Positions 1 through 64,000 of a stretch of DNA of 64,000 nucleotides are shown here, piece by piece. A model generated the notes under the pieces. The model searched no databases. It saw only the letters and a list, made by a program, of their open reading frames with translations, and was not told where the DNA came from. The number at the start of each line of letters is the position of its first letter. Position 1 is the first letter of the stretch. Origin of the DNA: Elusimicrobiota bacterium (lineage in GTDB: Bacteria; Elusimicrobiota; Elusimicrobia; UBA1565; JACRDR01); contig JBGFSC010000045.1 in NCBI GenBank assembly GCA_041694815.1, positions 1 through 64,000 of the forward strand. The letters run 5' to 3'. The position numbers and the translations under genes are program-made.

Positions 1-3000
1 AAGTTGGTGGAGGAAGCCTCCACCCTATATCCCTCCGCTCCTCCCGAGGGCAGGGACCAGGTGATCGAGACGCTGGAGATGAACACCGCGCTGAAGGCTG
101 GGCTGACAGGGACATTGGCCAGGGTGGATGTGGAACCTGCCGAGACATAGTTGGGCAGGTTGTTCCAGTTGAGGCTTCCCACGCGGAAGAAGTAGGTGGT
201 GTTGACTAGAAGTCCCGAGAGGGTTAGTGTGCTTAAGGCAACGTTAGGTGTGGAGGAAGAGAGCACGGCTCCTGTGCCGTTGAAGTTGGTGGAGGAAGCC
301 TCCAGCAAATAGCCCTCCGCCGTGGAGGATGATGGAGAAACAGGCAAGGGAGTCCAGTTGAGGGTCGCTGATGTGAGGAAGACGCCGGCGACCTGGTTAT
401 TGTCCACAAGCCTGGCTAGGGTGGCGGTGGAGACGCTGGAGGAGAAGGCGGAGACGTTGCCCGCATTGTCCTTGGCCTGGACCCTGAAGAAGTAGGTGGT
501 GTTAGAGTCGAGGGTATTGAATGTGACCGAGGGTCCTGCGATGAATCCGGAATCGGCGTTGATGATCCCAAAGCCCGAATCGGTGGAGGCCTGGACCTTA
601 TAGGGGGAGCCGGCCAGGCCGCTCAAGGGATCGGAAGCGGTCAGAAGATTGGCTGTGAGGCTGAAGGAAGAGGGACTCACCAGGGAGCTGATGCCAGCTC
701 CTGTGGGAGGGGTGGTATCCACTAGGACGGTAAATTCCTCGGTCTTAACCTTGCCATTCAGGGAGGACGCCAGGAAGTAGACCCGGTTTGTGTTGGCTCC
801 CGGGGACTCCGTTTGTCTCAAGGGCAGGCTTTGGCCCGAGAAGGTTTCTGTATTCAAGGAGCCTGGGGAACCGGTAATGGAAATGGAGTTTGTGGAAATC
901 CTCACCCAGGTGAAGTTGGCTCCGGCCCTTGTGGAAAAGTCCACATTGGGCGCTCCCAGGCCGTGTCCCAAAACGGCCGTGCGATTGTAGTGGTCGTTGA
1001 TTTCGGATGAGGTGAACGCCGCGGTGGAGAGGTTGACCTCGTCTATTTGTCCGGCAAAGAATTTCGTATTGTTGCCCAGCTGCCCGTCCGCCTTGCTGGC
1101 GGCCCCGACCCAGAGATAAATCGGTCCGGGATAGGTCCTGGCTGTGTCGGAGTTGACCGAGGTGTTGGAAGCGACCTGGCTCCCGTCCACATACAGGAAC
1201 ATGCCGGAGGGATTGAGCACGGCCGCCACAAAGTGCCAGAGGCCGTCAGTGTAGGGAAGCGCTGCCACGGCCCTCTGCTGGGCTCCCCCGCTGGTGTAGA
1301 CCACGAACACCAGGTTGCCGCTTTCCTGAGGATACCGCTCCCAGGTGATTTCCCCGTCTATGCTTCCGGCGTTGGCTGAGTTGGAGTTGGCCATCTGGAC
1401 GATGTAGCCGTCCCTGGTGGTGGTCTTAAACCAGGCTTCGAGCGTCCATTGATTGTTGGACGCGCTGTTGCGGAAGGGAGTCAGATCCGGAGAGATGGCC
1501 TGGTCGTCGACTCCGTCAAAGGAAAGGCCCCGGTCCAACTGCCCGGCCACCCAGGAGGTACCGCCCGAAAGAGTTAGGTTGCGGCCGTTGCGGCTGGAGT
1601 CTGTTGCCGTCGTTCCGGCTCCATCATCCAGATGCCAGACTCCCAGGTGGGCTGGGGTCGTGGAAACAGAAAGCCCCGGCGCGAAGCTGGACTTGATCTG
1701 CACCCGAACGTTTGGCGTCGTAGTATCCGAATAGAGAGAAGGATCTATGAACTGGCCTTGGGAGTTTGAGACCTCAAAGGTGCCGGCCAGGAATGAAGGG
1801 ATGGCGGATTCCAGGGTTTTCGTGGAGCTGAAGTTGACGTACGCGGTCTTGACGCCCTGATGGCTTTGGGACTGGACCCGCGCGTAGTACGTCGTTCCCG
1901 GGCCCAGGCCGCTGAAAGTGGTGGCGAGCGCATCGGACTGCTGCTCCAGAAAGACGATGCTAAAGTCCGAGGCCGTGGAGATCTGGGCCCTGTAGAGCGT
2001 GCTGGGAGGATTAAATCCCGTGGCAAGGGTGCCGGAGGACCAGTTGAGGGTGAAATCATTGGCGGTGACGTTGGTGAAGGTGGAGGCCGTGGGTCCCGGG
2101 GGCACGGAAAGAGTGGATGTGGAGCCCAGTTGGGTGAAAAGGGAATTGAGGCCCGCAGCGTTTCTGGCCCGCACGCGGGCATAGTAGGTGGTGTTGACGG
2201 AGAGGCCGGAAAATTCCGCCGATAGATTCGCGGTATCCGAAGTGAAGACGACGTTGAAATCAGAAAAGCTGGATAGATGGACTTCGTATCTTGTTCCAGG
2301 GGGATTGGCCGGAGTCCCGGAGCTGAAGCGCGCCGTCAGGCTGGAGACGAAGACGGGATCAAAAGACGGGGAGACGAATCCTGGCGGGGAGGCCAGGGTG
2401 AGGGTGGAGCCGAGGCTTGTAAAGGCCGTAGGAATCCCATTGTGGTTGCCCGCACGGACCCTGGCGTAATAGGTGGTGTTGGGAGAGAGGCTTGTTATAG
2501 TGGCCGAAAGATTGAGCGTGCCCGAAGAGAAAATCGTGCCCGTAAAGTCCGAAGCGGTGGAGATTTGAGCCGTATAGAGAGTGCCGGAGGCGTTCCCGTT
2601 GGCGCCCCACTGGGCGGTGATGGAAGAGATCCCCACCATGCTTAGAGAAGGGCTGACCAGGGCAGGAGGGTTGGCCAGGGTGCTTGTGGAGGCCAGGGTC
2701 GTGAAGTTGGCCACCGAATTCCAGTTCAAAGAGCCAACCCTGAAGAAGTAGGTAGTGTTGGCTGACAGCCCTGAAACCGTCAGGGTGGAAAGCGATACGC
2801 TGGGCGTGGAGGAGGAGAGTACCACTCCGGTTCCGTCAAAGTTCGTGGTGGAGGCCTCCAGAATGTATCCCTCCGAGGTGGCGGAAGAAGGGGAGGCGGG
2901 AAGGGCCACCCATTGGGCAGTGACGGAGGAAACAAACACATCTAGAAAGACGGGTGTGATCGTCTGAACGGGATTGGCCAGCGTGGAGGTCCCACCGAAC

Positions 3001-6000
3001 ACCGCGAAGTTGGCGATGTTCTTCTGGTTCAGGGAGGCCACTCGCAAGAAATAGGTGGTATTGGAAAGCAGTCCCGAGACGGTCAAGGTGCTTTGTGCCA
3101 CATTGACCGTTGAGGAAGAGAACACAGTTCCCGAGCCGTTGAAGTTGGTGGAAGAGGCCTCTAGGCGGTAGCCGTTGGCGGTTGCGCTGGAGGGAGAGGC
3201 TGGGAGGGCGGTCCACCCCAACGTGAGGCTGCCTGTGGAGAGCCCAACCAGAGATAAATTCTGGACAGGGTTGGAGAGCGTCATCTCGTTGGCTAGATTG
3301 CTCTGGTCGGACCAGTTGGGCTTTAAGTCTGATGTGAACAACCGGAAGTAATAGGTGGTGTTGGGATCTAAGCCGTTGACGACGGTGCTCTGGGGTACTC
3401 CCGCCACGACTCCCGATGTCGAAATGAGAACTTGGGCGTTGGTCGTGGACCAGACCACGCCTGTCCAAGTTGCGTACTGGATGGCGTAGTTGCCGCTCAA
3501 GGGATCATCCGTAGGGTCGAAGGGAGCGGTCCAGGTGAGCTTCATGGAGGTATTTGTATTCGTAAAGGCGGCCAGGTCTGCCACAGGATCAGGGGGGATG
3601 GTGTCCTCGGAAGTCAAAGTCCTTGTGGAACCTGCGCTGGCAAAGTTCGGGGTTTGGCTCCAGTTCAGTGCGCCCACCCGGAAAAAGTAGGTGGTCCCGG
3701 AGTTCAAACCTTCCACCGTCAACAGGGTGGCGGCGCTATTTTGCGTGGAGGAGGAAAGGATTGTTCCGGAGAAATCGGAATTGACCGAAGCCTCCAGACG
3801 GTAGCCACGATTGCTTCCAGAGGGTAGCGTCCAGCTTACCGCCACGCTGGAGACAAAAACCCCTGAGAAGCCGGGGGAAACAGGAGCATTCGCCAAAGTA
3901 GGCGTGGAGCCCACAAGCGCGAAACTGATCACCCCGTTGTGGTTTAGAGCGCCCACCCTAAAGAAGTAGGTGGTGTTGGGGGATAAAGCCGGAGCGGCTA
4001 CGGTCAGCAAGGTCAGGCTTCCATTGGAAGTGGAGGAAGAATGCAAAACCCCGGTTCCATCGAAGTTCGTGGAGGAGGCCTCCAAAACGTAACCCTGTGA
4101 GTTGACGGCGGTCCAGCTCACGGAAGCGCTGGAGACGAATATCCCTGAAAAGGCGGGAGACACCGGAGGCGGGGCCAAGGTGGAGGTGGCATTTAAGACC
4201 ACGTAGTTGGCAACCCTAGCCCAGTTCAAGCTTCCGATCCGGAAGAAGTAGGTGGTGTTGGCTGATAGTCCTGAAACGGTGAGCGTGCTGAGCGCGACAT
4301 TGGGCGTCGAGGAGGAGAAAACAGTTCCCGTGCCGTTGAAATTGGTAGAGGAGGCCTCCAACAGATAGCCCTCGGAGGTGGAGGAGGAGGGCGAAACAGG
4401 CAGGGCGGCCCAGTTGAGGGTGGCACTGGTTTGGAATATGCCGGCAAACTGGGCGCCGCTTACTTTATCGGCCAACGTGGACCTGGAACCTCCCGAGACG
4501 AAGTTGGGGACATCGCTCCAATTCAGGCTTCCCACCCGGAAGAAGTAGGTCGTGTTCGGGAAAAGCCCCGATACGGTCAGGGTGGAGAGAGAGATGTTGC
4601 GCGTGGCGGAGGAGAGTACCGTTCCCGAAAAGTTGGCGGCCGTGGAGGCCTCCAGGAGGTAGCCTTCAGCGGTACGGCTGGAGGGCGAGACGGGCAGAGC
4701 AGCCCAGTTGAGAGTGGCGCTTGTCTCAAATATCCCCGCGATCTGAGTGGATGAAATCGGGTCGGCCAGGGTCGCGGCGGTGGCGCCATTGGAGAGGGAG
4801 CTGTAGTCTCCATCCTCGTTTTTGGTCCACACCCGGAAGAAGTACGTAGTGTTGGGGTCCAGGCTGAGGGTGAGAGACTGCGGAGCGCCTGGATTGACCC
4901 CGGAGGTTGAGATATTAAGCTGCGCGTTGGAGGTCGAGAAGATCACCCCGGTCCAGGTGGAGTTCTGGATGGTGAATGTGGAGTTGTTGAGCGTCCCTAA
5001 ATCCCCGTGGGCTCCAGGGGCACTCCAGGAAAGGAGGATTTGCCCCGCCGCCGTGCCCGAGGAGGCGAAAAGGTTCCCTACCGCAGATGGGGGGCCGACC
5101 AGAAGTCTATCGTAAAGCGTCTGCAAGGGAGCGGCGACGCGGGTATAGACGAGATGGATGGCCCCTCCCTGGCTCTGCACGCTGGCGGAGAGGTGGTCTA
5201 TGTTGGCCGGCTCATCCACAATGCTGTCTTCCGCGCTCCAGGAAATGGAATCCACTGGCGAGAACTTGTGCCTCAAAATAGATTGGTCTCCCGTATGGAT
5301 GTAGAAGGCGTGGAGACGGTCTGGGTCCACCGTATTGTCCACGCTCAGCGCTCCGGATTCGAGAGTGCTGCCACTGAGAACCGTGACCGCCGCATCCCAA
5401 GCCGTGGCGTCGTTGAGATTCGTAGCCCGCCGGCTGACTAGAAGCGTGTCCTCATCCGAATACAGAACATGCATTCGGCTCTCCGAATCCATGACGGAGC
5501 TCAGCGCCTTGATGGAGGGGGTGGTGTCGTGTGTAAAGAGGGCATTTTTTCTGGCATAGGCTGAGGTGATGTTGTCGCTGGCTACCCTCCAGCCCGCCCG
5601 GGTGAAAACCGCGCCGGCCAGATCTCCCGTCCCCCCGAAGGGCTGAGCCGTTATCCGGAATAGTCCACCCGTACCGCCGGTATTCACGAACTGGACGAAC
5701 GCCGACCAGGTGGGAGCCGCTGCCTCGGGGTTGGCGGTCGTGCGGATGAAACCGGGGATCTTCCCATTGCTGTCCCCATAGAGAAGAATGAGATTTCCAT
5801 TCCTGTCCTTGATGATGGCGGAGCCTTCCCCAGGGGTTGCCGCCAGAGTGATCGCCTGCAGGGTGAAGAGGGTGGGGATTCCGTTGGAGTCCGGGATTTC
5901 CACGCGGCAATAGCCGATCTCGGCGACCTGGGAATCCACCAGGGCGATATATACGTTCAAGCGGCTGTTGGCGGAGTCCTCGGCGATCCAGGCGGAGGCG

Positions 6001-6302
6001 GCCTGACCCACCGAGGAACTGATCTGGCCTCTATCCGTCCAGGTGACGCCGTCCGAGGAGCTTAAGATGCGCACGCCGGGGAAGTTGGCGTCCGATCCGT
6101 TTTGGACGAGGGCATAGTGCCACTTGAGCGCCCTAGGGTTTTTGAACACCTTGACCTGACCCTCAAAGCGCGTGGCGAAGTTGACAGCGGTGGAAGAAAC
6201 AAAGACTCCCGCGAAGGTCAGTGGCGAGGCCAATAGGGAGGCGCAGGCCCAAAACAGGGCCGCCGTCCCGATGTGTCGCATCCGGCTAAGGCTAAGTTTC
6301 AT
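1..6302 (-). CDS. Giant secreted fibronectin type III repeat / LamG (ConA-like) surface protein, 3' end outside window
   Basis: Manual translation from ATG 6302 (MKLSLSRMRHIGTAALFWACASLLASPLTFA, signal-peptide-like) stays open to the window edge (~2100 codons). It has an Asp-box SSSDGVTW in the N-terminal region, 13 Fn3 signature motifs L.xNTTY[FY][FAL]R[VIL] at ~290-300 bp spacing, and a LamG block (GVWHLDDGAG...WTLEAWFK...DGLWHFVAAV...LYVDG...GQIDEV) at ~990-1650. Confidence 0.9.
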   Translation of the reverse strand, partial: MKLSLSRMRHIGTAALFWACASLLASPLTFAGVFVSSTAVNFATRFEGQVKVFKNPRALKWHYALVQNGSDANFPGVRILSSSDGVTWTDRGQISSSVGQAASAWIAEDSANSRLNVYIALVDSQVAEIGYCRVEIPDSNGIPTLFTLQAITLAATPGEGSAIIKDRNGNLILLYGDSNGKIPGFIRTTANPEAAAPTWSAFVQFVNTGGTGGLFRITAQPFGGTGDLAGAVFTRAGWRVASDNITSAYARKNALFTHDTTPSIKALSSVMDSESRMHVLYSDEDTLLVSRRATNLNDATAWDAAVTVLSGSTLESGALSVDNTVDPDRLHAFYIHTGDQSILRHKFSPVDSISWSAEDSIVDEPANIDHLSASVQSQGGAIHLVYTRVAAPLQTLYDRLLVGPPSAVGNLFASSGTAAGQILLSWSAPGAHGDLGTLNNSTFTIQNSTWTGVIFSTSNAQLNISTSGVNPGAPQSLTLSLDPNTTYFFRVWTKNEDGDYSSLSNGATAATLADPISSTQIAGIFETSATLNWAALPVSPSSRTAEGYLLEASTAANFSGTVLSSATRNISLSTLTVSGLFPNTTYFFRVGSLNWSDVPNFVSGGSRSTLADKVSGAQFAGIFQTSATLNWAALPVSPSSSTSEGYLLEASSTNFNGTGTVFSSSTPNVALSTLTVSGLSANTTYFFRIGSLNWARVANYVVLNATSTLAPPPVSPAFSGIFVSSASVSWTAVNSQGYVLEASSTNFDGTGVLHSSSTSNGSLTLLTVAAPALSPNTTYFFRVGALNHNGVISFALVGSTPTLANAPVSPGFSGVFVSSVAVSWTLPSGSNRGYRLEASVNSDFSGTILSSSTQNSAATLLTVEGLNSGTTYFFRVGALNWSQTPNFASAGSTRTLTSEDTIPPDPVADLAAFTNTNTSMKLTWTAPFDPTDDPLSGNYAIQYATWTGVVWSTTNAQVLISTSGVVAGVPQSTVVNGLDPNTTYYFRLFTSDLKPNWSDQSNLANEMTLSNPVQNLSLVGLSTGSLTLGWTALPASPSSATANGYRLEASSTNFNGSGTVFSSSTVNVAQSTLTVSGLLSNTTYFLRVASLNQKNIANFAVFGGTSTLANPVQTITPVFLDVFVSSVTAQWVALPASPSSATSEGYILEASTTNFDGTGVVLSSSTPSVSLSTLTVSGLSANTTYFFRVGSLNWNSVANFTTLASTSTLANPPALVSPSLSMVGISSITAQWGANGNASGTLYTAQISTASDFTGTIFSSGTLNLSATITSLSPNTTYYARVRAGNHNGIPTAFTSLGSTLTLASPPGFVSPSFDPVFVSSLTARFSSGTPANPPGTRYEVHLSSFSDFNVVFTSDTANLSAEFSGLSVNTTYYARVRARNAAGLNSLFTQLGSTSTLSVPPGPTASTFTNVTANDFTLNWSSGTLATGFNPPSTLYRAQISTASDFSIVFLEQQSDALATTFSGLGPGTTYYARVQSQSHQGVKTAYVNFSSTKTLESAIPSFLAGTFEVSNSQGQFIDPSLYSDTTTPNVRVQIKSSFAPGLSVSTTPAHLGVWHLDDGAGTTATDSSRNGRNLTLSGGTSWVAGQLDRGLSFDGVDDQAISPDLTPFRNSASNNQWTLEAWFKTTTRDGYIVQMANSNSANAGSIDGEITWERYPQESGNLVFVVYTSGGAQQRAVAALPYTDGLWHFVAAVLNPSGMFLYVDGSQVASNTSVNSDTARTYPGPIYLWVGAASKADGQLGNNTKFFAGQIDEVNLSTAAFTSSEINDHYNRTAVLGHGLGAPNVDFSTRAGANFTWVRISTNSISITGSPGSLNTETFSGQSLPLRQTESPGANTNRVYFLASSLNGKVKTEEFTVLVDTTPPTGAGISSLVSPSSFSLTANLLTASDPLSGLAGSPYKVQASTDSGFGIINADSGFIAGPSVTFNTLDSNTTYFFRVQAKDNAGNVSAFSSSVSTATLARLVDNNQVAGVFLTSATLNWTPLPVSPSSSTAEGYLLEASSTNFNGTGAVLSSSTPNVALSTLTLSGLLVNTTYFFRVGSLNWNNLPNYVSAGSTSTLANVPVSPAFSAVFISSVSITWSLPSGGAEGYRVEASSTN

Positions 6303-6342
6303 CCCTGTCCTTTCCCTTTCCCCGCTCAATTCTCCGCCTTTC

Positions 6343-6693
6343 TCAGGCCACCATCTCGCTGACGAAGATGCCGGAAAGCCTCACCTCCCAGTTGCGCAGG
6401 ATGCCAAGGTTTCCATTTTGCGCCACCTCAATCTCTTCCTCTTGCGGGGTTGCCAGGGCTTTACTGACTTGCTCCAGGGAGAGTCGCTCCAGCGGGATCT
6501 CCAGTTGGAACCCTTTCCCCTTGCGGGAACTCACCAGGCCCTGTTTGGCCAGGCAGAACAACACCTTCTGGCAGTAGGCCTCGGGGATGGCGTGGGCCGT
6601 CGCGATTTCCTTCACTTCTACGTAGTCGCTTGCCTTCTGCGCCAGATGCTTCAAGCACACCAGGGCGTACAGCAGCGTCTTGGTCAGTTTCAT
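6343..6693 (-). CDS. Rrf2-family transcriptional regulator
   Basis: MKLTK..LYALVCLKHLA...EIATAHAIPEAYCQKVL..LAKQGLVSSRKGKGFQL is an Rrf2 winged-HTH pattern; AGGAGG RBS at 6702-6707. Confidence 0.85.
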   Translation of the reverse strand: MKLTKTLLYALVCLKHLAQKASDYVEVKEIATAHAIPEAYCQKVLFCLAKQGLVSSRKGKGFQLEIPLERLSLEQVSKALATPQEEEIEVAQNGNLGILRNWEVRLSGIFVSEMVA

Positions 6694-6715
6694 GGCTTTT
6701 ACCTCCTAATTTTTG

Positions 6716-6744
6716 AGCGATCAGACCCCAGGGGTCTGATCGCT
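6716..6744. promoter_or_regulatory. Perfect 14-bp inverted repeat just upstream of the Rrf2 RBS
   Basis: AGCGATCAGACCCC-A-GGGGTCTGATCGCT. Confidence 0.6.
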
Positions 6745-7113
6745 GGGCAAAAAAACACCGTCGCTTTGGGAGTTGAAGATACTCTCAGCTCCGCCAGCAG
6801 ATCGAGCATGTCTGGTGAGCGCTCAAAAAAAGTGAGGATGGGTCGAATCTTTCTATGCTGATGCAACCAGTTGGGTCGGGTGAGGCAGGGGGCTATGGAT
6901 GGAGGCGTGCTTTTCCTGCGCGTACGCACACTAATAGCCTGGAAGATAAATGTAAAGGAAAATGTAAATTCTTCTCTGGGATTCCTAGCGGCGGAAGGGA
7001 AGGTCTATCCGCCTTTATTTGTAACTTCCTTGACGGAGAATGAGTCCTGCCTTGACTTTGTGTAAAATTCCTGCAATAGATATTGGACAACCCTGTAAAG
7101 TATCTATAGAACC

Positions 7114-8079
7114 ATGGCCCCCAAAACAGATGAGGTGCTGACAACCACCCAGGCATGTGAGCTGCTTAAAATATCCCGCCAGACCTTGCATTCTTGGATT
7201 CGGAATGGGCGGCTAAAGCCCTGGAAAAAACTTGGAGATGGCCTTCCCAGTCTTTTCTTGCGCAGCGAACTTAATCGCCGGGACATTGGAAAGCATTCAA
7301 GAGCTAGCAATGCGCCTGCACCAGGCGCTCGCAACCATGGAGGCAAGGCAGTTGCCGAAATCATTGTCACTTCCCGCGATCAGGCCTCCGTGACTCAGAT
7401 CATCGCATGCCTGAGCAGTCACAACTTCTCCATATCCCCATCCCGATCCCTGTCTGATTTCGAAGATATTCTCGCCCGGAAGATGCCGGATGTCTTTGTG
7501 GTGGACTTGGACTCTAAGAAGCCATCTGGTTGGGCGATGTTAAAGAAAATAAGTGCGCGGATAAAGTCCCAGTTCCATCCCACGCCTATTCTTGCGATTT
7601 CGGAACAATTCGCTACTCCGCAGGACGCTTCTAACGCATTGAAAAGAGGCGCTTGGGATTTTCTGAGGAAGCCTCTAGTATCGACAGTGCTTTTGGTTCG
7701 CGTCCGCTCGCTCTTAAGAAGAAAAATATGGAAAGAGCTGGAGGCGACAGATGGGCAGATTCAGGCCAGCCCGGATGGCCGGTTGAGACTGAACCCTTCC
7801 CAGAGGATTTTGGAAGTCAGTGGGCAGCCTCGTATGCAGCAAGCATCGACTATTTTATTGACCAGAAAGGAGGCTGAATTGTTGTGCTTGTTTCTAAAAC
7901 GGCCAGGGAAAATTTTTAGTAAGAGCATGTTGTTGGAGTTGGTTTGGGGTTTCAGGACCGATATTCAAACGAGGACGGTGGATTGCCATATTAAAAATCT
8001 TCGCCAGAAGCTGGGCTCTCAAGGCGAGCGAATCGTTACACATTATGCCGTTGGATACCAGTTCCTAAATTCAGCTTAG
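7114..8079 (+). CDS. Orphan response regulator: excisionase-like HTH + receiver + OmpR-type winged helix
   Basis: N-term LTTTQACELLKISRQTLHSWIRNGRL; REC PDVFVVDLD...DFLRKP; C-term LTRKEAELL...LLELVWG...TRTVDCHIKNLRQKL. Confidence 0.85.
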   Translation: MAPKTDEVLTTTQACELLKISRQTLHSWIRNGRLKPWKKLGDGLPSLFLRSELNRRDIGKHSRASNAPAPGARNHGGKAVAEIIVTSRDQASVTQIIACLSSHNFSISPSRSLSDFEDILARKMPDVFVVDLDSKKPSGWAMLKKISARIKSQFHPTPILAISEQFATPQDASNALKRGAWDFLRKPLVSTVLLVRVRSLLRRKIWKELEATDGQIQASPDGRLRLNPSQRILEVSGQPRMQQASTILLTRKEAELLCLFLKRPGKIFSKSMLLELVWGFRTDIQTRTVDCHIKNLRQKLGSQGERIVTHYAVGYQFLNSA

Positions 8080-8669
8080 AAGTTAATCCGCATGCCGAGT
8101 CCAAAACGGAAATCACCCTGCCAGTCCAACCCACCAAGGCTGAGAATTTCCAGGTTCTCAAACGGCGTGAAGTCATTGATGTGGCGAGAGATTCCCAGAC
8201 CTCCGAGCTCGGGAGTGATCCCAAGCGACAGACTGTACCTCTGCCAATAGGCCCATTTGAGGTCGATCAGTGGGAGCGGCTTCCCCACGTAGACGATCCC
8301 CCCGCCGAGGCGGTTCGTGAAGCCACGATCCTTGATGACTACTTCTGGCGGCTTCTCCGGCTGGTCCACCTTGGTCACGACCTCGACCTTGCCTTCGGGC
8401 GGCAGGTAGCGGTACTCGATCTTCGTGGTCCCCTCGCGCCACTTGGTCACGACGCGGTCACGGTAGACCGTTACAACCTGTTTGGTGTCGAGCGGTAGGC
8501 CTTCGAGCTTCGCGGTGAGTTCGCACGAGCGATCGCGCTCCCGGGTGAGCCTCCAAAGGGTTAGGGCCAGGAGCGCAGCAAGGAGTAAGATGGCGGCTTC
8601 CTTGGGCCGCCTCACGGCGCACAAGGCGGCTGCCTTGATCGCGGCCAATAGTCTAATCGCCAGCCCCAT
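8076..8669 (-). CDS. Membrane-anchored lysis-cassette protein (candidate spanin-like)
   Basis: Last gene after amidase and holin; N-terminal TM AAILLLAALLALTLW; amphipathic beta-strand C-terminus ending GLGMRINF. Confidence 0.6.
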   Translation of the reverse strand: MGLAIRLLAAIKAAALCAVRRPKEAAILLLAALLALTLWRLTRERDRSCELTAKLEGLPLDTKQVVTVYRDRVVTKWREGTTKIEYRYLPPEGKVEVVTKVDQPEKPPEVVIKDRGFTNRLGGGIVYVGKPLPLIDLKWAYWQRYSLSLGITPELGGLGISRHINDFTPFENLEILSLGGLDWQGDFRFGLGMRINF

Positions 8670-8970
8670 TCTCCTCTCCGTTGTGCGGCCGGCCGTTGCC
8701 GTTGTTTCCGTTCTTGACTTTTTCTATGGCACGTGAGAGCACGTAGCCCGTGAACACAACGCTTACGATCCCGCCCGTCACGGTGATCGCCGTAGACAGG
8801 TGTTCGGGATGGTGAAGGGCGACCCACACGCATAAGAACACGAAGAGTGCGAGGTAGACATAGTTCCAGGCGGCGCGAAGCGATTTGAGGTCCCGAATGA
8901 AGTTTTGGGCGAGATCACTCTTGGCCGTCTTGCGAGCCAAACTCAAGGTCAGCCGCTTAATCCTGTCCAT
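8653..8970 (-). CDS. Putative holin (105 aa, 2 TM)
   Basis: ATG 8970 overlaps the amidase stop (TGATG); two hydrophobic helices YVYLALFVFLCVWVAL and AITVTGGIVSVVFTGYVL; polar C-tail. Confidence 0.7.
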   Translation of the reverse strand: MDRIKRLTLSLARKTAKSDLAQNFIRDLKSLRAAWNYVYLALFVFLCVWVALHHPEHLSTAITVTGGIVSVVFTGYVLSRAIEKVKNGNNGNGRPHNGEENGAGD

Positions 8971-9533
8971 CAGAGATCGCTCCTGAAGAGATCCATGTTC
9001 CATAGGCGTCCAGGGCAGCTCTTTTGGCGCGGGAGGCCGAGGCGGTCGAAGACTTCGCGGTGGCCGACTATGTGCGTGACCGGGATGTGGAAGGCTTCCA
9101 TGAACACTCGCGTGAGCCGAAGATTGAAGTCCCAGTGTTCGGGCTTGGGCGGGGTCTTGTCGAAGTCTCCGACGGCGCAGAGGCCGAGATAATCCGTGTT
9201 GTAGAGGTTCGAGGCCCCCTTCACGCCCGCGTGGGCGCCGATCTCGGTCAGCGCCCGGCCCCAGTGAAAGACGACTTGGCCGTTCACGAACTCGGTTCCT
9301 CCGTGGTAGCCGATATCCTTCCATGGAGCCTGGAAGGATTTGCCATCTCCGAGCGCCAACCTCCGTTGGTATTCGGCCGCGGTTACGATTTGGCCGTCGA
9401 TCCGGTAGGAGGTGTGGTAGCGGCGGATAGCATCCCAGTCCTTGGTCGCCCCATCTGGCGTCGCTGAATGGTGCCACACGATCCCCCTCCACGGCCGCGA
9501 CCGCGAAACGTTGATAGCGATGTCCAGCTTCAT
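8970..9533 (-). CDS. Endolysin, N-acetylmuramoyl-L-alanine amidase (Amidase_2 type)
   Basis: IVWHHSA, WKDIGYH, GAHA, IVGHRE, KSCPG zinc-amidase motifs. Confidence 0.9.
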   Translation of the reverse strand: MKLDIAINVSRSRPWRGIVWHHSATPDGATKDWDAIRRYHTSYRIDGQIVTAAEYQRRLALGDGKSFQAPWKDIGYHGGTEFVNGQVVFHWGRALTEIGAHAGVKGASNLYNTDYLGLCAVGDFDKTPPKPEHWDFNLRLTRVFMEAFHIPVTHIVGHREVFDRLGLPRQKSCPGRLWNMDLFRSDL

Positions 9534-12001
9534 ATCTCCTCCATCTCGGCTTCCAGGGTGTGCCCGGCGGGCTTGAGCACGTCGGTGTAAGGAAACGGGA
9601 TCTCCTCGAGCCTCCAGCCCACGTCGAAGAGCGCGCGGGGCCGGAACCTGGGCTCGGGCCAGAAGGTCACAAGCGGGTTCTGCGCGAAGATGCGCTCGGC
9701 CTCATCCTTGGCCGCCTGGTCGACGAGGCGGACGGTCCAGCGGCTGGCGTACTTGTCCTTGCCGCGGTAGGCCACGAGCTTTCCGCCCAGGGTCCGCATG
9801 CTTCCCGCCTCGAAGAGCCGCCGGCGCGGGTCGTAGGCATCGAAGTTGGGCAGCGCCAGGAGGAGCTGCCCGGCGTAGACTTCGCCGATGCGCTTGTTCT
9901 GGTTCGGCGTCTTTGTGGTACGGGCCTCGATCTGGATGAGCGGCATGGCGAACAGTGGGAAGGGGATCAGCACGTCGTCTTCCAGGATCTCGCCCTCGAA
10001 GAGGGTGGTCACGCCGATATGGACGCGCAGGACCTTGAGGTTGGTGTTCCTTAGGATCAGGCAGTTCAGGTTCCGTAGTTCGTTGCCGCCGCTCGGAGCC
10101 AGGAATGTGAGCTGAAGCGTGACGGGTGAGCCGTCGGATGCGCCGAGCGAGATCCACGGATTCTCGGGGTCCCCATCCACGAGCCTGCGCGTGTTGGCGG
10201 TCTCGCTGAGTCCCTCCTCGCTGGAGATTACGGACACGCGCCCCGGTCCCGCTTCGTCGACCGACAGGATGATGGGCTGATCCTCGTCTACGGCCTCCTG
10301 GGCAACCGTGAAGTCGAAGGAACTCAAGCTCGGTCCCGGGCTCGCCTTGATGAACTCGAGCTTCACGTCGACGAAGAGAGCCGCGGGCATATCGAGACTG
10401 CCCGCTTCCACGTTACCGACCGCAGTTCCGATGGCTGGGGCGCTGAAGGCAGCCGCCTGCAGCTCAGCCAAAGTATCCGCGGATCGCACGCGCACGTTGA
10501 TCTTCGAACCCGGCGCAGGCAGGATGCGCTCCATGCGGTAGCCCGTCACCTTGGTCTTCACCGGATAGGAGCGCCTGAAAATGACCTCGCCTGAGTCTGG
10601 CTCGAGGATTTCTCCCGAGAGCTTGAAGTAATCGAAGTGGAACCGCGATCCGGGCGCCTCCTTGCTATGGGCGATGCCGAGGTGTATGTCGCCAGTCAGG
10701 GTCCTCAACGGCGGCGAGGCAGTCGTCTGGAAGACAACCTGGTTCGGATCGTCGTTCTTGTAGACGATGAATCTCACGCCGCCGTTGGGCTGGCGCAGAA
10801 CCTTCACCGTGATGGGCACGCCTGCCGCCGCGTTGATCGGTAGAAGGAACCAGCCGCCCTGATTCGAATATCCCTGCCAGCTCGTGGGCGCGGATGGGAG
10901 TTGGGTTAGCCGGTTTCCATTGGCGTCCACTACGATGGGGATAAAGGACAGGTTGTTCGAGATGGCGGATGGCCGGATGTAGAGCTCCCATAAGCGTTTG
11001 GCCGCGATGTTTGAGTCCGAAAGAGGCGGCGCCTCGATGGTCCCCTGGAGCATGTGCAGGCCCCACTCGAGCGGCGTGAACTGCTGGACCGAGCTGTCCA
11101 AAATGTTCCAGATGAAGCGGGTCTCGAGCTCGACCGCGCCGCGCGGAGAGTTGTAAATCGTCTCGATATCGTGCGGCTGGCCGTCTGGATAGTCGAACTG
11201 GAGGAAGCCGCCGCTCTCAACCGGGAAAGGGTTCGGCGTGGGCGGCGAGGTGTTGATCTCTTGGCCATCGACCCGGTAGTTGAAGTTCGAATACTGCGGC
11301 GCGAACTGGTCGCCCCGGCTCCAGGTCAGCCCTCCATCGAACGAGAGCCACGAGAACCCGCCGTTGGCCGGCGCGGGCGCGTTTTGATCGCGGTAGACCT
11401 CCACGACGCTGTTCGTAGGCTGCTGGGCGGTCCCGATGTGGCGGATCACGATGGCGTACTTCACATCCGCATTGAGTATCGGCGGTGTCGGGAACGTGAA
11501 GGTAGTCAGCGTGTAGGTCGAGGGGTTCTCCAGCTCCGACTGCGGCACGACTGGCAGGTTGAACGCCTGGATGGGATCGGAGACCGCCAGAACCTGAGTG
11601 GGATCGGGCTGGCCGTCTGTGCCGATCGTGCCCCAGACCTCGCTCTGCACGTAGCCGGGAGGCGTGAAGCCCTCGATCTGATGGACCCGCCATTTGCAGC
11701 TGGTCAGCTTGAAGGGCACGGAGCGCAGAAACGATTGAGCGTAGCGATAAGAGTCCTCGACGATCGGCGTCTTGGTGATGCTGTTGGTCCCGGAGTAGGC
11801 GAAGGTATGAGCCGGCCCAGGCGGCGGCGGGATTGGCGAGGTCAGCCACTTGGGGTCTTTGACGCTGTCGTTGAAATCGTCGGCGATGGGCAGCGTGAAA
11901 GTCTGCTGCAGCTTGATGGGCATGGCCGAAAGATCAAGCCCCGTGACTCCCACGTTGGCCTGAAAGTGCGACGGCTGGTCGAGAATCTCCTTGAGGGACA
12001 T
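9530..12001 (-). CDS. Phage tail-tip protein with carbohydrate-binding-like beta-sandwich modules
   Basis: 823 aa, beta-rich, between the tail hub and lysis genes; C-terminal part looks distal-tail-like. Confidence 0.7.
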   Translation of the reverse strand: MSLKEILDQPSHFQANVGVTGLDLSAMPIKLQQTFTLPIADDFNDSVKDPKWLTSPIPPPPGPAHTFAYSGTNSITKTPIVEDSYRYAQSFLRSVPFKLTSCKWRVHQIEGFTPPGYVQSEVWGTIGTDGQPDPTQVLAVSDPIQAFNLPVVPQSELENPSTYTLTTFTFPTPPILNADVKYAIVIRHIGTAQQPTNSVVEVYRDQNAPAPANGGFSWLSFDGGLTWSRGDQFAPQYSNFNYRVDGQEINTSPPTPNPFPVESGGFLQFDYPDGQPHDIETIYNSPRGAVELETRFIWNILDSSVQQFTPLEWGLHMLQGTIEAPPLSDSNIAAKRLWELYIRPSAISNNLSFIPIVVDANGNRLTQLPSAPTSWQGYSNQGGWFLLPINAAAGVPITVKVLRQPNGGVRFIVYKNDDPNQVVFQTTASPPLRTLTGDIHLGIAHSKEAPGSRFHFDYFKLSGEILEPDSGEVIFRRSYPVKTKVTGYRMERILPAPGSKINVRVRSADTLAELQAAAFSAPAIGTAVGNVEAGSLDMPAALFVDVKLEFIKASPGPSLSSFDFTVAQEAVDEDQPIILSVDEAGPGRVSVISSEEGLSETANTRRLVDGDPENPWISLGASDGSPVTLQLTFLAPSGGNELRNLNCLILRNTNLKVLRVHIGVTTLFEGEILEDDVLIPFPLFAMPLIQIEARTTKTPNQNKRIGEVYAGQLLLALPNFDAYDPRRRLFEAGSMRTLGGKLVAYRGKDKYASRWTVRLVDQAAKDEAERIFAQNPLVTFWPEPRFRPRALFDVGWRLEEIPFPYTDVLKPAGHTLEAEMEEI

Positions 12002-12003
12002 GG

Positions 12004-14790
12004 TTACGGAATCTCCAAGAGGTCGAGTTCGGTCCGGAAGTTCATCAGGTCATGGGCGATGCCCAGGACCCGGACGTCGAAGGGCTGGCCCACGCGCCTC
12101 GGCGATGCGACGTTGAAGGTGACCCGGTCCCCCAGTTCGAGCTCGGGCATGAAGCGGGCGGTCAGGGTCACGCGGCGCTTGGGCTCCTTGTAGCGGCCGA
12201 AGTAGCGCCGGGCCATCACCGTGGCCAGGTCCACGTCGGTCTGGAACATGAGGCTGCCGCCGCCCACCGAGAGAGGCCGGAAGCCGAACCTCTGGATCGA
12301 TGTGGGCGCGGGCTCGCCCTCGGTCTGCGGGTTGGCGGTCTTGACGAACTGGCCGAAGGTCGCGCGGACGCTGTTGAAGACGCGGCCCCAGCCGGGTGTG
12401 ACGCTCTGGACGCGCTCGATGTTGGACTCATCCAGCGTCAGAACAGAGGTGACAGCAGCGGCCTTGTTGCGGAAGAAGAAGCGTCCCTCGCCGTCCACCC
12501 CAAGCTCGAAGTCCGCGATGCGGGCCAACTCCTTGAGCACGTCGAGTGTGGCCCGGCCGCCGTAGTTGGCCATGCTGATGAGGACGTTGCGAGTCGTCAG
12601 CGTGATGATGCTGAGGTTGTGGGTCGGAGGAACGGGCCCGGCGGTGTTCAGGAGCGAGATGAACACCATCTTCTGCGTCACGCCAAAGCCTTCGCTTGCC
12701 TGGAACTCGTCGGTCGTGATCGAGTCGCCGGGCCCGAGGGCCCTGTGGAAGCTGTAGCCCGAGCCGCTGATGAACTGGCCGTCGCCCGCGGCGGCCGTGA
12801 AGCGCTGGACGCTGCCGTTGTTGGGGATGACGACTGCCTTCCAAGTGTCCCAGGAGACCACCCCGGTCCCCGCATCGAGCTTGGGCGAGACGGCCAGGGC
12901 CGGCAGCCACAGGCGCTTGATGCCGTAGGGCGAGGACTCCAAGGTATCGGTGAGGACGATGCGGAACTTGATGTAACGCGGGCTGTTCACGTTGGTCCAG
13001 GCGCCGATGTTGCCGCCGTTGGCCACGGCGGTCTCGGGGGAGTAGTTGAAATCGTCCTGGCTCCAGCTCCAGAAGAACTGAGCGCCGGAGACCGAGCCCT
13101 GGAACTCGGCGAAGAAGGGGCCGAGGGTCGTGATGAGCGAGAAGGCGGTCAGGCCCGATAGGAGTAGTCCGTAGTCCACCTTGAGCGTCAGCTCCCCTTG
13201 GGCGGGCGTGCCCTGCCGGGCGTTGTAGCGGATGTAGTCGAGGAAGATGTTGTTGGTGCCCGGACCGATTGAATGGAGCGTGATCACGCCGATGACGGAC
13301 TCAGAGCCCAGACTCCCTGTTTGGACGAGGCCCCCGTCGATGTAGAGCTCATAGTCAGCGGTCGTCGAGCTGGTCGGGATCATCGTGAGCCGGAAGGTGT
13401 GGAACTGGCTCAGGTCCACGCTGACCAGCGGCTTGAGATCACCCGAGACCACCCGGACCTGGTTCATGTTCCAGAAGACGAGCTTGGCTCCAAGGGTCAG
13501 GGTGGAGCTCACACGGACGTAGGTTTCCATCTGGACCCGGCCCCCGATCTGGGCGAAGCGTATACGGCAGGCAGCCGCGCGGGCCTGGTGCGGAATGGGA
13601 TTGAAGACGCCGCCGTCGTCGCGGTCGTTGATGAGGAAGTAGTCCGCGCCGCCGTTGTGGACGATGTTTCTGACCGAGCCGGAGAGCGACACCGTGGTCC
13701 CTGAGGGGACCAGCTCCTGCCAGGGGAAGGTCGAGTCGCCCTCTATCTGGAACTTCTCGACACCCGGCTCGAGGTCGGCCTCGTACTGGGCGGTCCACAG
13801 GGGATGGATGCCGTTGGGGACGCGCTTGAAGTTGATCCGGCTGATGGCCTCTGCCGCCTGCCACTCGGCCGCCGTATCGTAGGGATCGATGGAGAGCAGC
13901 CCATCGCCCGAGGGCGGCTCGGGCTCGGGCAGGACGGCCGCGCGGTGCAGGCTATAGGGCGCGAAGTCGCCCACGTGGGTGTGGAGAATCTCGCGCTGGG
14001 CCGGCGGCTCGAACTGAACAGTCTCGACCGCGGCCGCAGGCACGCGTGACTCGGTCGCGAGCAGATCGCCGACCACCTCGTGGATCTGGCGGTCGCGCTT
14101 CCAGACGATGTAGTCGACTCTCACCTCGGCTCCGGGTGGCGGTTGGACGGTCTCGAAGCGCAGCTTGGCGCGCTTGAGCGGGTCGTTGAGGCCAGTCACG
14201 GTCCAGCGGGTGCCGGGCCGGACCGCCTCGCCGCCCACCCGCACCTCCAGGACCTCGCCCGCAGGAAGTTGGGAGAGCTCGAACTCAAAGGCCTGGCCGT
14301 CGCCGATTCCGAGCAGCTCGTCGACCACAAGGATCGCCGCCTCATTGGCGGCGGCCTCGTCCAGGAGCTGCTCCATGGACCGGACGTCCAGCTGCAAAGT
14401 CGGCGCGCCCGAGTCCTCGACGGCGTCGTCGATAACGCCGGTGAACACCGCGAAGGCCTCCTCGGACCCGCCGAACTTGAGCCCGAGGGAGATGCGCAGC
14501 TTGGAGTGGAACCTAAGGAAGCCAGCGAAACGTCCAGACGAGCCGTCATCCCAGCGCCTGTCCGAATTGTCGACCTCGATGCGGATGTTGGAGGCCTTGA
14601 ACTCGTTCAAGGCGTCGGTGTCAAGCTTCCAGGCGAGGCGCTCCAGGCGCGTTACCTCGGCGGTCACGTCGATGGGCGAGGCCTCCCAGCCCGAACCGTC
14701 CGGCAAGGCCCGGAAAAGCTCCACCTTCCTGACCGGGAAGATCAGGTGCGAGGCCTGGGCGGCCTTGTAAGCGAGGGAGACGGCCCTCAT
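12004..14790 (-). CDS. Phage tail hub/central tail protein
   Basis: 928 aa directly after the tape measure gene; VFTGVIDD, GVDGEGRFFFR, PELELGDRV motifs typical of tail hub proteins; internal ConA-like insert (FHTFRL..YELYIDG). Confidence 0.75.
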   Translation of the reverse strand: MRAVSLAYKAAQASHLIFPVRKVELFRALPDGSGWEASPIDVTAEVTRLERLAWKLDTDALNEFKASNIRIEVDNSDRRWDDGSSGRFAGFLRFHSKLRISLGLKFGGSEEAFAVFTGVIDDAVEDSGAPTLQLDVRSMEQLLDEAAANEAAILVVDELLGIGDGQAFEFELSQLPAGEVLEVRVGGEAVRPGTRWTVTGLNDPLKRAKLRFETVQPPPGAEVRVDYIVWKRDRQIHEVVGDLLATESRVPAAAVETVQFEPPAQREILHTHVGDFAPYSLHRAAVLPEPEPPSGDGLLSIDPYDTAAEWQAAEAISRINFKRVPNGIHPLWTAQYEADLEPGVEKFQIEGDSTFPWQELVPSGTTVSLSGSVRNIVHNGGADYFLINDRDDGGVFNPIPHQARAAACRIRFAQIGGRVQMETYVRVSSTLTLGAKLVFWNMNQVRVVSGDLKPLVSVDLSQFHTFRLTMIPTSSTTADYELYIDGGLVQTGSLGSESVIGVITLHSIGPGTNNIFLDYIRYNARQGTPAQGELTLKVDYGLLLSGLTAFSLITTLGPFFAEFQGSVSGAQFFWSWSQDDFNYSPETAVANGGNIGAWTNVNSPRYIKFRIVLTDTLESSPYGIKRLWLPALAVSPKLDAGTGVVSWDTWKAVVIPNNGSVQRFTAAAGDGQFISGSGYSFHRALGPGDSITTDEFQASEGFGVTQKMVFISLLNTAGPVPPTHNLSIITLTTRNVLISMANYGGRATLDVLKELARIADFELGVDGEGRFFFRNKAAAVTSVLTLDESNIERVQSVTPGWGRVFNSVRATFGQFVKTANPQTEGEPAPTSIQRFGFRPLSVGGGSLMFQTDVDLATVMARRYFGRYKEPKRRVTLTARFMPELELGDRVTFNVASPRRVGQPFDVRVLGIAHDLMNFRTELDLLEIP

Positions 14791-14845
14791 GGTATTCGGC
14801 CTCTTGCCTCAACCATTCCCTCGCGTTCGACCGCGAACGCTTCGG

Positions 14846-16768
14846 TCACACTGCCTCCTTGGCCAGCCGCCCCTGTCGGGCCAGGATGGACTTGACGAGC
14901 TCCGCCCCCTCGGCCGCTCCGGTGCGGGTCGCCTCCGAAATGCGGCGCATGAGCTGGCGCACCTGCTCGTCGCCCATACCCGTCACCGTGATGTGGTTGG
15001 TCTGGCTGACTGAGACGTTGACGTCCCCGCCCAGGCGATTCAAGTGGTCGAGCGGGATTACGGCCTCGGGTCCCGCCTCGCCGACCAACCCCAGCGTGGG
15101 CTTGCGGACTACGCCGCCTTCGGCGAACTTGAAGCCCCTGAATGCGGGCGCGGCGATGGCCCCGAAGAGCAGCGCCCCGCCGATCGGCCCCAGGGCCCCG
15201 GAGGCGGCGGTCCTCGCGATGGCGGCCTCGATGGCGATGCGGGTGAACGTCTCGATGGCGGTGCGCAGGACGGACTTGAACACCTGGTCCATGGCCTGCT
15301 CGAGACTCTTGCCCTCCAGGATCACGTCCGCGACCGCCGAGGCGAAGTTGGAGGCGATGCTCGATGCGACCGCCTTGCCGCCCGCTTCCAGGGCCTGAAG
15401 GTCCTCGTTGAACTTGGCGCTGGCCTCGGCCGACTTGAGCATGGAGATCTCAAGAGCCGAGAGCCGGGCCTGGAGCAGCTCATCTTCGGTGATGAGGCCC
15501 TTGGCCCGCAGCTCCTCGAACTGCCGGAAGCGCTGCTCCTTCTCCTGGTTGATGAGCAGCAGGCGGGACTCAAGGCCGCGGCCCTCGTTCTCCAGGCGTT
15601 CCGCCTCGAGCGAGACGAGCCTGTCGTGCGCGTCCTGGGCCTGACGCTTCTTCTCTTCGGCCTCTTTGCGGGCGTCCTCGACAGCCTTCTGGCTCGTCTT
15701 GGCCTTGAGTTCGACCTCCCGCTGGGCCAGTTCCTCCCTTTCGCGGGAGTAGCGCTTTTGCACCTCGGCTGCCTGACTTGCCGACGCCTCCTCAATGGCG
15801 GCGAGCTTGGCCGCGGTCTCCTGAGTGATCTCGGGCAGGCGCTCGAACTGGCCGCGGAACACGGCTGCGGTCTTGGCCCCCAAGCCCTCCAGGTGGACCA
15901 CGGCCTTGGCTGCGAAATTGGCGATGACGGTGCCGAGAATCTCGAAGAACTGGGCTCCCCTGAGCACGGCATCCAGGAAGCCCGTGAAGACGGGCAGCAC
16001 CCCCGCGCCCACAGTGTCCTTGAATTGGTCGAGGCGGTTCCTGAGGCTGGCAAGCTGCCTGGCGAAGCCGGACTCGCTCTCTGCCGCGCCGGCGAAGCGT
16101 TGGGACAGGGCGTCGAGCACCTCCTGGGCCGTGTCCGCGTCGCCGAGGAAGGCGCCGAACTCCTTCTTGAGCTCGCGCAGGCGGGATGCGTCGCCTTGGA
16201 GGATGGGCGAGAGCTGCTCGATGACCGAGTTGAAGTCCTTCCCCGAGGCTGAGGCGAGGCCGAAGGCAAGCCGCGTGGCCTGCATGGCCTGGCCCACGTC
16301 GCCCGTGATCCGGGTGAGCCGCCCCAACGCCTCGAAGGTCTGGCCCTCCGAAAAACGGGTCAGCGCCTGCTGCTCGGCCGCGAAGGCCAGGATCTGCTCC
16401 TTGGACTTATCGAACGAGCCGCCCGTGCCGTCCACCGCGAACTGGAGCCGACGCAGGGCCTCCTCCTCGGCGATGGCCCCCTCCGCGGCGGACTTGAAGA
16501 ATGCTCCGATCCCGGCGACCGTGGCAAAGCCCGCCAACTGGTTGAGGAGTTGTCCCGCCGCGGATTGGACGGCGGACATGGACTGTGCGGCGGCGCCGGC
16601 TGCGGGCGGCAGCCTCCTGAAGCCCTGGTCGGCTTTGGCGGTCGCCTTGGTGACCTCGCCGGCGAAGCGATCCGAGCGCTGCGCCGCCTCCAGGAGTTGC
16701 TGCGAGAGCCGCTGGATGGTCGGGGAGGCTTCGTCGACCGCCTCGAATTTGATCTCGAAGCCGGCCAT
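14846..16768 (-). CDS. Tail tape measure protein
   Basis: 640 aa Ala-rich coiled coil; C-terminal FAEGGVV.KPTLGLVGEAGPEAVIPL motif. Confidence 0.9.
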   Translation of the reverse strand: MAGFEIKFEAVDEASPTIQRLSQQLLEAAQRSDRFAGEVTKATAKADQGFRRLPPAAGAAAQSMSAVQSAAGQLLNQLAGFATVAGIGAFFKSAAEGAIAEEEALRRLQFAVDGTGGSFDKSKEQILAFAAEQQALTRFSEGQTFEALGRLTRITGDVGQAMQATRLAFGLASASGKDFNSVIEQLSPILQGDASRLRELKKEFGAFLGDADTAQEVLDALSQRFAGAAESESGFARQLASLRNRLDQFKDTVGAGVLPVFTGFLDAVLRGAQFFEILGTVIANFAAKAVVHLEGLGAKTAAVFRGQFERLPEITQETAAKLAAIEEASASQAAEVQKRYSREREELAQREVELKAKTSQKAVEDARKEAEEKKRQAQDAHDRLVSLEAERLENEGRGLESRLLLINQEKEQRFRQFEELRAKGLITEDELLQARLSALEISMLKSAEASAKFNEDLQALEAGGKAVASSIASNFASAVADVILEGKSLEQAMDQVFKSVLRTAIETFTRIAIEAAIARTAASGALGPIGGALLFGAIAAPAFRGFKFAEGGVVRKPTLGLVGEAGPEAVIPLDHLNRLGGDVNVSVSQTNHITVTGMGDEQVRQLMRRISEATRTGAAEGAELVKSILARQGRLAKEAV

Positions 16769-16774
16769 GGCCGC

Positions 16775-17155
16775 TTAGCCCTCCTGCTTGGGGATCGCCT
16801 CGAGGGTCAGGTTGACGATCTCGACGTAGAGTCCGACGGCGAGAGCGTAATCGCCCAGGACCTGGTCGACGGGCACCGCGCCGGGCTCGTCATCGGTCAC
16901 GCAGAGCTTGGGCTCGACCACGCCGTAGAGCAGGATGCGCCGGAACTGGGGCAGCTTGGGGTTGGCGATCAAGGCGTTGATGCGTTTGGCCAGGGTCTCC
17001 TTGCCCTCGCGGGCCAGGGTCCAGAAGTCCTCGTTCTCGTCGCCCAGGAACATCAGCGGCACCCGCCGGATGCGGAAGGCCGTCCCGCACACTTGGACGT
17101 GGCGCTCCTTCTTGAGTTTCTCGCGCAGCGCGGCGGCCGAGATGGGGGCGTTCAT
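16775..17155 (-). CDS. Putative tail assembly chaperone
   Basis: Position between tail tube and tape measure genes. Confidence 0.6.
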   Translation of the reverse strand: MNAPISAAALREKLKKERHVQVCGTAFRIRRVPLMFLGDENEDFWTLAREGKETLAKRINALIANPKLPQFRRILLYGVVEPKLCVTDDEPGAVPVDQVLGDYALAVGLYVEIVNLTLEAIPKQEG

Positions 17156-17157
17156 GC

Positions 17158-18120
17158 TCAGTACCCCGTGATCGCGTTGGTTAGCACCGCCTGGAGGCTG
17201 TAGCCCAGGGTCGTGTCCAGCTCGGCCTGGAAGGTCACGGCCGCACCGAGCAGGCCCTCGAGCGTCCCGAAGCCGTAGGCGGTGTACTTGGCCTTGGGGA
17301 TCGAGAGCTCGAGCTTGCTCTTGAAGGAGCCTTGGATCGTATCACCGGTGAGAGCGATCTCGACGGCCTGGGGCAGGTTCTCCAGGAACTTCTGGCGGTT
17401 GACCTCGGTCTCAAAGTAGACCTCGTAGCCGCCCTCGATGACGAAGCGGCCGGTCGAGACGATGTCCTTGGCGTCGCGCGACTGGTTCAGGGTCCGCTGC
17501 GCCGCGGAGGCGTTGTCGACCGACAGCGTCCAGCTCCGAACATCCTGGTTGAGCACCCCGTCAAGCTTCACCTCGGTCTGGAAGAACATGAGCGGCTTGG
17601 GGGCGCCGAAGACCGCCGCAAAGGCTGAGGCCGGCTCCTCGGTCTTGAAGAGCACGTCGGCCGCGACCTGGCCCTTGCCGTCCACCGTCCCAGCCAGGCT
17701 GAGCTTCTTGACCACGGTCAGCGGGTAGCGCTTGAGGCCCAGGCCCCGGTCCACGAAGAAGGTGAACGAGGGGAAGCGCACCAGGCTGTCCGGCCGGAAG
17801 GTATGCCGGAACACCGTGGGCGCGTTGGCCGCGTCGGGCTGCACCGTCGTGACCTTGCCGAGGGCCCCGAATAGCAGGTCCCCGATGGTCTCGGCCTCCA
17901 GATCGACGGCCGGCAGCGCCCCCGATCCCTCCTTTATACCGGGGACGGAGGGGAAGGGCTCCTTGCTGCCCCTGATCTTGTCGTCGGCGATGAGCAGGGA
18001 CTTGTAGTCGAGGAGAGCCTCGGCCCCCACCGCCAGGAACTTCTGCGGCGCGGGCTCGGCGATACCGCGGCTCCCCTCCTTCTTGAAGCCGTACTTCTGG
18101 TTCTCGATGGCAAAAGGCAT
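17158..18120 (-). CDS. Major tail tube protein
   Basis: 320 aa; GFKKE..RG, FRHTF, PSFTFFVDRG pattern of siphovirus tube proteins; position. Confidence 0.8.
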   Translation of the reverse strand: MPFAIENQKYGFKKEGSRGIAEPAPQKFLAVGAEALLDYKSLLIADDKIRGSKEPFPSVPGIKEGSGALPAVDLEAETIGDLLFGALGKVTTVQPDAANAPTVFRHTFRPDSLVRFPSFTFFVDRGLGLKRYPLTVVKKLSLAGTVDGKGQVAADVLFKTEEPASAFAAVFGAPKPLMFFQTEVKLDGVLNQDVRSWTLSVDNASAAQRTLNQSRDAKDIVSTGRFVIEGGYEVYFETEVNRQKFLENLPQAVEIALTGDTIQGSFKSKLELSIPKAKYTAYGFGTLEGLLGAAVTFQAELDTTLGYSLQAVLTNAITGY

Positions 18121-18130
18121 ACGATCCCTC

Positions 18131-18622
18131 CTATTTCCGGCTGGTCGCCTCCACAGCGAAGACCAAAGCCGCGGCGGTCATGTCCGCGTTGATAGAGGCG
18201 ACGAGATTATCCTCGGGCGGCTCCCACTCGATGGCCTTGACCGTCGAGAAGAGCAGCTGCCCGTTGGGGATGGCGAGGCCTCCCAGGTCGACGTTGTCGA
18301 TCAGGAGCTCAGCGAGCTTCTGCGCCTCGGCGGTCTTGGAGCGGACGATCTCCTCGTTGGGGCCGAAACGGGTCACGAGAACGATGCGGAAGTTGTAGAC
18401 GACCCGGTAGGTCTGCCCGGTCGTGATCCGCTCGAGCGTCGTGCTGGGGGCGGGCTTGACGAACACGGCCGGCACGTTATCGGCCAGATTCTCCAGCGCC
18501 GGGAAGAACTCGAGCGCCCCGATGGTCGCCACTTTCAAGCCCATGTCGGCCGAGAGGTTCTGGTCGATGAGCTGGACGATCCTCTCGGCGATCAGCGTCT
18601 CGTGCAGCCGGGGAGGAGGCAT
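18131..18622 (-). CDS. Putative tail terminator
   Basis: Position before tail tube; PAVFVKP motif. Confidence 0.6.
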   Translation of the reverse strand: MPPPRLHETLIAERIVQLIDQNLSADMGLKVATIGALEFFPALENLADNVPAVFVKPAPSTTLERITTGQTYRVVYNFRIVLVTRFGPNEEIVRSKTAEAQKLAELLIDNVDLGGLAIPNGQLLFSTVKAIEWEPPEDNLVASINADMTAAALVFAVEATSRK

Positions 18623-19116
18623 CAGAGCTTTCCTCCTTCGCGCTGCAGTGCCTCGAGGATGCGGCTTTGGAAGATGAGCTGGACCCTGGGCGTGGCCCCC
18701 AGCAACGCCGGACGCAGGTAGGGCTGGGCAGTGTAGCCCCGGCGCTTGATCGCGCGGGCGACCACATAGGCCAGGCGCTCGTCACCGAGCTTCCGCCTGG
18801 CCCAGGTCCGCAGGTCGCTTCCCGGCCCCGAGGGCGGCTGGCTGCCCGACCAGGAGTTGCGGCCCTCTTCCACCACCGAGGCGTAGGGAAGCCCCGAGCC
18901 CACCTCGCCCACGATCCCCGCCCCGTTCTCGGCCACGTTCTGCGCGATGGAGACACGAAGCATGCCGCGGAACACGGGCGCGTTGAGCTTGGCCAGACTC
19001 TGGATGAGCACCGCGGCCTCCCTCATGGCCAAGACGAGGGCGGCCCGTAGGCGCTGCGGCAGGTTGATCAGCACCTTGCTCACTTCGCCCTTCTCTTTGA
19101 GGACTACGCGGATCAC
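18622..19116 (-). CDS. HK97 gp10-family neck/tail-completion protein
   Basis: AKLNAPVFRGMLRVSI...YASVVEEG...AQPYLRPA. Confidence 0.85.
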   Translation of the reverse strand: MIRVVLKEKGEVSKVLINLPQRLRAALVLAMREAAVLIQSLAKLNAPVFRGMLRVSIAQNVAENGAGIVGEVGSGLPYASVVEEGRNSWSGSQPPSGPGSDLRTWARRKLGDERLAYVVARAIKRRGYTAQPYLRPALLGATPRVQLIFQSRILEALQREGGKL

Positions 19117-19445
19117 TTGCGCTCCTCCAGGACCGCCTCGAGGTGCCCGCCGAAGTAATCCTTGACTTCGGTGACGATGAAGACGCGGCCGTCCGATTCC
19201 CGGACCACCTCGTCATTCTCCCGGACGTCGGCCGGCGGATTGACGAAGAGGCGCAGGGACCGCTTGGCCGTTTGGCCGAGCACGACGCGACTCATCGTCG
19301 TGCCGCCCGGGTTGATCCGGGCCTTGAGGCCGGTCGCCACGACCTGGCGCTCGAAAACGGGACGCTTGGTGCCCGCGACGGCCGTCTGCACAGGCCGGCG
19401 GATCGTGACGAGGTCGGTCAGGAGCCGTTCGGGTAGGCGTCTCAT
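19113..19445 (-). CDS. Head closure / head-tail joining protein
   Basis: 110 aa; VTIRR...DVRENDEV...HLEAVLE; position. Confidence 0.65.
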   Translation of the reverse strand: MRRLPERLLTDLVTIRRPVQTAVAGTKRPVFERQVVATGLKARINPGGTTMSRVVLGQTAKRSLRLFVNPPADVRENDEVVRESDGRVFIVTEVKDYFGGHLEAVLEERK

Positions 19446-20053
19446 ATGAGATCGATGGGGAACCTCCGCCCCAGGGCGGCCCAGGCGCGGTCGATTTCGT
19501 CGTTGAGCTTCCTGAACGAGCTCGTATGGCTGTAGTCGCCGATGCGCTCGCTGTCGATGAGCGCCCCGTTCTTGGCCGAGAGCGCGGTCTTGGCCGCGAG
19601 TAAAGTCACCAGCTTCTGGACGATGGGCGGCACGACCCGCGCGCCGTGGATGTACTCCACCTCGATGTTCTGGCAGCCTTCAGGCCAAACGCCCCAGCAG
19701 CGCCGCAGCGATCCGGTCCGCGGGTTCAAGATGACGTCGGCCAAGTCGAGCTCCTGGCCGTCGACCGCGACGCTCAAGACCTCAGCGACCGGGAAGCAGC
19801 GCAGAAAGAGCGCCGCCGACCCATCGCCGTCTAAGACCTCGCGGGCGTTGCGAGTCGTGAAGCACATGCCCGACGCCAAGTCGATCTCGTGGGCGGCCTG
19901 GGCGATCCACTCGGGCAGCACGTCCTCGGGCGCGACCTCGCCGCCGGTCGCCTTGCTCACGAGCAGGGCGTTGGTGTAGCCCAGCGGTACCGTGGCGATG
20001 ACTGGCGGAAGCAACGTCCCCGGGGCGAAGATGGTCGAGACGAGCGTCGCCAT
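19442..20053 (-). CDS. Head-tail adaptor (connector)
   Basis: LDGDG..LFLR.FPV, WPEG.QNIEVEY.HG...VP, SERIGDYS motifs. Confidence 0.75.
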   Translation of the reverse strand: MATLVSTIFAPGTLLPPVIATVPLGYTNALLVSKATGGEVAPEDVLPEWIAQAAHEIDLASGMCFTTRNAREVLDGDGSAALFLRCFPVAEVLSVAVDGQELDLADVILNPRTGSLRRCWGVWPEGCQNIEVEYIHGARVVPPIVQKLVTLLAAKTALSAKNGALIDSERIGDYSHTSSFRKLNDEIDRAWAALGRRFPIDLI

Positions 20054-20370
20054 CAGCCGGACCTCCCGATGCGCCGGTCGTAGTCGGCAAGCTTCTGCCC
20101 GAATTTGAGCTCCAACTCGGAGAGAGCCTCCTGGTTGGCCCTGCGGATCGCCGCGACCCGCTCGGGCGAGAGCTCGCAGACCGCCGCGAAATGCTCGAAG
20201 AAGGCGAGCGCCTCCTTGAGCCTGGCATAGCTGTCCTTGAGCCCGCGTACGAAGCGGGCGCGCTTGGCCTCGGCCGGGGTCAGTGGCCGGGCGGGGCCGG
20301 CGATGACCAGAGCCCGCGGGCTGCCTGGCGTCTGGACGACCGGCAGTTCATGCCCCTCGCTCGGGCTCAT
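20053..20370 (-). CDS. Hypothetical phage protein
   Basis: Coupled ORF in the structural operon. Confidence 0.6.
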   Translation of the reverse strand: MSPSEGHELPVVQTPGSPRALVIAGPARPLTPAEAKRARFVRGLKDSYARLKEALAFFEHFAAVCELSPERVAAIRRANQEALSELELKFGQKLADYDRRIGRSG

Positions 20371-20382
20371 GGGCCGCCTCCA

Positions 20383-21714
20383 TCAGCGCCCTCCCGTCCC
20401 GTCGCCCACACCCGCGGTCTTGGAGGCCAGGGTGTCGAGCACCGGAATGTTGGAGGTGCCGTCGGACCAGAAGGTGGTCGTGTCCTCCGTCTCCAGCTTG
20501 TAGGAGAAGGTCTGCCCGTCCTGCGGGAAGGGCACCTCGGTTCCGGGCCGGCGGTTGGTCGTGTTGCCCGCGCTGTCGTCGAAGGACACCCGTCCGGTCC
20601 CCTTGGGGATCAGGGTCGAGTTGACCTTGAGGGCCTGGGCCGGGTCGAAAGTCGAGCCCGGCGAGCGGAAGACGTTGTAGCCGTTCGCGTTGGGGTCGGC
20701 GACCGCGTCCCAAGAGACCAGCACCTTGTTCGAGGACACCTCGGTCGCCAGGTTCTGCGGGATGGTGCCGATGGTCTCAACGAAGACCAGGTGCGGGTTC
20801 TGGACCATGACCTCGCTGGTCAGGTTCGAGGCGTTGCCCTGGCTGTCGACCGCGAAGACGTAGTAGGTCAGGTCCTTGCCGTTGTCGGCGTCGACCGGCG
20901 TCTGGTCCTGAAACGATGTCGCGGTGGAGGCGACGGCCGCACTCACGGTCAGGACCCCGGCCGCGGCCAGCACGTTGGCCTTGGTGGGGTTCGAGACCGG
21001 CGCGTTGCCGGGGACCCGGTAGATCTCGTAGTGGTCCAGATCCTGGACCGAGGTCTGGTAGCGGATCACGATCCGATTGCCGGCGGTGAAGCCGCCGGAG
21101 AGTTCGCTCAAGACGCCCGTCGCCAGGTCCAGGTTGTAGTGGGTTCCGAGGGTCTTGGCCGCCAGGGTGGCTGCCCGGACGTCCGTGCCCGAGGCGTGGG
21201 GGAAGAACAGCCCGTCGACCAGGGTCACATCGCCAGTCAAGGTGTTCACCGCCTTGACCTCGGCATACTCCTCCTTGCCCGTGACCCCGTTATCGATCAC
21301 GATCTTCGCGCCGACCACGATGTCAGCCGGGACCGGGGTGCCGATGTTGATCACCCGCTGCCCGTGGAGCGTTGAGGCGGTCAGGGTCTTGGGGCTTGAG
21401 GAGATGCCCGTGCGCTCGTAGACCGTGAAGGAGCCCGAGACGATGGGGTCGAAGGCCGTCTCATGAGTCGCCCCAGCGATGCCGTCGGCGAAGTCAGGGG
21501 TGTCGTCCGGGTTCTTGAAGAGCTCGCCCGCGATGAACTCGTTCTTGGTCGGCGCGGTCCAGTTGAGCGTGATCCGGGTCTTGCCCTTGGGCGTCGCGCC
21601 GTCGACAAACTGCGTAGCCTGGATGAGGCCCAGGATAGGCGGCTCCGGGGCCAGGATGTCGGCCGCGAGGCTGCCTACGACCTGCTGCGAAAGCTGGGAT
21701 TCAAGAGTGGCCAT
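20383..21714 (-). CDS. Virion structural protein with Fn3-like domains
   Basis: ITLNWTAP, YYVFAVDSQGNAS, VSWDAV..ANGYNVFRS. Confidence 0.7.
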   Translation of the reverse strand: MATLESQLSQQVVGSLAADILAPEPPILGLIQATQFVDGATPKGKTRITLNWTAPTKNEFIAGELFKNPDDTPDFADGIAGATHETAFDPIVSGSFTVYERTGISSSPKTLTASTLHGQRVINIGTPVPADIVVGAKIVIDNGVTGKEEYAEVKAVNTLTGDVTLVDGLFFPHASGTDVRAATLAAKTLGTHYNLDLATGVLSELSGGFTAGNRIVIRYQTSVQDLDHYEIYRVPGNAPVSNPTKANVLAAAGVLTVSAAVASTATSFQDQTPVDADNGKDLTYYVFAVDSQGNASNLTSEVMVQNPHLVFVETIGTIPQNLATEVSSNKVLVSWDAVADPNANGYNVFRSPGSTFDPAQALKVNSTLIPKGTGRVSFDDSAGNTTNRRPGTEVPFPQDGQTFSYKLETEDTTTFWSDGTSNIPVLDTLASKTAGVGDGTGGR

Positions 21715-21727
21715 GATCTACTCCTCC

Positions 21728-24289
21728 TTACTGGGCCTCATAGAGCTGGTACTGGAAGCCGGCCGTGAGCACAGCGTTGGCCGTATCGCCTTGAAGTCCG
21801 AGGCTCGTCAGGTCCACGCCGGAACCCAACACGACGCGAGCCGAGCTGTAGCCTCGGTGCGGCGCTTCCACCGCGCTCTGGTTGGTGAGCTGGAACTGGC
21901 AGAGTGCATGCGGAAACCCCGTGGCAGCCGCCATGAAGACGACCTCGCCCACCACCTCGTAGACCGTCCCGCCGCCGGCCGCCATCTTGAGCAGCTTGGG
22001 GAAAGCCGCGCCCGATGCCGCCTCGTCGGTCTGCGTGCCCGCGTTCTGCTGGGTGATGTGGAAGGCGCCGTTGTTCGCCGCGCCGTTGGTCCGCAGCCCA
22101 AGGTAGTTCGGGCCCGCGCTTTGGCTGATGACGCTGCCGAAGAAGACGAGCTTGTAGGTCTTGTGCGCGGCGAGGCTGAGGCCGGTGAAGTCGGGCCCGA
22201 TCTGGCCCGCCGAGCCTTGCGAAAGGTTGGCCACCAGCCGCCAGTTGTTGGCGGCCGCGAGGGTGAGCTTGTTGTTCGCCGCGTCTTGAGCCAGCGTGAC
22301 GTTGGCTCCGGCCTCGAGCTTCACGTCGCCGGCCAGAGGCGAGGCCTCGCCCAGCTTGCGGACGCCGGTCACGAAGTTGGAGGCGACGACATCCGACGCC
22401 GCGGCGGTGACCGCGCCGGACTTGTTGGCGGCGAAGACGTTGTTCCCCGACGGGGACGCGCCCGGGAGGTCCACGGCCAAACCGAGATTGTTCCCGACGA
22501 AGGTGTTGTTGCTGACCTCGCCTTTGCCCGTCAGATTGATGGACTTCAGAATGAGCGGGTCGGTGTCGTGGTTGACGTTGTCCGCCACGACATTGCGGCG
22601 GAAGACGGCGGTCGAGGGCGCGCCTCCGCGGAAGGCGAGAAAGCCCGCGTAGCGGACGTAGTTGCCCTGGATGACGCAGCCCTCGGTGTTGCCATTGATG
22701 CCGATCGCTCCGCCGCCGATCGTGCCCGCCTCGAGGTGGATCTGGTTGCCTTCGATGACGTGCTTGACGCCGCGGATGACCAGCTTCTCGCCGGCGAAGT
22801 TGCTGTCGTTGAAGGTCTTGTTGTCCCGGATCGTGAAACGCTCGAGCGTCCCGGCGTTGTCCTGCATGAAGACGAAGGGGCCGCTGAGGTGCGACTCGCA
22901 CTCGGCCACCTCCACGTTCTTGACGGTCGTTCCGCTGGCCGCATTGACGTGCAGCCACCTGTCCGCCCTGTTGCCGTGGACGCGGTGGATCTTGATGTTC
23001 TCGAAGACCTGGGTGCCGGTCGGGGCCAGGCTCATGACACCCTGGCCAGTGTTGAGGCTCTCCAGCATGAAGTCCGCCAGGAGGATGCCATCCATGTTGC
23101 CGGTCCCCGGGCCTGCGAAGACGCCCAGGAGGAAGGGGCCGCCGGAAATGTCCACCAGCTTCGTGGCCCGTCCCTGGCCGATGATGGCGACCGGCTTGCC
23201 GGCAGGGAGGATGATCTGGGCGTTGATCGCATACGAACCCTCCCGGAGGACGACGGAGCCGCCCCCCGCTGGAAGGCCGTTGATCGCGTTCTGGATGTTG
23301 GCGGTGTCGGTCGCCGCCACGCCAGTTGGGGCCGCAACGACAACCGTGGCGTAGCCCGAGCCGCCGCCCCCCGAGGAGGCGATGGTGACGTTGACACGGT
23401 TGTTGGTCGAGTCATCGGCGACCGTGAGGGCGATGCCCGCGCCCTCGATCAGGTTGACCGCAGGCCGGGTTCCCTGGACCGTACTGGCCTTCTGGACCTC
23501 GACCTTCTGTTTGGTCGCGAGAGTGCCGGTCGCGCCGTCGACATCAGCCACGGTCGGGTTGGGGTAGGTGCCGCTCAGGTCCCCGCCGGCCGCTCCCGTG
23601 GGGGTCCGGGCGTTGGTGTTTCTTGGATCGTTGTCCCCGACCGCAATGGGATCGGTGGCAACGGCTGGAGCTACAGAGAGCTTGGTCACGCCCTTGACCG
23701 TAGTGGAGGCGTCGGGCGGCGAACTCGCGGCCGCGTTGATCGTCACCTCGCCCGTGCCGTCGACCGGGCTTACAGTGACGTTGGCTCCGGCGACGATCTT
23801 CGAGACGGAGACGCGGGCCGTGTTGGCGGACGGCACATCGGCGGTGCTCGTCGCCGCGCTGCCGTCGTCGGTGTAGGTCGAGGTCGCTTGCCCGGAGACC
23901 GATGCGAGGAACTTTTCCTGGCCGGACGCCGTGGCCTTATAGACCTTGTAGCCGGTCGCGCTTTGCACCGTCTCCCATTGGAGGATGACGGGCAGGGGCG
24001 TTGCGGGCTGAGTGACCTGGGCCTCGACGGTCGCCGGGATCTTGCCCTCGGTGGTCTCGCCGGCCGCGTTGACCGCCGTGACCTTGTAGAAATAGGTGGT
24101 GCCGCCCAGTAGGTTCGCCCCAACCGCGCCACTTCCCAGCGTGGCGAGCAAGGTCCGCGGCGGCCGCAGGGTCGCCTGCTGGGCATGCGCGTCGAGGGCG
24201 TCCAAGTTGGCGTTGGCCCCCTGGCCCCAGTTGAGGTCGCCCGTGTCGCGCTTCGAAAGCTTGAGCTTGGTCGTCAGCGTCTCAGCCAT
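21728..24289 (-). CDS. Fibre/spike protein with Fn3 domain, fibre repeat and pectate-lyase-like beta-helix
   Basis: TTYFYKVTAVNAAGET (Fn3); DASTTVKGVTKLS fibre repeat; DTANIQNAINGLPAGGGSVVLREGSY beta-helix cap followed by Asn-ladder repeats. Confidence 0.8.
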   Translation of the reverse strand: MAETLTTKLKLSKRDTGDLNWGQGANANLDALDAHAQQATLRPPRTLLATLGSGAVGANLLGGTTYFYKVTAVNAAGETTEGKIPATVEAQVTQPATPLPVILQWETVQSATGYKVYKATASGQEKFLASVSGQATSTYTDDGSAATSTADVPSANTARVSVSKIVAGANVTVSPVDGTGEVTINAAASSPPDASTTVKGVTKLSVAPAVATDPIAVGDNDPRNTNARTPTGAAGGDLSGTYPNPTVADVDGATGTLATKQKVEVQKASTVQGTRPAVNLIEGAGIALTVADDSTNNRVNVTIASSGGGGSGYATVVVAAPTGVAATDTANIQNAINGLPAGGGSVVLREGSYAINAQIILPAGKPVAIIGQGRATKLVDISGGPFLLGVFAGPGTGNMDGILLADFMLESLNTGQGVMSLAPTGTQVFENIKIHRVHGNRADRWLHVNAASGTTVKNVEVAECESHLSGPFVFMQDNAGTLERFTIRDNKTFNDSNFAGEKLVIRGVKHVIEGNQIHLEAGTIGGGAIGINGNTEGCVIQGNYVRYAGFLAFRGGAPSTAVFRRNVVADNVNHDTDPLILKSINLTGKGEVSNNTFVGNNLGLAVDLPGASPSGNNVFAANKSGAVTAAASDVVASNFVTGVRKLGEASPLAGDVKLEAGANVTLAQDAANNKLTLAAANNWRLVANLSQGSAGQIGPDFTGLSLAAHKTYKLVFFGSVISQSAGPNYLGLRTNGAANNGAFHITQQNAGTQTDEAASGAAFPKLLKMAAGGGTVYEVVGEVVFMAAATGFPHALCQFQLTNQSAVEAPHRGYSSARVVLGSGVDLTSLGLQGDTANAVLTAGFQYQLYEAQ

Positions 24290-24297
24290 TCCTCACC

Positions 24298-24723
24298 TCA
24301 AAAACCGTATGCCTCCAACCCGAACGGTGCCTCGCCGAAGCCCCTCATCGGAGCGCCCCAAGGACGAGAGTTCCAGGGCATGAGATCAAAGGCCCCTGGA
24401 TCGGGCTGGCCGAACGGTCCCACGCCGAAGGGGCCGTCGCCCCAGCCGGACTCTTCCACGGCGACCAGCGTGTAGAAGCGCTGCGGGCCCGTGTCGGGCT
24501 CGTGGTCGTCGTACTGGAACGTAGCCGGCGTAAGAACCCGCTCATCGGCTACTCGGACCCCCAACTCGCCCAGGACCGCGGACTTGTAGAGCCGATAGCC
24601 CTTGAACCGCCGCGCTCCCACCAGCGACGCCGGGTAGTCCGACCAGGACAGGCGGATGAAGCCCGGCTCGACCGCGGCCACACGAAAGTTCGGAGGCGGC
24701 GGAAGAGGAAAAGGAGCCGCCAC
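24298..24723 (-). CDS. Small Fn3-like virion protein with G-x-G-x-x-P-F/W-G repeats
   Basis: IRLSWS..GYRLYKS..FYTLVAV; C-term GWGDGPFGVGPFG...GFGEAPFG. Confidence 0.65.
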   Translation of the reverse strand: MAAPFPLPPPPNFRVAAVEPGFIRLSWSDYPASLVGARRFKGYRLYKSAVLGELGVRVADERVLTPATFQYDDHEPDTGPQRFYTLVAVEESGWGDGPFGVGPFGQPDPGAFDLMPWNSRPWGAPMRGFGEAPFGLEAYGF

Positions 24724-24726
24724 GGC

Positions 24727-24939
24727 CTACCTCTTTCCCTTCGGCTTTCCGCGCGTCCCATGGGCCTCCTCGCTTTCGACCTCCGCGTAGCCCAGCTTGA
24801 CCAGCCGGTCCCGGGTCTCAGGGAGCCGGACCTCGCAGAGGCCTCCCACGACGCGGATCTCTCCCTCGGCGTAGGAGGCCTCGATGAACGGGTTGTCCCG
24901 GCTCCCGAAGGGCGGGTGCAGCTTCTTCAGCCTGAACAT
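24727..24939 (-). CDS. Hypothetical phage protein
   Basis: 70 aa ORF with RBS directly after the capsid gene. Confidence 0.6.
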   Translation of the reverse strand: MFRLKKLHPPFGSRDNPFIEASYAEGEIRVVGGLCEVRLPETRDRLVKLGYAEVESEEAHGTRGKPKGKR

Positions 24940-24948
24940 CCCGCCCCC

Positions 24949-25851
24949 TTACAGCGTGACTCCGGCCAGCCGCGACGCCTTGATGTCGTTGGCCAGCACC
25001 AGGGTGAGGTCCTCGAAAACGTCGAACTCGCTGAACTGAGAGGACTTCTGGGCCAGGCGCGCCATCTTGATCGGCGTAAGCTCCCCGATCCATACTGCGC
25101 TCGTGTCAAGGACGAAGATGTCGGTGGCGTTGTTGGCCGTGCCTTGGACCTGAGCGTCCGAGACGAAGATGCTGCGGAAGATCGGGATGCCGTTGTAGAC
25201 TTGCACCCGGAAACCGCCTTTGACCTCCATCGTGTCCACGAAGCGCTGCTGAGCCTGAAGCAGACTGTTGAGCTTGCGGTTCGCCTTCTTGGACATGATC
25301 AGCATCGTTGGCGTCCCTCGGTTGAGGTCGATGGCCGCGTCCAAGAGATCCAAGGAGAGCGGCGCCCCGTTGGCTCCCGCCACGACTACCTGGCTTGCGG
25401 GGATTAGCTTTCTCAGGCCGTTGAACTGCTTGGGATTCGCCGTGGAGTCTCCATTGACGAGGGCGTCCTCCTCGGCGTCGCGCACGGCCTGGAGGGAGTT
25501 TTCGACTTCCTCCGCCTCGATATCCAGGAGAGACTTCCCCACGGCTTGCAGCTTGCGGGTGACCTTGCCGCGCTGGATGATCGTCTTGTAGGGAAACTTC
25601 TTCTGCGCGTAGGAGGCCTGGGTCTCGACCGGCTCATCGGTGTCATCGACAAAGGCTCCGCCCGCGCCTCTGGATGTCCGCTGGTTCAATATCCAGTCGG
25701 ACCCCGAGCCGGGCTTTCTCGGCAAGTTCTGCCTGAGAGGGTTGTTGACCTCGATAAGCTCCTGGAGTACGCGGTCGACCAAGGGCTGCTGCAAGGCCGC
25801 TCCCGCATTGGCCATGTTCAGGGCCTTTTTGAGCTGCGTCAGATCGTTCAT
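24949..25851 (-). CDS. Major capsid protein (HK97 fold)
   Basis: 300 aa after protease; EEDALVNGD..NPKQFNGLRKLI, LSLDLLDAAID, YNGIPI motifs. Confidence 0.88.
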   Translation of the reverse strand: MNDLTQLKKALNMANAGAALQQPLVDRVLQELIEVNNPLRQNLPRKPGSGSDWILNQRTSRGAGGAFVDDTDEPVETQASYAQKKFPYKTIIQRGKVTRKLQAVGKSLLDIEAEEVENSLQAVRDAEEDALVNGDSTANPKQFNGLRKLIPASQVVVAGANGAPLSLDLLDAAIDLNRGTPTMLIMSKKANRKLNSLLQAQQRFVDTMEVKGGFRVQVYNGIPIFRSIFVSDAQVQGTANNATDIFVLDTSAVWIGELTPIKMARLAQKSSQFSEFDVFEDLTLVLANDIKASRLAGVTL

Positions 25852-25894
25852 CTTTAGTTTCTCCTTAACGAAGCGTCCCGATTCCCGGGGCGCC

Positions 25895-26920
25895 TTACGC
25901 TTGCTGGAGCGCCAGCGCCACCTTGAGCTTGTGCTCGGGGGTCAGGCTCTCGAACTGTTTCTTCACGTCTTCCGCCTCGGGCTCGGGCTGGATGAGCCCC
26001 TTGCGGACGGCCGGGATAGCCTTGAACGCGATCTCGACCTGTTTGGCCACCTCGCCCGCGATCATCTTGGCGAGCTCGTCCCGGCCGAGCGCCTTCGGAG
26101 TGGGCTGAGGCGTGGCCGCCGCCGGAGCGGGCTGCGCGGGCGCGGCCGCCAGGAGCGCTTTCACGCGCTCGGCGAGCGGCTTGGCCTCGCCGCCCAGGGC
26201 GGCGATCTTGTCCAGGACCGCGGCGGCGGTCTCGGGCTGGGCTGGAGCCGCCTTCGAGACCTCGGCAGGCGGCGTCGCCGGGGCCGGAAGCACGGCCGCG
26301 GGCTTCGGCGCCTCAGCGGCCGGCGCAGGCTGGGGAGGATCTCCGGCCTCGGGCCGGATCTCCTCGATGACGACTTGCTCTTCGGGCATGGAAACTCCTC
26401 CTTGATCGTTGGCCTCGAGGGCCTTGGAGACGTACCATCCAACGGCGCGGGCCTCGGGATTGGCGGGAACGGAAACCAGGGAGACCTCGACCAGCGTCAT
26501 CTTGCGGATGACGTTGACCGTGCGGTCCAGCTCGGGCATGAACTTGCGCTCGCGCTCGAGCACCTGGCCCCGGATGGAAAACTTGTTGAGGACGCCCTCT
26601 TTGATCTTCTGGATGATCTCGGCCTCGGTCTTTGAGATGAGGGCGTCGATGAGGAGGCCGTGGCGGTCGAAGTTGACCTTGGTGACGCGGCCAATGGGGC
26701 GCTTCAAGTCATGGTTGAGGAGGACGGTGGAGTTCTTCAAGAGATCCGCGGCCGAGCCCGCCAGTGCCTCCTCCGTGATTACGTCTCCCTGGAGGTCGAA
26801 GTCGGTCGTAGCGGCGTAGCCCACTATGTGGAACTCGCCTTCCACCTCCACCGCCTTGAGCAGGCTGATGGGGAGGTCGAAGGGTACCGCCCGTTCCGCG
26901 ACTGCCGTTGCGTTCTTCAT
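25895..26920 (-). CDS. HK97-family prohead protease fused to Ala/Pro-rich scaffold
   Basis: IVGYAAT..DLQGDVI, LLNHD..PIG, FSIRG, LVEVSLVSVPANPEA. Confidence 0.92.
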   Translation of the reverse strand: MKNATAVAERAVPFDLPISLLKAVEVEGEFHIVGYAATTDFDLQGDVITEEALAGSAADLLKNSTVLLNHDLKRPIGRVTKVNFDRHGLLIDALISKTEAEIIQKIKEGVLNKFSIRGQVLERERKFMPELDRTVNVIRKMTLVEVSLVSVPANPEARAVGWYVSKALEANDQGGVSMPEEQVVIEEIRPEAGDPPQPAPAAEAPKPAAVLPAPATPPAEVSKAAPAQPETAAAVLDKIAALGGEAKPLAERVKALLAAAPAQPAPAAATPQPTPKALGRDELAKMIAGEVAKQVEIAFKAIPAVRKGLIQPEPEAEDVKKQFESLTPEHKLKVALALQQA

Positions 26921-26929
26921 GTCCCCCGC

Positions 26930-26973
26930 AAAACAAAAAGCGCCGCCCGGCCCCTGAGGGCCTGGCAGCGCTT
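26930..26973 (-). terminator. Intrinsic terminator-like hairpin directly upstream of the protease start
   Basis: Minus strand AAGCGCTGCCAGGCCCTC-A-GGGGCCGGGCGGCGCTT followed by TTTGTTTT. Confidence 0.7.
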
Positions 26974-26997
26974 CGATTGAGCTCGACCGCGCCTACG

Positions 26998-27177
26998 TCA
27001 AACCGCCGCGAGGCGGTTCAAATCCTTCGGCAGAAAGACTTCCTGCTTCCTCACCCGCACGACCCGGCCTTCCTGGAAATGAATCTCGGCCACGCCATAG
27101 AAGCCATCCTTCTGGAGCTGCGTCACGAATCTCCAGAAGGCCTCGTCCAGGATCTCCGGCTCGCGCGGTTCAGGCAT
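26998..27177 (-). CDS. Small DUF2292/YezD-like protein (59 aa)
   Basis: MPEPREPE...LQKDGFYGVAEIHFQEGRVVRVRKQE resembles the [FY]G-x-V-x-I-x-x-Q-[DE]-G pattern. Confidence 0.6.
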   Translation of the reverse strand: MPEPREPEILDEAFWRFVTQLQKDGFYGVAEIHFQEGRVVRVRKQEVFLPKDLNRLAAV

Positions 27178-27207
27178 CGCGCATATTTTGACGCATGGCT
27201 CTACAAG

Positions 27208-27233
27208 AGTCCATAAACAGTCAAACTGTTGAC
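27208..27233 (-). promoter_or_regulatory. Candidate late promoter / activator site, copy 1
   Basis: GTCAACAGTTTGACTGTTTATGGACT, 25/26 identical to 34733-34758; TGGACT-17-CAAAAT follows. Confidence 0.65.
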
Positions 27234-27324
27234 ACTCCGACGGCTGCGGGACGCTTCCGCTCTTGAAAACTGGCGAACGGTATGCCCCCTGGTCAGGATT
27301 TTGGCGGCGAACTATACTTTTGAT

Positions 27325-27765
27325 GTGTTGAGCGAGAGTCATGTGCGGGCTGCTATCATCGAGTGGCTTCATAGACGTCGCTATGGATATATCGCGGCGA
27401 AGGAAAAGGCGCAGCACGGGCCGGATGTCAGTGCAAAGCATGTCGGTTACGGTCGCCGCTTTATCGTGGAAGTCAAGGGCGATCCAAAGAACTCTAATTC
27501 TCCTGATGCGATTAGGACGGCCAATTTGTGGGTCATCCTCGGTCAGATTGCAACGCGGATGAGGTATTTTCGAACGCGGTATCACCATTATGGCGTGGCT
27601 CTCCCAGAGTCGTATTGGAAAAAGGTCCGCAAGATTCCTTGGGAGTTCTGCAAGCGAACGAACCTCTCCATTTTTCTGGTCGACTCTCGACGCAAGGCAA
27701 GACGATTGACCTGGAAACACCTCCGCGCCGAGCAGACCAGGCTGCGTCGGACCCCAGCCGTCTAG
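27325..27765 (+). CDS. PD-(D/E)xK restriction-endonuclease-like protein (moron)
   Basis: GPDV...FIVEVKG...LGQI motifs; antisense to the phage operon; own TGGTCA-17-TATACT promoter (27290-27318). Start uncertain. Confidence 0.65.
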   Translation: MLSESHVRAAIIEWLHRRRYGYIAAKEKAQHGPDVSAKHVGYGRRFIVEVKGDPKNSNSPDAIRTANLWVILGQIATRMRYFRTRYHHYGVALPESYWKKVRKIPWEFCKRTNLSIFLVDSRRKARRLTWKHLRAEQTRLRRTPAV

Positions 27766-30135
27766 CTATTCCTCGACGTAGAGATCGCTCGGCTTGAGAT
27801 CGTAGTTCGCGACAAGCAACTCGTACTCCTTTCTCGCACCGCCAAGCTGATGGGAACCGGTGTGCAGGGTCTTGATCCGATAAGTCTTGAAGTCCTTGAA
27901 CAGCGCGGACTTCTCGAGCTCGTAGCTCAGCAGGAATCGGCCCCTGATGCTCTTGAGGACCGGCAGCATCTCCTCTTCCTTGAAAAACTTAGCGCCGAAT
28001 TTGCCGCCCTCCTTGGGCCAGTGCAGCGGGTAGGGCGGGTCAAGGTAGAAGAACGCGCCGGGCCCGTCGTACTCCTTGATCACGTCCTTCCAGTCCCAGG
28101 AGTGCAGCCGCACGCCCTTTAGACGTTCCTGGATCTCGGGCAGCCGCTCGGCCAGCCGGATGCGCGCGCCGAGGCCGGTCGAGCCATTGGGACGCATGCC
28201 CTCCCAGACGTCGGTACGGCCCCAGTAGCTCGCCTTGTTGAGGTAGGCGAAGCGGTAGAAGCGCTCGCGCGGCGACTTGGGCTCCAGCTCGAAGAGCCGC
28301 TTGGCGTGGGCGCGGCTGATGATCCATGTCTGCTTCTTGAGCCACTCCCAATCCTCGGGCGTCATCCCCTTGATGTAGCGGTAGGCCGCGATCAGGTCGG
28401 CGTTCACGTCGTTGATGGCCTCTAGCTCGGAGCGCTTCTTGTGGAAGAGCACCTGCGCGCCGCCGGCGAAGGCCTCGACGTAGGCCTTGTGCTCGGGCAG
28501 CAGCCGGATGATCTTCTTGTAGAGCCGATACTTGCCGCCCGGGCTCTTGAAGGCGGCGCGGACCTTCTCGAGCTCGGGTTCCGGCTCGATCTGCGGGAGC
28601 AGCTCCGGGGCCTCGGCCTCCATGCCTTCCGTTGCCGGGTCCAGTTCCTTTTCGATGTAGAGGTGCAGGGGCTTGAGCGGAAAGTTCGACACGAGCAGCT
28701 CCGTCACCCACTCCTGGTTGCCGCCGGGGCCTTTCATCTGGTTGCGGCGCTTGACGCGGTGGACGTTGAAGCCCTTGAAGACGTCGAGCCGCTTGGCCGT
28801 GTAGGAGCACATCCACTTCGCCTTGAGGCCGCGGAGGGCGCGGGCGAACTCCTCCTCCTTGAAGCCGAAGTCGAAGAGGTTGAACTCGCCGGGATAGGGC
28901 GGGTCGATGTAGAAGAACGTCTCCGGGCCGTCGTGCTCCTTGAGGACCTCCAAGTAGTCCTTGTTCGAGATCGCCACGTTCTTGAGACGCGCCTGCGCCC
29001 GCTCGATGTTGGCAGGAAAGTCGATGCGCACGCCGGCATTGGCCGGATTGAAAGAGCCGCCGCGCATCTTGCCGTAGGAGGAGCGGGTCAGGTAGAAGGC
29101 CTTGTAGAAGCGGTCGCGGTCGCTTTCGGGCTTCATGTCCTTGAGCCGCTCGTGGACGTCCTTGCGGATCGTCCACTCACGCTTGGCCAGCGTGGCCCGG
29201 TCCTCCGGGGAATGGTCCCGGATGAAGCGGTGCATGAAGGCGATCTCGGGGTCGCGGTCGTTCAAGACCTCCTGTGGCGAGGGGTCCTTGGCGTAGAGCA
29301 CGGCCGCGCCGCCGGCGAAAGGCTCCACGTAGGTCCGGTGGTGCGGGATGTAGGAGGCGATCTTGCGTGCCAGCGCGCGCTTGCCGCCGTAGGAGCCGAA
29401 TGCCTGCCGGACCCCCTTAAGCAGCTCCTCAGCCAAGTCCGAGACCTCAAGCTCGCGCAGGACGCCGGCGGCTCGAGCCGCCTTGGCGGCTTCGCCGATG
29501 GTCATAGGCCGCCCGCGGCCGGCGACCCCGCCCACGCGCAGGCCGGAGGCCAGCGCCGCGAGCATGCCGTCCGGCCGCCGCGCCAGGGCCAGGCCGTCGC
29601 ACTCGATCTCCACCACGTCGCCGACGTCGGGCCGCGCGGCGCTCGCGCAGACAGATCCCGCCTCCAGAAAGAGCTTCCCCTTCACGGAACGGACCAGGTC
29701 GGTGGCCGCCTTCATACTCTGGAAGTCGAGGCCGAAGAAGACGTCGGCCGAGTCGGGCAGGCGTCCCTCCTCCACTCGCGTGACTACTCCGCGCAAGATG
29801 AAGGCCGGCGGGCGGTCGAGCCAGGCCAAGGGGGCCTCGGGGCCGGCGTTGTCGAAGTGGAGCGATTTCTCACGCAGGAAGCCGATCACGGCTTGGACGC
29901 CCTCGGCCAGGCGGATGGTGCGAAACCGCTCGCCGCCGCCGAAGCCGTCAGGCTCGAAATCGTCGGGGTCGCGCTGGCGGAAGCGGAAGGAGCGCTCGGT
30001 CTCGTCCACCTTGTCGGCCCGGAAGCCGTGGTCCTTCACCCAGCGCTGCGCGGCGGCCTCGGTCGGGAAATTCTCCTTGTCCAGGATGAGCGTCTGGATG
30101 ATCGTGCCCGACTGCTTCTCTGTCGTGGTTTCCAT
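27766..30135 (-). CDS. Multidomain protein with two tandem Dam-like (D12 class) N6-adenine DNA methyltransferases
   Basis: Two sets of GGK / YVE[PA]FAGG / ND / FFY[IL]DPPY motifs, preceded by ~240 aa of non-MTase domains. Confidence 0.9.
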   Translation of the reverse strand: METTTEKQSGTIIQTLILDKENFPTEAAAQRWVKDHGFRADKVDETERSFRFRQRDPDDFEPDGFGGGERFRTIRLAEGVQAVIGFLREKSLHFDNAGPEAPLAWLDRPPAFILRGVVTRVEEGRLPDSADVFFGLDFQSMKAATDLVRSVKGKLFLEAGSVCASAARPDVGDVVEIECDGLALARRPDGMLAALASGLRVGGVAGRGRPMTIGEAAKAARAAGVLRELEVSDLAEELLKGVRQAFGSYGGKRALARKIASYIPHHRTYVEPFAGGAAVLYAKDPSPQEVLNDRDPEIAFMHRFIRDHSPEDRATLAKREWTIRKDVHERLKDMKPESDRDRFYKAFYLTRSSYGKMRGGSFNPANAGVRIDFPANIERAQARLKNVAISNKDYLEVLKEHDGPETFFYIDPPYPGEFNLFDFGFKEEEFARALRGLKAKWMCSYTAKRLDVFKGFNVHRVKRRNQMKGPGGNQEWVTELLVSNFPLKPLHLYIEKELDPATEGMEAEAPELLPQIEPEPELEKVRAAFKSPGGKYRLYKKIIRLLPEHKAYVEAFAGGAQVLFHKKRSELEAINDVNADLIAAYRYIKGMTPEDWEWLKKQTWIISRAHAKRLFELEPKSPRERFYRFAYLNKASYWGRTDVWEGMRPNGSTGLGARIRLAERLPEIQERLKGVRLHSWDWKDVIKEYDGPGAFFYLDPPYPLHWPKEGGKFGAKFFKEEEMLPVLKSIRGRFLLSYELEKSALFKDFKTYRIKTLHTGSHQLGGARKEYELLVANYDLKPSDLYVEE

Positions 30136-30137
30136 GC

Positions 30138-32231
30138 CTATCTCTCCTCGAGAACGCTCACCCAGGTGCAACGGCACTGGGGATGCGCGGGGATGACGCC
30201 CGACGCTTCCTCTACCGCCATGATCCGGCCCAGCTTTTCGCCCGGCGTGGTCTCGGCCAACTCAACGCAGATGGGGCAGGCGTCCGAGGCGAGCAGCCAC
30301 TGCGCCCGCTCGATGCCGGCCTGGGCCAGGGCGTCGAGGTTGCCCTCGTTATAGGCCCGGTTGGCCTCGGTCCGTGCGATGATCTCGGCCGCCGTGGCGC
30401 GGTCGAGCTGCCGGACGCTGCCTGCGCGGAGCACGTTGCCTTCGGCGTCCACTACGGGCCTCACCTGGACCCTGGCGACCGAGTCGAGCTGCGCCTCGAT
30501 GCGCTGCATGAGCTGGGGGACCGTCTCGTCCGCGGCGATCCCCTGGATGAGCGCCTCTCGGAGAGACGCCTTGATCGTCTCGGAGACGTGGCCCGCCAAG
30601 GACAGCGCGTTGTTGCGGATCTTCTCCTGGAGGGCTAGGCTCGGCTCGTCCACGTCCTCGAGGGCGTTGCGGCTGGCGGCGAGCGAGAGGCCCTTCCTCG
30701 CGGCCTCCAGGGTGAAGCGTTCCAGGACGCGAGCGATCTTGTCCTTGTCCACGAACTCAAGCAGGACCTCCAAGTCGTCGAGTTGCTTGGCCGCCTCGGG
30801 AAAGGCAACGCGTCGGAGGGCGAGGTCGCCGCGCCCCTCGAATGAGACCTGGAAGTCGCGCGGTAGCGCCTTTACTTGCGGCGCTAAGGTTCCGCGTTGG
30901 AGGGCGGGCAGCTTGGCAGCCACGGTAGCCTTGATATCTCGGAAGACCCGAGCCATAGCGCTCACGAAACGGTTCTCGATGGCGACCGCCTCGCGGCTGG
31001 CGTCGACGATGGTCTGGGACGGGGATAGAGACTTCTGAATCTCAGGCATGCGCGGGGCGACCATTCGGCGCACCTCCTCCGGGGTGAACACCCCATTCTG
31101 GAGGTAGATATTGAAGATCTCGGCCTGCTCCTTTTCATCGATGGCCCGCTTGTTGAACTGAAAGAGCCAGTCCGTGATGCCGAAGCCGTCGCGGATGACG
31201 TGCTTGTTGATCTTCTCGGCGACCCGCATCTGGAAGGGCAAGATCGTCTCCTCGTAGAGGGTCTGGGTCTGGTGCTCGCCCGAGCCCGCGCCGATGTTGC
31301 CGGTCTCGATGATAGCGACCTTGCCGGGCGGGACGCCGTAGACCGCGAGGATCTCGTTGCGCGTGAACTCGCGCAGCTCGAGGAACTCCATATCCTTCTG
31401 CGCGACCGAGATCTGCTTGAACTCGATGTCGCCCTCGAGCACGAGGTCTGAGTGGGCCATGTCGGGATTCTTGGCCCGCTCTTTCATGTACTCGCGGTTG
31501 CGCTCCACCTGCTCGGGCGAGGCGTTCTTCATGATGAACGCGCCACGGATCTTGGCGCCGTTGATGAAGAAGGCGCGGTTGTAGACCTGGGCGTACTTGT
31601 CCACGGTGACCGGCAAAATCAGCGAAGCCAGAGGGGAAAGGCCGTAGAGGGTAGCCCCCTTGGTTCCCAGCTTGAAGTGGATCACTTCCCTGGGGTCGAA
31701 CTCGACCTTTCCCGTCTGGCTCCGTGTCGTGGCGAAGCGGGGAATCTGGATGTAGCCCTGGACGCCGCCGTGTTCGTCGGCTTGCACGCGCATCGTCGTC
31801 GCGTCGAGGTTCCACAGCTCGCGTGGCTTGCCGTCGGGGCCGAGCACCACCTCGAGGAAGGCGCTGCCGAAGACGTAGACGTCGCGGGTGACATCATCGA
31901 GTATCTCGAGCAGGGTGTCGTTGGGATTGCAGTTGGCGAAAAATTCGTGGAGGATCTCCGCGTTCTTGGGGTCCGCGCCGGGCTTGGCGGGGACGAGGCC
32001 ATAGCCCCTGGCCGTGACCGCCTTGCAGATGACGCCGACCACCGCCCGGACCCAGGAGGTCTGCTCGTACATCTGGTTGAAGACCTCGAAATCGATCTCG
32101 GGCAGCACGCCCTCAGTCAGCGACAGTCCAGGCACATGCGAGACGACCTGCTTGGAGGACTTCTCGACCTCCTCGCGGATCACTCCGCCGAAGAGCGCCT
32201 TGACGATCCTCTCTCTTAGCCCCATGGCCAT
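30138..32231 (-). CDS. Portal protein fused to MuF (head morphogenesis) domain
   Basis: Portal: EVIHFK...YGLSPL...FFING...DMEFLE...AVYGVPP. MuF: IARTEANRAYNEG...ACPIC...PAHPQCRCTW. Confidence 0.92.
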   Translation of the reverse strand: MAMGLRERIVKALFGGVIREEVEKSSKQVVSHVPGLSLTEGVLPEIDFEVFNQMYEQTSWVRAVVGVICKAVTARGYGLVPAKPGADPKNAEILHEFFANCNPNDTLLEILDDVTRDVYVFGSAFLEVVLGPDGKPRELWNLDATTMRVQADEHGGVQGYIQIPRFATTRSQTGKVEFDPREVIHFKLGTKGATLYGLSPLASLILPVTVDKYAQVYNRAFFINGAKIRGAFIMKNASPEQVERNREYMKERAKNPDMAHSDLVLEGDIEFKQISVAQKDMEFLELREFTRNEILAVYGVPPGKVAIIETGNIGAGSGEHQTQTLYEETILPFQMRVAEKINKHVIRDGFGITDWLFQFNKRAIDEKEQAEIFNIYLQNGVFTPEEVRRMVAPRMPEIQKSLSPSQTIVDASREAVAIENRFVSAMARVFRDIKATVAAKLPALQRGTLAPQVKALPRDFQVSFEGRGDLALRRVAFPEAAKQLDDLEVLLEFVDKDKIARVLERFTLEAARKGLSLAASRNALEDVDEPSLALQEKIRNNALSLAGHVSETIKASLREALIQGIAADETVPQLMQRIEAQLDSVARVQVRPVVDAEGNVLRAGSVRQLDRATAAEIIARTEANRAYNEGNLDALAQAGIERAQWLLASDACPICVELAETTPGEKLGRIMAVEEASGVIPAHPQCRCTWVSVLEER

Positions 32232-32362
32232 CAGCCCTCGCACCTCAGACAGTAGCCGCAGCGCTCGCACCTGACCGCCTTCTCAGGGTTAAGCAGATGG
32301 CAGGCCGGGCAGAGGATCTGCGTCTTGCCGTCACCGGACCTGACGATAGGTGCATCGCTCAT
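32231..32362 (-). CDS. 43-aa zinc-ribbon protein (not in ORF track)
   Basis: MSDAPIVRSGDGKTQILCPACHLLNPEKAVRCERCGYCLRCEG; overlaps the terL stop (ATGA) and the portal start (TGATG). Confidence 0.7.
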   Translation of the reverse strand: MSDAPIVRSGDGKTQILCPACHLLNPEKAVRCERCGYCLRCEG

Positions 32363-33723
32363 TCGAGGTCCTCCGCATAGACGATTCGCGGTTCGACTCG
32401 CTGCATCTGCACGCCCTGGAGCGCGAGCCAGAGGGCGTCGAGAAAATCATCGGTCCCGTGGGGGAAGTGGAGCAACTCCTCCTCGAGTCCGGTGACCCAT
32501 GATCCCGCCTCCGGGCGCGGCAGCCGGATCGCCCCGCTTTCGAACAAGGGCGCCAGGCCCCGCAGCCTCGCCTGCTTGTCGCCCTGGGTCGTCACTCCCC
32601 GCAACGGCAGAAGCCGCGTCTCGGGGTCGGTGCGCAGCGACTCGAGGAACGCGGCTTGAAAGCCGTTCGTTTCCACCGTGATGAGACGCGGCTGGTGAAA
32701 GCGATGGAAGCGCTTGACTGTCTTTAGCTGCTCGTCAAATGGGATGCGGCTGCGAAAGCCGTCCAAGACATGGGCGGTGCCGGCCTTGTCCACCCCGATC
32801 ACGCAGTAGGCGAAGCGTGAGTTGGCCTCGCGCCGGCCGATCGCCAGATCGATGCCGGCGAAAATCGTGAGGTCGTCGGGCCGGCGGTCATAGCGGCCCG
32901 ACTCGATCCAAGCGAGCTTGAAGTCAGCTCCCTCCTGGCCCGAGGGGTCGTTGAGGTAGAGGCAGTTGTAGGCCGAGGCCCCGAGCTGGGCCCGGACCCT
33001 GGCCAGCTTCGCCGCGTTGAACTTCTCCGGGAAGAGGATGTGGTGATTCCCGGCCTCGTCCGTCCACTCGGCCGCCATGTCGATGACCTTCCAGTGGGCG
33101 AAGCCGGGGTCCGACTTGATGAACCCGGCGATATCCTCGGTATGCCAGCGGGTCATGACCACCACGATCTGTCCGCCGTCGTCTAACCGGGGAAGGAGGT
33201 CCTTCTGGAACCAGGTGATTACCTTCTGGCGTTGGTGAGGCGTCTGCGTGTTGCGGTTGGAGCAGGGATCGTCCACCACGATCAGGTTGGGATGCTGGCT
33301 CACCACCGTGCCCAGCACCGAGGCGACCGCGACCGAGGGCTCCTTGCGTATCTCTGTGCGCGGGATCTGGATGCGCTCCTCGGTCCAGGCGTCGGCCGAG
33401 AGGTCCCAGTGGCCGTAGCGCTCCCGAAACTTCTCGTTTTGGGTTAGGTGCCCCTTGATCTCGCGCAGGAATCCCTTGGCGTTGTCCAGGATTTCGTTGA
33501 CCTGGAGTATGCGCATGTTGTGGTCCTCGGTCAGCCGGAACAGGGGGTAGGCAATGGTGCAGGCCGTGGTCTTGAGATGCCCGACTGGAGCGAGCAGCAA
33601 GACGAACTGTTCCCGGAGGAGAATATCGAACCAGGACAGGTGCAGCTCGGAGAGCTGGTCGTAGCCCAGCACATCCTTGGCGAAGAAATAGAGGTCCTCC
33701 AGCCGCTCCTGATGGCTTTTCAT
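32359..33723 (-). CDS. terL: Terminase large subunit
   Basis: P-loop APVGHLKTT, Walker B IVVDDP, VMTRWH, nuclease GIDLA...DDFLDAL. Confidence 0.92.
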   Translation of the reverse strand: MKSHQERLEDLYFFAKDVLGYDQLSELHLSWFDILLREQFVLLLAPVGHLKTTACTIAYPLFRLTEDHNMRILQVNEILDNAKGFLREIKGHLTQNEKFRERYGHWDLSADAWTEERIQIPRTEIRKEPSVAVASVLGTVVSQHPNLIVVDDPCSNRNTQTPHQRQKVITWFQKDLLPRLDDGGQIVVVMTRWHTEDIAGFIKSDPGFAHWKVIDMAAEWTDEAGNHHILFPEKFNAAKLARVRAQLGASAYNCLYLNDPSGQEGADFKLAWIESGRYDRRPDDLTIFAGIDLAIGRREANSRFAYCVIGVDKAGTAHVLDGFRSRIPFDEQLKTVKRFHRFHQPRLITVETNGFQAAFLESLRTDPETRLLPLRGVTTQGDKQARLRGLAPLFESGAIRLPRPEAGSWVTGLEEELLHFPHGTDDFLDALWLALQGVQMQRVEPRIVYAEDLE

Positions 33724-33933
33724 GGGCCTCGGCGTTCCGTACGAAAAAAATAGGGGTTTGTACGAAGATTGGACGGACGATTTTCCCGACGAGCGTTTCG
33801 TACGCGCAAAAATGCGGGTGCGTTCCTTTTGGCGTTCGAAATAAAAGCGTGGGGGGAGCGTGCGGGGAGTGGGACCGGATTTTTACGCTTTTTTTCCGGC
33901 GACAGGACCGGAGCCGTTCTCCGTCGAGGAAAG

Positions 33934-33962
33934 ACTCGACATAATTGTGGATTATGTTGAGT
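33934..33962. other. dif-like (XerC/XerD-type) recombination site
   Basis: ACTCGACATAA-TTGTGGA-TTATGTTGAGT; the arms share the CATAA...TTATGTT core of E. coli dif (GGTGCGCATAA-TGTATA-TTATGTTAAAT). Confidence 0.6.
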
Positions 33963-33972
33963 GAAGGACGCC

Positions 33973-34518
33973 CTACGTTGCACCGGTTGCCTCCGGTTTC
34001 TCGGCTTCGACATCGATGACCGGACTCGCTGCCGTCGGCTGCTCCGTGCGTTCGGGGGCGGGCCCGCCCAGGCTACTTTTAGGCGCCTCCACAGATCGCT
34101 TCTGGAGAAACTTCTGCACCGTGATTCGGACCTCTTCTGATTTTTCCAGGACCTTCTCCGGGATCGCGCTCTTGCCCGAGAGAGCGCCGAATTGCGCCTG
34201 ACGGTCGAATAGCTCGCTGATCACCGCGACCAGATCGCGCACCGTAGCCTCGGCGAGCTTGCCGCGCAGGGTCTTGAGCGCGGCAAAGATGATGTCCCAG
34301 GTCTCGCGGGTCAGGCGATTGTGGATGCGGGTTGCGATCGGCGTCGCCTTGGAGTTTTCGGGCAAGTGTTTGTTGGCGTGATCCAACCAGTACTTGACCG
34401 TGTTCTTCGGGACATTGAGCTCCCTGGCGATGTCAGCTAGGCGCCCGCCGCTTTCAAGCCTCGCGACGGCGGCCTGGATCATCTCGGTTGGATATCTCTG
34501 CGGCCCCTTACGCTTCAT
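33973..34518 (-). CDS. Probable terminase small subunit (HTH)
   Basis: N-terminal HTH (LADIARELNVPKNTVKYWL) plus helical region, upstream of terL. Confidence 0.65.
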   Translation of the reverse strand: MKRKGPQRYPTEMIQAAVARLESGGRLADIARELNVPKNTVKYWLDHANKHLPENSKATPIATRIHNRLTRETWDIIFAALKTLRGKLAEATVRDLVAVISELFDRQAQFGALSGKSAIPEKVLEKSEEVRITVQKFLQKRSVEAPKSSLGGPAPERTEQPTAASPVIDVEAEKPEATGAT

Positions 34519-34729
34519 TGCCCGCTATCTCCTCCCAGCTCCGCTTAAGCTCCTGCCGCGCTCGTCTCTGGTAGTTCCGAAAGTACCGGCGCCGCCACTG
34601 CCGGAAGCATTTGCGGTGCATGCGTTGGTTGCAGTACCAGCGCCAGAATCGCTTCTTGCACCAGCGGCAGACGCGCAGGTGCCGCACCGCTTCGCTGGCC
34701 CTGCTCAAAGTTTTAGTCCTTGCCGCCAT
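34508..34729 (-). CDS. Small basic Cys/His protein
   Basis: CRWC...WYC...HRKC, Arg-rich; first gene after late motif copy 2. Confidence 0.55.
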   Translation of the reverse strand: MAARTKTLSRASEAVRHLRVCRWCKKRFWRWYCNQRMHRKCFRQWRRRYFRNYQRRARQELKRSWEEIAGNEA

Positions 34730-34732
34730 GGA

Positions 34733-34758
34733 AGTCCATTAACAGTCAAACTGTTGAC
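34733..34758 (-). promoter_or_regulatory. Candidate late promoter / activator site, copy 2
   Basis: GTCAACAGTTTGACTGTTAATGGACT upstream of the terS operon. Confidence 0.65.
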
Positions 34759-35416
34759 GCGGTGTCAGCCTCCGGTCTTCGCCGTCGATTTTCACCACCC
34801 GGCAGAGGCCCGCGAGCCGAGATGACAGCCGATCGTCTTTGAGGCGTTCTGCGAGGTCTTGGAGGCTGAGGTTGGAGGTGACGATGAGCCCGTTGCGCAG
34901 ACTCATCTCCCTGAGATCCACGATCTCGTAGAGAATCTGCAGGGCGAACTCGGTGGCCCTCCCGATTCCCAAGTCGTCAAGCACGAACACTGGAAGTCGC
35001 GCGATATGCCGGAGCTCTGCCTCTTCTTGTGGGGCGTCCAAGCTGCGGATCAAGCGCATCAGCTGGGGTGGTTTAAGAACCTGCGCCGAACCCTTATCGT
35101 CGGCGAAGGCTCTGGCCGCGGCCGTGGCTAAATGCGTCTTGCCGGCGCCGCAAGGCCCCCACAGGTAGAGGTTCTCCGACTTGGGGTTGAAGGCCTTGGC
35201 GCGCTCAAGGGCTTCTCGGTTTCCCGGGGTTTCTTGGAACTTCTCAAAGGTGAAGTCCCGATAGGCTTTGGGACCGCCGAGGGCGCTGATCAGGCGTTGG
35301 AGCCGCCGCTCTTTTTCGGCTTTTTCGCGCTCGGCCTCGCCGCGGCACCAGGAACACAGGCCTCCGGGCTCGACGATCTCGGCTTTGCAGCGCGAGCACT
35401 CAGCCGAGATGCTCAT
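34739..35416 (-). CDS. DnaC/IstB-like helicase loader ATPase
   Basis: GPCGAGKTHLA, VLDDLG, IVTSNL, RLSSRL; follows the replication initiator. Confidence 0.88.
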   Translation of the reverse strand: MSISAECSRCKAEIVEPGGLCSWCRGEAEREKAEKERRLQRLISALGGPKAYRDFTFEKFQETPGNREALERAKAFNPKSENLYLWGPCGAGKTHLATAAARAFADDKGSAQVLKPPQLMRLIRSLDAPQEEAELRHIARLPVFVLDDLGIGRATEFALQILYEIVDLREMSLRNGLIVTSNLSLQDLAERLKDDRLSSRLAGLCRVVKIDGEDRRLTPRQQFDC

Positions 35417-36158
35417 ACTTTCCCGGGATGGGCTTTGCGGCCCCTGCAGGGTGGCGTTCTTCACGGATTTCGTCCTCCCATCGTTTTTGGTTGAGCCAGG
35501 TGGCGGGATGCGGGATGAAGCGGCCACTTTCTCTCTGCCACTGCTCGCTCTTTGAGTGAGCGGCGACAGCCTCGAGAATGCGTTGGGCGAGTTCAGATGA
35601 AGGTCTCAACCCCAGCCATGAGCGCCAAGCCGCTCCCTTGCCGGCCTTGCGCGGATAGGCGGCCCAGAAAGCCAGGAAATCCTGCGAGTAAGAGCTCCCG
35701 GCTTGTTTCCCGTTTGTGCCACCCTCGCCCGTAGGGCAAGGCTGTTGTTGGTTAGGTTGGGTATGGTTGGTTTGGTTTGGTTGGGTATGCTGAGAATTTC
35801 CGAGAATTTTCGGAAAATCTCCGAAACGTTCCCTTTTCCGGGTCAGGTACTCGATTTTCTTTTTCACCAAATCTCCGCAAAAGTCCATCCAGTCATGGAT
35901 TTTCAGCCCGTCCAACCAACCCGAGGCCTGCAAAGCCTCGATGAACTTGTGGGCGTCCCCGTCCCAGTGCGCGCCGCGGGCGACGGCGACCCGGCTGAAT
36001 CGCTCGAGGCTTCCATCCTGCCAGGCGAACTTGAGCGTGAAATGCCACAGAAGATGCAGGTGGCCCACGGCCTGGGCGACACCGATCCCTAATCGCTCGG
36101 CCAGTTCGAAGGTCTTGGGGTGGTCGCCTATATCGACATGGCTCTCGATCCAGGCCAT
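35400..36158 (-). CDS. Phage replication initiator
   Basis: MAWI...HPKT..LA, IHDW; C-term FLAFWAAYPRKAGKGAA...FIPHPATWLNQKRWEDE. Confidence 0.85.
   Translation of the reverse strand: MAWIESHVDIGDHPKTFELAERLGIGVAQAVGHLHLLWHFTLKFAWQDGSLERFSRVAVARGAHWDGDAHKFIEALQASGWLDGLKIHDWMDFCGDLVKKKIEYLTRKRERFGDFPKILGNSQHTQPNQTNHTQPNQQQPCPTGEGGTNGKQAGSSYSQDFLAFWAAYPRKAGKGAAWRSWLGLRPSSELAQRILEAVAAHSKSEQWQRESGRFIPHPATWLNQKRWEDEIREERHPAGAAKPIPGKYEHLG
35791..35830. repeat. Candidate origin iterons inside the initiator gene
   Basis: 10-bp phased TGAGAATTTC/CGAGAATTTT/CGGAAAATCT/CCGAAACGTT next to GGTT(T/G) repeats at 35745-35789. Confidence 0.5.
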
Positions 36159-36436
36159 CAATTGCCTCCCGGCTTGTGTTTGGCCGGCTGCGCGACGGCC
36201 GATCGGTAGGAGTTCCTGAGGTCCCCGATCTTACATTCCACCTCGTGGACATCCCGTATCAGGCGCACGCATAGGGCCAGGGCACAGTGGTGATGCAGGA
36301 CGATATCCGTGCTGCGTCCCATCCAGCCGATGATGGGATAGGCGAGCCTATGACCGCAGTAAAAGCAGGGCTCCGCAGCCTCCACTTGGAAGGCCCAAGG
36401 ATAGCCGTCTTCGCCGTCTCGAAACGTGATACCCAT
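36158..36436 (-). CDS. Hypothetical protein (CxxC...HxxC)
   Basis: Coupled ORF; CFYCG, LHHHC. Confidence 0.6.
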   Translation of the reverse strand: MGITFRDGEDGYPWAFQVEAAEPCFYCGHRLAYPIIGWMGRSTDIVLHHHCALALCVRLIRDVHEVECKIGDLRNSYRSAVAQPAKHKPGGN

Positions 36437-36696
36437 TACAATTGCCTCCTGGCTTCATCGTAAAGTGCGTCGATGAAGCGCTCATCGTCTTGGATTTTCC
36501 GTGGAACTGGCGTGCCGTCGTCGTAGGCGGCGCTCACGACGTCGAGCTCGTCCGGATCGCCGGGATCTGAAAACGCCGGATGATCGGGGTCAGAGCATCG
36601 AGGAGGCGGACGGCCCGGTCTATAGTTGACCTCGGCACAGATTCTGCGGAGCGCGCCGTCCGCGTCTTCCCAGTCAAATTCCAGGCTCAGTCTCAC
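36436..36696 (-). CDS. Hypothetical phage protein
   Basis: Coupled ORF, acidic. Confidence 0.55.
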   Translation of the reverse strand: MRLSLEFDWEDADGALRRICAEVNYRPGRPPPRCSDPDHPAFSDPGDPDELDVVSAAYDDGTPVPRKIQDDERFIDALYDEARRQL

Positions 36697-37616
36697 GGCG
36701 ATCGCACCAGGTAGTCTTTATGGACCTCTCCGTTGGCCTGCGAGCCCCGAACATGCATGGGCCACCAGTAAATGCCGTGGTTCTTGCCGAAAAGCCCTTG
36801 CTGCCGGAAATCTTTGAAATGGCCCCGGCAGATGTGCAGCGCCTTGGGACTGAGCATGGAATTGCCTCCGTTTGCGGAGCCCACGATTTTCTTGACCGGG
36901 TCGATGACCAAGGTATGCCAGCGGACCAGTGGCTCCCGGTCGCGCCGTTGCCGCGCCTGTTGCAGCCGGGCCTCCCACGCCGGCCCCTTGACCAACTCCA
37001 CTTTTTTGCAGTGCATGAAGGTCAATGCCATGAAAGGCACGGGGAGAAACCAGTACAGACCGGTGGCCTCGTTCCAATCGGCTTCCGTTGGTTCGAAGCT
37101 GAATTTGAATAACGGGTTGAAAGACAGCCTTACGCCGATGCCGCCGTCATTGAGGCTTTCGGGCACGTAATGGCCGTCTTCCGAGACAAACCAGGTGATG
37201 CTCGGCGGCATTGAGAATCCGTCATCGACGTGCAAAATGAAATTCCCGATGCACATCCAGCGGGCTTCCGGCGGAGGTTTGCGAACGGTGTCCGGCAGGA
37301 GAGTTTCCATTTCGGGGTCCCTCAGGTCGATTCCCAAGATGGAGAACCCGGCCCGGATTCGATCAGGGCCCGGGTCGTCCGGCGGGATGTCATGGAACGA
37401 CCAGCGCCTGCTGTGAGACCATTCCATCCAGAGATTGTCGAAGGGTGGGGCGATATTCGGGAAATCCCTTCGAAAATCCCAGTCTCCGGCCGGCGACTGG
37501 AAGACGTAGTCGGCGACGTTGTGTATTTTGACCGCCGTGGCGGTTCGCAGGAGTTCGAGAAACCATCCGGCGTTGGGAACGGATTTTCCGTATTCCAGCA
37601 CGTCATCGATCAGCAT
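36693..37616 (-). CDS. Phage protein with C-terminal HxxRGHF...HVRG motif
   Basis: LHICRGHFK...YWWPMHVRG...VHKDY; AAGGAG RBS before ATG 37616. Confidence 0.65.
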   Translation of the reverse strand: MLIDDVLEYGKSVPNAGWFLELLRTATAVKIHNVADYVFQSPAGDWDFRRDFPNIAPPFDNLWMEWSHSRRWSFHDIPPDDPGPDRIRAGFSILGIDLRDPEMETLLPDTVRKPPPEARWMCIGNFILHVDDGFSMPPSITWFVSEDGHYVPESLNDGGIGVRLSFNPLFKFSFEPTEADWNEATGLYWFLPVPFMALTFMHCKKVELVKGPAWEARLQQARQRRDREPLVRWHTLVIDPVKKIVGSANGGNSMLSPKALHICRGHFKDFRQQGLFGKNHGIYWWPMHVRGSQANGEVHKDYLVRSP

Positions 37617-37627
37617 AGATCGGCTCC

Positions 37628-38038
37628 TTAAAGTTTTTCGTCCACCCCCAGGAGGGTGATCCGGACGCCGATCTCGCCGTTTTGGGAATAGAGTTTCCGG
37701 CACTCAAGCCACACCACGCGCGAGTCATCGGTGAAGAACTGCGCCTGCTGCAGGGCGTCGAGTACCGCCTTGGCGTAGTTGTCCAAGTCCGGCCGCACGC
37801 AGGCCCAGACGGCGTCCTTAGCGCCTTTAGGCCGTGGGACGTAGAAGTCCAGGATTACGCGCACGGGAAAGTCGATCGGCTCCCGCGGGCGGTGCGGAAG
37901 GGCCAGCAGCCTTGCCTTCTCCTTCCACTGCTCGCAGTCCCGCGGGTTTGTAGTGACGAACTTGCCGGCCGCCCGATGCCAAAAGGTCCGCGGTCGGGCC
38001 TGGGGCACCGGACGGCCGGCGATGAAGAGCCGGATCAC
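37628..38038 (-). CDS. rusA: RusA-family Holliday junction resolvase
   Basis: PVPQARPR, RPDLDNYAKAVLDAL, FTDDSRVV. Confidence 0.9.
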   Translation of the reverse strand: MIRLFIAGRPVPQARPRTFWHRAAGKFVTTNPRDCEQWKEKARLLALPHRPREPIDFPVRVILDFYVPRPKGAKDAVWACVRPDLDNYAKAVLDALQQAQFFTDDSRVVWLECRKLYSQNGEIGVRITLLGVDEKL

Positions 38039-38460
38039 GGCTCGAAGACCGAACCTTCCATGACCGGCTCGCCGTAGGGCTCGACATCCCGAACCACGTT
38101 CCAGACATTGCCGTTGGAGTCTGGCTTCTGGTCCACATGGCCCCAGAGATATTTGCCCAGCCATCGCTGCGGCTCCACGTTGAGGGCGCCTTGATAGGGC
38201 TCGCCTATGGTCTTGAGGAAATGGATGGCGATGCCGGCGCCCTCCGAGCCCTCGGGCAGGAAGGTGACGTGGTGGAAGCGGATACGCCGCCCCTGATAGC
38301 GGCCATCCATCACCTTGAACGTAACGGTGACCTTGGGATCGGCGTTCTTGGACCGCCCTTCCGCCGCCTGCTCGATTTTGAGCAGGTACTTTCCCTTGGG
38401 CAGGGGCTCAAAGCCCCCACCCGTGGGCTTGACGTTGGTGGCGTTGTACTGGAAGCTCAT
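38035..38460 (-). CDS. DUF669-like single-stranded DNA-binding protein
   Basis: FEPLPKGKY..KIE.A...SKN...VTFKV.DG.YQGR; follows the Sak4-like ATPase. Confidence 0.75.
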   Translation of the reverse strand: MSFQYNATNVKPTGGGFEPLPKGKYLLKIEQAAEGRSKNADPKVTVTFKVMDGRYQGRRIRFHHVTFLPEGSEGAGIAIHFLKTIGEPYQGALNVEPQRWLGKYLWGHVDQKPDSNGNVWNVVRDVEPYGEPVMEGSVFEP

Positions 38461-39548
38461 TTCTTTCCTCCCATTGGGACCGTCGCGAGCTCTTTGATCC
38501 TCTGGCGGATCGCCTTAAGCCCATCACGAAGTTTTCCGATCTCCAGCTCGGCCAAGGCCGTCCACGATCTTGTCCCGAAGGCCTCGAAGACCAGGTCGGT
38601 CTTGATTTTCTTGTCCTCGGAGGATTGGCCGGGGAAGGCCGAGAGCAGCTCGCCCTGTATCTCCTCGAGGAGTACTTCTTTCTGCCGCCGCTGCTCGTAG
38701 AAGTTCTCCTCGGAGCCCTTCTCAAAGAGCTTGGTCGAGTCCTTGTCGGTGACTACGCCCACGTGCTCGCCGCCGATATTCAGGTAGTCGAACACGGGCT
38801 TGAAGTTCTCAAAGGTCGGATTGACGAAGCGTTGGCCCTCGATGCGCGAGGTCCTATCCTTGAGCACGATAGCCACGTGATCCCAGAGCTTGGCTTCGAC
38901 GGCCTTGTCCTGGTTCTCGCGCCGGTCGCGGATCATCTCGATGAGCAGAGAGGGCTCGTAGCCCATATCGGTCTCGGCCTTCATCTTGGTGCCCGTCTTT
39001 TCCAGAACCTTGGCTCCGGCTTCGTCGGTGAAATAGTCGTACTCGTAGCCGGCCCGGCCGCACATGACGATGTGGACGCGGCTGTTGAGGTAGAGGTCCG
39101 TAAAGCCGGCCCAGGTCTCCTTGAGCGGCCCCCAGTCTTGGAACAGAAGCCGCTTGCGGTTGTTGGCCTTCATGTAGGCCCGCTGCAGCTCGGTCCAGAA
39201 GTGCGAGATGCTGTCGATGATGAGCACCCCAGCGTTTCCCTCCGCGGCCTTGACCCCATCGACTAGATCGGTGAAGGCCCGGCTCTTGGAGACATAGAAT
39301 GGGATGTCCCACTCCTTGAACTTGGGGACCAGGAAGTCCGAGCCCGTCTCGGTGTCCAGGAAGAACACCGGTTTCTTGGCCTTGAGCCTCTCTACGATGC
39401 CCTTGGCCATCAGGGCTGCGGTGTAGGTTTTGCCTGCGCCGGCGAATCCGAGGAGGCCTGCTTTGAGATAGGCCTGTTGGTTGACCGCCTCCTGGAACGG
39501 CCCGAAGGCGACCGGCGGCTTGCTTGCTCCGTTATTTGTCGTTTCCAT
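38457..39548 (-). CDS. Sak4-like AAA ATPase (phage recombination)
   Basis: GFAGAGKTYTA, LDTE, LIIDSISHFW, KDRT. Confidence 0.8.
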   Translation of the reverse strand: METTNNGASKPPVAFGPFQEAVNQQAYLKAGLLGFAGAGKTYTAALMAKGIVERLKAKKPVFFLDTETGSDFLVPKFKEWDIPFYVSKSRAFTDLVDGVKAAEGNAGVLIIDSISHFWTELQRAYMKANNRKRLLFQDWGPLKETWAGFTDLYLNSRVHIVMCGRAGYEYDYFTDEAGAKVLEKTGTKMKAETDMGYEPSLLIEMIRDRRENQDKAVEAKLWDHVAIVLKDRTSRIEGQRFVNPTFENFKPVFDYLNIGGEHVGVVTDKDSTKLFEKGSEENFYEQRRQKEVLLEEIQGELLSAFPGQSSEDKKIKTDLVFEAFGTRSWTALAELEIGKLRDGLKAIRQRIKELATVPMGGKK

Positions 39549-39705
39549 TTTTCTCTCCTGTTGGTTTGGGTGATTCTTCGGCCAACAAATCCTTGAGCTG
39601 ATCGCTTTCGGCCAGGTGCAAGAACCCGGCGGCCAAGACCTCGGCTAAAGCGTCCATGCGCTGCTCCGGCGTCATGTCCTTGGGATCGGCGAATGGGGGA
39701 ATCAT
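39532..39705 (-). CDS. 57-aa hypothetical protein (not in ORF track)
   Basis: MIPPFADPKDMTPEQRMDALAEVLAAGFLHLAESDQLKDLL...; ATG directly after sigma-promoter copy 1. Confidence 0.65.
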   Translation of the reverse strand: MIPPFADPKDMTPEQRMDALAEVLAAGFLHLAESDQLKDLLAEESPKPTGEKNGNDK

Positions 39706-39747
39706 GCTCTCACCAATGGAGAGCCCCGCGCTGTCAAAAGTGGCGAA
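39706..39747 (-). promoter_or_regulatory. Candidate phage-sigma promoter, copy 1 (replication operon)
   Basis: TTCGCCACTTTTGACAGCGCGGGGCTCTCCATTGGTGAGAGC-ATG. Confidence 0.75.
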
Positions 39748-39750
39748 ACC

Positions 39751-40269
39751 CTAGTCGAGCAAGCCCTTGGATTCCAAGAGCCTCTTGAGCTTTTGCACGT
39801 GGTAATCGACGGTCTTTCTCGGCCGCCCGAGACGGCGCGCGGTCTTGGCCACGTCGCCTTCCTCTAAAAGGAGATCCCAGAGGCTCTTTTGCTCCTCGCT
39901 GAGTTCCTGGTAAATCTCAAGCAGCCTCTCTTGGAGATCACCCTCCTCGCGATCCGATTCTGAAAGCAGCTCTTCAAGTCGGATCTCGCCCTCTTTACCC
40001 TCGGTCATGCCGCGCTCGAGGGAAACGAGCACTTCCCGCCGGCGTGACCACACCGCGATCCGCCTCTCCGCCTTGCGCAGCAGCGATAAGGCGAGATAGG
40101 TCTTCCAATCCTTGATCGCATTCGTTTTCTTGCTCTTGATCTTGAGCAGGTGAGCGCAGAGCTCCGACTCGAGATCATCCGGATCTGCTTGGCGTGCGAA
40201 TTTCTTCACTACGTTGCGGACCAACTCCATCTCCCAGACTTCGATTTCCGGCGTGCAACGTTCGTCCAT
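39751..40269 (-). CDS. ECF-like sigma factor / sigma-region-4 regulator
   Basis: DPDDLESEL...WKTYL (region 2); LSEEQKSLW...VAKTARRLGRPRKTVDYHVQKLK (region 4 HTH). Confidence 0.75.
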   Translation of the reverse strand: MDERCTPEIEVWEMELVRNVVKKFARQADPDDLESELCAHLLKIKSKKTNAIKDWKTYLALSLLRKAERRIAVWSRRREVLVSLERGMTEGKEGEIRLEELLSESDREEGDLQERLLEIYQELSEEQKSLWDLLLEEGDVAKTARRLGRPRKTVDYHVQKLKRLLESKGLLD

Positions 40270-40312
40270 GGCGGCCTCCTCGGCCGACCACGGACAGGCG
40301 TTTTCTGGGCAT

Positions 40313-40431
40313 AAAAAAAGAGGCCGCTCGGCCCGGTGTTAACCGGAACCGAACGGCCTCTCGTGGCTCAGCGCGTCTCTAGGACGCCCTGCCCGTAGTC
40401 AGCCTACTGTTGAATTATGAATTACGGGCAG
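40313..40431 (-). terminator. Three-hairpin leader ending in a strong intrinsic terminator, upstream of the sigma gene
   Basis: Stems at 40389-40431 (CTGCCCGTA..TACGGGCAG), 40373-40387 (GCGTC..GACGC) and 40320-40360 (GAGGCCGTTCGGTTCCGGT..ACCGGGCCGAGCGGCCTC) followed by T7. Confidence 0.8.
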
Positions 40432-40457
40432 TTTGTCCCTATCACTGGCGTTGAGCT

Positions 40458-40910
40458 CTACTTTTCCTCTTCGAAAGGAAGCAGCGCGTTGGGCGGCCTC
40501 TCGTTGTTTGAGTCAGCCACCATCGACGCCGAATACTTCGGAAGAGAAGCTATGTCCTTCAAAACGTAAACCTTGCAGACGCCCTTGAAGGCGTTGGGCG
40601 CGGAGCGGCTTAAGCGCGAATGGTCCCAAGAAATCGGCACGCCGTCTTGAACCTTGATCTCGTGGATAATACCCTGCGGAAAGGACTCGTCTAAGAAATC
40701 GCGGAACTCAAGCCACGGCGCCGGCAGATTTTGCCACTCGAAATAAACAGGCTGCGAGATCTCGGCGCCGCGCTTGATGTTGCGCGACCAGTCATTGCAG
40801 AAAAGCGGGGTGCGCTGGAAAATGGTCGTGTCCCTCACTACGCCGAAGCCCACGTCCTGGCAGAAGTGGATGTAGGACAGAAATAGCCTTCTCTTTTGCT
40901 CGACGTCCAT
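40458..40910 (-). CDS. Hypothetical protein, possible tandem DUF2292-like domains
   Basis: FCQDVGFGVVRDTTIFQRTP and FLDESFPQGIIHEIKVQDGVP. Confidence 0.6.
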   Translation of the reverse strand: MDVEQKRRLFLSYIHFCQDVGFGVVRDTTIFQRTPLFCNDWSRNIKRGAEISQPVYFEWQNLPAPWLEFRDFLDESFPQGIIHEIKVQDGVPISWDHSRLSRSAPNAFKGVCKVYVLKDIASLPKYSASMVADSNNERPPNALLPFEEEK

Positions 40911-40926
40911 CGCGGCGACCCCTGCG

Positions 40927-41571
40927 TCACTCGAAATCTTTAAGAACCTTGATGACCCTGCCTAAAATACGGAAGTCCTTGATCTTTTCCCTGGGAACCC
41001 GGATATCCGAGAACTTGGGATTGGCGGCCTCGAGCACGATCTCGCTCCTTTCCTGCCGGAACCGCTTGAGCGTCCAGTCGCCGTCAACGACGGCAATCAC
41101 GAGTTGCCCGCTCTCAGCGGTCTCCTGAGGTCGGACCAAGACCCAGTCGCCGAGGTTGATACCAGCCCCGGTCATACTTTCACCCCTGACCCGGATCACG
41201 AAAAGCTCCTCATCCCGCCGGGACTTGAAAAATCGCCGGTCGATCACGGCCGTGCCTTCCACGAGCTCCGGCATGGGTCTTAGCGGGCCCGCAGGAACAC
41301 CGGAGGGCAACTCACGGAGCAGGAAGGTATTCGGCGAAACAGGGCTCTCGTCAAAAGGGTTCACGAGAATGGACAGCCCGCGGAAGCGCCCCGTGATCTT
41401 GAGAAACCCTTTCCGCGACAACTCCTTGAGCTGGTAGGCGATGGCGCCGGTCGAGGCCAGGCGCGCGCCGGCCATGATCTCGCGGACCGCCGGCGTGCGC
41501 CCTTCGCGGCGGACATAGTTGACAATGAAACGCAGGATCGCGGCCTGGCGCTCGCTTAGAGTCTCATCCAT
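40927..41571 (-). CDS. lexA: LexA-type repressor (winged HTH + S24 peptidase)
   Basis: LSERQAAILRFI...PAVREI...LSRKGFL; cleavage site VPAG; catalytic GESM and TLKRF. Confidence 0.9.
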   Translation of the reverse strand: MDETLSERQAAILRFIVNYVRREGRTPAVREIMAGARLASTGAIAYQLKELSRKGFLKITGRFRGLSILVNPFDESPVSPNTFLLRELPSGVPAGPLRPMPELVEGTAVIDRRFFKSRRDEELFVIRVRGESMTGAGINLGDWVLVRPQETAESGQLVIAVVDGDWTLKRFRQERSEIVLEAANPKFSDIRVPREKIKDFRILGRVIKVLKDFE

Positions 41572-41758
41572 TGACTTCGTCCAGGGTGTAACGACGCATC
41601 TGGACCCCCCCTGAAGTCGGGTGCACGAATCTCAGATTGATGTGCTTGGGAACGGCGGGCTGATTGCCGGGTTCGGTCACCAGCTCCAGGTTTAGCTCAA
41701 GCTTCTCTTGGCAGCAGGGACAGGTCGTCGTTTCCGGGCTTTGGTTGGTTTCAGGCAT
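41564..41758 (-). CDS. 64-aa hypothetical protein (CPCC)
   Basis: AAGGAGG RBS; overlaps the lexA start. Confidence 0.65.
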   Translation of the reverse strand: MPETNQSPETTTCPCCQEKLELNLELVTEPGNQPAVPKHINLRFVHPTSGGVQMRRYTLDEVNG

Positions 41759-41775
41759 GGCGGCCTCCTTTTGAA

Positions 41776-41812
41776 TTAGGACAAGTTAGGACATTTAGGC
41801 TTCAGCTGTCAA
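41776..41812 (-). promoter_or_regulatory. sigma70-type promoter of the lexA operon with overlapping direct repeats
   Basis: TTGACA(41812-41807)-18-TAACTT(41788-41783); plus-strand TTAGGACA at 41776 and 41786, TTAGGC at 41795. Confidence 0.6.
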
Positions 41813-41834
41813 ATTCCTCGTCGGAACACCTCGA

Positions 41835-41877
41835 TTCGCCACTTTTTGACCTTAGGGGCTCTCCATTGGTGGAGGGC
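41835..41877 (+). promoter_or_regulatory. Candidate phage-sigma promoter, copy 2 (operon toward integrase)
   Basis: TTCGCCACTTTTTGACCTTAGGGGCTCTCCATTGGTGGAGGGC-ATG. Confidence 0.75.
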
Positions 41878-42180
41878 ATGATGCGAAACGCGATACCCGG
41901 CGGTTTCCTGTACCGCTTCACCGTCTTGACGCCGAGATCCGAAGGGTTGCTCCGGTCTCTTTTGAAGTTGGCGTTGGCCGAGACCGAGGTGGTCTTTGGC
42001 AAGACCAAGGTCAAGCTTGAGACCGCTTACGACTTTTCAGCCAAGGGGCCGGTCTGCACCGTCGAGGGCGGCACCGACTGCGGCGAGCACCTCGCCAAAT
42101 TGCTCACCGGCTTCCTGATCAAGAAGTTCGGTGAGGATGGGTTTCAGGTCGAGAGGCTCTCCCGGCGGGGACAGGGTTGA
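41878..42180 (+). CDS. Conserved-looking hypothetical protein (candidate recombination directionality factor)
   Basis: 100 aa, GGAGG RBS, first gene of the operon upstream of the integrase. Confidence 0.6.
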   Translation: MMRNAIPGGFLYRFTVLTPRSEGLLRSLLKLALAETEVVFGKTKVKLETAYDFSAKGPVCTVEGGTDCGEHLAKLLTGFLIKKFGEDGFQVERLSRRGQG

Positions 42181-42695
42181 TGACGGCGCGGCCCGAGACC
42201 TGTCCGACCTGTGGCCATAGGATCAAGGTAGGCGTCAAGACCTTCGAGGGCTTCATGGCTCATCTCTTTATCGTCGCGGTCAAGCTGTCCAAGGATGCCG
42301 AAGTCGAGTGGCGTGCGGATCGGGCCGACGCCAAAAGCCGGGTCAAGAAGGCGTTTCTCCGCGACGTCGTGTTCTCGAAGGATGTGCGCGATGCCGGTTA
42401 TGCCACCCGCTACGCGCGGCTCGGCGATCTCAAGTATTGGGGCTTGTTGCGCCAAGATCCGGAGCATTGGCATCAGGGTATCTATCAGCTCACCGACCTG
42501 GCTATGGATTTTCTCTCGGGTCTGGCGACTGTCCCGAAGCGATTGAAAGTGACCGGCGGCAAGGTGCTCGAGGTGTCTGAGGAACAAATCGATCTTCGCT
42601 CGGCATTGGGCGGGAAATGGAATGAGATCGCGGACTGGATTACGGATTGGCGGCGCCGGCACGTGGAGGAGGGCGGGCAGGGGATGCTGTTTTGA
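42180..42695 (+). CDS. Hypothetical Zn-ribbon/winged-helix-like phage protein
   Basis: CPTCG; LKYWGLL...GIYQLTDLAMDFL. Confidence 0.65.
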   Translation: MTARPETCPTCGHRIKVGVKTFEGFMAHLFIVAVKLSKDAEVEWRADRADAKSRVKKAFLRDVVFSKDVRDAGYATRYARLGDLKYWGLLRQDPEHWHQGIYQLTDLAMDFLSGLATVPKRLKVTGGKVLEVSEEQIDLRSALGGKWNEIADWITDWRRRHVEEGGQGMLF

Positions 42696-42776
42696 CTCGG
42701 GCGCAGGGCCGATTTGATTCGCAAAATCGCTTGATTCCCGTCGGAACACCGTATATCGTTCCTTCAAGAGGATAGA

Positions 42777-44495
42777 ATGGCGCCGAGCGTTATTACCGAA
42801 GAGAAGAACAAGATCGTTCAGATCGCCGTCTATACCCGCAAGTCAAACGACGAAAATTTGGCGGGCGAGGTGACCTCGCTGGATAGCCAGAAGGGAGCCT
42901 GCCGAGCGTACATCGCCATTCAAAAGGAAAAGGGCTGGCGGGAGTACACCGAGGCCTTCGACGACCCCAACGAGTCCGGCAAGAGTTTGAACCGTCCCGC
43001 CATGCGCCGGCTGCTTAATGCGGTGGAGGAGGACAAGATCCAGGGCGTGATCGTCTATAAGCTGGATCGGCTCACGCGCAACAGCCGGGATTTCCACCAG
43101 CTGCTCGAGCTTTTCGAGAAGCACAACGTCGCCTTTGTCTCGGCCACGGAATCCATCGATACCAAGAGCCCGCAGGGACGCCTGATGACGGCGATCATGG
43201 TCCAGTTTGCCCAGTACGACAGGGAAATGGACGTGGAGAGATCCAAAGACTTCCACCTGGCCCGGGCGCGCAAGGGGCTGTGGTCGGCGGGGCTGCCACC
43301 TTTGGGCTACGATTTCAAGGACAAGCAATTGGTCGTCAACCAGGAAGAAGCTGCGCTGGTGCGCAGAATCTTCGACCTCTACCTCGAGCGCCGCTCCGTG
43401 CTGCGCGTAGCCGAAGAGCTCAACCGCCTTGGGTTTCGGCGCAAGAGCTACAAGCTCAAGGATGGGAGACTGGTCGGGGGAAAGCCCTTTGACATCAACA
43501 GCGTCATCCGCATCCTGCAGCGCAAGGTCTATATCGGCATCATCACCAACGAGCGCACCAAGCAGGAGTTTTCGGGACAGCACCAGCCCATCATCGACCC
43601 CGCCGTCTTCGAAAAAGCCCAGGAGATTCTTAAGTCGCATGCACGGCGGGAGGGGCAGATCACCTACGCGACCAATAGGCACGGCTTCCGGCTCAAAGGT
43701 CTGACACGCTGCGGGGAGTGCGGCAGCTCGGTGGCGAGCGTGGCCCGGCCCCGAGGCGACAAGAAGGTCTACCTCTACTACAAGTGTCTGGCCAAGCAGA
43801 ACGGGCTTCCTGTTGGTTGCGTCTTCACCAGCATCGGCGCGCAGAAGCTCGAGGAGTACGTGATCGAGAAGCTTGCGGCTGTAGGCTGGGACCGGCCGCT
43901 TCTGGAGAGGGTGGTCCGGAAAGTCAACGAGCTATCCCGCGGACGGGTCGCCCCGCTTGAGGAAGAGAAGCGCCAACTTTCAGGCAGGCTCCAAGGACTG
44001 CGCGGGGAGATCGGCAACCTGATCGGCCTGGCCAAGGCCCAGGGGGCGAACCAGGAGCTGACGCAGGAGCTGGGCCGGCTGGACGAGGCCAAGAGGACCC
44101 TGGAGGCGCGGCTGCACGAGATCGAGGCCGAGATCGGGCGCGGCCGGCAGGTTGTCTACGACGCGGACGTGATCCAGGGCGCCCTCCAGCGCTTCGCCCG
44201 GTTCATCTACAAGCTGCCGATCGAGCGTCAGGTCCAGACGATCCAGCTTTTGGTGCAGCAGGTGACGCTTTTCAAGGACCGGGTCCGGGTAGAGCTCCAC
44301 GAGCTGCCGATCCCGGACCTCCAGAGGGCCCTGGATGCCAGGATCGCGCAGCGTGGGATTCTGGAGCGAAAATTTCCAATCCCGCGGTGCTCAAACGGCG
44401 GGAGCAAAATACCACATGCCGAGCGAACAGGCGTTGTGGAATTGGATAAAGAGTGGCGGGGTCGACGGGATTTGAACCCGCGGTCTCCGCCTTGA
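42777..44495 (+). CDS. Large serine recombinase (integrase)
   Basis: YTRKS, SGKSLNRP, KLDRLTR, PPLGY, YIG, H.PII, Zn ribbon CGECG...YYKC, coiled coil. Confidence 0.95.
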   Translation: MAPSVITEEKNKIVQIAVYTRKSNDENLAGEVTSLDSQKGACRAYIAIQKEKGWREYTEAFDDPNESGKSLNRPAMRRLLNAVEEDKIQGVIVYKLDRLTRNSRDFHQLLELFEKHNVAFVSATESIDTKSPQGRLMTAIMVQFAQYDREMDVERSKDFHLARARKGLWSAGLPPLGYDFKDKQLVVNQEEAALVRRIFDLYLERRSVLRVAEELNRLGFRRKSYKLKDGRLVGGKPFDINSVIRILQRKVYIGIITNERTKQEFSGQHQPIIDPAVFEKAQEILKSHARREGQITYATNRHGFRLKGLTRCGECGSSVASVARPRGDKKVYLYYKCLAKQNGLPVGCVFTSIGAQKLEEYVIEKLAAVGWDRPLLERVVRKVNELSRGRVAPLEEEKRQLSGRLQGLRGEIGNLIGLAKAQGANQELTQELGRLDEAKRTLEARLHEIEAEIGRGRQVVYDADVIQGALQRFARFIYKLPIERQVQTIQLLVQQVTLFKDRVRVELHELPIPDLQRALDARIAQRGILERKFPIPRCSNGGSKIPHAERTGVVELDKEWRGRRDLNPRSPP

Positions 44496-44532
44496 CAGGG
44501 CGGCGTGTTGGGCCAGGCTACACCACGACCCC
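44454..44532 (-). tRNA. tRNA-Asp(GTC), CCA encoded
   Basis: GGGGTCG...CCGCC-CTGTCAA-GGCGG...GGTTCAAATCC...CGACCCCGCCA cloverleaf. Confidence 0.97.
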
Positions 44533-44636
44533 AGAGGGGACCCTCAGTATATCACTTTCCCGGCGTCACTTAAAAGTGACCGCGCTTCCCCGAGGCTGAA
44601 TGCTATGATGGGCTTCCCGAAAGAAAGGAGGCCAAA

Positions 44637-44789
44637 ATGAATTCGATGCGTCAAAAACGCGCCGCGCGCAGGAACATCAAGAAGGCCGCCGCAGCCGCCC
44701 GCAGGAAGCGTACCATCGCCCATCTTCCCAGGCGCACCCGCCGCGCCTTGGGCAAGGAAGCCGCCAAGGCCGCGGCGCGCTCCCGGTAG
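44637..44789 (+). CDS. 50-aa basic Arg/Lys/Ala-rich protein (not in ORF track)
   Basis: MNSMRQKRAARRNIKKAAAAARRKRTIAHLPRRTRRALGKEAAKAAARSR; AAGGAGG RBS. Confidence 0.75.
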   Translation: MNSMRQKRAARRNIKKAAAAARRKRTIAHLPRRTRRALGKEAAKAAARSR

Positions 44790-44793
44790 GGCC

Positions 44794-45717
44794 ATGCAAG
44801 ACGGGCGTGGGATACGCCGCATCCAAAAGATCTGGCGCAGCGAGCCGACCATCGAGGGCGCCGGCGTCCACCTCAAGCGGGCCTTCGGCTTCCACGAGAT
44901 CCCCCAATTCGACCCGTTCCTGCTGCTCGACGATTTCCGATCCGACAATCCAGACGACTATAAGCTCGGCTTTCCCTGGCACCCGCACCGCGGCATCGAG
45001 ACCATCACCTACGTGCTCGACGGGGAGGTGGAGCACGAGGACAGCCTCGGCAACGGAGGGGTGATCTCGCCCGGGGACGTGCAGTGGATGACGGCCGGCA
45101 GCGGCATACTCCATCAGGAGATGCCCAAGGGCAATCGCATGGGCCACATGTACGGCTTCCAGCTATGGGCGAATCTGCCGGCCAAGAGCAAGATGGTCGA
45201 CCCGCGCTACCGCGACGTCAAGGAAAAGGACATCCCCGCGGTCAAGGTCGATGGGAGCGTGGTGCGCGTCATAGCCGGCAGCGTCAACGGCGTCCGCGGG
45301 CCGGTGCGGGGCGTCGTTATAGATCCCGAGTACATCGACGTCTCGATGCGCTCCGGCTCAGCCTTCAGCCATCCCGTCCCGGCCGGGCACACCGCCTTCG
45401 CCTACGTCATCGACGGGGAGGGGTACTTCGACCCCGGGCGCGACCCCTACGCCCGCGACGCCGTCGGCGCCAATTATTTCGACATGGCTAGGCCCTGCGC
45501 CTGCCCGAGGGACACGCTGGTGCTCTACGGGCCGGGGGACAGCGTCTCCGTGAGCACCCAGAAGATGCCAGTGCGCTTTCTGTTGATATCGGGCCGCCCG
45601 CTCAAGGAGCCGATCGCCTGGTACGGGCCCATCGTGATGAACACGCGCGATGAGCTGCGTACGGCTTTCGAGGAGTACGAGAAGGGGGACTTTATCAAGT
45701 CCTACGCGAAGAGGTAG
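44794..45717 (+). CDS. Pirin family protein
   Basis: DPFLLLD, GFPWHPHRGIETITY, QWMTAGSGILHQE, GPIVMNT. Confidence 0.95.
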   Translation: MQDGRGIRRIQKIWRSEPTIEGAGVHLKRAFGFHEIPQFDPFLLLDDFRSDNPDDYKLGFPWHPHRGIETITYVLDGEVEHEDSLGNGGVISPGDVQWMTAGSGILHQEMPKGNRMGHMYGFQLWANLPAKSKMVDPRYRDVKEKDIPAVKVDGSVVRVIAGSVNGVRGPVRGVVIDPEYIDVSMRSGSAFSHPVPAGHTAFAYVIDGEGYFDPGRDPYARDAVGANYFDMARPCACPRDTLVLYGPGDSVSVSTQKMPVRFLLISGRPLKEPIAWYGPIVMNTRDELRTAFEEYEKGDFIKSYAKR

Positions 45718-45764
45718 CGGGGACGATAGGCGCGCGCGGACGGCCGTAAACGGGGAGAGCCGGA

Positions 45765-45929
45765 TTACTTGCCGTTGAGGAGCTGGGCCAGCTTCCTCAT
45801 GTCGTCGCCGATGGAGCTGTAGCGCTCTTCCAGGTGCTCCCACTCCGGGTCCATGTCGGGATACACTGTCTTCGCGGCCACCTTGCTCCGTCGCCCATGA
45901 CTCGGCGTCTTCTTCTTTTTCATGGCCAT
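45765..45929 (-). CDS. Small hypothetical protein
   Basis: MAMKKKKTP...DPEWEHLEERYSSIGDDMRKLAQLL; host-like codon usage. Confidence 0.5.
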   Translation of the reverse strand: MAMKKKKTPSHGRRSKVAAKTVYPDMDPEWEHLEERYSSIGDDMRKLAQLLNGK

Positions 45930-45976
45930 CCGGAGTATAGACCGTGATCCGATTCCGCGCAAGGCCCAAATCGATT

Positions 45977-46048
45977 TGCGCGGTGCAGGATTCGAACCTG
46001 CGGCCCCCTCCTTGTAAGGGAGGTGCTCTACCGCTGAGCTAACCGCGC
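45977..46048 (-). tRNA. tRNA-Val(TAC), CCA not encoded
   Basis: GCGCGGTTAGCTCAGCGGTAGAGC...CT-TAC-AA...GGTTCGAATCC...ACCGCGCA. Confidence 0.95.
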
Positions 46049-46183
46049 GACGGGTCCATTGTACAACAATAATCCGGAGCGAGCCCCCGCGTTTCTTGAG
46101 AGAGAACTGAGCCCCGATTGAGCCCTATTTGAGCCTACGGCGCTATCCTGTCCAGGTTCGAAGGCGTTATATAAGGAGGACTC

Positions 46184-46627
46184 ATGAAAAACCATGTTGC
46201 CGTCGTCGGCGCGGCCTTGGGCGCGGCCTTGCTGGCCGCTTGTGACAGCCCGCCCAGCCGGGTGCGCAAGGGCAAGGTCATCGAGACCATCAGCCAGAGC
46301 CCGGTGCAAAACAGCTACGTGGAGGCCATCGGCATCGGCGCCTCCGACCCCGATTTGCCCACCGAGACGCAGCGCAAGTCCCTGGCGCGGGACGCCGCCA
46401 TCGTCAAGGCACAGTTCGAGATGCTCTCCATGATCAAGGGCGTAACCTTGAGCGGGGGGGTCACCGTCCAGCGCGCCATGGAGACCGACTCGACGCTGGA
46501 GGCCCGCATCCACGAGACCATCCGCGGGGCCGAGATACTCAAGAGCGAATTCACCTCCGACAGCGGCTGCGTGGTCACGATCCGGCTGCCGAAAGCGCGC
46601 CTGCAGGAGATTTTAGGCAGGCATTGA
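46184..46627 (+). CDS. Lipoprotein (LPP20-like)
   Basis: Lipobox LLAAC; EAIGIGA...ARDAAIVKA...IRGAEI. Confidence 0.75.
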   Translation: MKNHVAVVGAALGAALLAACDSPPSRVRKGKVIETISQSPVQNSYVEAIGIGASDPDLPTETQRKSLARDAAIVKAQFEMLSMIKGVTLSGGVTVQRAMETDSTLEARIHETIRGAEILKSEFTSDSGCVVTIRLPKARLQEILGRH

Positions 46628-46670
46628 CAGGGCTTGGAACAAGGGTTAGACTAAATGCGGTTCTTTTTTC

Positions 46671-49514
46671 ATGAAGAAAAGACCGCTCTTAGCGGACGCC
46701 CTCATCGGGCTGGGGCTGACCCTTTTCGTTCTCGGTTCGTACCTGGTACAAGCCTCTTTTTTAGAGAGCCTCGAGCTTAAGGTCTTCGACCTGCGCTCGA
46801 CCCTCCGCGGGGATCTCGACGCCGGCGGCCGCGAGATCGCGATCGTTTCCATCGACGACGACTCCATCGCCCGGCTGGGGCGCTGGCCCTGGCCGCGCAC
46901 CCGCTACGCCGAGATGATCGACCTGCTGGCCAAGGCGTCGCCCAAGGTGATCGGCTGGGACATTTTCCTCTCGGAGCCCGAGCGCAACCAGGGCTTGGCC
47001 GAGATCCAGGCCCTGGAGGCCAGCTACCAGGATCTCGTGCAGCGCAAGAAGATCATCGAGAAGGGAGTGAAATTCGCGCCGGAGTTCTCCGCTGCGGCCG
47101 TGAGGCTCGACACCGACGCCCGTCTGCTCGCCTCGCTGGAGGAGGCGAAGAAAGTCGTTCTCCCCATGTTCTTCGCCACCGGCGGAACCATCGGCGCCAA
47201 GCCAGAGCCCCTTCCGGAGATCATCTCCAATTCCCTCCTGACCATCGACATGAGCGCCGGCGTCGGGATGGAGCAGGCCCTGCTCGAGGGCACCCAGGCG
47301 ACGGTGCCGCTGACGGCTTTTGCCGAGAAGGCGATGGGCGTGGGGCATATCAACGTCTATCCCGATTTAGACGGGGTGGTCCGGCGGGAGTCGCCCGTCA
47401 TCAAGTACGGCGACGGGCTATACCCCTCCTATGCCCTGCAACTGGTGATCGCCTATCTCGGTTTTAAGCCGTCGGAGGTCAAGGTCGCTCCGGGGCAGTT
47501 CATCGAACTGGGCAAGACCAGGATCCCGATCGACGAGACGCAGTCGATGCTGGTGAGCTTCAACGGCCCTTACCAGACCTTCCGCTACTACCCCTTCCAC
47601 GAGGTGCTGGGCGGCAAGGTGGCCTTGGACGTGTTCAAGGACAAGATCGTCATCGTCGGACCCTCGGCCTCGGGCATCTCGACCCTGTTCGTGACGCCCG
47701 TCGCGCACAACCTACCCTCCGTCGAGCTCATCGCCAACGTGGTTGAGAACATACTTCACCAGAAATTCCTGGTGCGCCCTCCCTGGGCGCTCAACGCGGA
47801 GCTGGGGCTAGTGTTGGCGATGGGCCTTTTCCTGATGATCCTCCTCCCGCGCCTGAAGGCGGCGGGCGGGGCTATCGTGACCCTGCTTTTGGCCGCCGCG
47901 CTGCTCGGCACCGGCACCATGCTTTTCGTCCAAGGTCAGTGGCTCAAGGTGGTCTATCCGACCTTCCTGCTCGCCATGGGCTACCTGATCCTCATGACCA
48001 AGCGCTTCGTCTTCACCGAGAAGGGCAAGGAGTTGGTGGAGGCCTCGGCGATCGAGACCAACAAGATGCTCGGGCTCTCCTTCCAGGGGCAAGGGATGCT
48101 GGATCTGGCCTTCGACAAGTTCCGCCTTTGCCCGCTCGACGACCAGCTTAAGGACCTGCTCTACAATCTCGGGCTGGATTTCGAGCGCAAGCGGCAGTAC
48201 AACAAGGCCGTCTCGGTCTACGAGCACGTCGCCTCCAAGGACCCCAAGTACAAGGACATCCCCGATAAGATCAAGACCTTGAAGGCCGCCGCCGAGGGCG
48301 CGGTATTCGGCGGCATCGGGGGGGGACAGAAAGAGGGCACGGTGCTCATCTCGGGCGGGGCCTCCAAGCCTACGCTCGGCCGCTACGAGATCGAGAAGGA
48401 GCTCGGCCGCGGCGCCATGGGCATCGTCTACTTGGGCAAGGACCCCAAGATCAATCGCAAGGTGGCCATCAAGACGATGATGCTCGAGGAGGGCTCCGAC
48501 CCCGCCGCGTTCAAGGAGGTCAAGGAGCGCTTTTTCCGGGAGGCGGAATCGGCCGGGACCCTCAACCACCCCAACATCGTCCGCATCTTCGACGCCGGCG
48601 AGGAGCAGGACATCTCCTACATCGCCATGGAGCTTTTGGACGGCCAGGACCTTATCCCCTTCACGCGCAAGGAATCGCTGCTTAAGCCCGAGGTGGCCAT
48701 GGAGTACGTGGCCGTCGTCGCCGACGCGCTCGATTACGCGCACGCGCAGGGGATCGTGCACCGCGATATCAAGCCGGGCAACATCATGCTGCTTAAGGAC
48801 GGCACGATCCGCGTGGCGGATTTCGGCATCGCGCGCATCACCGCCTCCTCCAAGACGGCCACAGGCACGGTGATGGGCACGCCGTCCTACATGAGCCCCG
48901 AGCAAGTGGCGGGCAAGAAGGTCGACGGGCGCTCGGATCTCTTCAGCCTGGGCGTCGCCCTCTTCGAGCTGCTCACGGGCGAGAAGCCCTTCAAGGGAGG
49001 CGAGGGCATCGGCACGCTGCTTTTCCAGATCGCCAACGACCCCGAACCGGAGCCCTTGGACCTAAATCCCAACCTGCCCCGCTGCGTATCGCCGATCATC
49101 CACAAGGCCTTGGCCAAGGATCCAGAGAAGCGCTACCTGCGCGGGTCGCAGCTGGCAGCCGACCTGCGGCGCTGCCTGGCTTCCTTGGGCGGCTCCGCGG
49201 GCGCGCCGGCCCAGGCGAAGGAGTCGACGGCGCCTATCCCGGTGCCCGCCCCGCAGCCGCAGGCCGCACCCGCCGCCGACGCGACGATTCCGGCCGGTGC
49301 CCTATCCGCCCCGATTTCCGCGCCGGCCCCCGCTCCGTCTCCGGCGCCCTCTCCCGCCGCGATCCCGGTGATTTCGGCGCCGGCGCCCGTTGTCACCTCG
49401 GATAAGACGATCCCCGCCACGACGCCGCTGGACGCGACGCTTCCGGCCGGGTCCATGCCGGCCCAGGACAAGACGCAGCCGGGCGCCACCCGTGGCCCGA
49501 GGCCGTCTCCGTGA
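46671..49514 (+). CDS. CHASE2-domain membrane Ser/Thr protein kinase
   Basis: IDDDSIARLGRWPWPR (CHASE2), TM helices, TPR-like linker, GRGAMG, HRDIKPGN, DFG, GTPSYMSPE. Confidence 0.95.
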   Translation: MKKRPLLADALIGLGLTLFVLGSYLVQASFLESLELKVFDLRSTLRGDLDAGGREIAIVSIDDDSIARLGRWPWPRTRYAEMIDLLAKASPKVIGWDIFLSEPERNQGLAEIQALEASYQDLVQRKKIIEKGVKFAPEFSAAAVRLDTDARLLASLEEAKKVVLPMFFATGGTIGAKPEPLPEIISNSLLTIDMSAGVGMEQALLEGTQATVPLTAFAEKAMGVGHINVYPDLDGVVRRESPVIKYGDGLYPSYALQLVIAYLGFKPSEVKVAPGQFIELGKTRIPIDETQSMLVSFNGPYQTFRYYPFHEVLGGKVALDVFKDKIVIVGPSASGISTLFVTPVAHNLPSVELIANVVENILHQKFLVRPPWALNAELGLVLAMGLFLMILLPRLKAAGGAIVTLLLAAALLGTGTMLFVQGQWLKVVYPTFLLAMGYLILMTKRFVFTEKGKELVEASAIETNKMLGLSFQGQGMLDLAFDKFRLCPLDDQLKDLLYNLGLDFERKRQYNKAVSVYEHVASKDPKYKDIPDKIKTLKAAAEGAVFGGIGGGQKEGTVLISGGASKPTLGRYEIEKELGRGAMGIVYLGKDPKINRKVAIKTMMLEEGSDPAAFKEVKERFFREAESAGTLNHPNIVRIFDAGEEQDISYIAMELLDGQDLIPFTRKESLLKPEVAMEYVAVVADALDYAHAQGIVHRDIKPGNIMLLKDGTIRVADFGIARITASSKTATGTVMGTPSYMSPEQVAGKKVDGRSDLFSLGVALFELLTGEKPFKGGEGIGTLLFQIANDPEPEPLDLNPNLPRCVSPIIHKALAKDPEKRYLRGSQLAADLRRCLASLGGSAGAPAQAKESTAPIPVPAPQPQAAPAADATIPAGALSAPISAPAPAPSPAPSPAAIPVISAPAPVVTSDKTIPATTPLDATLPAGSMPAQDKTQPGATRGPRPSP

Positions 49515-50332
49515 AAACCCGGACCCTGGAGATCGCCGGCAAGACCGATCCGGGCTGCGTGCGGAAGAACAACGAGGACAGCCTGGCCGTGGTCCCGGAA
49601 TTAGGCTTGATGGCCGTTGCCGACGGCATGGGCGGGCACAGCTCCGGGGAGGTGGCTAGCCAGATCGCGACTGAGACTATTCGCGACTTCGCGGATAAGA
49701 TGATCGGCGGCAGCAAGCAGTTGCTGCCGGAGGGAGCCGCCGATCCGGCGCGCTCGGCCCGCTCGAAGCAGCTGGAATTTTTCGTCAAGACGGCCAATAC
49801 GATGATCTACGAGAAGGCCCGGGCCTTCCCCAAGGATCACGGCATGGGCACGACGATCGTCGCTGCGATCGCCGACGAGCGCTCCATGACGGTGGCACAC
49901 GTCGGCGACAGCCGGCTCTATCTTTTGCGGCGCGGAGAGCTGCAGGTAATGACGGAGGACCACTCCTTGGTCATGGATCAGGTGCGCCGCGGGCTCATCA
50001 CCGCCGAGCAGGCGGAGAAATCTGCCATCCAGAACATACTCACACGGGCCCTCGGGACTGAGGCGGAGGTCGTCGTCGACGTGCAGGACCACCCCTTGTT
50101 TCCCGGAGACCTCGTGCTCCTGTGCTCGGATGGACTGACCAAGATGGTTCCCGAGGCCGAGATCGAGAAGATTCTAGAGGGTGCGGAATCCTGCGCTTCA
50201 GCCTGCGATGCGCTTATCGAGAGGGCCCGGGCGGCGGGAGGCGTCGACAATATCACCGTGGTCGTCGCGCGCGTCCCGGAGGATCCAGGGGCCGGCATCA
50301 AGAAGCTTTTTTCGAGGATATTCAGCCGATGA
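49511..50332 (+). CDS. PP2C-family Ser/Thr phosphatase
   Basis: NED, VADGMGG, MGTT, HVGDSR, LCSDGL, DNITV. Confidence 0.95.
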   Translation: MKTRTLEIAGKTDPGCVRKNNEDSLAVVPELGLMAVADGMGGHSSGEVASQIATETIRDFADKMIGGSKQLLPEGAADPARSARSKQLEFFVKTANTMIYEKARAFPKDHGMGTTIVAAIADERSMTVAHVGDSRLYLLRRGELQVMTEDHSLVMDQVRRGLITAEQAEKSAIQNILTRALGTEAEVVVDVQDHPLFPGDLVLLCSDGLTKMVPEAEIEKILEGAESCASACDALIERARAAGGVDNITVVVARVPEDPGAGIKKLFSRIFSR

Positions 50333-50345
50333 TGGGGGGGAGGCC

Positions 50346-51074
50346 ATGGCCAAGCTGCTGCTGAAATTCAATGCGGCGGTGATCAAGGAAATCCCGTTCG
50401 ACAAGGAGACGCTCACCGTCGGCCGGAAACCCGACAACGACATCGTCATCGACAATCCCGCTGTCTCGGGACATCATTGCAAGATCGTCCGGCAGGCCGA
50501 CGCCTATTTCATCGAGGATCTCAACTCGACCAACGGCACCTACGTCAACGAGAAGCGGGTCATGAAGGCTGGCCTCCATCCCAACGATGTCGTGGGCCTG
50601 GCCAAGCACGCCCTGGTCTTCGTCGATGACAAGCCGGCCCCGGTGCCCGCGGCGGCCGCACCGGCCGAACCCGCCGGCGAGAAGACCATGCTGATCTCGC
50701 CCGAGAAGCAGCAGGAGATGGCCAAGGCCGCGGCCACGAGCGCGGCGGTGAAGGGAGAAAAGGTCGGCGGGTTGAGGATGCTTAAGGGCGTCGTGGGTCC
50801 GATGGAATACGAGCTCAAGGGGCTTTCGACCTATATCGGCAAGTCCGACCGCGTCCAGATCCCCATCAAGGGCTCCGGGATATTCGGCTCGGCCCCGGAG
50901 GTCGCGGCCTCCATCCACCGCAAGCCGGAGGGCTACGTGCTGGTGGCGGTCAAGGAAGGCTACCCGGTGGTCAACGGATCGAGCGTCACCGGCCAGGTAT
51001 TGCTCAACGACGGCGATCTCATCGACTGCGGCGCGACCACGATGCAATTCTTCCTTAAGGAATCCGCGTCTTAA
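50346..51074 (+). CDS. FHA-domain protein (N-terminal FHA, second FHA-like domain)
   Basis: GRKPDNDI...VSGHH...DLNSTNGT. Confidence 0.9.
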   Translation: MAKLLLKFNAAVIKEIPFDKETLTVGRKPDNDIVIDNPAVSGHHCKIVRQADAYFIEDLNSTNGTYVNEKRVMKAGLHPNDVVGLAKHALVFVDDKPAPVPAAAAPAEPAGEKTMLISPEKQQEMAKAAATSAAVKGEKVGGLRMLKGVVGPMEYELKGLSTYIGKSDRVQIPIKGSGIFGSAPEVAASIHRKPEGYVLVAVKEGYPVVNGSSVTGQVLLNDGDLIDCGATTMQFFLKESAS

Positions 51075-52720
51075 CGCTGGGGGAACGGCTGTGGCAACTT
51101 CCGACGGGCGCGATCTGTCTGAGCGCGGCCCAGGCAGCAGATGTCTCCCTCTCTGACGGCAAAAGGCCTTAAATCCGAAAGCAGGGTGTCGCAGCGGGTG
51201 ATGATTCCGGTTGACCCGATGCCTGCGAGAAAAGCCAGAAGACGGCCGGGAAGGTCCACCTTCACCCAATAAAGATAGGTAATCAAGGTCGGCTCCCGCG
51301 TGCGTTGAAAGGCGAAATAGGTCATATCGTCGACGGCCAATCGAAGCTCCTTCTCCTTGCCTATTCCGCAACGCAGAGCTGCGGTATCGATCTGCATGTG
51401 CGTCCGCGTCGAATCATAGTTCGAAAGTGCGATACTGGGTCCGATGGTGCTTTCACGAATGCCAATTAAGCGATGGAACGAGGACAGCAGATAAGCTTGG
51501 CTGGCGAAAGAGGAAAGAAGAAGCATGACGGCCGCGTAACTCGCCGAGGAAGGGGGAGATATCCATGGCAGCGCTTCCGAGACGAGCAGTAGGTCGACCA
51601 GCAGGATTAGCGGAAGAATTAGGCTTGAATCATAGAAGATCTTATGCGCCTGGAAGAAACCGACGATCGCGATCGTGACCGAGAGGGCTAGAGGCATCGC
51701 TGTCTCTACCGTGAGCCGGCGGAGAGCGTAGTCTCGACGCAGCCGCAGGTACAACGCGAGTATGCCGTATGCCAGTGCCAACGAGAAGATCGTTCGAACC
51801 AAAATATGGAGCGGGCGCAGAAGAAAAGCGGGGGTGTGGAAAGCGGAAGGAAGCCAGAGTACTTGGTATTGAGAACGAAAGGAGGCGGAATCGAGATAGG
51901 CCGCGAAGCCGTAGAGGCTTTTAAGGCCGGTCTGGAAAAAAAGGAATGGGTCCGAGCGCAACAAAGAAAGGGGAACGGTGGGCACGAAGCCCAGAGCCTC
52001 CACGCACTGGACCCTCGCGTTCCAGACGGAAAAACTTTGATCGGCTAGAAGGCCCAGGCTGCTGGCAAGGAGAAGGAATGCGAGCCAGTCTCTAGAGGGA
52101 CGGCAGATGTAATAGAGCGAGACCGACAATAACGGCAAGAACAACATTGCCTTCGGATGCTGCGGCAACATTAAGGCGGCGGCGCCGAGAAGCGGCAGGC
52201 CGAGTAACAGGGTATTGCGACGGGAGGGGCGCTCCACCCGGCCGGCGATAAGCGGGAGAAGACAGGCGGTCGCGGCGCCGATGCGCAGAATCTGTTCTGG
52301 ACGGTTGAGGACCATCATGAGCGGAAGCGTGCCCAAACTAGTGAAAGAAACGATGCCTGCCATGGAGTATAAAAACGAAAAGCCCTTGCCCATAACGACT
52401 TTTGCCGTCCCCACCATCACTCCAATCCACAGGAGAAACAGGGCGACACCGATGAAGCGAAATGCGAGAAGATCCGTCAGCCGGCCGTACAACGCCCATT
52501 CGATGAGACGTTCGGGAAGCCAGAACCATGGGGCGGCGACCGTAAGGCATTGAGGCACCATCATCAATAATCGGCCTTCGTCCCGAAATAGCCGCGAATT
52601 GAGCAACCGATAATAAATCTCGTCAGGGTAAATCGGCGAAAAGCAGGCCAAAAATAGGACGGCGGAAAAGAATACCAAGGCGACATAGGAGGCCGCCCGA
52701 ATGAGGCGCATTTGCAGCAT
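51071..52720 (-). CDS. Multi-pass membrane protein (possible GT-C-type glycosyltransferase)
   Basis: Many TM helices; YPDE after the first helix; AT-richer than its neighbours. Confidence 0.6.
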   Translation of the reverse strand: MLQMRLIRAASYVALVFFSAVLFLACFSPIYPDEIYYRLLNSRLFRDEGRLLMMVPQCLTVAAPWFWLPERLIEWALYGRLTDLLAFRFIGVALFLLWIGVMVGTAKVVMGKGFSFLYSMAGIVSFTSLGTLPLMMVLNRPEQILRIGAATACLLPLIAGRVERPSRRNTLLLGLPLLGAAALMLPQHPKAMLFLPLLSVSLYYICRPSRDWLAFLLLASSLGLLADQSFSVWNARVQCVEALGFVPTVPLSLLRSDPFLFFQTGLKSLYGFAAYLDSASFRSQYQVLWLPSAFHTPAFLLRPLHILVRTIFSLALAYGILALYLRLRRDYALRRLTVETAMPLALSVTIAIVGFFQAHKIFYDSSLILPLILLVDLLLVSEALPWISPPSSASYAAVMLLLSSFASQAYLLSSFHRLIGIRESTIGPSIALSNYDSTRTHMQIDTAALRCGIGKEKELRLAVDDMTYFAFQRTREPTLITYLYWVKVDLPGRLLAFLAGIGSTGIITRCDTLLSDLRPFAVREGDICCLGRAQTDRARRKLPQPFPQR

Positions 52721-53214
52721 CAGCTGCAGAGATAGGCTAGAAGGTCTCGGGCCGAGACCACTCCTAGGCCGCCGCTCTTCGTGCGCACGGGGAGATGGTA
52801 GTGGCCTTGCACGGACATCTTATGGAACGCGAAGGCGATCGGCTGCTCCTCGCCGACGCAGTCGGGATCCCGGCGCATGGCCCGGGCCACCGGGATGAGG
52901 GACGGGTCCTCGCCGGGGGGGAGATTCAGGAGCAAGTCGCGCTCGGTGAAGATGCCGCTTAAGGCCCCGCCGTTGGTCGCCAGCACGCAGCCGGTCTTAT
53001 GCTTGCGCATGCTGCGTACCGCCTGGGCCACGCTTTCGGTCTCCTCGACGGTCAAGGCCTCGTGGACCCTGAGATCGCCGACCGTCCCGGAAAGGATCCT
53101 GCGCTGCATGCCGCCCTTGGGTTGCGGGGTCGCTAGCGCGGACAGCGAGGCGTGGCAGGAGACGCAAAGCTCCTCGCCGGGCAGGTTCGCGGTCCCGCAA
53201 TCGGGGCACTTCAT
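52720..53214 (-). CDS. Zinc-ribbon + CBS-pair protein
   Basis: CPDCG..CVSC; GIFTERDLL. Confidence 0.85.
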   Translation of the reverse strand: MKCPDCGTANLPGEELCVSCHASLSALATPQPKGGMQRRILSGTVGDLRVHEALTVEETESVAQAVRSMRKHKTGCVLATNGGALSGIFTERDLLLNLPPGEDPSLIPVARAMRRDPDCVGEEQPIAFAFHKMSVQGHYHLPVRTKSGGLGVVSARDLLAYLCS

Positions 53215-54233
53215 TTCACTTCCCAAGTCTCCGGACCGGCGATGAGTTTTTCGATATCGGTTTGCCCGGCCTCGGAGGCGGAATGGATCTGCTCTTCCAT
53301 CATCGACTCGTAGGTGGGCTCCTCGATGCAGCGGAAGATCCCTACGGGCGTGGGAAACTCCGCTCCCAGGTCGGTGAGCATATACGCCAACGCCGAGCTC
53401 GCCTTCTCGTCGTGCACCGCCAGGCGGGGGGGCGGCTTGCCCGGCTCGAAGGTCACGAGCTCCGGCTTGAGCCCGTCGAAGGCAAGCCCGCGATCCTTGG
53501 CCTTGCCGAAGACCATGGGCTTTCCGTGCTCGAGCTTGAGCGCCTGGTCCTCGCGGGTCGAGCGGTCCTCGACGGCCGCGAAGGCGCCGTCGTTGAACAC
53601 GATGCAGTTCTGGAGGATCTCGATGAAGGCCGAACCCTTGTGCTGGGCGCCGCGCGCCAGGATCACGGAGAGATGCTCGACGTCCGTGTCGATGGAGCGC
53701 GCGACGAAGGTAGCCTCCGCCGCCAAGGCGAAACGCAACGGGTTGATGGGCCGATCGATGGTTCCCAACGGCGAGGACTTGGTCTTCTTGCCGAGCTCGG
53801 AGGTCGGCGAGGCCTGACCCTTGGTCAAGCCGTAGATCCGATTATTGAACAGCAGTATCTTTAAATCGACGTTGCGCCGGAGGGCGTGCAGCAGATGGTT
53901 GCCGCCGATCGACAACCCATCCCCGTCGCCGGTGACCACCCATACTTGAAGATCCGGCCGAGCACATTTGAGGCCCGTCGCGAAGGTGGGCGCGCGGCCG
54001 TGGATGGTATGCATCCCGTAGGTGTTCATGTAGTAGGGAAAGCGGCTTGAACAGCCGATACCCGAGATGAAGACGAACTTTTCCCTCGGGATGCCCAAGG
54101 CCGGCATTACCTTCTGCACCTGCGCGAGTATGGCGAAGTCCCCGCAGCCTGGGCACCAGCGCACCATCTGGTCGGAGACGAAATCCTTGCGGGTAAGTCC
54201 CGGCGCCGGGACAGGAGTGGATGTTTCTGGCAT
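53211..54233 (-). CDS. korB: 2-oxoacid:ferredoxin oxidoreductase beta subunit
   Basis: WCPGCG, SGIGCSSR, GDGD...GGNH, NNRIYGLTKGQASPT. Confidence 0.93.
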   Translation of the reverse strand: MPETSTPVPAPGLTRKDFVSDQMVRWCPGCGDFAILAQVQKVMPALGIPREKFVFISGIGCSSRFPYYMNTYGMHTIHGRAPTFATGLKCARPDLQVWVVTGDGDGLSIGGNHLLHALRRNVDLKILLFNNRIYGLTKGQASPTSELGKKTKSSPLGTIDRPINPLRFALAAEATFVARSIDTDVEHLSVILARGAQHKGSAFIEILQNCIVFNDGAFAAVEDRSTREDQALKLEHGKPMVFGKAKDRGLAFDGLKPELVTFEPGKPPPRLAVHDEKASSALAYMLTDLGAEFPTPVGIFRCIEEPTYESMMEEQIHSASEAGQTDIEKLIAGPETWEVK

Positions 54234-54236
54234 GGG

Positions 54237-56087
54237 TTATCCCTCTAAAAGCTGCGTGATGGCGTCGCGTATTTCCGAGATCTTGAAGGGCTGGCCTTTA
54301 ACCTTGTTGAGGCCGACGGCCGGCACCGCGTATTTAGCGCGCAGCAGCAGCAGCAATTGCCCGAGGTTGAGCTCGGGCACGAGTATTTTCTCGTAATGGC
54401 TTAAGATGTCGCCCAAATCCGGCGGGAAGGGGTGGATATGCCTCAGGTGGATCGAGGCCACCGCCTCCTCCCGGGCCTGGAATTCCCGCACGGCCGCCGT
54501 AATGGCGCCATAGCTCGAGCCCCAGCCCACGACGAGCACCTTACCCTTCTTGGGCCCCAGGACCTCCGTCGGCGGGATCTCCTTGGCGATGCCGGCGATC
54601 TTCTGCGCCCGCAGGCGCACCATATGCTCGTGATTGTCCGGCTCGTAATTGACGTTGCCGGTCACATCCTGCTTCTCCAGCCCGCCGATGCGGTGCTCGA
54701 GCCCCGGGGTCCCGGGCAGGGCCCAGGGCCTGGCCAAGGTCTCGGGATCGCGCTTGTACGGCTTGAAATCCTTGGGGTCGGTCGCATTGGGCACTCGTAG
54801 GTTGGGGAGTTCGGAAAGCTTGGGCAGGCGCCAGGGCTCCGAGCCGTTGCCGAGATAGCCGTCGGACAAAAAGAAGACCGGGGTCATGTACTTAAGCGCG
54901 ATGCGGCAGGCCTCGATCGCCATGGTGAAGCAGTCTCCGGGAGTGGCGGCGGCGACGATCGCGACGGGGCATTCGCCGTTGCGGCCAAACATCGCCTGGA
55001 GCAGGTCGGCCTGCTCCGTTTTCGTCGGAAGTCCGGTCGAGGGGCCCCCGCGCTGGATATCGAGGATGACGAGCGGCAGCTCCATGGTGACCGCCAGGCC
55101 GATGGCCTCGCTCTTGAGGCAAACGCCCGGGCCGCTGGTGCCCGTGACGGCCAGATGCCCGCCGAAGGAGGCGCCGATGGCCGCCCCGATGGCGGCGATC
55201 TCATCTTCCGCCTGGAAGGTGCGCACCGCCAAGCCCTTGTGCAGCGAGAGCTCATGGAGTATGTCGGAAGCCGGAGTGATCGGGTAGGAGCCGTAGAAGA
55301 GGGGCCGGTTGGCGAGCCTGGAGGCCGTGACGAGCCCCAGCGCCGTGGCGGTGTTGCCGACGATGTTGCGGTAGCGGCCCGGGGCGATCGGGGCCTTCTT
55401 GACGCGGTAGTGGTGGGTGAATATTTCGGTGGTCTCGGCGTAGGCGTGCCCGGCCAAGAGGGCCTTGGTGTTGGCGTCGGCGATCTCGGGGGATTTCTTG
55501 AACTTTTTCTGGATCCATTGCAGCGTCGATTCGATCGGACGCTCGTAGAGCCAATACATGAGCCCCAGGGCGAAGAAATTCTTGCAGCGGTCCACCTGGG
55601 TGCGGCTCAGGCTTTTACCCTTGAGCGCGTTGTCGGTCAGGGTGGTCAGGGGGATCGAGAGGACCCGGTATCCCGAGAGCGTGCCGTCCTCCAATGGGTT
55701 GGAGGCGATGCCGGCCTTCTGGAAGGCCTGCGCCGTGAAGGCGTCCGTGTTGACGATCACGGTGCCGCCAGCCTCTAAGTCCTTCAGATTGGCCTTGAGC
55801 GCCGCCGGGTTCATCGCCACGAGCACGTTGGGGGCGTCCCCGGGCGTGAGTATGTCGCGCGAGCTAAAGTGTATCTGGAAGCCGCTTACCCCGGGAAGCG
55901 TGCCCGCCGGTGCGCGGATCTCGGCCGGGAAATCGGGAAGGGTGCTGAGGTCGTTGCCCGCCAGGGCCGTGGAGGTGGTGAACTGCCCACCCGTCAACTG
56001 GATGCCGTCGCCGGAATCCCCCGCGAAGCGGATCGTGACGGCGTCTATCTCCTGAACGGGCTTCGAGGCTGTTTCCATATGCGTCAA
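54237..56087 (-). CDS. korA: 2-oxoacid:ferredoxin oxidoreductase alpha subunit
   Basis: AGDSGDG, YPITPAS, QAEDE, TSGPG, QRGGPSTGLPTK. Confidence 0.93.
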   Translation of the reverse strand: MTHMETASKPVQEIDAVTIRFAGDSGDGIQLTGGQFTTSTALAGNDLSTLPDFPAEIRAPAGTLPGVSGFQIHFSSRDILTPGDAPNVLVAMNPAALKANLKDLEAGGTVIVNTDAFTAQAFQKAGIASNPLEDGTLSGYRVLSIPLTTLTDNALKGKSLSRTQVDRCKNFFALGLMYWLYERPIESTLQWIQKKFKKSPEIADANTKALLAGHAYAETTEIFTHHYRVKKAPIAPGRYRNIVGNTATALGLVTASRLANRPLFYGSYPITPASDILHELSLHKGLAVRTFQAEDEIAAIGAAIGASFGGHLAVTGTSGPGVCLKSEAIGLAVTMELPLVILDIQRGGPSTGLPTKTEQADLLQAMFGRNGECPVAIVAAATPGDCFTMAIEACRIALKYMTPVFFLSDGYLGNGSEPWRLPKLSELPNLRVPNATDPKDFKPYKRDPETLARPWALPGTPGLEHRIGGLEKQDVTGNVNYEPDNHEHMVRLRAQKIAGIAKEIPPTEVLGPKKGKVLVVGWGSSYGAITAAVREFQAREEAVASIHLRHIHPFPPDLGDILSHYEKILVPELNLGQLLLLLRAKYAVPAVGLNKVKGQPFKISEIRDAITQLLEG

Positions 56088-56548
56088 GCTCCTTCTGCTT
56101 CTTGGGGCAGATCGAGTGTCGGCGGGAGGTTCATGACCTCCGCCGGGAAGTTCTCCGCGAGATAGCGGATGATGCGGCCGACGGTCAATAGCCCCGTCGG
56201 GTGGCCGTCGTCGTCGACGATCGGGAGGTTGCGGAAGCGTTTTTCATGCATGAGCTCGATGGCCTCCCCGAGCGTCCGGTCCGAATGCACGGTGACGGGG
56301 TGCGTCGACATCACGCGTCCGATCGGGGTCTTGGGGTCGACCCGTTCTAGGCAGTGCTTATAGAGGTAGTCGCGTTCGGTGAACACTCCCGAGACGGCGC
56401 CGTTGTTGCAAATGACGACCGAGCCCCGCTGGAGGCGGCGCATGCGCTCCAACACCTCGCCGTAGGACATGGTTTCTTCGACGACGATGGGGGGCAGGAG
56501 GTCCAAATTTCCCAGGGTCTCGTTAAGAGCCTTGGTTTTTGACGACAT
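56084..56548 (-). CDS. CBS-pair protein
   Basis: GVFTERDY, FRNLPIVD; coupled to korA. Confidence 0.85.
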   Translation of the reverse strand: MSSKTKALNETLGNLDLLPPIVVEETMSYGEVLERMRRLQRGSVVICNNGAVSGVFTERDYLYKHCLERVDPKTPIGRVMSTHPVTVHSDRTLGEAIELMHEKRFRNLPIVDDDGHPTGLLTVGRIIRYLAENFPAEVMNLPPTLDLPQEAEGA

Positions 56549-56671
56549 TGTCTACAGTATAACACATTTGGATTCCGGGCGATGGTAGCGCGGATAGGGG
56601 GCAAAATTGTTGCCCCGTGTCACGGCAATAACATAAAATAAAAATAGAGGTGGTGGACGCGCGGAGGCCCT

Positions 56672-57853
56672 ATGCCGGACCCTAAATCGGAAGCGGAAGC
56701 GTTGCTCAAGACGGTCGCCAAGAAGCCGGCGGACTATTCGCCGGGCTTAGAGGGTGTCATCGCCGCGCGGAGCCGGCTCTGCCAGATCGACGGCGCCGCC
56801 GGCAAGCTCTATTATCTCGGGTATCCCATCGAGGAGCTGGCCCAGCACGCCACCTACGAGGAGGTCTGCTTCCTGCTCTGGTACGGGCGGCTGCCGAAGC
56901 ACGAGGAGCTCGAAGCTCTGGAGAAGCTTTTCCGGGAACATCGCGCGCTGCCTCCCGAGGTGGTCTCCTTCATCGAGCTCTTGCCGCATACCAGCCACCC
57001 GATGGACGCCTTGCGCACCGTCGCCTCGCTGCTGTCGACCTTTGACCGCAACCCGGAGCGGTCGCCGGAGGCCAACCTCCGCCGCGCCATCCAGCTGACG
57101 GCGCAGTTTCCGACTATCGTGGCCACCTTCCACCGGCTGCGCGAAAACCAGAAGCCAATCCCACCGCACCCCAAGCTCGACCATGCCGCCAATTTCCTAT
57201 ACATGCTCTTCGGTAAGGAGCCCGACGAGGTCAAGGCGGACGTCATGGACACGGCGCTGGTGTTGCACGTCGACCATGAGATGAACGCCTCCACCTTCGC
57301 CTCCCTCGTGACCGCCTCGACGCTTTCGGACATGTACTCGGCCGTCTCCTCGGGTGTGGGCGCCCTCAAGGGCCCGCTGCACGGGGGTGCCAACGAGGCG
57401 GTGCTCAAGATGCTCCAGGAGATCGAGGATCCCAAGAACGTCGAGCCCTGGGTGGAGCAGGCCCTCGCCAAGAAGATCAAGATCATGGGCTTCGGCCACC
57501 GGGTCTACAAGAACTACGACCCGCGGGCCCGCATCCTCAAGGAATACGCCCGGCGCCTCTCGGAGAAGACCAAGTTCTCCAGGTTCTTTCAGATCAACGA
57601 CAAGCTCGAGCAGGTGATGCAGGCCAAGAAGGGCCAGCACGGGATCTTCCCCAATGTCGACCTGTATTCGGGCATCGTCTACCACCAGATGGGGATCGCG
57701 ACCGACCTGTTCACTCCGATCTTCGCGATCGCGCGAGTGGCCGGTTGGACGGCCCATGTCCTGGAGTATTGGCAGGACAACCGCCTTTTCAGGCCCAATT
57801 CGGTCTACGAGGGTCCCTCGCCCCGCAACTACGTGCCTATTTCCCAGCGGTGA
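56672..57853 (+). CDS. gltA: Citrate synthase
   Basis: GPLHGGANE, GFGHRVY, DPRA, PNVD. Confidence 0.92.
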   Translation: MPDPKSEAEALLKTVAKKPADYSPGLEGVIAARSRLCQIDGAAGKLYYLGYPIEELAQHATYEEVCFLLWYGRLPKHEELEALEKLFREHRALPPEVVSFIELLPHTSHPMDALRTVASLLSTFDRNPERSPEANLRRAIQLTAQFPTIVATFHRLRENQKPIPPHPKLDHAANFLYMLFGKEPDEVKADVMDTALVLHVDHEMNASTFASLVTASTLSDMYSAVSSGVGALKGPLHGGANEAVLKMLQEIEDPKNVEPWVEQALAKKIKIMGFGHRVYKNYDPRARILKEYARRLSEKTKFSRFFQINDKLEQVMQAKKGQHGIFPNVDLYSGIVYHQMGIATDLFTPIFAIARVAGWTAHVLEYWQDNRLFRPNSVYEGPSPRNYVPISQR

Positions 57854-59013
57854 AGCTGCTCGAGCACGAAGCCAAGGCCATTTTCCGCGCGCGGGGCATT
57901 CCCGTGCCTCCGACTGGCGGCGTTATCGACGCGCCGGCGCGATTGGTGTCCGCCCTCAAGCGCGCCGGTAAGGGCCCTTGGGTGCTCAAGGCCCAGGTGC
58001 TCGCCGGAGGGCGGGGCAAGGCGGGAGGGGTCAAGCTCGCCAAGACCCCGGCCGAGGCCAAGGCCGCGGCGAAGGCCATCCTGGGCATGACGCTTGTCTC
58101 ACCGCAGACCGGCCCGGAGGGCGTCAAGGTCCGCGAGGTCTTAGTCGACAAGGCCACCGATATTGCCCGCGAGCTCTACCTCTCCGTCGTCCTCGACCGC
58201 CGCGAGGGCCGGCCGGTCGTCATCGCCTCCGCCGAGGGCGGGGTCGAGATCGAGGCCTTAGCCCACAGCCGCCCCGAGGCGATATTGCGCGAGGCCGTGG
58301 ACCCGGTCTCAGGCATCGAGGACTTCCAGTCCCGGCGACTGGCCTTCAAGCTGCGCCTCGGCCCGGAGCTTGTCGGCCCTTTCGTGCGGATGCTGCGCGA
58401 TCTAGTCGGGGTCTTCTTGGAATGCGACGCGAGCTTGGTCGAGGTCAACCCGCTCGTCGTCACCAAGCGGGGAGGACTTGTCGCCCTCGACGCCAAGATG
58501 ACGCTCGACGACAACGCCGCCTTCCGCCATAAGGACCTGGCTCTTCAAGACCACGAATCCTCCGCCTTGGAGCGCGAGGCCAAGAAGGTCGGCATCTCCT
58601 ATATCGGCTTGGACGGCAATATCGGCTGCATGGTCAACGGGGCGGGGCTGGCCATGGGCACGATGGATATCGTCTCGCTCGCCGGTGGGCGCCCGGCCAA
58701 CTTTCTCGACGTGGGCGGCGGCGCGAACGCGGAACAGGTGACGCGCGCCTTCCGCATCATCCTCAAGGACCGGCGGGTCAAGGCCGTGCTCGTCAACATT
58801 TTCGGCGGCATCATGAAATGCACGACCATCGCCGAAGGGGTGATCGCGGCGGTCAAGGCGGTGGGCCTGAAGGTGCCGTTGGTCGTGCGCCTGGAGGGAA
58901 CGCAGGTGGAGGAGGGCAAGGCCCTGCTATCTAAGTCGGGCCTGCCGCTGATCCAGGCCGACAGCCTTTGGGACGCGGCGCAAAAAGCGGTGAAGGCTGC
59001 GGGCAAGCCATGA
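57850..59013 (+). CDS. sucC: Succinyl-CoA synthetase beta subunit
   Basis: GTG start [43 protein letters not shown]. Confidence 0.95.
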
Positions 59014-59906
59014 GCATTCTCATCAATCGGGAATCGAGAATCGTCGTTCAGGGTATTACCGGCTCGGCCGGATCATTCCATGCGCAACAATGCATCGCCT
59101 ACGGGACCAAGGTCGTCGCGGGCGTCACCCCGGGAAAGGGTGGCGGCTCGCACTTGGATGTCCCGATCTTCGATACCGTGCAGGACGCCGTTCGCAATAC
59201 AGGGGCCAACGTGTCGCTCGTCTTCGTGCCGCCTCCCTTCGCCGCTGACGCCATCCTGGAGGCGGCCGATGCGGGCGTCAAGCTTATCGTCTGCATTACC
59301 GAGGGCATCCCGGTCTTGGATATGGCCCGCGTCAAGAAATACCTCCGCGAGTACTCGGCCGCCGGCAACCCCGTGCGGCTTATCGGGCCCAATTGCCCCG
59401 GTGTGATCACGCCCGGGCAGTGCAAGATCGGCATTATGCCTGGCTACATCCACAAGCCGGGCCCCGTCGGGCTCGTCTCGCGCTCGGGCACCCTGACCTA
59501 CGAGGCGGTCTGGCAGTTGAGCTCCAAGGGGTTCGGGCAATCCACCGTCGTGGGAATCGGGGGGGACCCGATCGCCGGTTCCACTTTCACCGATATCCTA
59601 AGCCTCTTTGAGGAGGATCCGGAGACTTCCGCCGTCGTCTTGATCGGCGAGATCGGCGGCTCGGCTGAGGAGGAGGCGGCCCGGTTCTTCAAGGAGCGCA
59701 TGACGAAGCCCGTCTTCGCCTTCATCGCGGGCAAGACGGCGCCGCCGGGCAGGCGCATGGGTCACGCCGGGGCGATCGTGGAGGGTGGGGCGGGGACTCA
59801 CTCCTCCAAGGTCAAGGCCTTGTCGGCGGCGGGCATCCGCGTGATCGAGAACTTGAGCGGCATCGGTGAGGCGGTCGCCGCCAACGCCGCGGAGCTGGTA
59901 TCCTGA
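59010..59906 (+). CDS. sucD: Succinyl-CoA synthetase alpha subunit
   Basis: [26 protein letters not shown]. Confidence 0.95.
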
Positions 59907-61981
59907 TGGCCGAAGAACAGGGAAAATCCGCCACCGACCGCTTTCCGTACTACGTCGCGCTGGGCATCAGCCTGGCGTTGTGGCTCGTCAACGCCCTTAA
60001 CGGCTTCGCGCTGCTCGACAAGAAATGGACCGACCAGATGCTGCGCTGGCGCGGCATGGAGCGGGGTGATTCCCGCGTCACGGTCATCGCCATCGACGAT
60101 GCCTCGATCAAGCAGATCGGGCAGTTCCCGTGGCCGCGCAGCGTATACGCCCGACTCTTCCGTAAGCTCGACCAGCTCGGCGTCCAGGTGGCCGCGGTCG
60201 ACGTCCTCTTCATGGACCGGTCGACCCCCTCGGAGGACGCCGCACTGATCGAGGCCACCGCGGGCGCTAGGATGAAGATCATCCACGCCGTGGGCGAGGA
60301 CACCAATATCCTCGACCGGCACGTCTTCGTGCACCCCTTCGCGGCGCTGCGCAAAGCGAGCCGGCACTTCGGCGGCGTCAGCCAATGGCTGCTGGATCCC
60401 GACGGGGCCGTGCGCTGGACCTTCCTGATGTACGGGGAGGATAAAAGCGACCCCTCCAAGTGGTTGAGCGACCCGAATCGGGTGCCCTCGCTGGGGCTTA
60501 AGGCCGTCGCCCTGCTGGAGGGCCGGTCTCCCGACGAGTACGTCCGGGAGCGTAATGCCCTGTACATGAACCTCCGCGGGGAGGCCTTGAAGATTGTGGG
60601 CAAGACGACACGCGACGGGGTCAGCGAGGATCTCGTCCTTCCGGACTACGGCATCGCCCGCATCCCCGCCTGGAAGATACTCTACAATCAGCTCGACGAG
60701 GCGCAGCGCAAGGCCCTCAAGGGCGGCATCGCCCTGATCGGCTCGACGGCCCTGGGCGCCTACGACCACTACCCCAGCGCGTTTTCGGAGATGACCCCGG
60801 GTGTCGAGGTGCACGCCAACGTCATCGACAACCTGCTCAACGACCGCGAGCTCCGCTGGCATTCGCGCCGGTGGACCGCCTTGGCCATACTCGCCTTTTC
60901 CCTGCTGGCCGCCTGGGTGCTCAATCTGGGCCCGATGGCCGCGACCGGCATCGTGCTCGCCGTGCTCGCCGCCTGGGTGGGGTTCGACTACAAGCTTTTC
61001 CGCGGCCTGCGCGTGCTGGAGTTTACGGCCCCGACGCTCTCGTTGGCGGGGACCTTCGCCGTGCTCATCATCCGCAAGACCCTGCTCGAGAACCGCGAGA
61101 AGCGCTTCATCAAGCATACCTTCGGGCAGTTCGTGGCCCCCGAGGTCGTCGACGACCTGGTTAAGGACCCCGCGAAGGTTAAGCTCGGCGGTGAGAAGCG
61201 CGATATGACGGTGCTTTTCCTCGATATCGCCCATTTCACGACGATCTCCGAAAGGATGACGCCGGAGGCCCTGATCCAATTTTTGAACAAGTATCTGTCC
61301 GCTTTAAGCGAGGTGATCCACGTCCATAAGGGTGTCGTCGACAAGTACATCGGCGACTGCATCATGGCCTTTTGGAACGCCCCCCTGGAGCAGAAGGACC
61401 ACCGCACGCAGGCCTGCGTGGCCGCCGTCGAATGCATGGAGGCTCTCCGGGAGCTAAACAAGACGCTCGATCCGGCCCTCCCGGAGCGTCCCGCCATTCG
61501 GATCGGGCTCAACTCGGGAGAGATGACGGTAGGGCTTACCGGCTCCAAGCAAAAGCTGCAGTACACCGTCATCGGGGACGAGGTCAACCTCGCCAGCCGC
61601 CTGGAGGGGGCCAATAAGTTCTTCGGTTCCGATATCATGGTCAGCGAGTCCTGCTTCAATGGGGCTAAGGCCAGCGTCGAGGGCCGGGTGCTCGGCGAGG
61701 TCCGCGTGGTCGGAAAATCCATCCCCATCCGCGTCTACGAGCTCCTGGGCAAGCGGGGGCAGCTCTCGCCGCAGTGGCAGAAGGCCCTGCCGCTTTACGA
61801 GAAGGGGCTCGAGCTGTTCCTGAAGGGCGACTTCGCCGGCTCGCACGCCGCCTTCGGCGATGTGCTCAAGGTCATCCCCGAGGACAAGCCGTCGAAACTC
61901 TACTACAACCGTTCCCACGACTACGCCAACATACCGCCGGTAGACGACGACTGGCGCGTCTTCAACTTGACCGCGAAATGA
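59906..61981 (+). CDS. CHASE2-domain class III adenylate cyclase
   Basis: IDDASI...FPWPR; FLDIAHFT, DKYIGD, YTVIGDEVNLASRLEG. Confidence 0.93.
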   Translation: MAEEQGKSATDRFPYYVALGISLALWLVNALNGFALLDKKWTDQMLRWRGMERGDSRVTVIAIDDASIKQIGQFPWPRSVYARLFRKLDQLGVQVAAVDVLFMDRSTPSEDAALIEATAGARMKIIHAVGEDTNILDRHVFVHPFAALRKASRHFGGVSQWLLDPDGAVRWTFLMYGEDKSDPSKWLSDPNRVPSLGLKAVALLEGRSPDEYVRERNALYMNLRGEALKIVGKTTRDGVSEDLVLPDYGIARIPAWKILYNQLDEAQRKALKGGIALIGSTALGAYDHYPSAFSEMTPGVEVHANVIDNLLNDRELRWHSRRWTALAILAFSLLAAWVLNLGPMAATGIVLAVLAAWVGFDYKLFRGLRVLEFTAPTLSLAGTFAVLIIRKTLLENREKRFIKHTFGQFVAPEVVDDLVKDPAKVKLGGEKRDMTVLFLDIAHFTTISERMTPEALIQFLNKYLSALSEVIHVHKGVVDKYIGDCIMAFWNAPLEQKDHRTQACVAAVECMEALRELNKTLDPALPERPAIRIGLNSGEMTVGLTGSKQKLQYTVIGDEVNLASRLEGANKFFGSDIMVSESCFNGAKASVEGRVLGEVRVVGKSIPIRVYELLGKRGQLSPQWQKALPLYEKGLELFLKGDFAGSHAAFGDVLKVIPEDKPSKLYYNRSHDYANIPPVDDDWRVFNLTAK

Positions 61982-62688
61982 CCTTATTCTGGAGGCTGAT
62001 GTTCGGGCATCTTCTGTCCGACTTCACCTTCCAGTCGAATTTCATCAACGCGTGGAAGCGTAAAAGCATTTGGGGCATGCTGGCGCATTGCGCCATGCAC
62101 CCGGTGGCCTACATGGCGCTCACTTATCCCTATCTCAACGAATACTGGATCAATACCCGCTGGCTCCGCCTCCAGGGCTGGACCTGCGTGCTGCTCATCT
62201 TCCTCTTGCATTTTATTGAAGACCAGTGGCGGGTATTTACGATTTTCCGCTTTAAGACCCCCGACAACTCGGTCTATTTCATCTGGGACCAGCTCGTGCA
62301 TTTCTTCTGCATCTTCCTGTTCTTGCCGCTCAACGTGCTCGACCCCTCGGCGGGCTGGGTTCCCGAGAAATGGCCGGTCCTAGGCTGCCTGTTCGTATTG
62401 GTCACCCATTTTTGCACCGTGCTCATCTATTTCCTGGAAAAGGACCTCTTCTCGGGCTATTTCCCCGAGTTCGACGAGAAGTACATGGCGATGGCCGAGC
62501 GGCTGGTTCTGGCCGTGTGCTTCCTTCTGCCCGGCTGGTGGTGGATTCCCGTGGCCGGGGCGTGGCTGGCCAATATGTTCTATATGCGCTACCGGCGCCT
62601 GGTCGAATTTTCCTGGTTCAGCTTTTACGTCGGCGGTGCGGTGGCGCTGGCCTGCGGCGCGCTCGCCCGCGTCGTCTACTACAGTTAG
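61978..62688 (+). CDS. DUF3307-like membrane protein
   Basis: GHLLSDF..Q, HCAMH, HFIED, DQLVH. Confidence 0.75.
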   Translation: MTLFWRLMFGHLLSDFTFQSNFINAWKRKSIWGMLAHCAMHPVAYMALTYPYLNEYWINTRWLRLQGWTCVLLIFLLHFIEDQWRVFTIFRFKTPDNSVYFIWDQLVHFFCIFLFLPLNVLDPSAGWVPEKWPVLGCLFVLVTHFCTVLIYFLEKDLFSGYFPEFDEKYMAMAERLVLAVCFLLPGWWWIPVAGAWLANMFYMRYRRLVEFSWFSFYVGGAVALACGALARVVYYS

Positions 62689-62698
62689 GTATTAGCTA

Positions 62699-62790
62699 GG
62701 TGCCAGGCATACACTTTCTACACTTTATTGACATTCTCAGTGTACTGCCGAAGTAAGTTGTGAAAGTGTAGAAAGTGTATGCCTGGCACC
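62699..62790. repeat. REP/REPIN- or MITE-like element with 28-bp perfect inverted arms
   Basis: GGTGCCAGGCATACACTTTCTACACTTT (62699-62726) and its exact reverse complement (62763-62790) around a 36-nt AT-rich spacer. Confidence 0.8.
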
Positions 62791-62801
62791 AAGGGGGTCT
62801 T

Positions 62802-63944
62802 ATGGAGGAGATTTTGATTTTAAGCGGCGCTCGGACGCCGATCGGGACGCTGAACGGGTTCCTATCCAGCTACAGCGCGCCGCAATTGGGCGCCAAGGCC
62901 ATTAAAGCTGCGCTCGACAAGGCTCAGGTCAAGCCCGAGGAGGTCGGCGAAGTGGTCATGGGCAATGTCGTCTCGGCCGGCATCGGCCAGGCCCCGGCGC
63001 GCCAGGCGATGATCGCCGCCGGGCTTCCCCCTTCCGTCGGTGCGACGACGGTCAACAAGGTCTGCGGCTCCGGCATGAAGGCCGTGATGATGGCGGCGCA
63101 ATCGATCGTGCTCGGGGATTCCGACACCGCCGTCGCCGGCGGCATGGAGTCGGCCAGCAAGGTGCCCTTCCTCTTGGAGAAGGCGCGCTCCGGCTACCGG
63201 CTCGGGCACGGCCAGCTGGTGGACGCCATCATCAAGGACGGGCTCTGGGACCCCTACGGCAACGTCCATATGGGTGATTGCGGGGAGGCCTGCGCCGAGA
63301 AATATGCCATCTCTCGCGCCCAGCAGGATGAGTACGCGATCCAAACCTACAAGAACGCCCAGGAAGCCCAGAAATCGGGGGCCTTCGACGCGGAGATGGC
63401 CTCCGTCGACGGCATCAATCAGGACGAGGAGCCGGGGCGCGCCTCCTTCGACAAATTCCCCAAGCTCAAGCCCGCCTTCAAGGCGGGGGGGACGATCACC
63501 GCGGCCAACGCCTCCAAGATCAACGACGGTGCCGCGGCCCTGGTGCTGGCCTCCTCTAAGGCGGCTGCTGGCCGCCAGGCCCTGGCCAAGATCAAGGGAT
63601 GGGCCACCTTCAGCCAGGAGCCTCAATGGTTCACCACGGCTCCGGCGGGCGCCATCGAGCGGGTGCTGGCCAGGGTCGGCTGGAAAAAGGAGGATGTCGA
63701 TCTCTACGAGGTCAACGAGGCCTTCGCCGTCGTGGCCTTGGCCGTTATGCAGCTCGTCGGCCTGCCGCGCGAGAAGGTCAATGTCAACGGGGGCGCGGTG
63801 GCCTTGGGCCATCCCATCGGCGCCAGCGGGGCGCGCATCCTGGTGACGTTGGCGCACGCGCTCCAGAAAAGGAATCTCAAGCGCGGGGTGGCCGCCATCT
63901 GCCTGGGCGGCGGGGAAGCCGTTGCCGTAGCCCTCGAACGCTAA
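62802..63944 (+). CDS. Acetyl-CoA acetyltransferase (thiolase)
   Basis: NKVCGSG, NEAF, GHPIGASG, ICLGGG. Confidence 0.95.
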   Translation: MEEILILSGARTPIGTLNGFLSSYSAPQLGAKAIKAALDKAQVKPEEVGEVVMGNVVSAGIGQAPARQAMIAAGLPPSVGATTVNKVCGSGMKAVMMAAQSIVLGDSDTAVAGGMESASKVPFLLEKARSGYRLGHGQLVDAIIKDGLWDPYGNVHMGDCGEACAEKYAISRAQQDEYAIQTYKNAQEAQKSGAFDAEMASVDGINQDEEPGRASFDKFPKLKPAFKAGGTITAANASKINDGAAALVLASSKAAAGRQALAKIKGWATFSQEPQWFTTAPAGAIERVLARVGWKKEDVDLYEVNEAFAVVALAVMQLVGLPREKVNVNGGAVALGHPIGASGARILVTLAHALQKRNLKRGVAAICLGGGEAVAVALER

Positions 63945-64000
63945 AGCGAGGCCTCTAGCCAGCGGGAGCGGCAGGCGCTCGAGAAATCATAGCTGATCCT

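Follow-up and report, generated by a model that had tools for sequence, protein, structure and literature searches.

A double adenine methyltransferase encoded in the head operon of a temperate prophage as a candidate polyvalent cargo protein

We lean towards the view that the 789-aa protein encoded next to the portal-MuF gene of a temperate prophage is a phage 'polyvalent' cargo protein that is encoded in a hypervariable slot, with portal-MuF on one side and the prohead protease on the other, methylates phage DNA and is probably co-assembled into the procapsid. The prophage lies at about 7-44.5 kb of the window, the whole stretch of 64,000 nucleotides that was analysed. The protein would be made late, its translation coupled to that of portal-MuF, and would methylate phage DNA at two different adenine-containing sites; the methylated genome would escape restriction in the next host. 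Once inside the procapsid, the protein would be ejected with the DNA, and its OB domain may act as a DNA-binding handle. Packaging is suggested by the fate proposed for relatives in which the methyltransferase (MTase) units are joined to an XkdF protease or a zincin. Loading into the virion is plausible from these relatives only, the protein itself having no MuF domain, peptidase or targeting signal, and the gene position would be accounted for just as well by an orphan MTase that is expressed late but stays out of the head.

The operon order was TerL, portal-MuF, the double-MTase gene, the S78 protease and the capsid protein (Table 1). Replication genes, a CI-like repressor and a serine integrase were located upstream, at 34.7-44.5 kb, while adaptor, tail and tape-measure genes were found downstream of the head genes. 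The prophage is temperate and siphovirus-like, with relatives annotated as Elusimicrobia, and the S78 protease gene is probably a protease-scaffold fusion. The initial annotation had placed the double-MTase gene in the late head operon, adjoining portal-MuF, and this proved correct. The frame was open, its ATG at 30135 was located 2 nt past the portal-MuF TAG (30138-30140), and a GAGGAG was present 9 nt upstream of the ATG; the longest version of the reading frame began with a GTG at 30177 and encoded 803 aa. MuF formed the C-terminal part of the product of the preceding gene; the two genes were in different frames and overlapped in relatives by only a few codons. A frameshift fusion to portal-MuF was rejected, since upstream of its start the MTase frame of the relatives stayed open for no more than a few codons. 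Domain scans found no MuF domain in the MTase polypeptide. An Rfam scan over 24-34 kb gave two matches only, both far below the gathering scores, and the promoter and terminator counts over 24-35 kb equalled those of shuffles.

Table 1. Head genes of the prophage and parts of the double-MTase protein (positions in the window)
Feature	Position	Strand	Remarks
Large terminase TerL	32359..33723	-	profile scans
Portal-MuF fusion	30138..32270	-	directly upstream of MTase gene; Phage_portal aa 73-403, Mu_F aa 565-703
Double-MTase gene (P0001)	27766..30135	-	789 aa; module A, ligase-derived OB, MTase-1, linker, MTase-2
Module A	29860..30108	-	aa 10-92; mobile alpha+beta domain, ~80 aa
OB-fold domain	29506..29820	-	aa ~106-210; ligase OB homologue, adenylation domain absent
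Helical connector, low confidence	29416..29505	-	aa 211-240; ends in nearly invariant Lys240 before MTase-1
MTase-1, Dam-family D12 N6-adenine MTase	28648..29415	-	aa 241-496; FAGG 29308-29319, DPPY 28894-28905; ends LYIEK
Linker between MTase units	28573..28647	-	aa 497-521; acidic, Pro-rich, 25 aa
MTase-2, Dam-family paralogue	27769..28572	-	aa 522-789; FAGG 28459-28470, DPPY 28030-28041; ends LYVEE, then stop codon
S78 prohead protease	25895..26920	-	S78 aa 24-159, Pro/Ala-rich region, conserved C-terminal tail
HK97-type major capsid protein	24949..25851	-	300 aa; Pfam capsid domain from aa 22, without delta domain

The four parts that the initial annotation had drawn, an N-terminal module, an OB segment, MTase-1 and MTase-2, were all found. 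Both MTases had been said to carry intact FAGG and DPPY motifs, which was confirmed by the motif positions (FAGG at aa 273-276 and 556-559, DPPY at aa 411-414 and 699-702), with the SAM-binding motif preceding the catalytic motif in both units, and by two stretches matching PF02086 (127.8 bits, cut-off 22). TIGR00571 also matched in two stretches (142.4 bits, cut-off 114.85). The NF008152 equivalog scored 49.5 bits against a cut-off of 441, so that identity as an E. coli-type Dam is unsupported by the score. Sequence matches of the units in the PDB were E. coli Dam, T4 Dam and DpnM. Judged from its motifs and profile matches, each unit is a Dam-family, D12-class N6-adenine DNA MTase. The two units are collinear paralogues, 38% identical, and were the only D12 MTases in the 2.77 Mb host genome. 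The O/E ratio of GATC was 1.00 in the prophage and 1.01 in the host, indicating no avoidance, so the composition gave no hint of specificity.

The beta-rich segment had been guessed to be OB-like, and a fold search and the match to the homologue P0069 both agreed with the guess. In P0069, a DNA_ligase_A_M domain at aa 295-490 was directly followed by the segment (aa 495-627) that was 48% identical to the OB segment (E 9e-35). Ligase OB domains ranked at the top of the structure search, with Z scores from 7.1 (rmsd 2.3, 71 aligned) to 5.4, which taken alone are middling. PF01068, the adenylation (nucleotidyltransferase) domain, had no match in the protein. By homology, the OB domain is what remains of an ATP-dependent DNA ligase, namely its C-terminal domain. 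A Foldseek search of the PDB with a 244-aa model gave no match at E <= 1e-3. No peptidase domain, either zincin MPTase or C-terminal assemblin-like, was found in the protein by domain scans, no helicase domain was found by Pfam, PHROGs and NCBIfam scans, and no recognised capsid-targeting signal was found.

In the 244-aa model, the AF2 pLDDT of module A was 94-98 per 10-residue block over aa 11-90, and the mean pLDDT was 86 when the module was folded alone. Pfam gave nothing significant (best DUF7586, E 0.03-0.1, below the cut-off), PHROGs had no family, and the sequence had no match in the PDB up to E 10. When the fold was compared with 48,161 PDB chains, none was found at Z >= 5; the ferredoxin-like or subtilisin-prodomain-like matches (best Z 4.2) were too weak to interpret. 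The BFVD fold search returned three uncharacterised viral proteins at E <= 1e-3 and the ESM Atlas only unnamed viral clusters. A literature search on XkdF, PF14550, DUF7586 and DUF6582 found nothing relevant. An HMM search of the six frames of the window revealed a single occurrence of the module, with no second copy in portal-MuF or the protease, and tblastn against 50,697 phage records gave no match. A single-protein query of the species genomes found one MAG locus, annotated as Elusimicrobia. At E <= 0.001, however, there were 1397 cluster representatives. The domain scan covered 87 proteins out of the best 150 of these representatives, and head-assembly proteins accounted for 63 of the 87: a prohead protease was present in 55 (XkdF 24, S78 25, Mu-I 5, S49 1), a portal in 7 and a capsid domain in 1. 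Identity of the module was about 50-60% in many architectures that are otherwise unrelated; H36, D44, E45, R51, R53 and Q54 were the conserved polar residues. Another N-terminal segment of the relatives, module B, matched no Pfam family. We take module A to be a widespread domain of about 80 aa that is as yet undescribed, and module B to be a lineage-specific one.

The late head-operon position was conserved in nine of nine close viral loci and in three genomes of the same phylum, wherever flanking DNA exists. Portal-MuF was upstream in all nine close loci, the protease and major capsid protein were downstream in all six that have downstream DNA, and the three related genomes had the same gene order. 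The contents of the slot varied, and the predicted swapping of domains at the same junctions was seen among the relatives, which were 52-86% identical overall in the case of the close ones. The arrangements were module B, OB and two MTases (P0003, P0004, P0005, P0008); modules B and A, OB and two MTases (P0002); module A and two MTases (L007); module B and two MTases (L004, L006); module B and one MTase (L005, L008); modules B and A, an ATLF-like zincin and two MTases (P0006 / G128); and module B, a whole ligase and MTases (P0069, P0248). The zincin peptidase of the sister protein was found with E 4e-8 (P0006 / L087), and sister phages also carried weak ART-like inserts. The single MTase of L005 and L008 was 78% and 71% identical, respectively, to MTase-1 and about 36% to MTase-2; MTase-1 also filled this slot alone in P0042-P0044, and the distant relatives P0046 and P0064 had three D12 stretches. 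In the precomputed Pfam assignments, 44 of 101 homologues had an XkdF prohead-protease domain, and a DNA ligase domain was present in 8 of the 101. Nine distant viral loci were chosen for clean ORFs from 17 processed out of 80; in all nine, the ORF immediately following portal/MuF, 926-1776 aa long, contained a D12 MTase, the MTases forming the N-terminal part of these giant proteins, with XkdF at the end in eight. In cultured phage there was no close relative: tblastn against 50,697 phage records found only single Dam genes, about 31% identical.

The general concept has been in print since 2017. In the sections that deal with these proteins, Iyer et al. 2017 (J Bacteriol; PMC5512222) described phage polyvalent proteins whose genes adjoin virion genes and whose domains include adenine methylases and C-terminal assemblin-like peptidases; packaging in the virion was predicted, and the peptidase domain was not regarded as obligatory. 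The double-MTase protein fits this description in several respects, 1) in polyvalent proteins, a single chain encoded by a phage or a conjugative element beside the late virion genes carries several unrelated enzymatic domains, adenine methylase being among those listed, 2) disparate domains, module A, the ligase OB and two MTases, are likewise combined here in a prophage and encoded among late genes and 3) the hallmark zincin was present in the sister protein (P0006 / G128) and XkdF in others. However, there was no peptidase or MuF in cis, the MTases are tandem Dam/D12 units, whereas the cited sections stress a DarB-type methylase-SNF2-LPD36 module, and modules A and B matched no Pfam family. 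In the same source, P1 DarB is described as a methyltransferase-helicase which travels in the virion and shields the incoming DNA, in cis, from type I restriction. The likeness to DarB, as it is portrayed there, is that of an adenine MTase proposed as head-internal anti-restriction cargo, but our protein has no SNF2 helicase, belongs to another MTase class, is much smaller and lacks the Dar accessory genes.

An ordinary late-expressed fusion of two orphan MTases, which methylates replicated phage DNA in the cytoplasm prior to packaging and is never packaged itself, is a somewhat unlikely explanation, in which module A and the OB domain would be evolutionary debris or DNA-binding aids. The lack of a targeting, MuF or peptidase domain is consistent with it, as are the existence of single-MTase versions and the decay of the ligase to an OB domain, so that the slot gathers remnants. 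Solitary Dam genes are also common in phages, with 269 phage records matched. Such enzymes, T4 Dam and P1 Dam for example, have the same fold and motifs and presumably serve self-methylation against restriction, but our protein differs from them in having tandem units, a fused ligase OB remnant and a head-associated module, and in being encoded in a head-assembly operon. The cytoplasmic role is opposed by the strict conservation of the slot between portal-MuF and the protease, by the covalent joining of MTase units to prohead proteases in nearly half of the homologues and by the predominance of head-assembly proteins among the scanned module-A proteins. Moreover, the zincin and the weak ART-like inserts of the sister phages are typical of injected polyvalent proteins as these are characterised in the relevant sections of PMC5512222.

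The initial annotation had favoured a polyprotein that is loaded into proheads and cut by the S78 protease after Lys at the domain borders, freeing two MTases that act during packaging or after injection. We consider such cleavage unlikely. The HK97 protease cuts its capsid protein after Lys, and all of the Lys motifs listed in the annotation were indeed present at the borders given and conserved. An h-[ED]-K motif flanked each MTase unit; among the 68 aligned homologues, almost every one had the Lys before the MTase start, regardless of what was upstream, and each unit ended with LY[IV][ED]K, beyond which came an acidic linker or tail that varied. All seven close proteases had the conserved sequence GWY[VI][SA]K-AL where the S78 domain ends, and the relatives fused to XkdF or zincin peptidases are also compatible with processing. 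Nevertheless, the motifs were no more frequent than expected by chance and do not constitute evidence of cleavage: x-[EKLSQ]-K-[QSGEVA]-x occurred 11 times in the protein compared with 7.1 +/- 2.5 in 2000 shuffles, and 6 of the 11 occurrences fell inside the MTase domains. Three of the five border motifs were the same positions copied by domain duplication, and the high overall identity of the close relatives means that motif conservation among them says little. In the alignment to free-standing E. coli Dam, the N-terminal Lys fell at residues 2-3 (the PDB match began at query aa 521-523), and some homologues terminated exactly at YVEK, YVEE or YVE. From this alignment and these homologues, the border Lys residues are best read as marking natural Dam termini. 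In addition, SAM is unavailable inside the capsid. LKK/AL (aa 7-9 of the capsid protein) had been called an expected maturation point, a claim that did not hold, since the 300-aa capsid protein has no delta domain and its Pfam domain begins at aa 22.

A broader scheme, which we regard as doubtful, would make the MuF-protease slot a hypervariable 'cargo cassette' in which modules A and B are portable tags. Through these tags, enzymes of any kind (Dam MTases, DNA ligase, UDG, zincin, ART-like) would be docked into procapsids with no covalent link to the protease or MuF. The EK-flanked acidic linkers would then be trimmed by the prohead protease, and native-length Dam enzymes would be injected with the genome. 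In HK97 and T4, proteins are reportedly carried into proheads by the C-terminal tail of the protease or by the T4 capsid-targeting sequence. The shared concept is that enzymes enter the prohead by way of a tag or a fusion to a head-assembly protein and are trimmed there by the protease, but no such tag was identified in the double-MTase protein. Module A was present in only 2-3 of 80 MTase loci and thus is not a general requirement; its conservation and polar residues would also fit a cargo or effector domain instead of a loading tag.

An M.FokI-like single enzyme, in which two mutually dependent D12 domains would each serve one strand of a single asymmetric site, was offered as an alternative in the initial annotation and is improbable, for although M.FokI-type MTases also have two D12 domains per chain and the domains here have diverged to the extent noted above, the head-operon context and extra N-terminal domains set this protein apart, and the relatives with MTase-1 alone in the same slot (L005, L008, P0042-P0044), or with three units, favour units that behave as independent cassettes.

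If the protein is packaged as cargo, as we prefer to think, it would be a compact, modular counter-restriction kit, with two methylation specificities and a DNA-binding handle delivered with the genome. It comes from a poorly studied host lineage, the relatives being annotated as Elusimicrobia, and the family represents a natural domain-swap series in otherwise near-identical head operons, a test bed for the loading of enzymes into capsids. The better lead may be module A: its many representatives, its lack of a Pfam, PHROGs or PDB counterpart and its strong tie to prohead proteases and portals suggest that it is a component, so far uncharacterised, either of head assembly or of the set of injected proteins.

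The frame encoding P0001, a 789-aa protein, was uninterrupted and its ATG was located 2 nt past the stop codon (TAG) of the preceding gene, and a GAGGAG sequence was found 9 nt 5' of the ATG; the initial annotation was therefore correct in describing the gene as translationally adjacent to portal-MuF. Its assignment to the late head operon was also borne out by the terminase, portal-MuF, S78 prohead protease and capsid genes on the same strand (see table). Genes for a DnaC-like loader, a replication initiator, RusA, SSB, a Sak4-like protein, a CI-like repressor and a serine integrase were found upstream of the head genes, and adaptor, neck, tail and tape-measure genes downstream. Consequently, the window contains a temperate prophage, extending roughly from 7 to 44.5 kb, whose late head operon includes the P0001 gene. 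Those homologues that are named came from Elusimicrobia MAGs.

Head operon genes and other open reading frames of the window
Feature	Position	Strand	Remarks
Serine integrase	42777-44495		upstream of head operon
Large terminase	32359-33723	-	
Portal protein fused to MuF domain	30138-32270	-	710 aa
P0001	27766-30135	-	789 aa
P0250	27229-27765	+	probable start near 27325; between methyltransferase gene and protease operon
240-aa ORF	26998-27720	-	segment kept in relatives, 26998-27180
S78 prohead protease	25895-26920	-	long Pro/Ala-rich C-terminal extension
HK97-type capsid protein	24949-25851	-	300 aa, without delta domain
Three genes between capsid gene and head-tail adaptor	20383-24723	-	141, 853 and 443 aa
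Very long open frame, left window end	3-6329	-	2109 aa; outside prophage; runs off window

Several other features of the region were recorded. The three genes following the capsid gene matched no PHROGs family but were conserved in relatives and may encode head decoration or fibre proteins; the 443-aa product had a weak fn3 match. The 240-aa ORF is probably not a gene in its entirety: relatives retained only its last ~60 aa, in the form of a small protein that precedes the protease, and the family search returned only a weak DUF2292 match (E 0.11). The opposite-strand ORF P0250 had a conserved D...E-x-K motif, one homologue (P0251, 51% identity) and, as a lead only, a resemblance to Mrr-like type IV restriction nucleases in the ESM Atlas (score 0.87). 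It was missing from close relatives such as locus L004, and genome G128 had an opposite-strand GmrSD_N protein (628 aa, E 9e-30) at the equivalent position. This site within the head operon is possibly a hot spot for defence genes expressed in the lysogen.

The initial annotation of two adenine methyltransferases was upheld by two PF02086 (D12, Dam-class) matches, by TIGR00571 (Dam family), above cut-off over two stretches, and by FAGG and DPPY motifs intact in both units. PDB sequence matches were to E. coli Dam, T4 Dam and DpnM. The two units were collinear paralogues, with 38% identity from 'VRxAF' to 'LYhE', and were the sole D12 methyltransferases in the 2.77-Mb host genome. As a separate observation, CTAG was strongly depleted in the prophage (7000-44500; 9 observed, 39.6 expected, O/E 0.23) relative to the rest of the genome (0.68), GAATTC was absent (4.2 expected) and GATC was not depleted.

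The segment preceding the methyltransferases (aa ~106-210), suspected initially of being OB-like, was beta-rich and modelled with low to moderate confidence. In an all-against-all structural search, the OB domains of ATP-dependent DNA ligases ranked top; the best match was 4d05 (Z 7.1, a middling score taken alone, rmsd 2.3, 71 residues aligned), followed by the Pmar-Lig, Rhizobium phage, L3, T4, Chlorella virus and ASFV ligases (Z 6.3-5.4). Moreover, the segment shared 48% identity (E 9e-35) with aa 495-627 of the relative P0069, which directly follow a DNA_ligase_A_M adenylation domain (aa 295-490) and precede the methyltransferase. On the strength of the structural ranking and this match, the segment is the OB domain of a DNA ligase that has lost its catalytic domain.

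A word-indexed search with P0001 gave 101 homologues. The closest (64-86% identity) kept the double methyltransferase core and differed at the N-terminus: in P0003, P0004, P0005 and P0008, module A, the N-terminal domain of P0001, was replaced by module B, an unrelated domain of ~95 aa, while P0002 had module B followed by module A. Module B was restricted to this family (15 matches), with methyltransferases always present where the protein was complete. The order portal-MuF, methyltransferase gene, small ORF, protease and major capsid protein was kept in nine close viral loci wherever flanks exist, as well as in three genomes of the host's phylum. The content of this slot was found to be swapped among relatives: module A and two methyltransferases (L007), module B with two (L004, L006) or one (L005, L008), modules B and A with an ATLF-like zincin peptidase and two methyltransferases (P0006, in G128), ~110 aa, module A and two methyltransferases (G285), and module B with a complete ligase and methyltransferases (P0069, P0248). 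In the G285 polyprotein (L088, G285:C65, 4668-7862, minus strand), the region separating module A from the methyltransferases gave a weak match to DRAT-like ADP-ribosyltransferases (E 6.5e-5, under the cut-off). Distant homologues (33-40% identity) were larger, with one to three D12 units, often accompanied by a DNA ligase or metallo-beta-lactamase domain, before a C-terminal XkdF (Peptidase_S78_2) prohead-protease domain. By precomputed Pfam, XkdF was present in 44 and a ligase domain in 8 of the 101 homologues. In nine distant viral loci, picked for clean ORFs among 17 processed of 80, a D12-bearing ORF (926-1776 aa) invariably followed portal and/or MuF, and XkdF was at its C-terminal end in eight.

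Module A (aa 10-92; 29860-30108, minus strand), of ~80 aa, was predicted with high confidence to be a small alpha+beta domain: in 10-residue blocks spanning aa 11-90 the pLDDT was 94-98, and the domain predicted by itself averaged 86. It had no counterpart in Pfam, PHROGs or PDB sequences, nor among solved folds (best Z 4.2); matches by fold were limited to three viral proteins of BFVD, all uncharacterised. The module was widespread: a full HMMER scan of 1.84 billion representatives gave 1397 cluster representatives (E <= 0.001), nearly all covering just query aa ~5-95; the ten members looked up were unnamed metagenome proteins. The module was present in 5 of 301 genomes of the host's phylum and matched none of 50,697 cultured-phage records. 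From the best 150 of the 1397, 88 were scanned against Pfam and one OB-only match was removed. The partners of the remaining 87 were S78 (25), XkdF (24), Mu-like protease I (5), S49 (1), a portal domain (7, module A following the portal and twice lying between portal and MuF), Phage_capsid_4 (1), a Pterin_4a-like domain (3) and D12 without protease (2); 19 had no Pfam family or just spurious low-complexity matches. Since 63 of the 87 were prohead proteases, portals or capsid fusions, module A is tied, through its fusions, to proteins that end up within procapsids. P0100 was an additional capsid fusion; UDG, DNA ligase, 2'-5' RNA ligase and DUF5662 domains also co-travelled with the module, and free-standing forms (77-140 aa) exist. 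The portal-MuF protein of the prophage itself has an unassigned ~160-aa stretch (aa 404-564) between portal and MuF, where P0111 and P0186 of other phages carry module A. The conserved residues were F23, A29, W32, H36, D44, E45, R51, R53, Q54, P57 and G79. The data favour neither a loading tag nor a passenger decisively; the conserved polar residues (H36, D44, E45, R51, R53, Q54) and high conservation across unrelated head systems incline us slightly towards a role in ligand binding or as an effector.

Iyer et al. 2017 (PMC5512222) define 'polyvalent proteins' of phages and plasmids, with 2-15 domains, the phage forms adjoining virion genes. The domains listed include adenine methylases, zincin peptidases, ARTs and MuF, and the proteins are predicted to be packaged and delivered, P1 DarB serving as the experimental archetype. 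The P0001 family fits this description; P0001 is a member that lacks a peptidase and carries an undescribed domain at its N-terminus, a remnant of a ligase and Dam-class units in tandem. A literature search on XkdF, PF14550, DUF7586 and DUF6582 returned nothing on these architectures, and the figures or supplement of PMC5512222 may already list Dam or XkdF forms.

The domain content, intact catalytic motifs, conserved slot and relatives fused to head-assembly proteases or peptidases lead us to favor, with modest confidence, a polyvalent counter-restriction protein. P0001 would be expressed late, coupled to portal-MuF, and would methylate phage DNA at two adenine-containing sites with the OB domain as a putative DNA handle; it may be co-assembled into procapsids and ejected with the genome. 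A late methyltransferase that is purely cytoplasmic and never packaged is rather unlikely.

Somewhat more doubtful is a subset of the polyvalent reading, the initial proposal that the protein is loaded into proheads and cut at Lys motifs at the domain borders. The motifs were all present, but x-[EKLSQ]-K-[QSGEVA]-x occurred 11 times, no excess over shuffled sequences (7.1 +/- 2.5), and 6 of the 11 were inside the methyltransferase domains. The Lys directly ahead of each methyltransferase start was nearly invariant in 68 aligned homologues, regardless of upstream content, so conservation at the junctions is real. However, it coincides with natural Dam termini: 1) the match to E. coli Dam starts at query residue 521-523, so that this Lys belongs to the first residues of a free-standing Dam, 2) each unit ends in 'LY[IV][ED]K' ('...EK' in the XkdF group) before a variable acidic linker or tail, and several homologues stop exactly at '...YVEK', '...YVEE' or '...YVE', and 3) the units are duplicates, so that their border motifs are not independent. 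The simpler reading is that each unit is a whole Dam, from first to last residue, with Lys at its natural ends. The S78 domain ended in a conserved 'K-AL' in 7 of 7 close sequences. Cleavage at the border Lys is possible and, if true, would release native-length Dam enzymes. The gene, position and anatomy were as first described, and the interpretation was supported in part. An M.FokI-like bipartite enzyme, the alternative proposed initially, is improbable and is weakened by single- and triple-unit orthologues.

The finding is of value mainly for module A and for the natural series of domain exchanges at a single slot.
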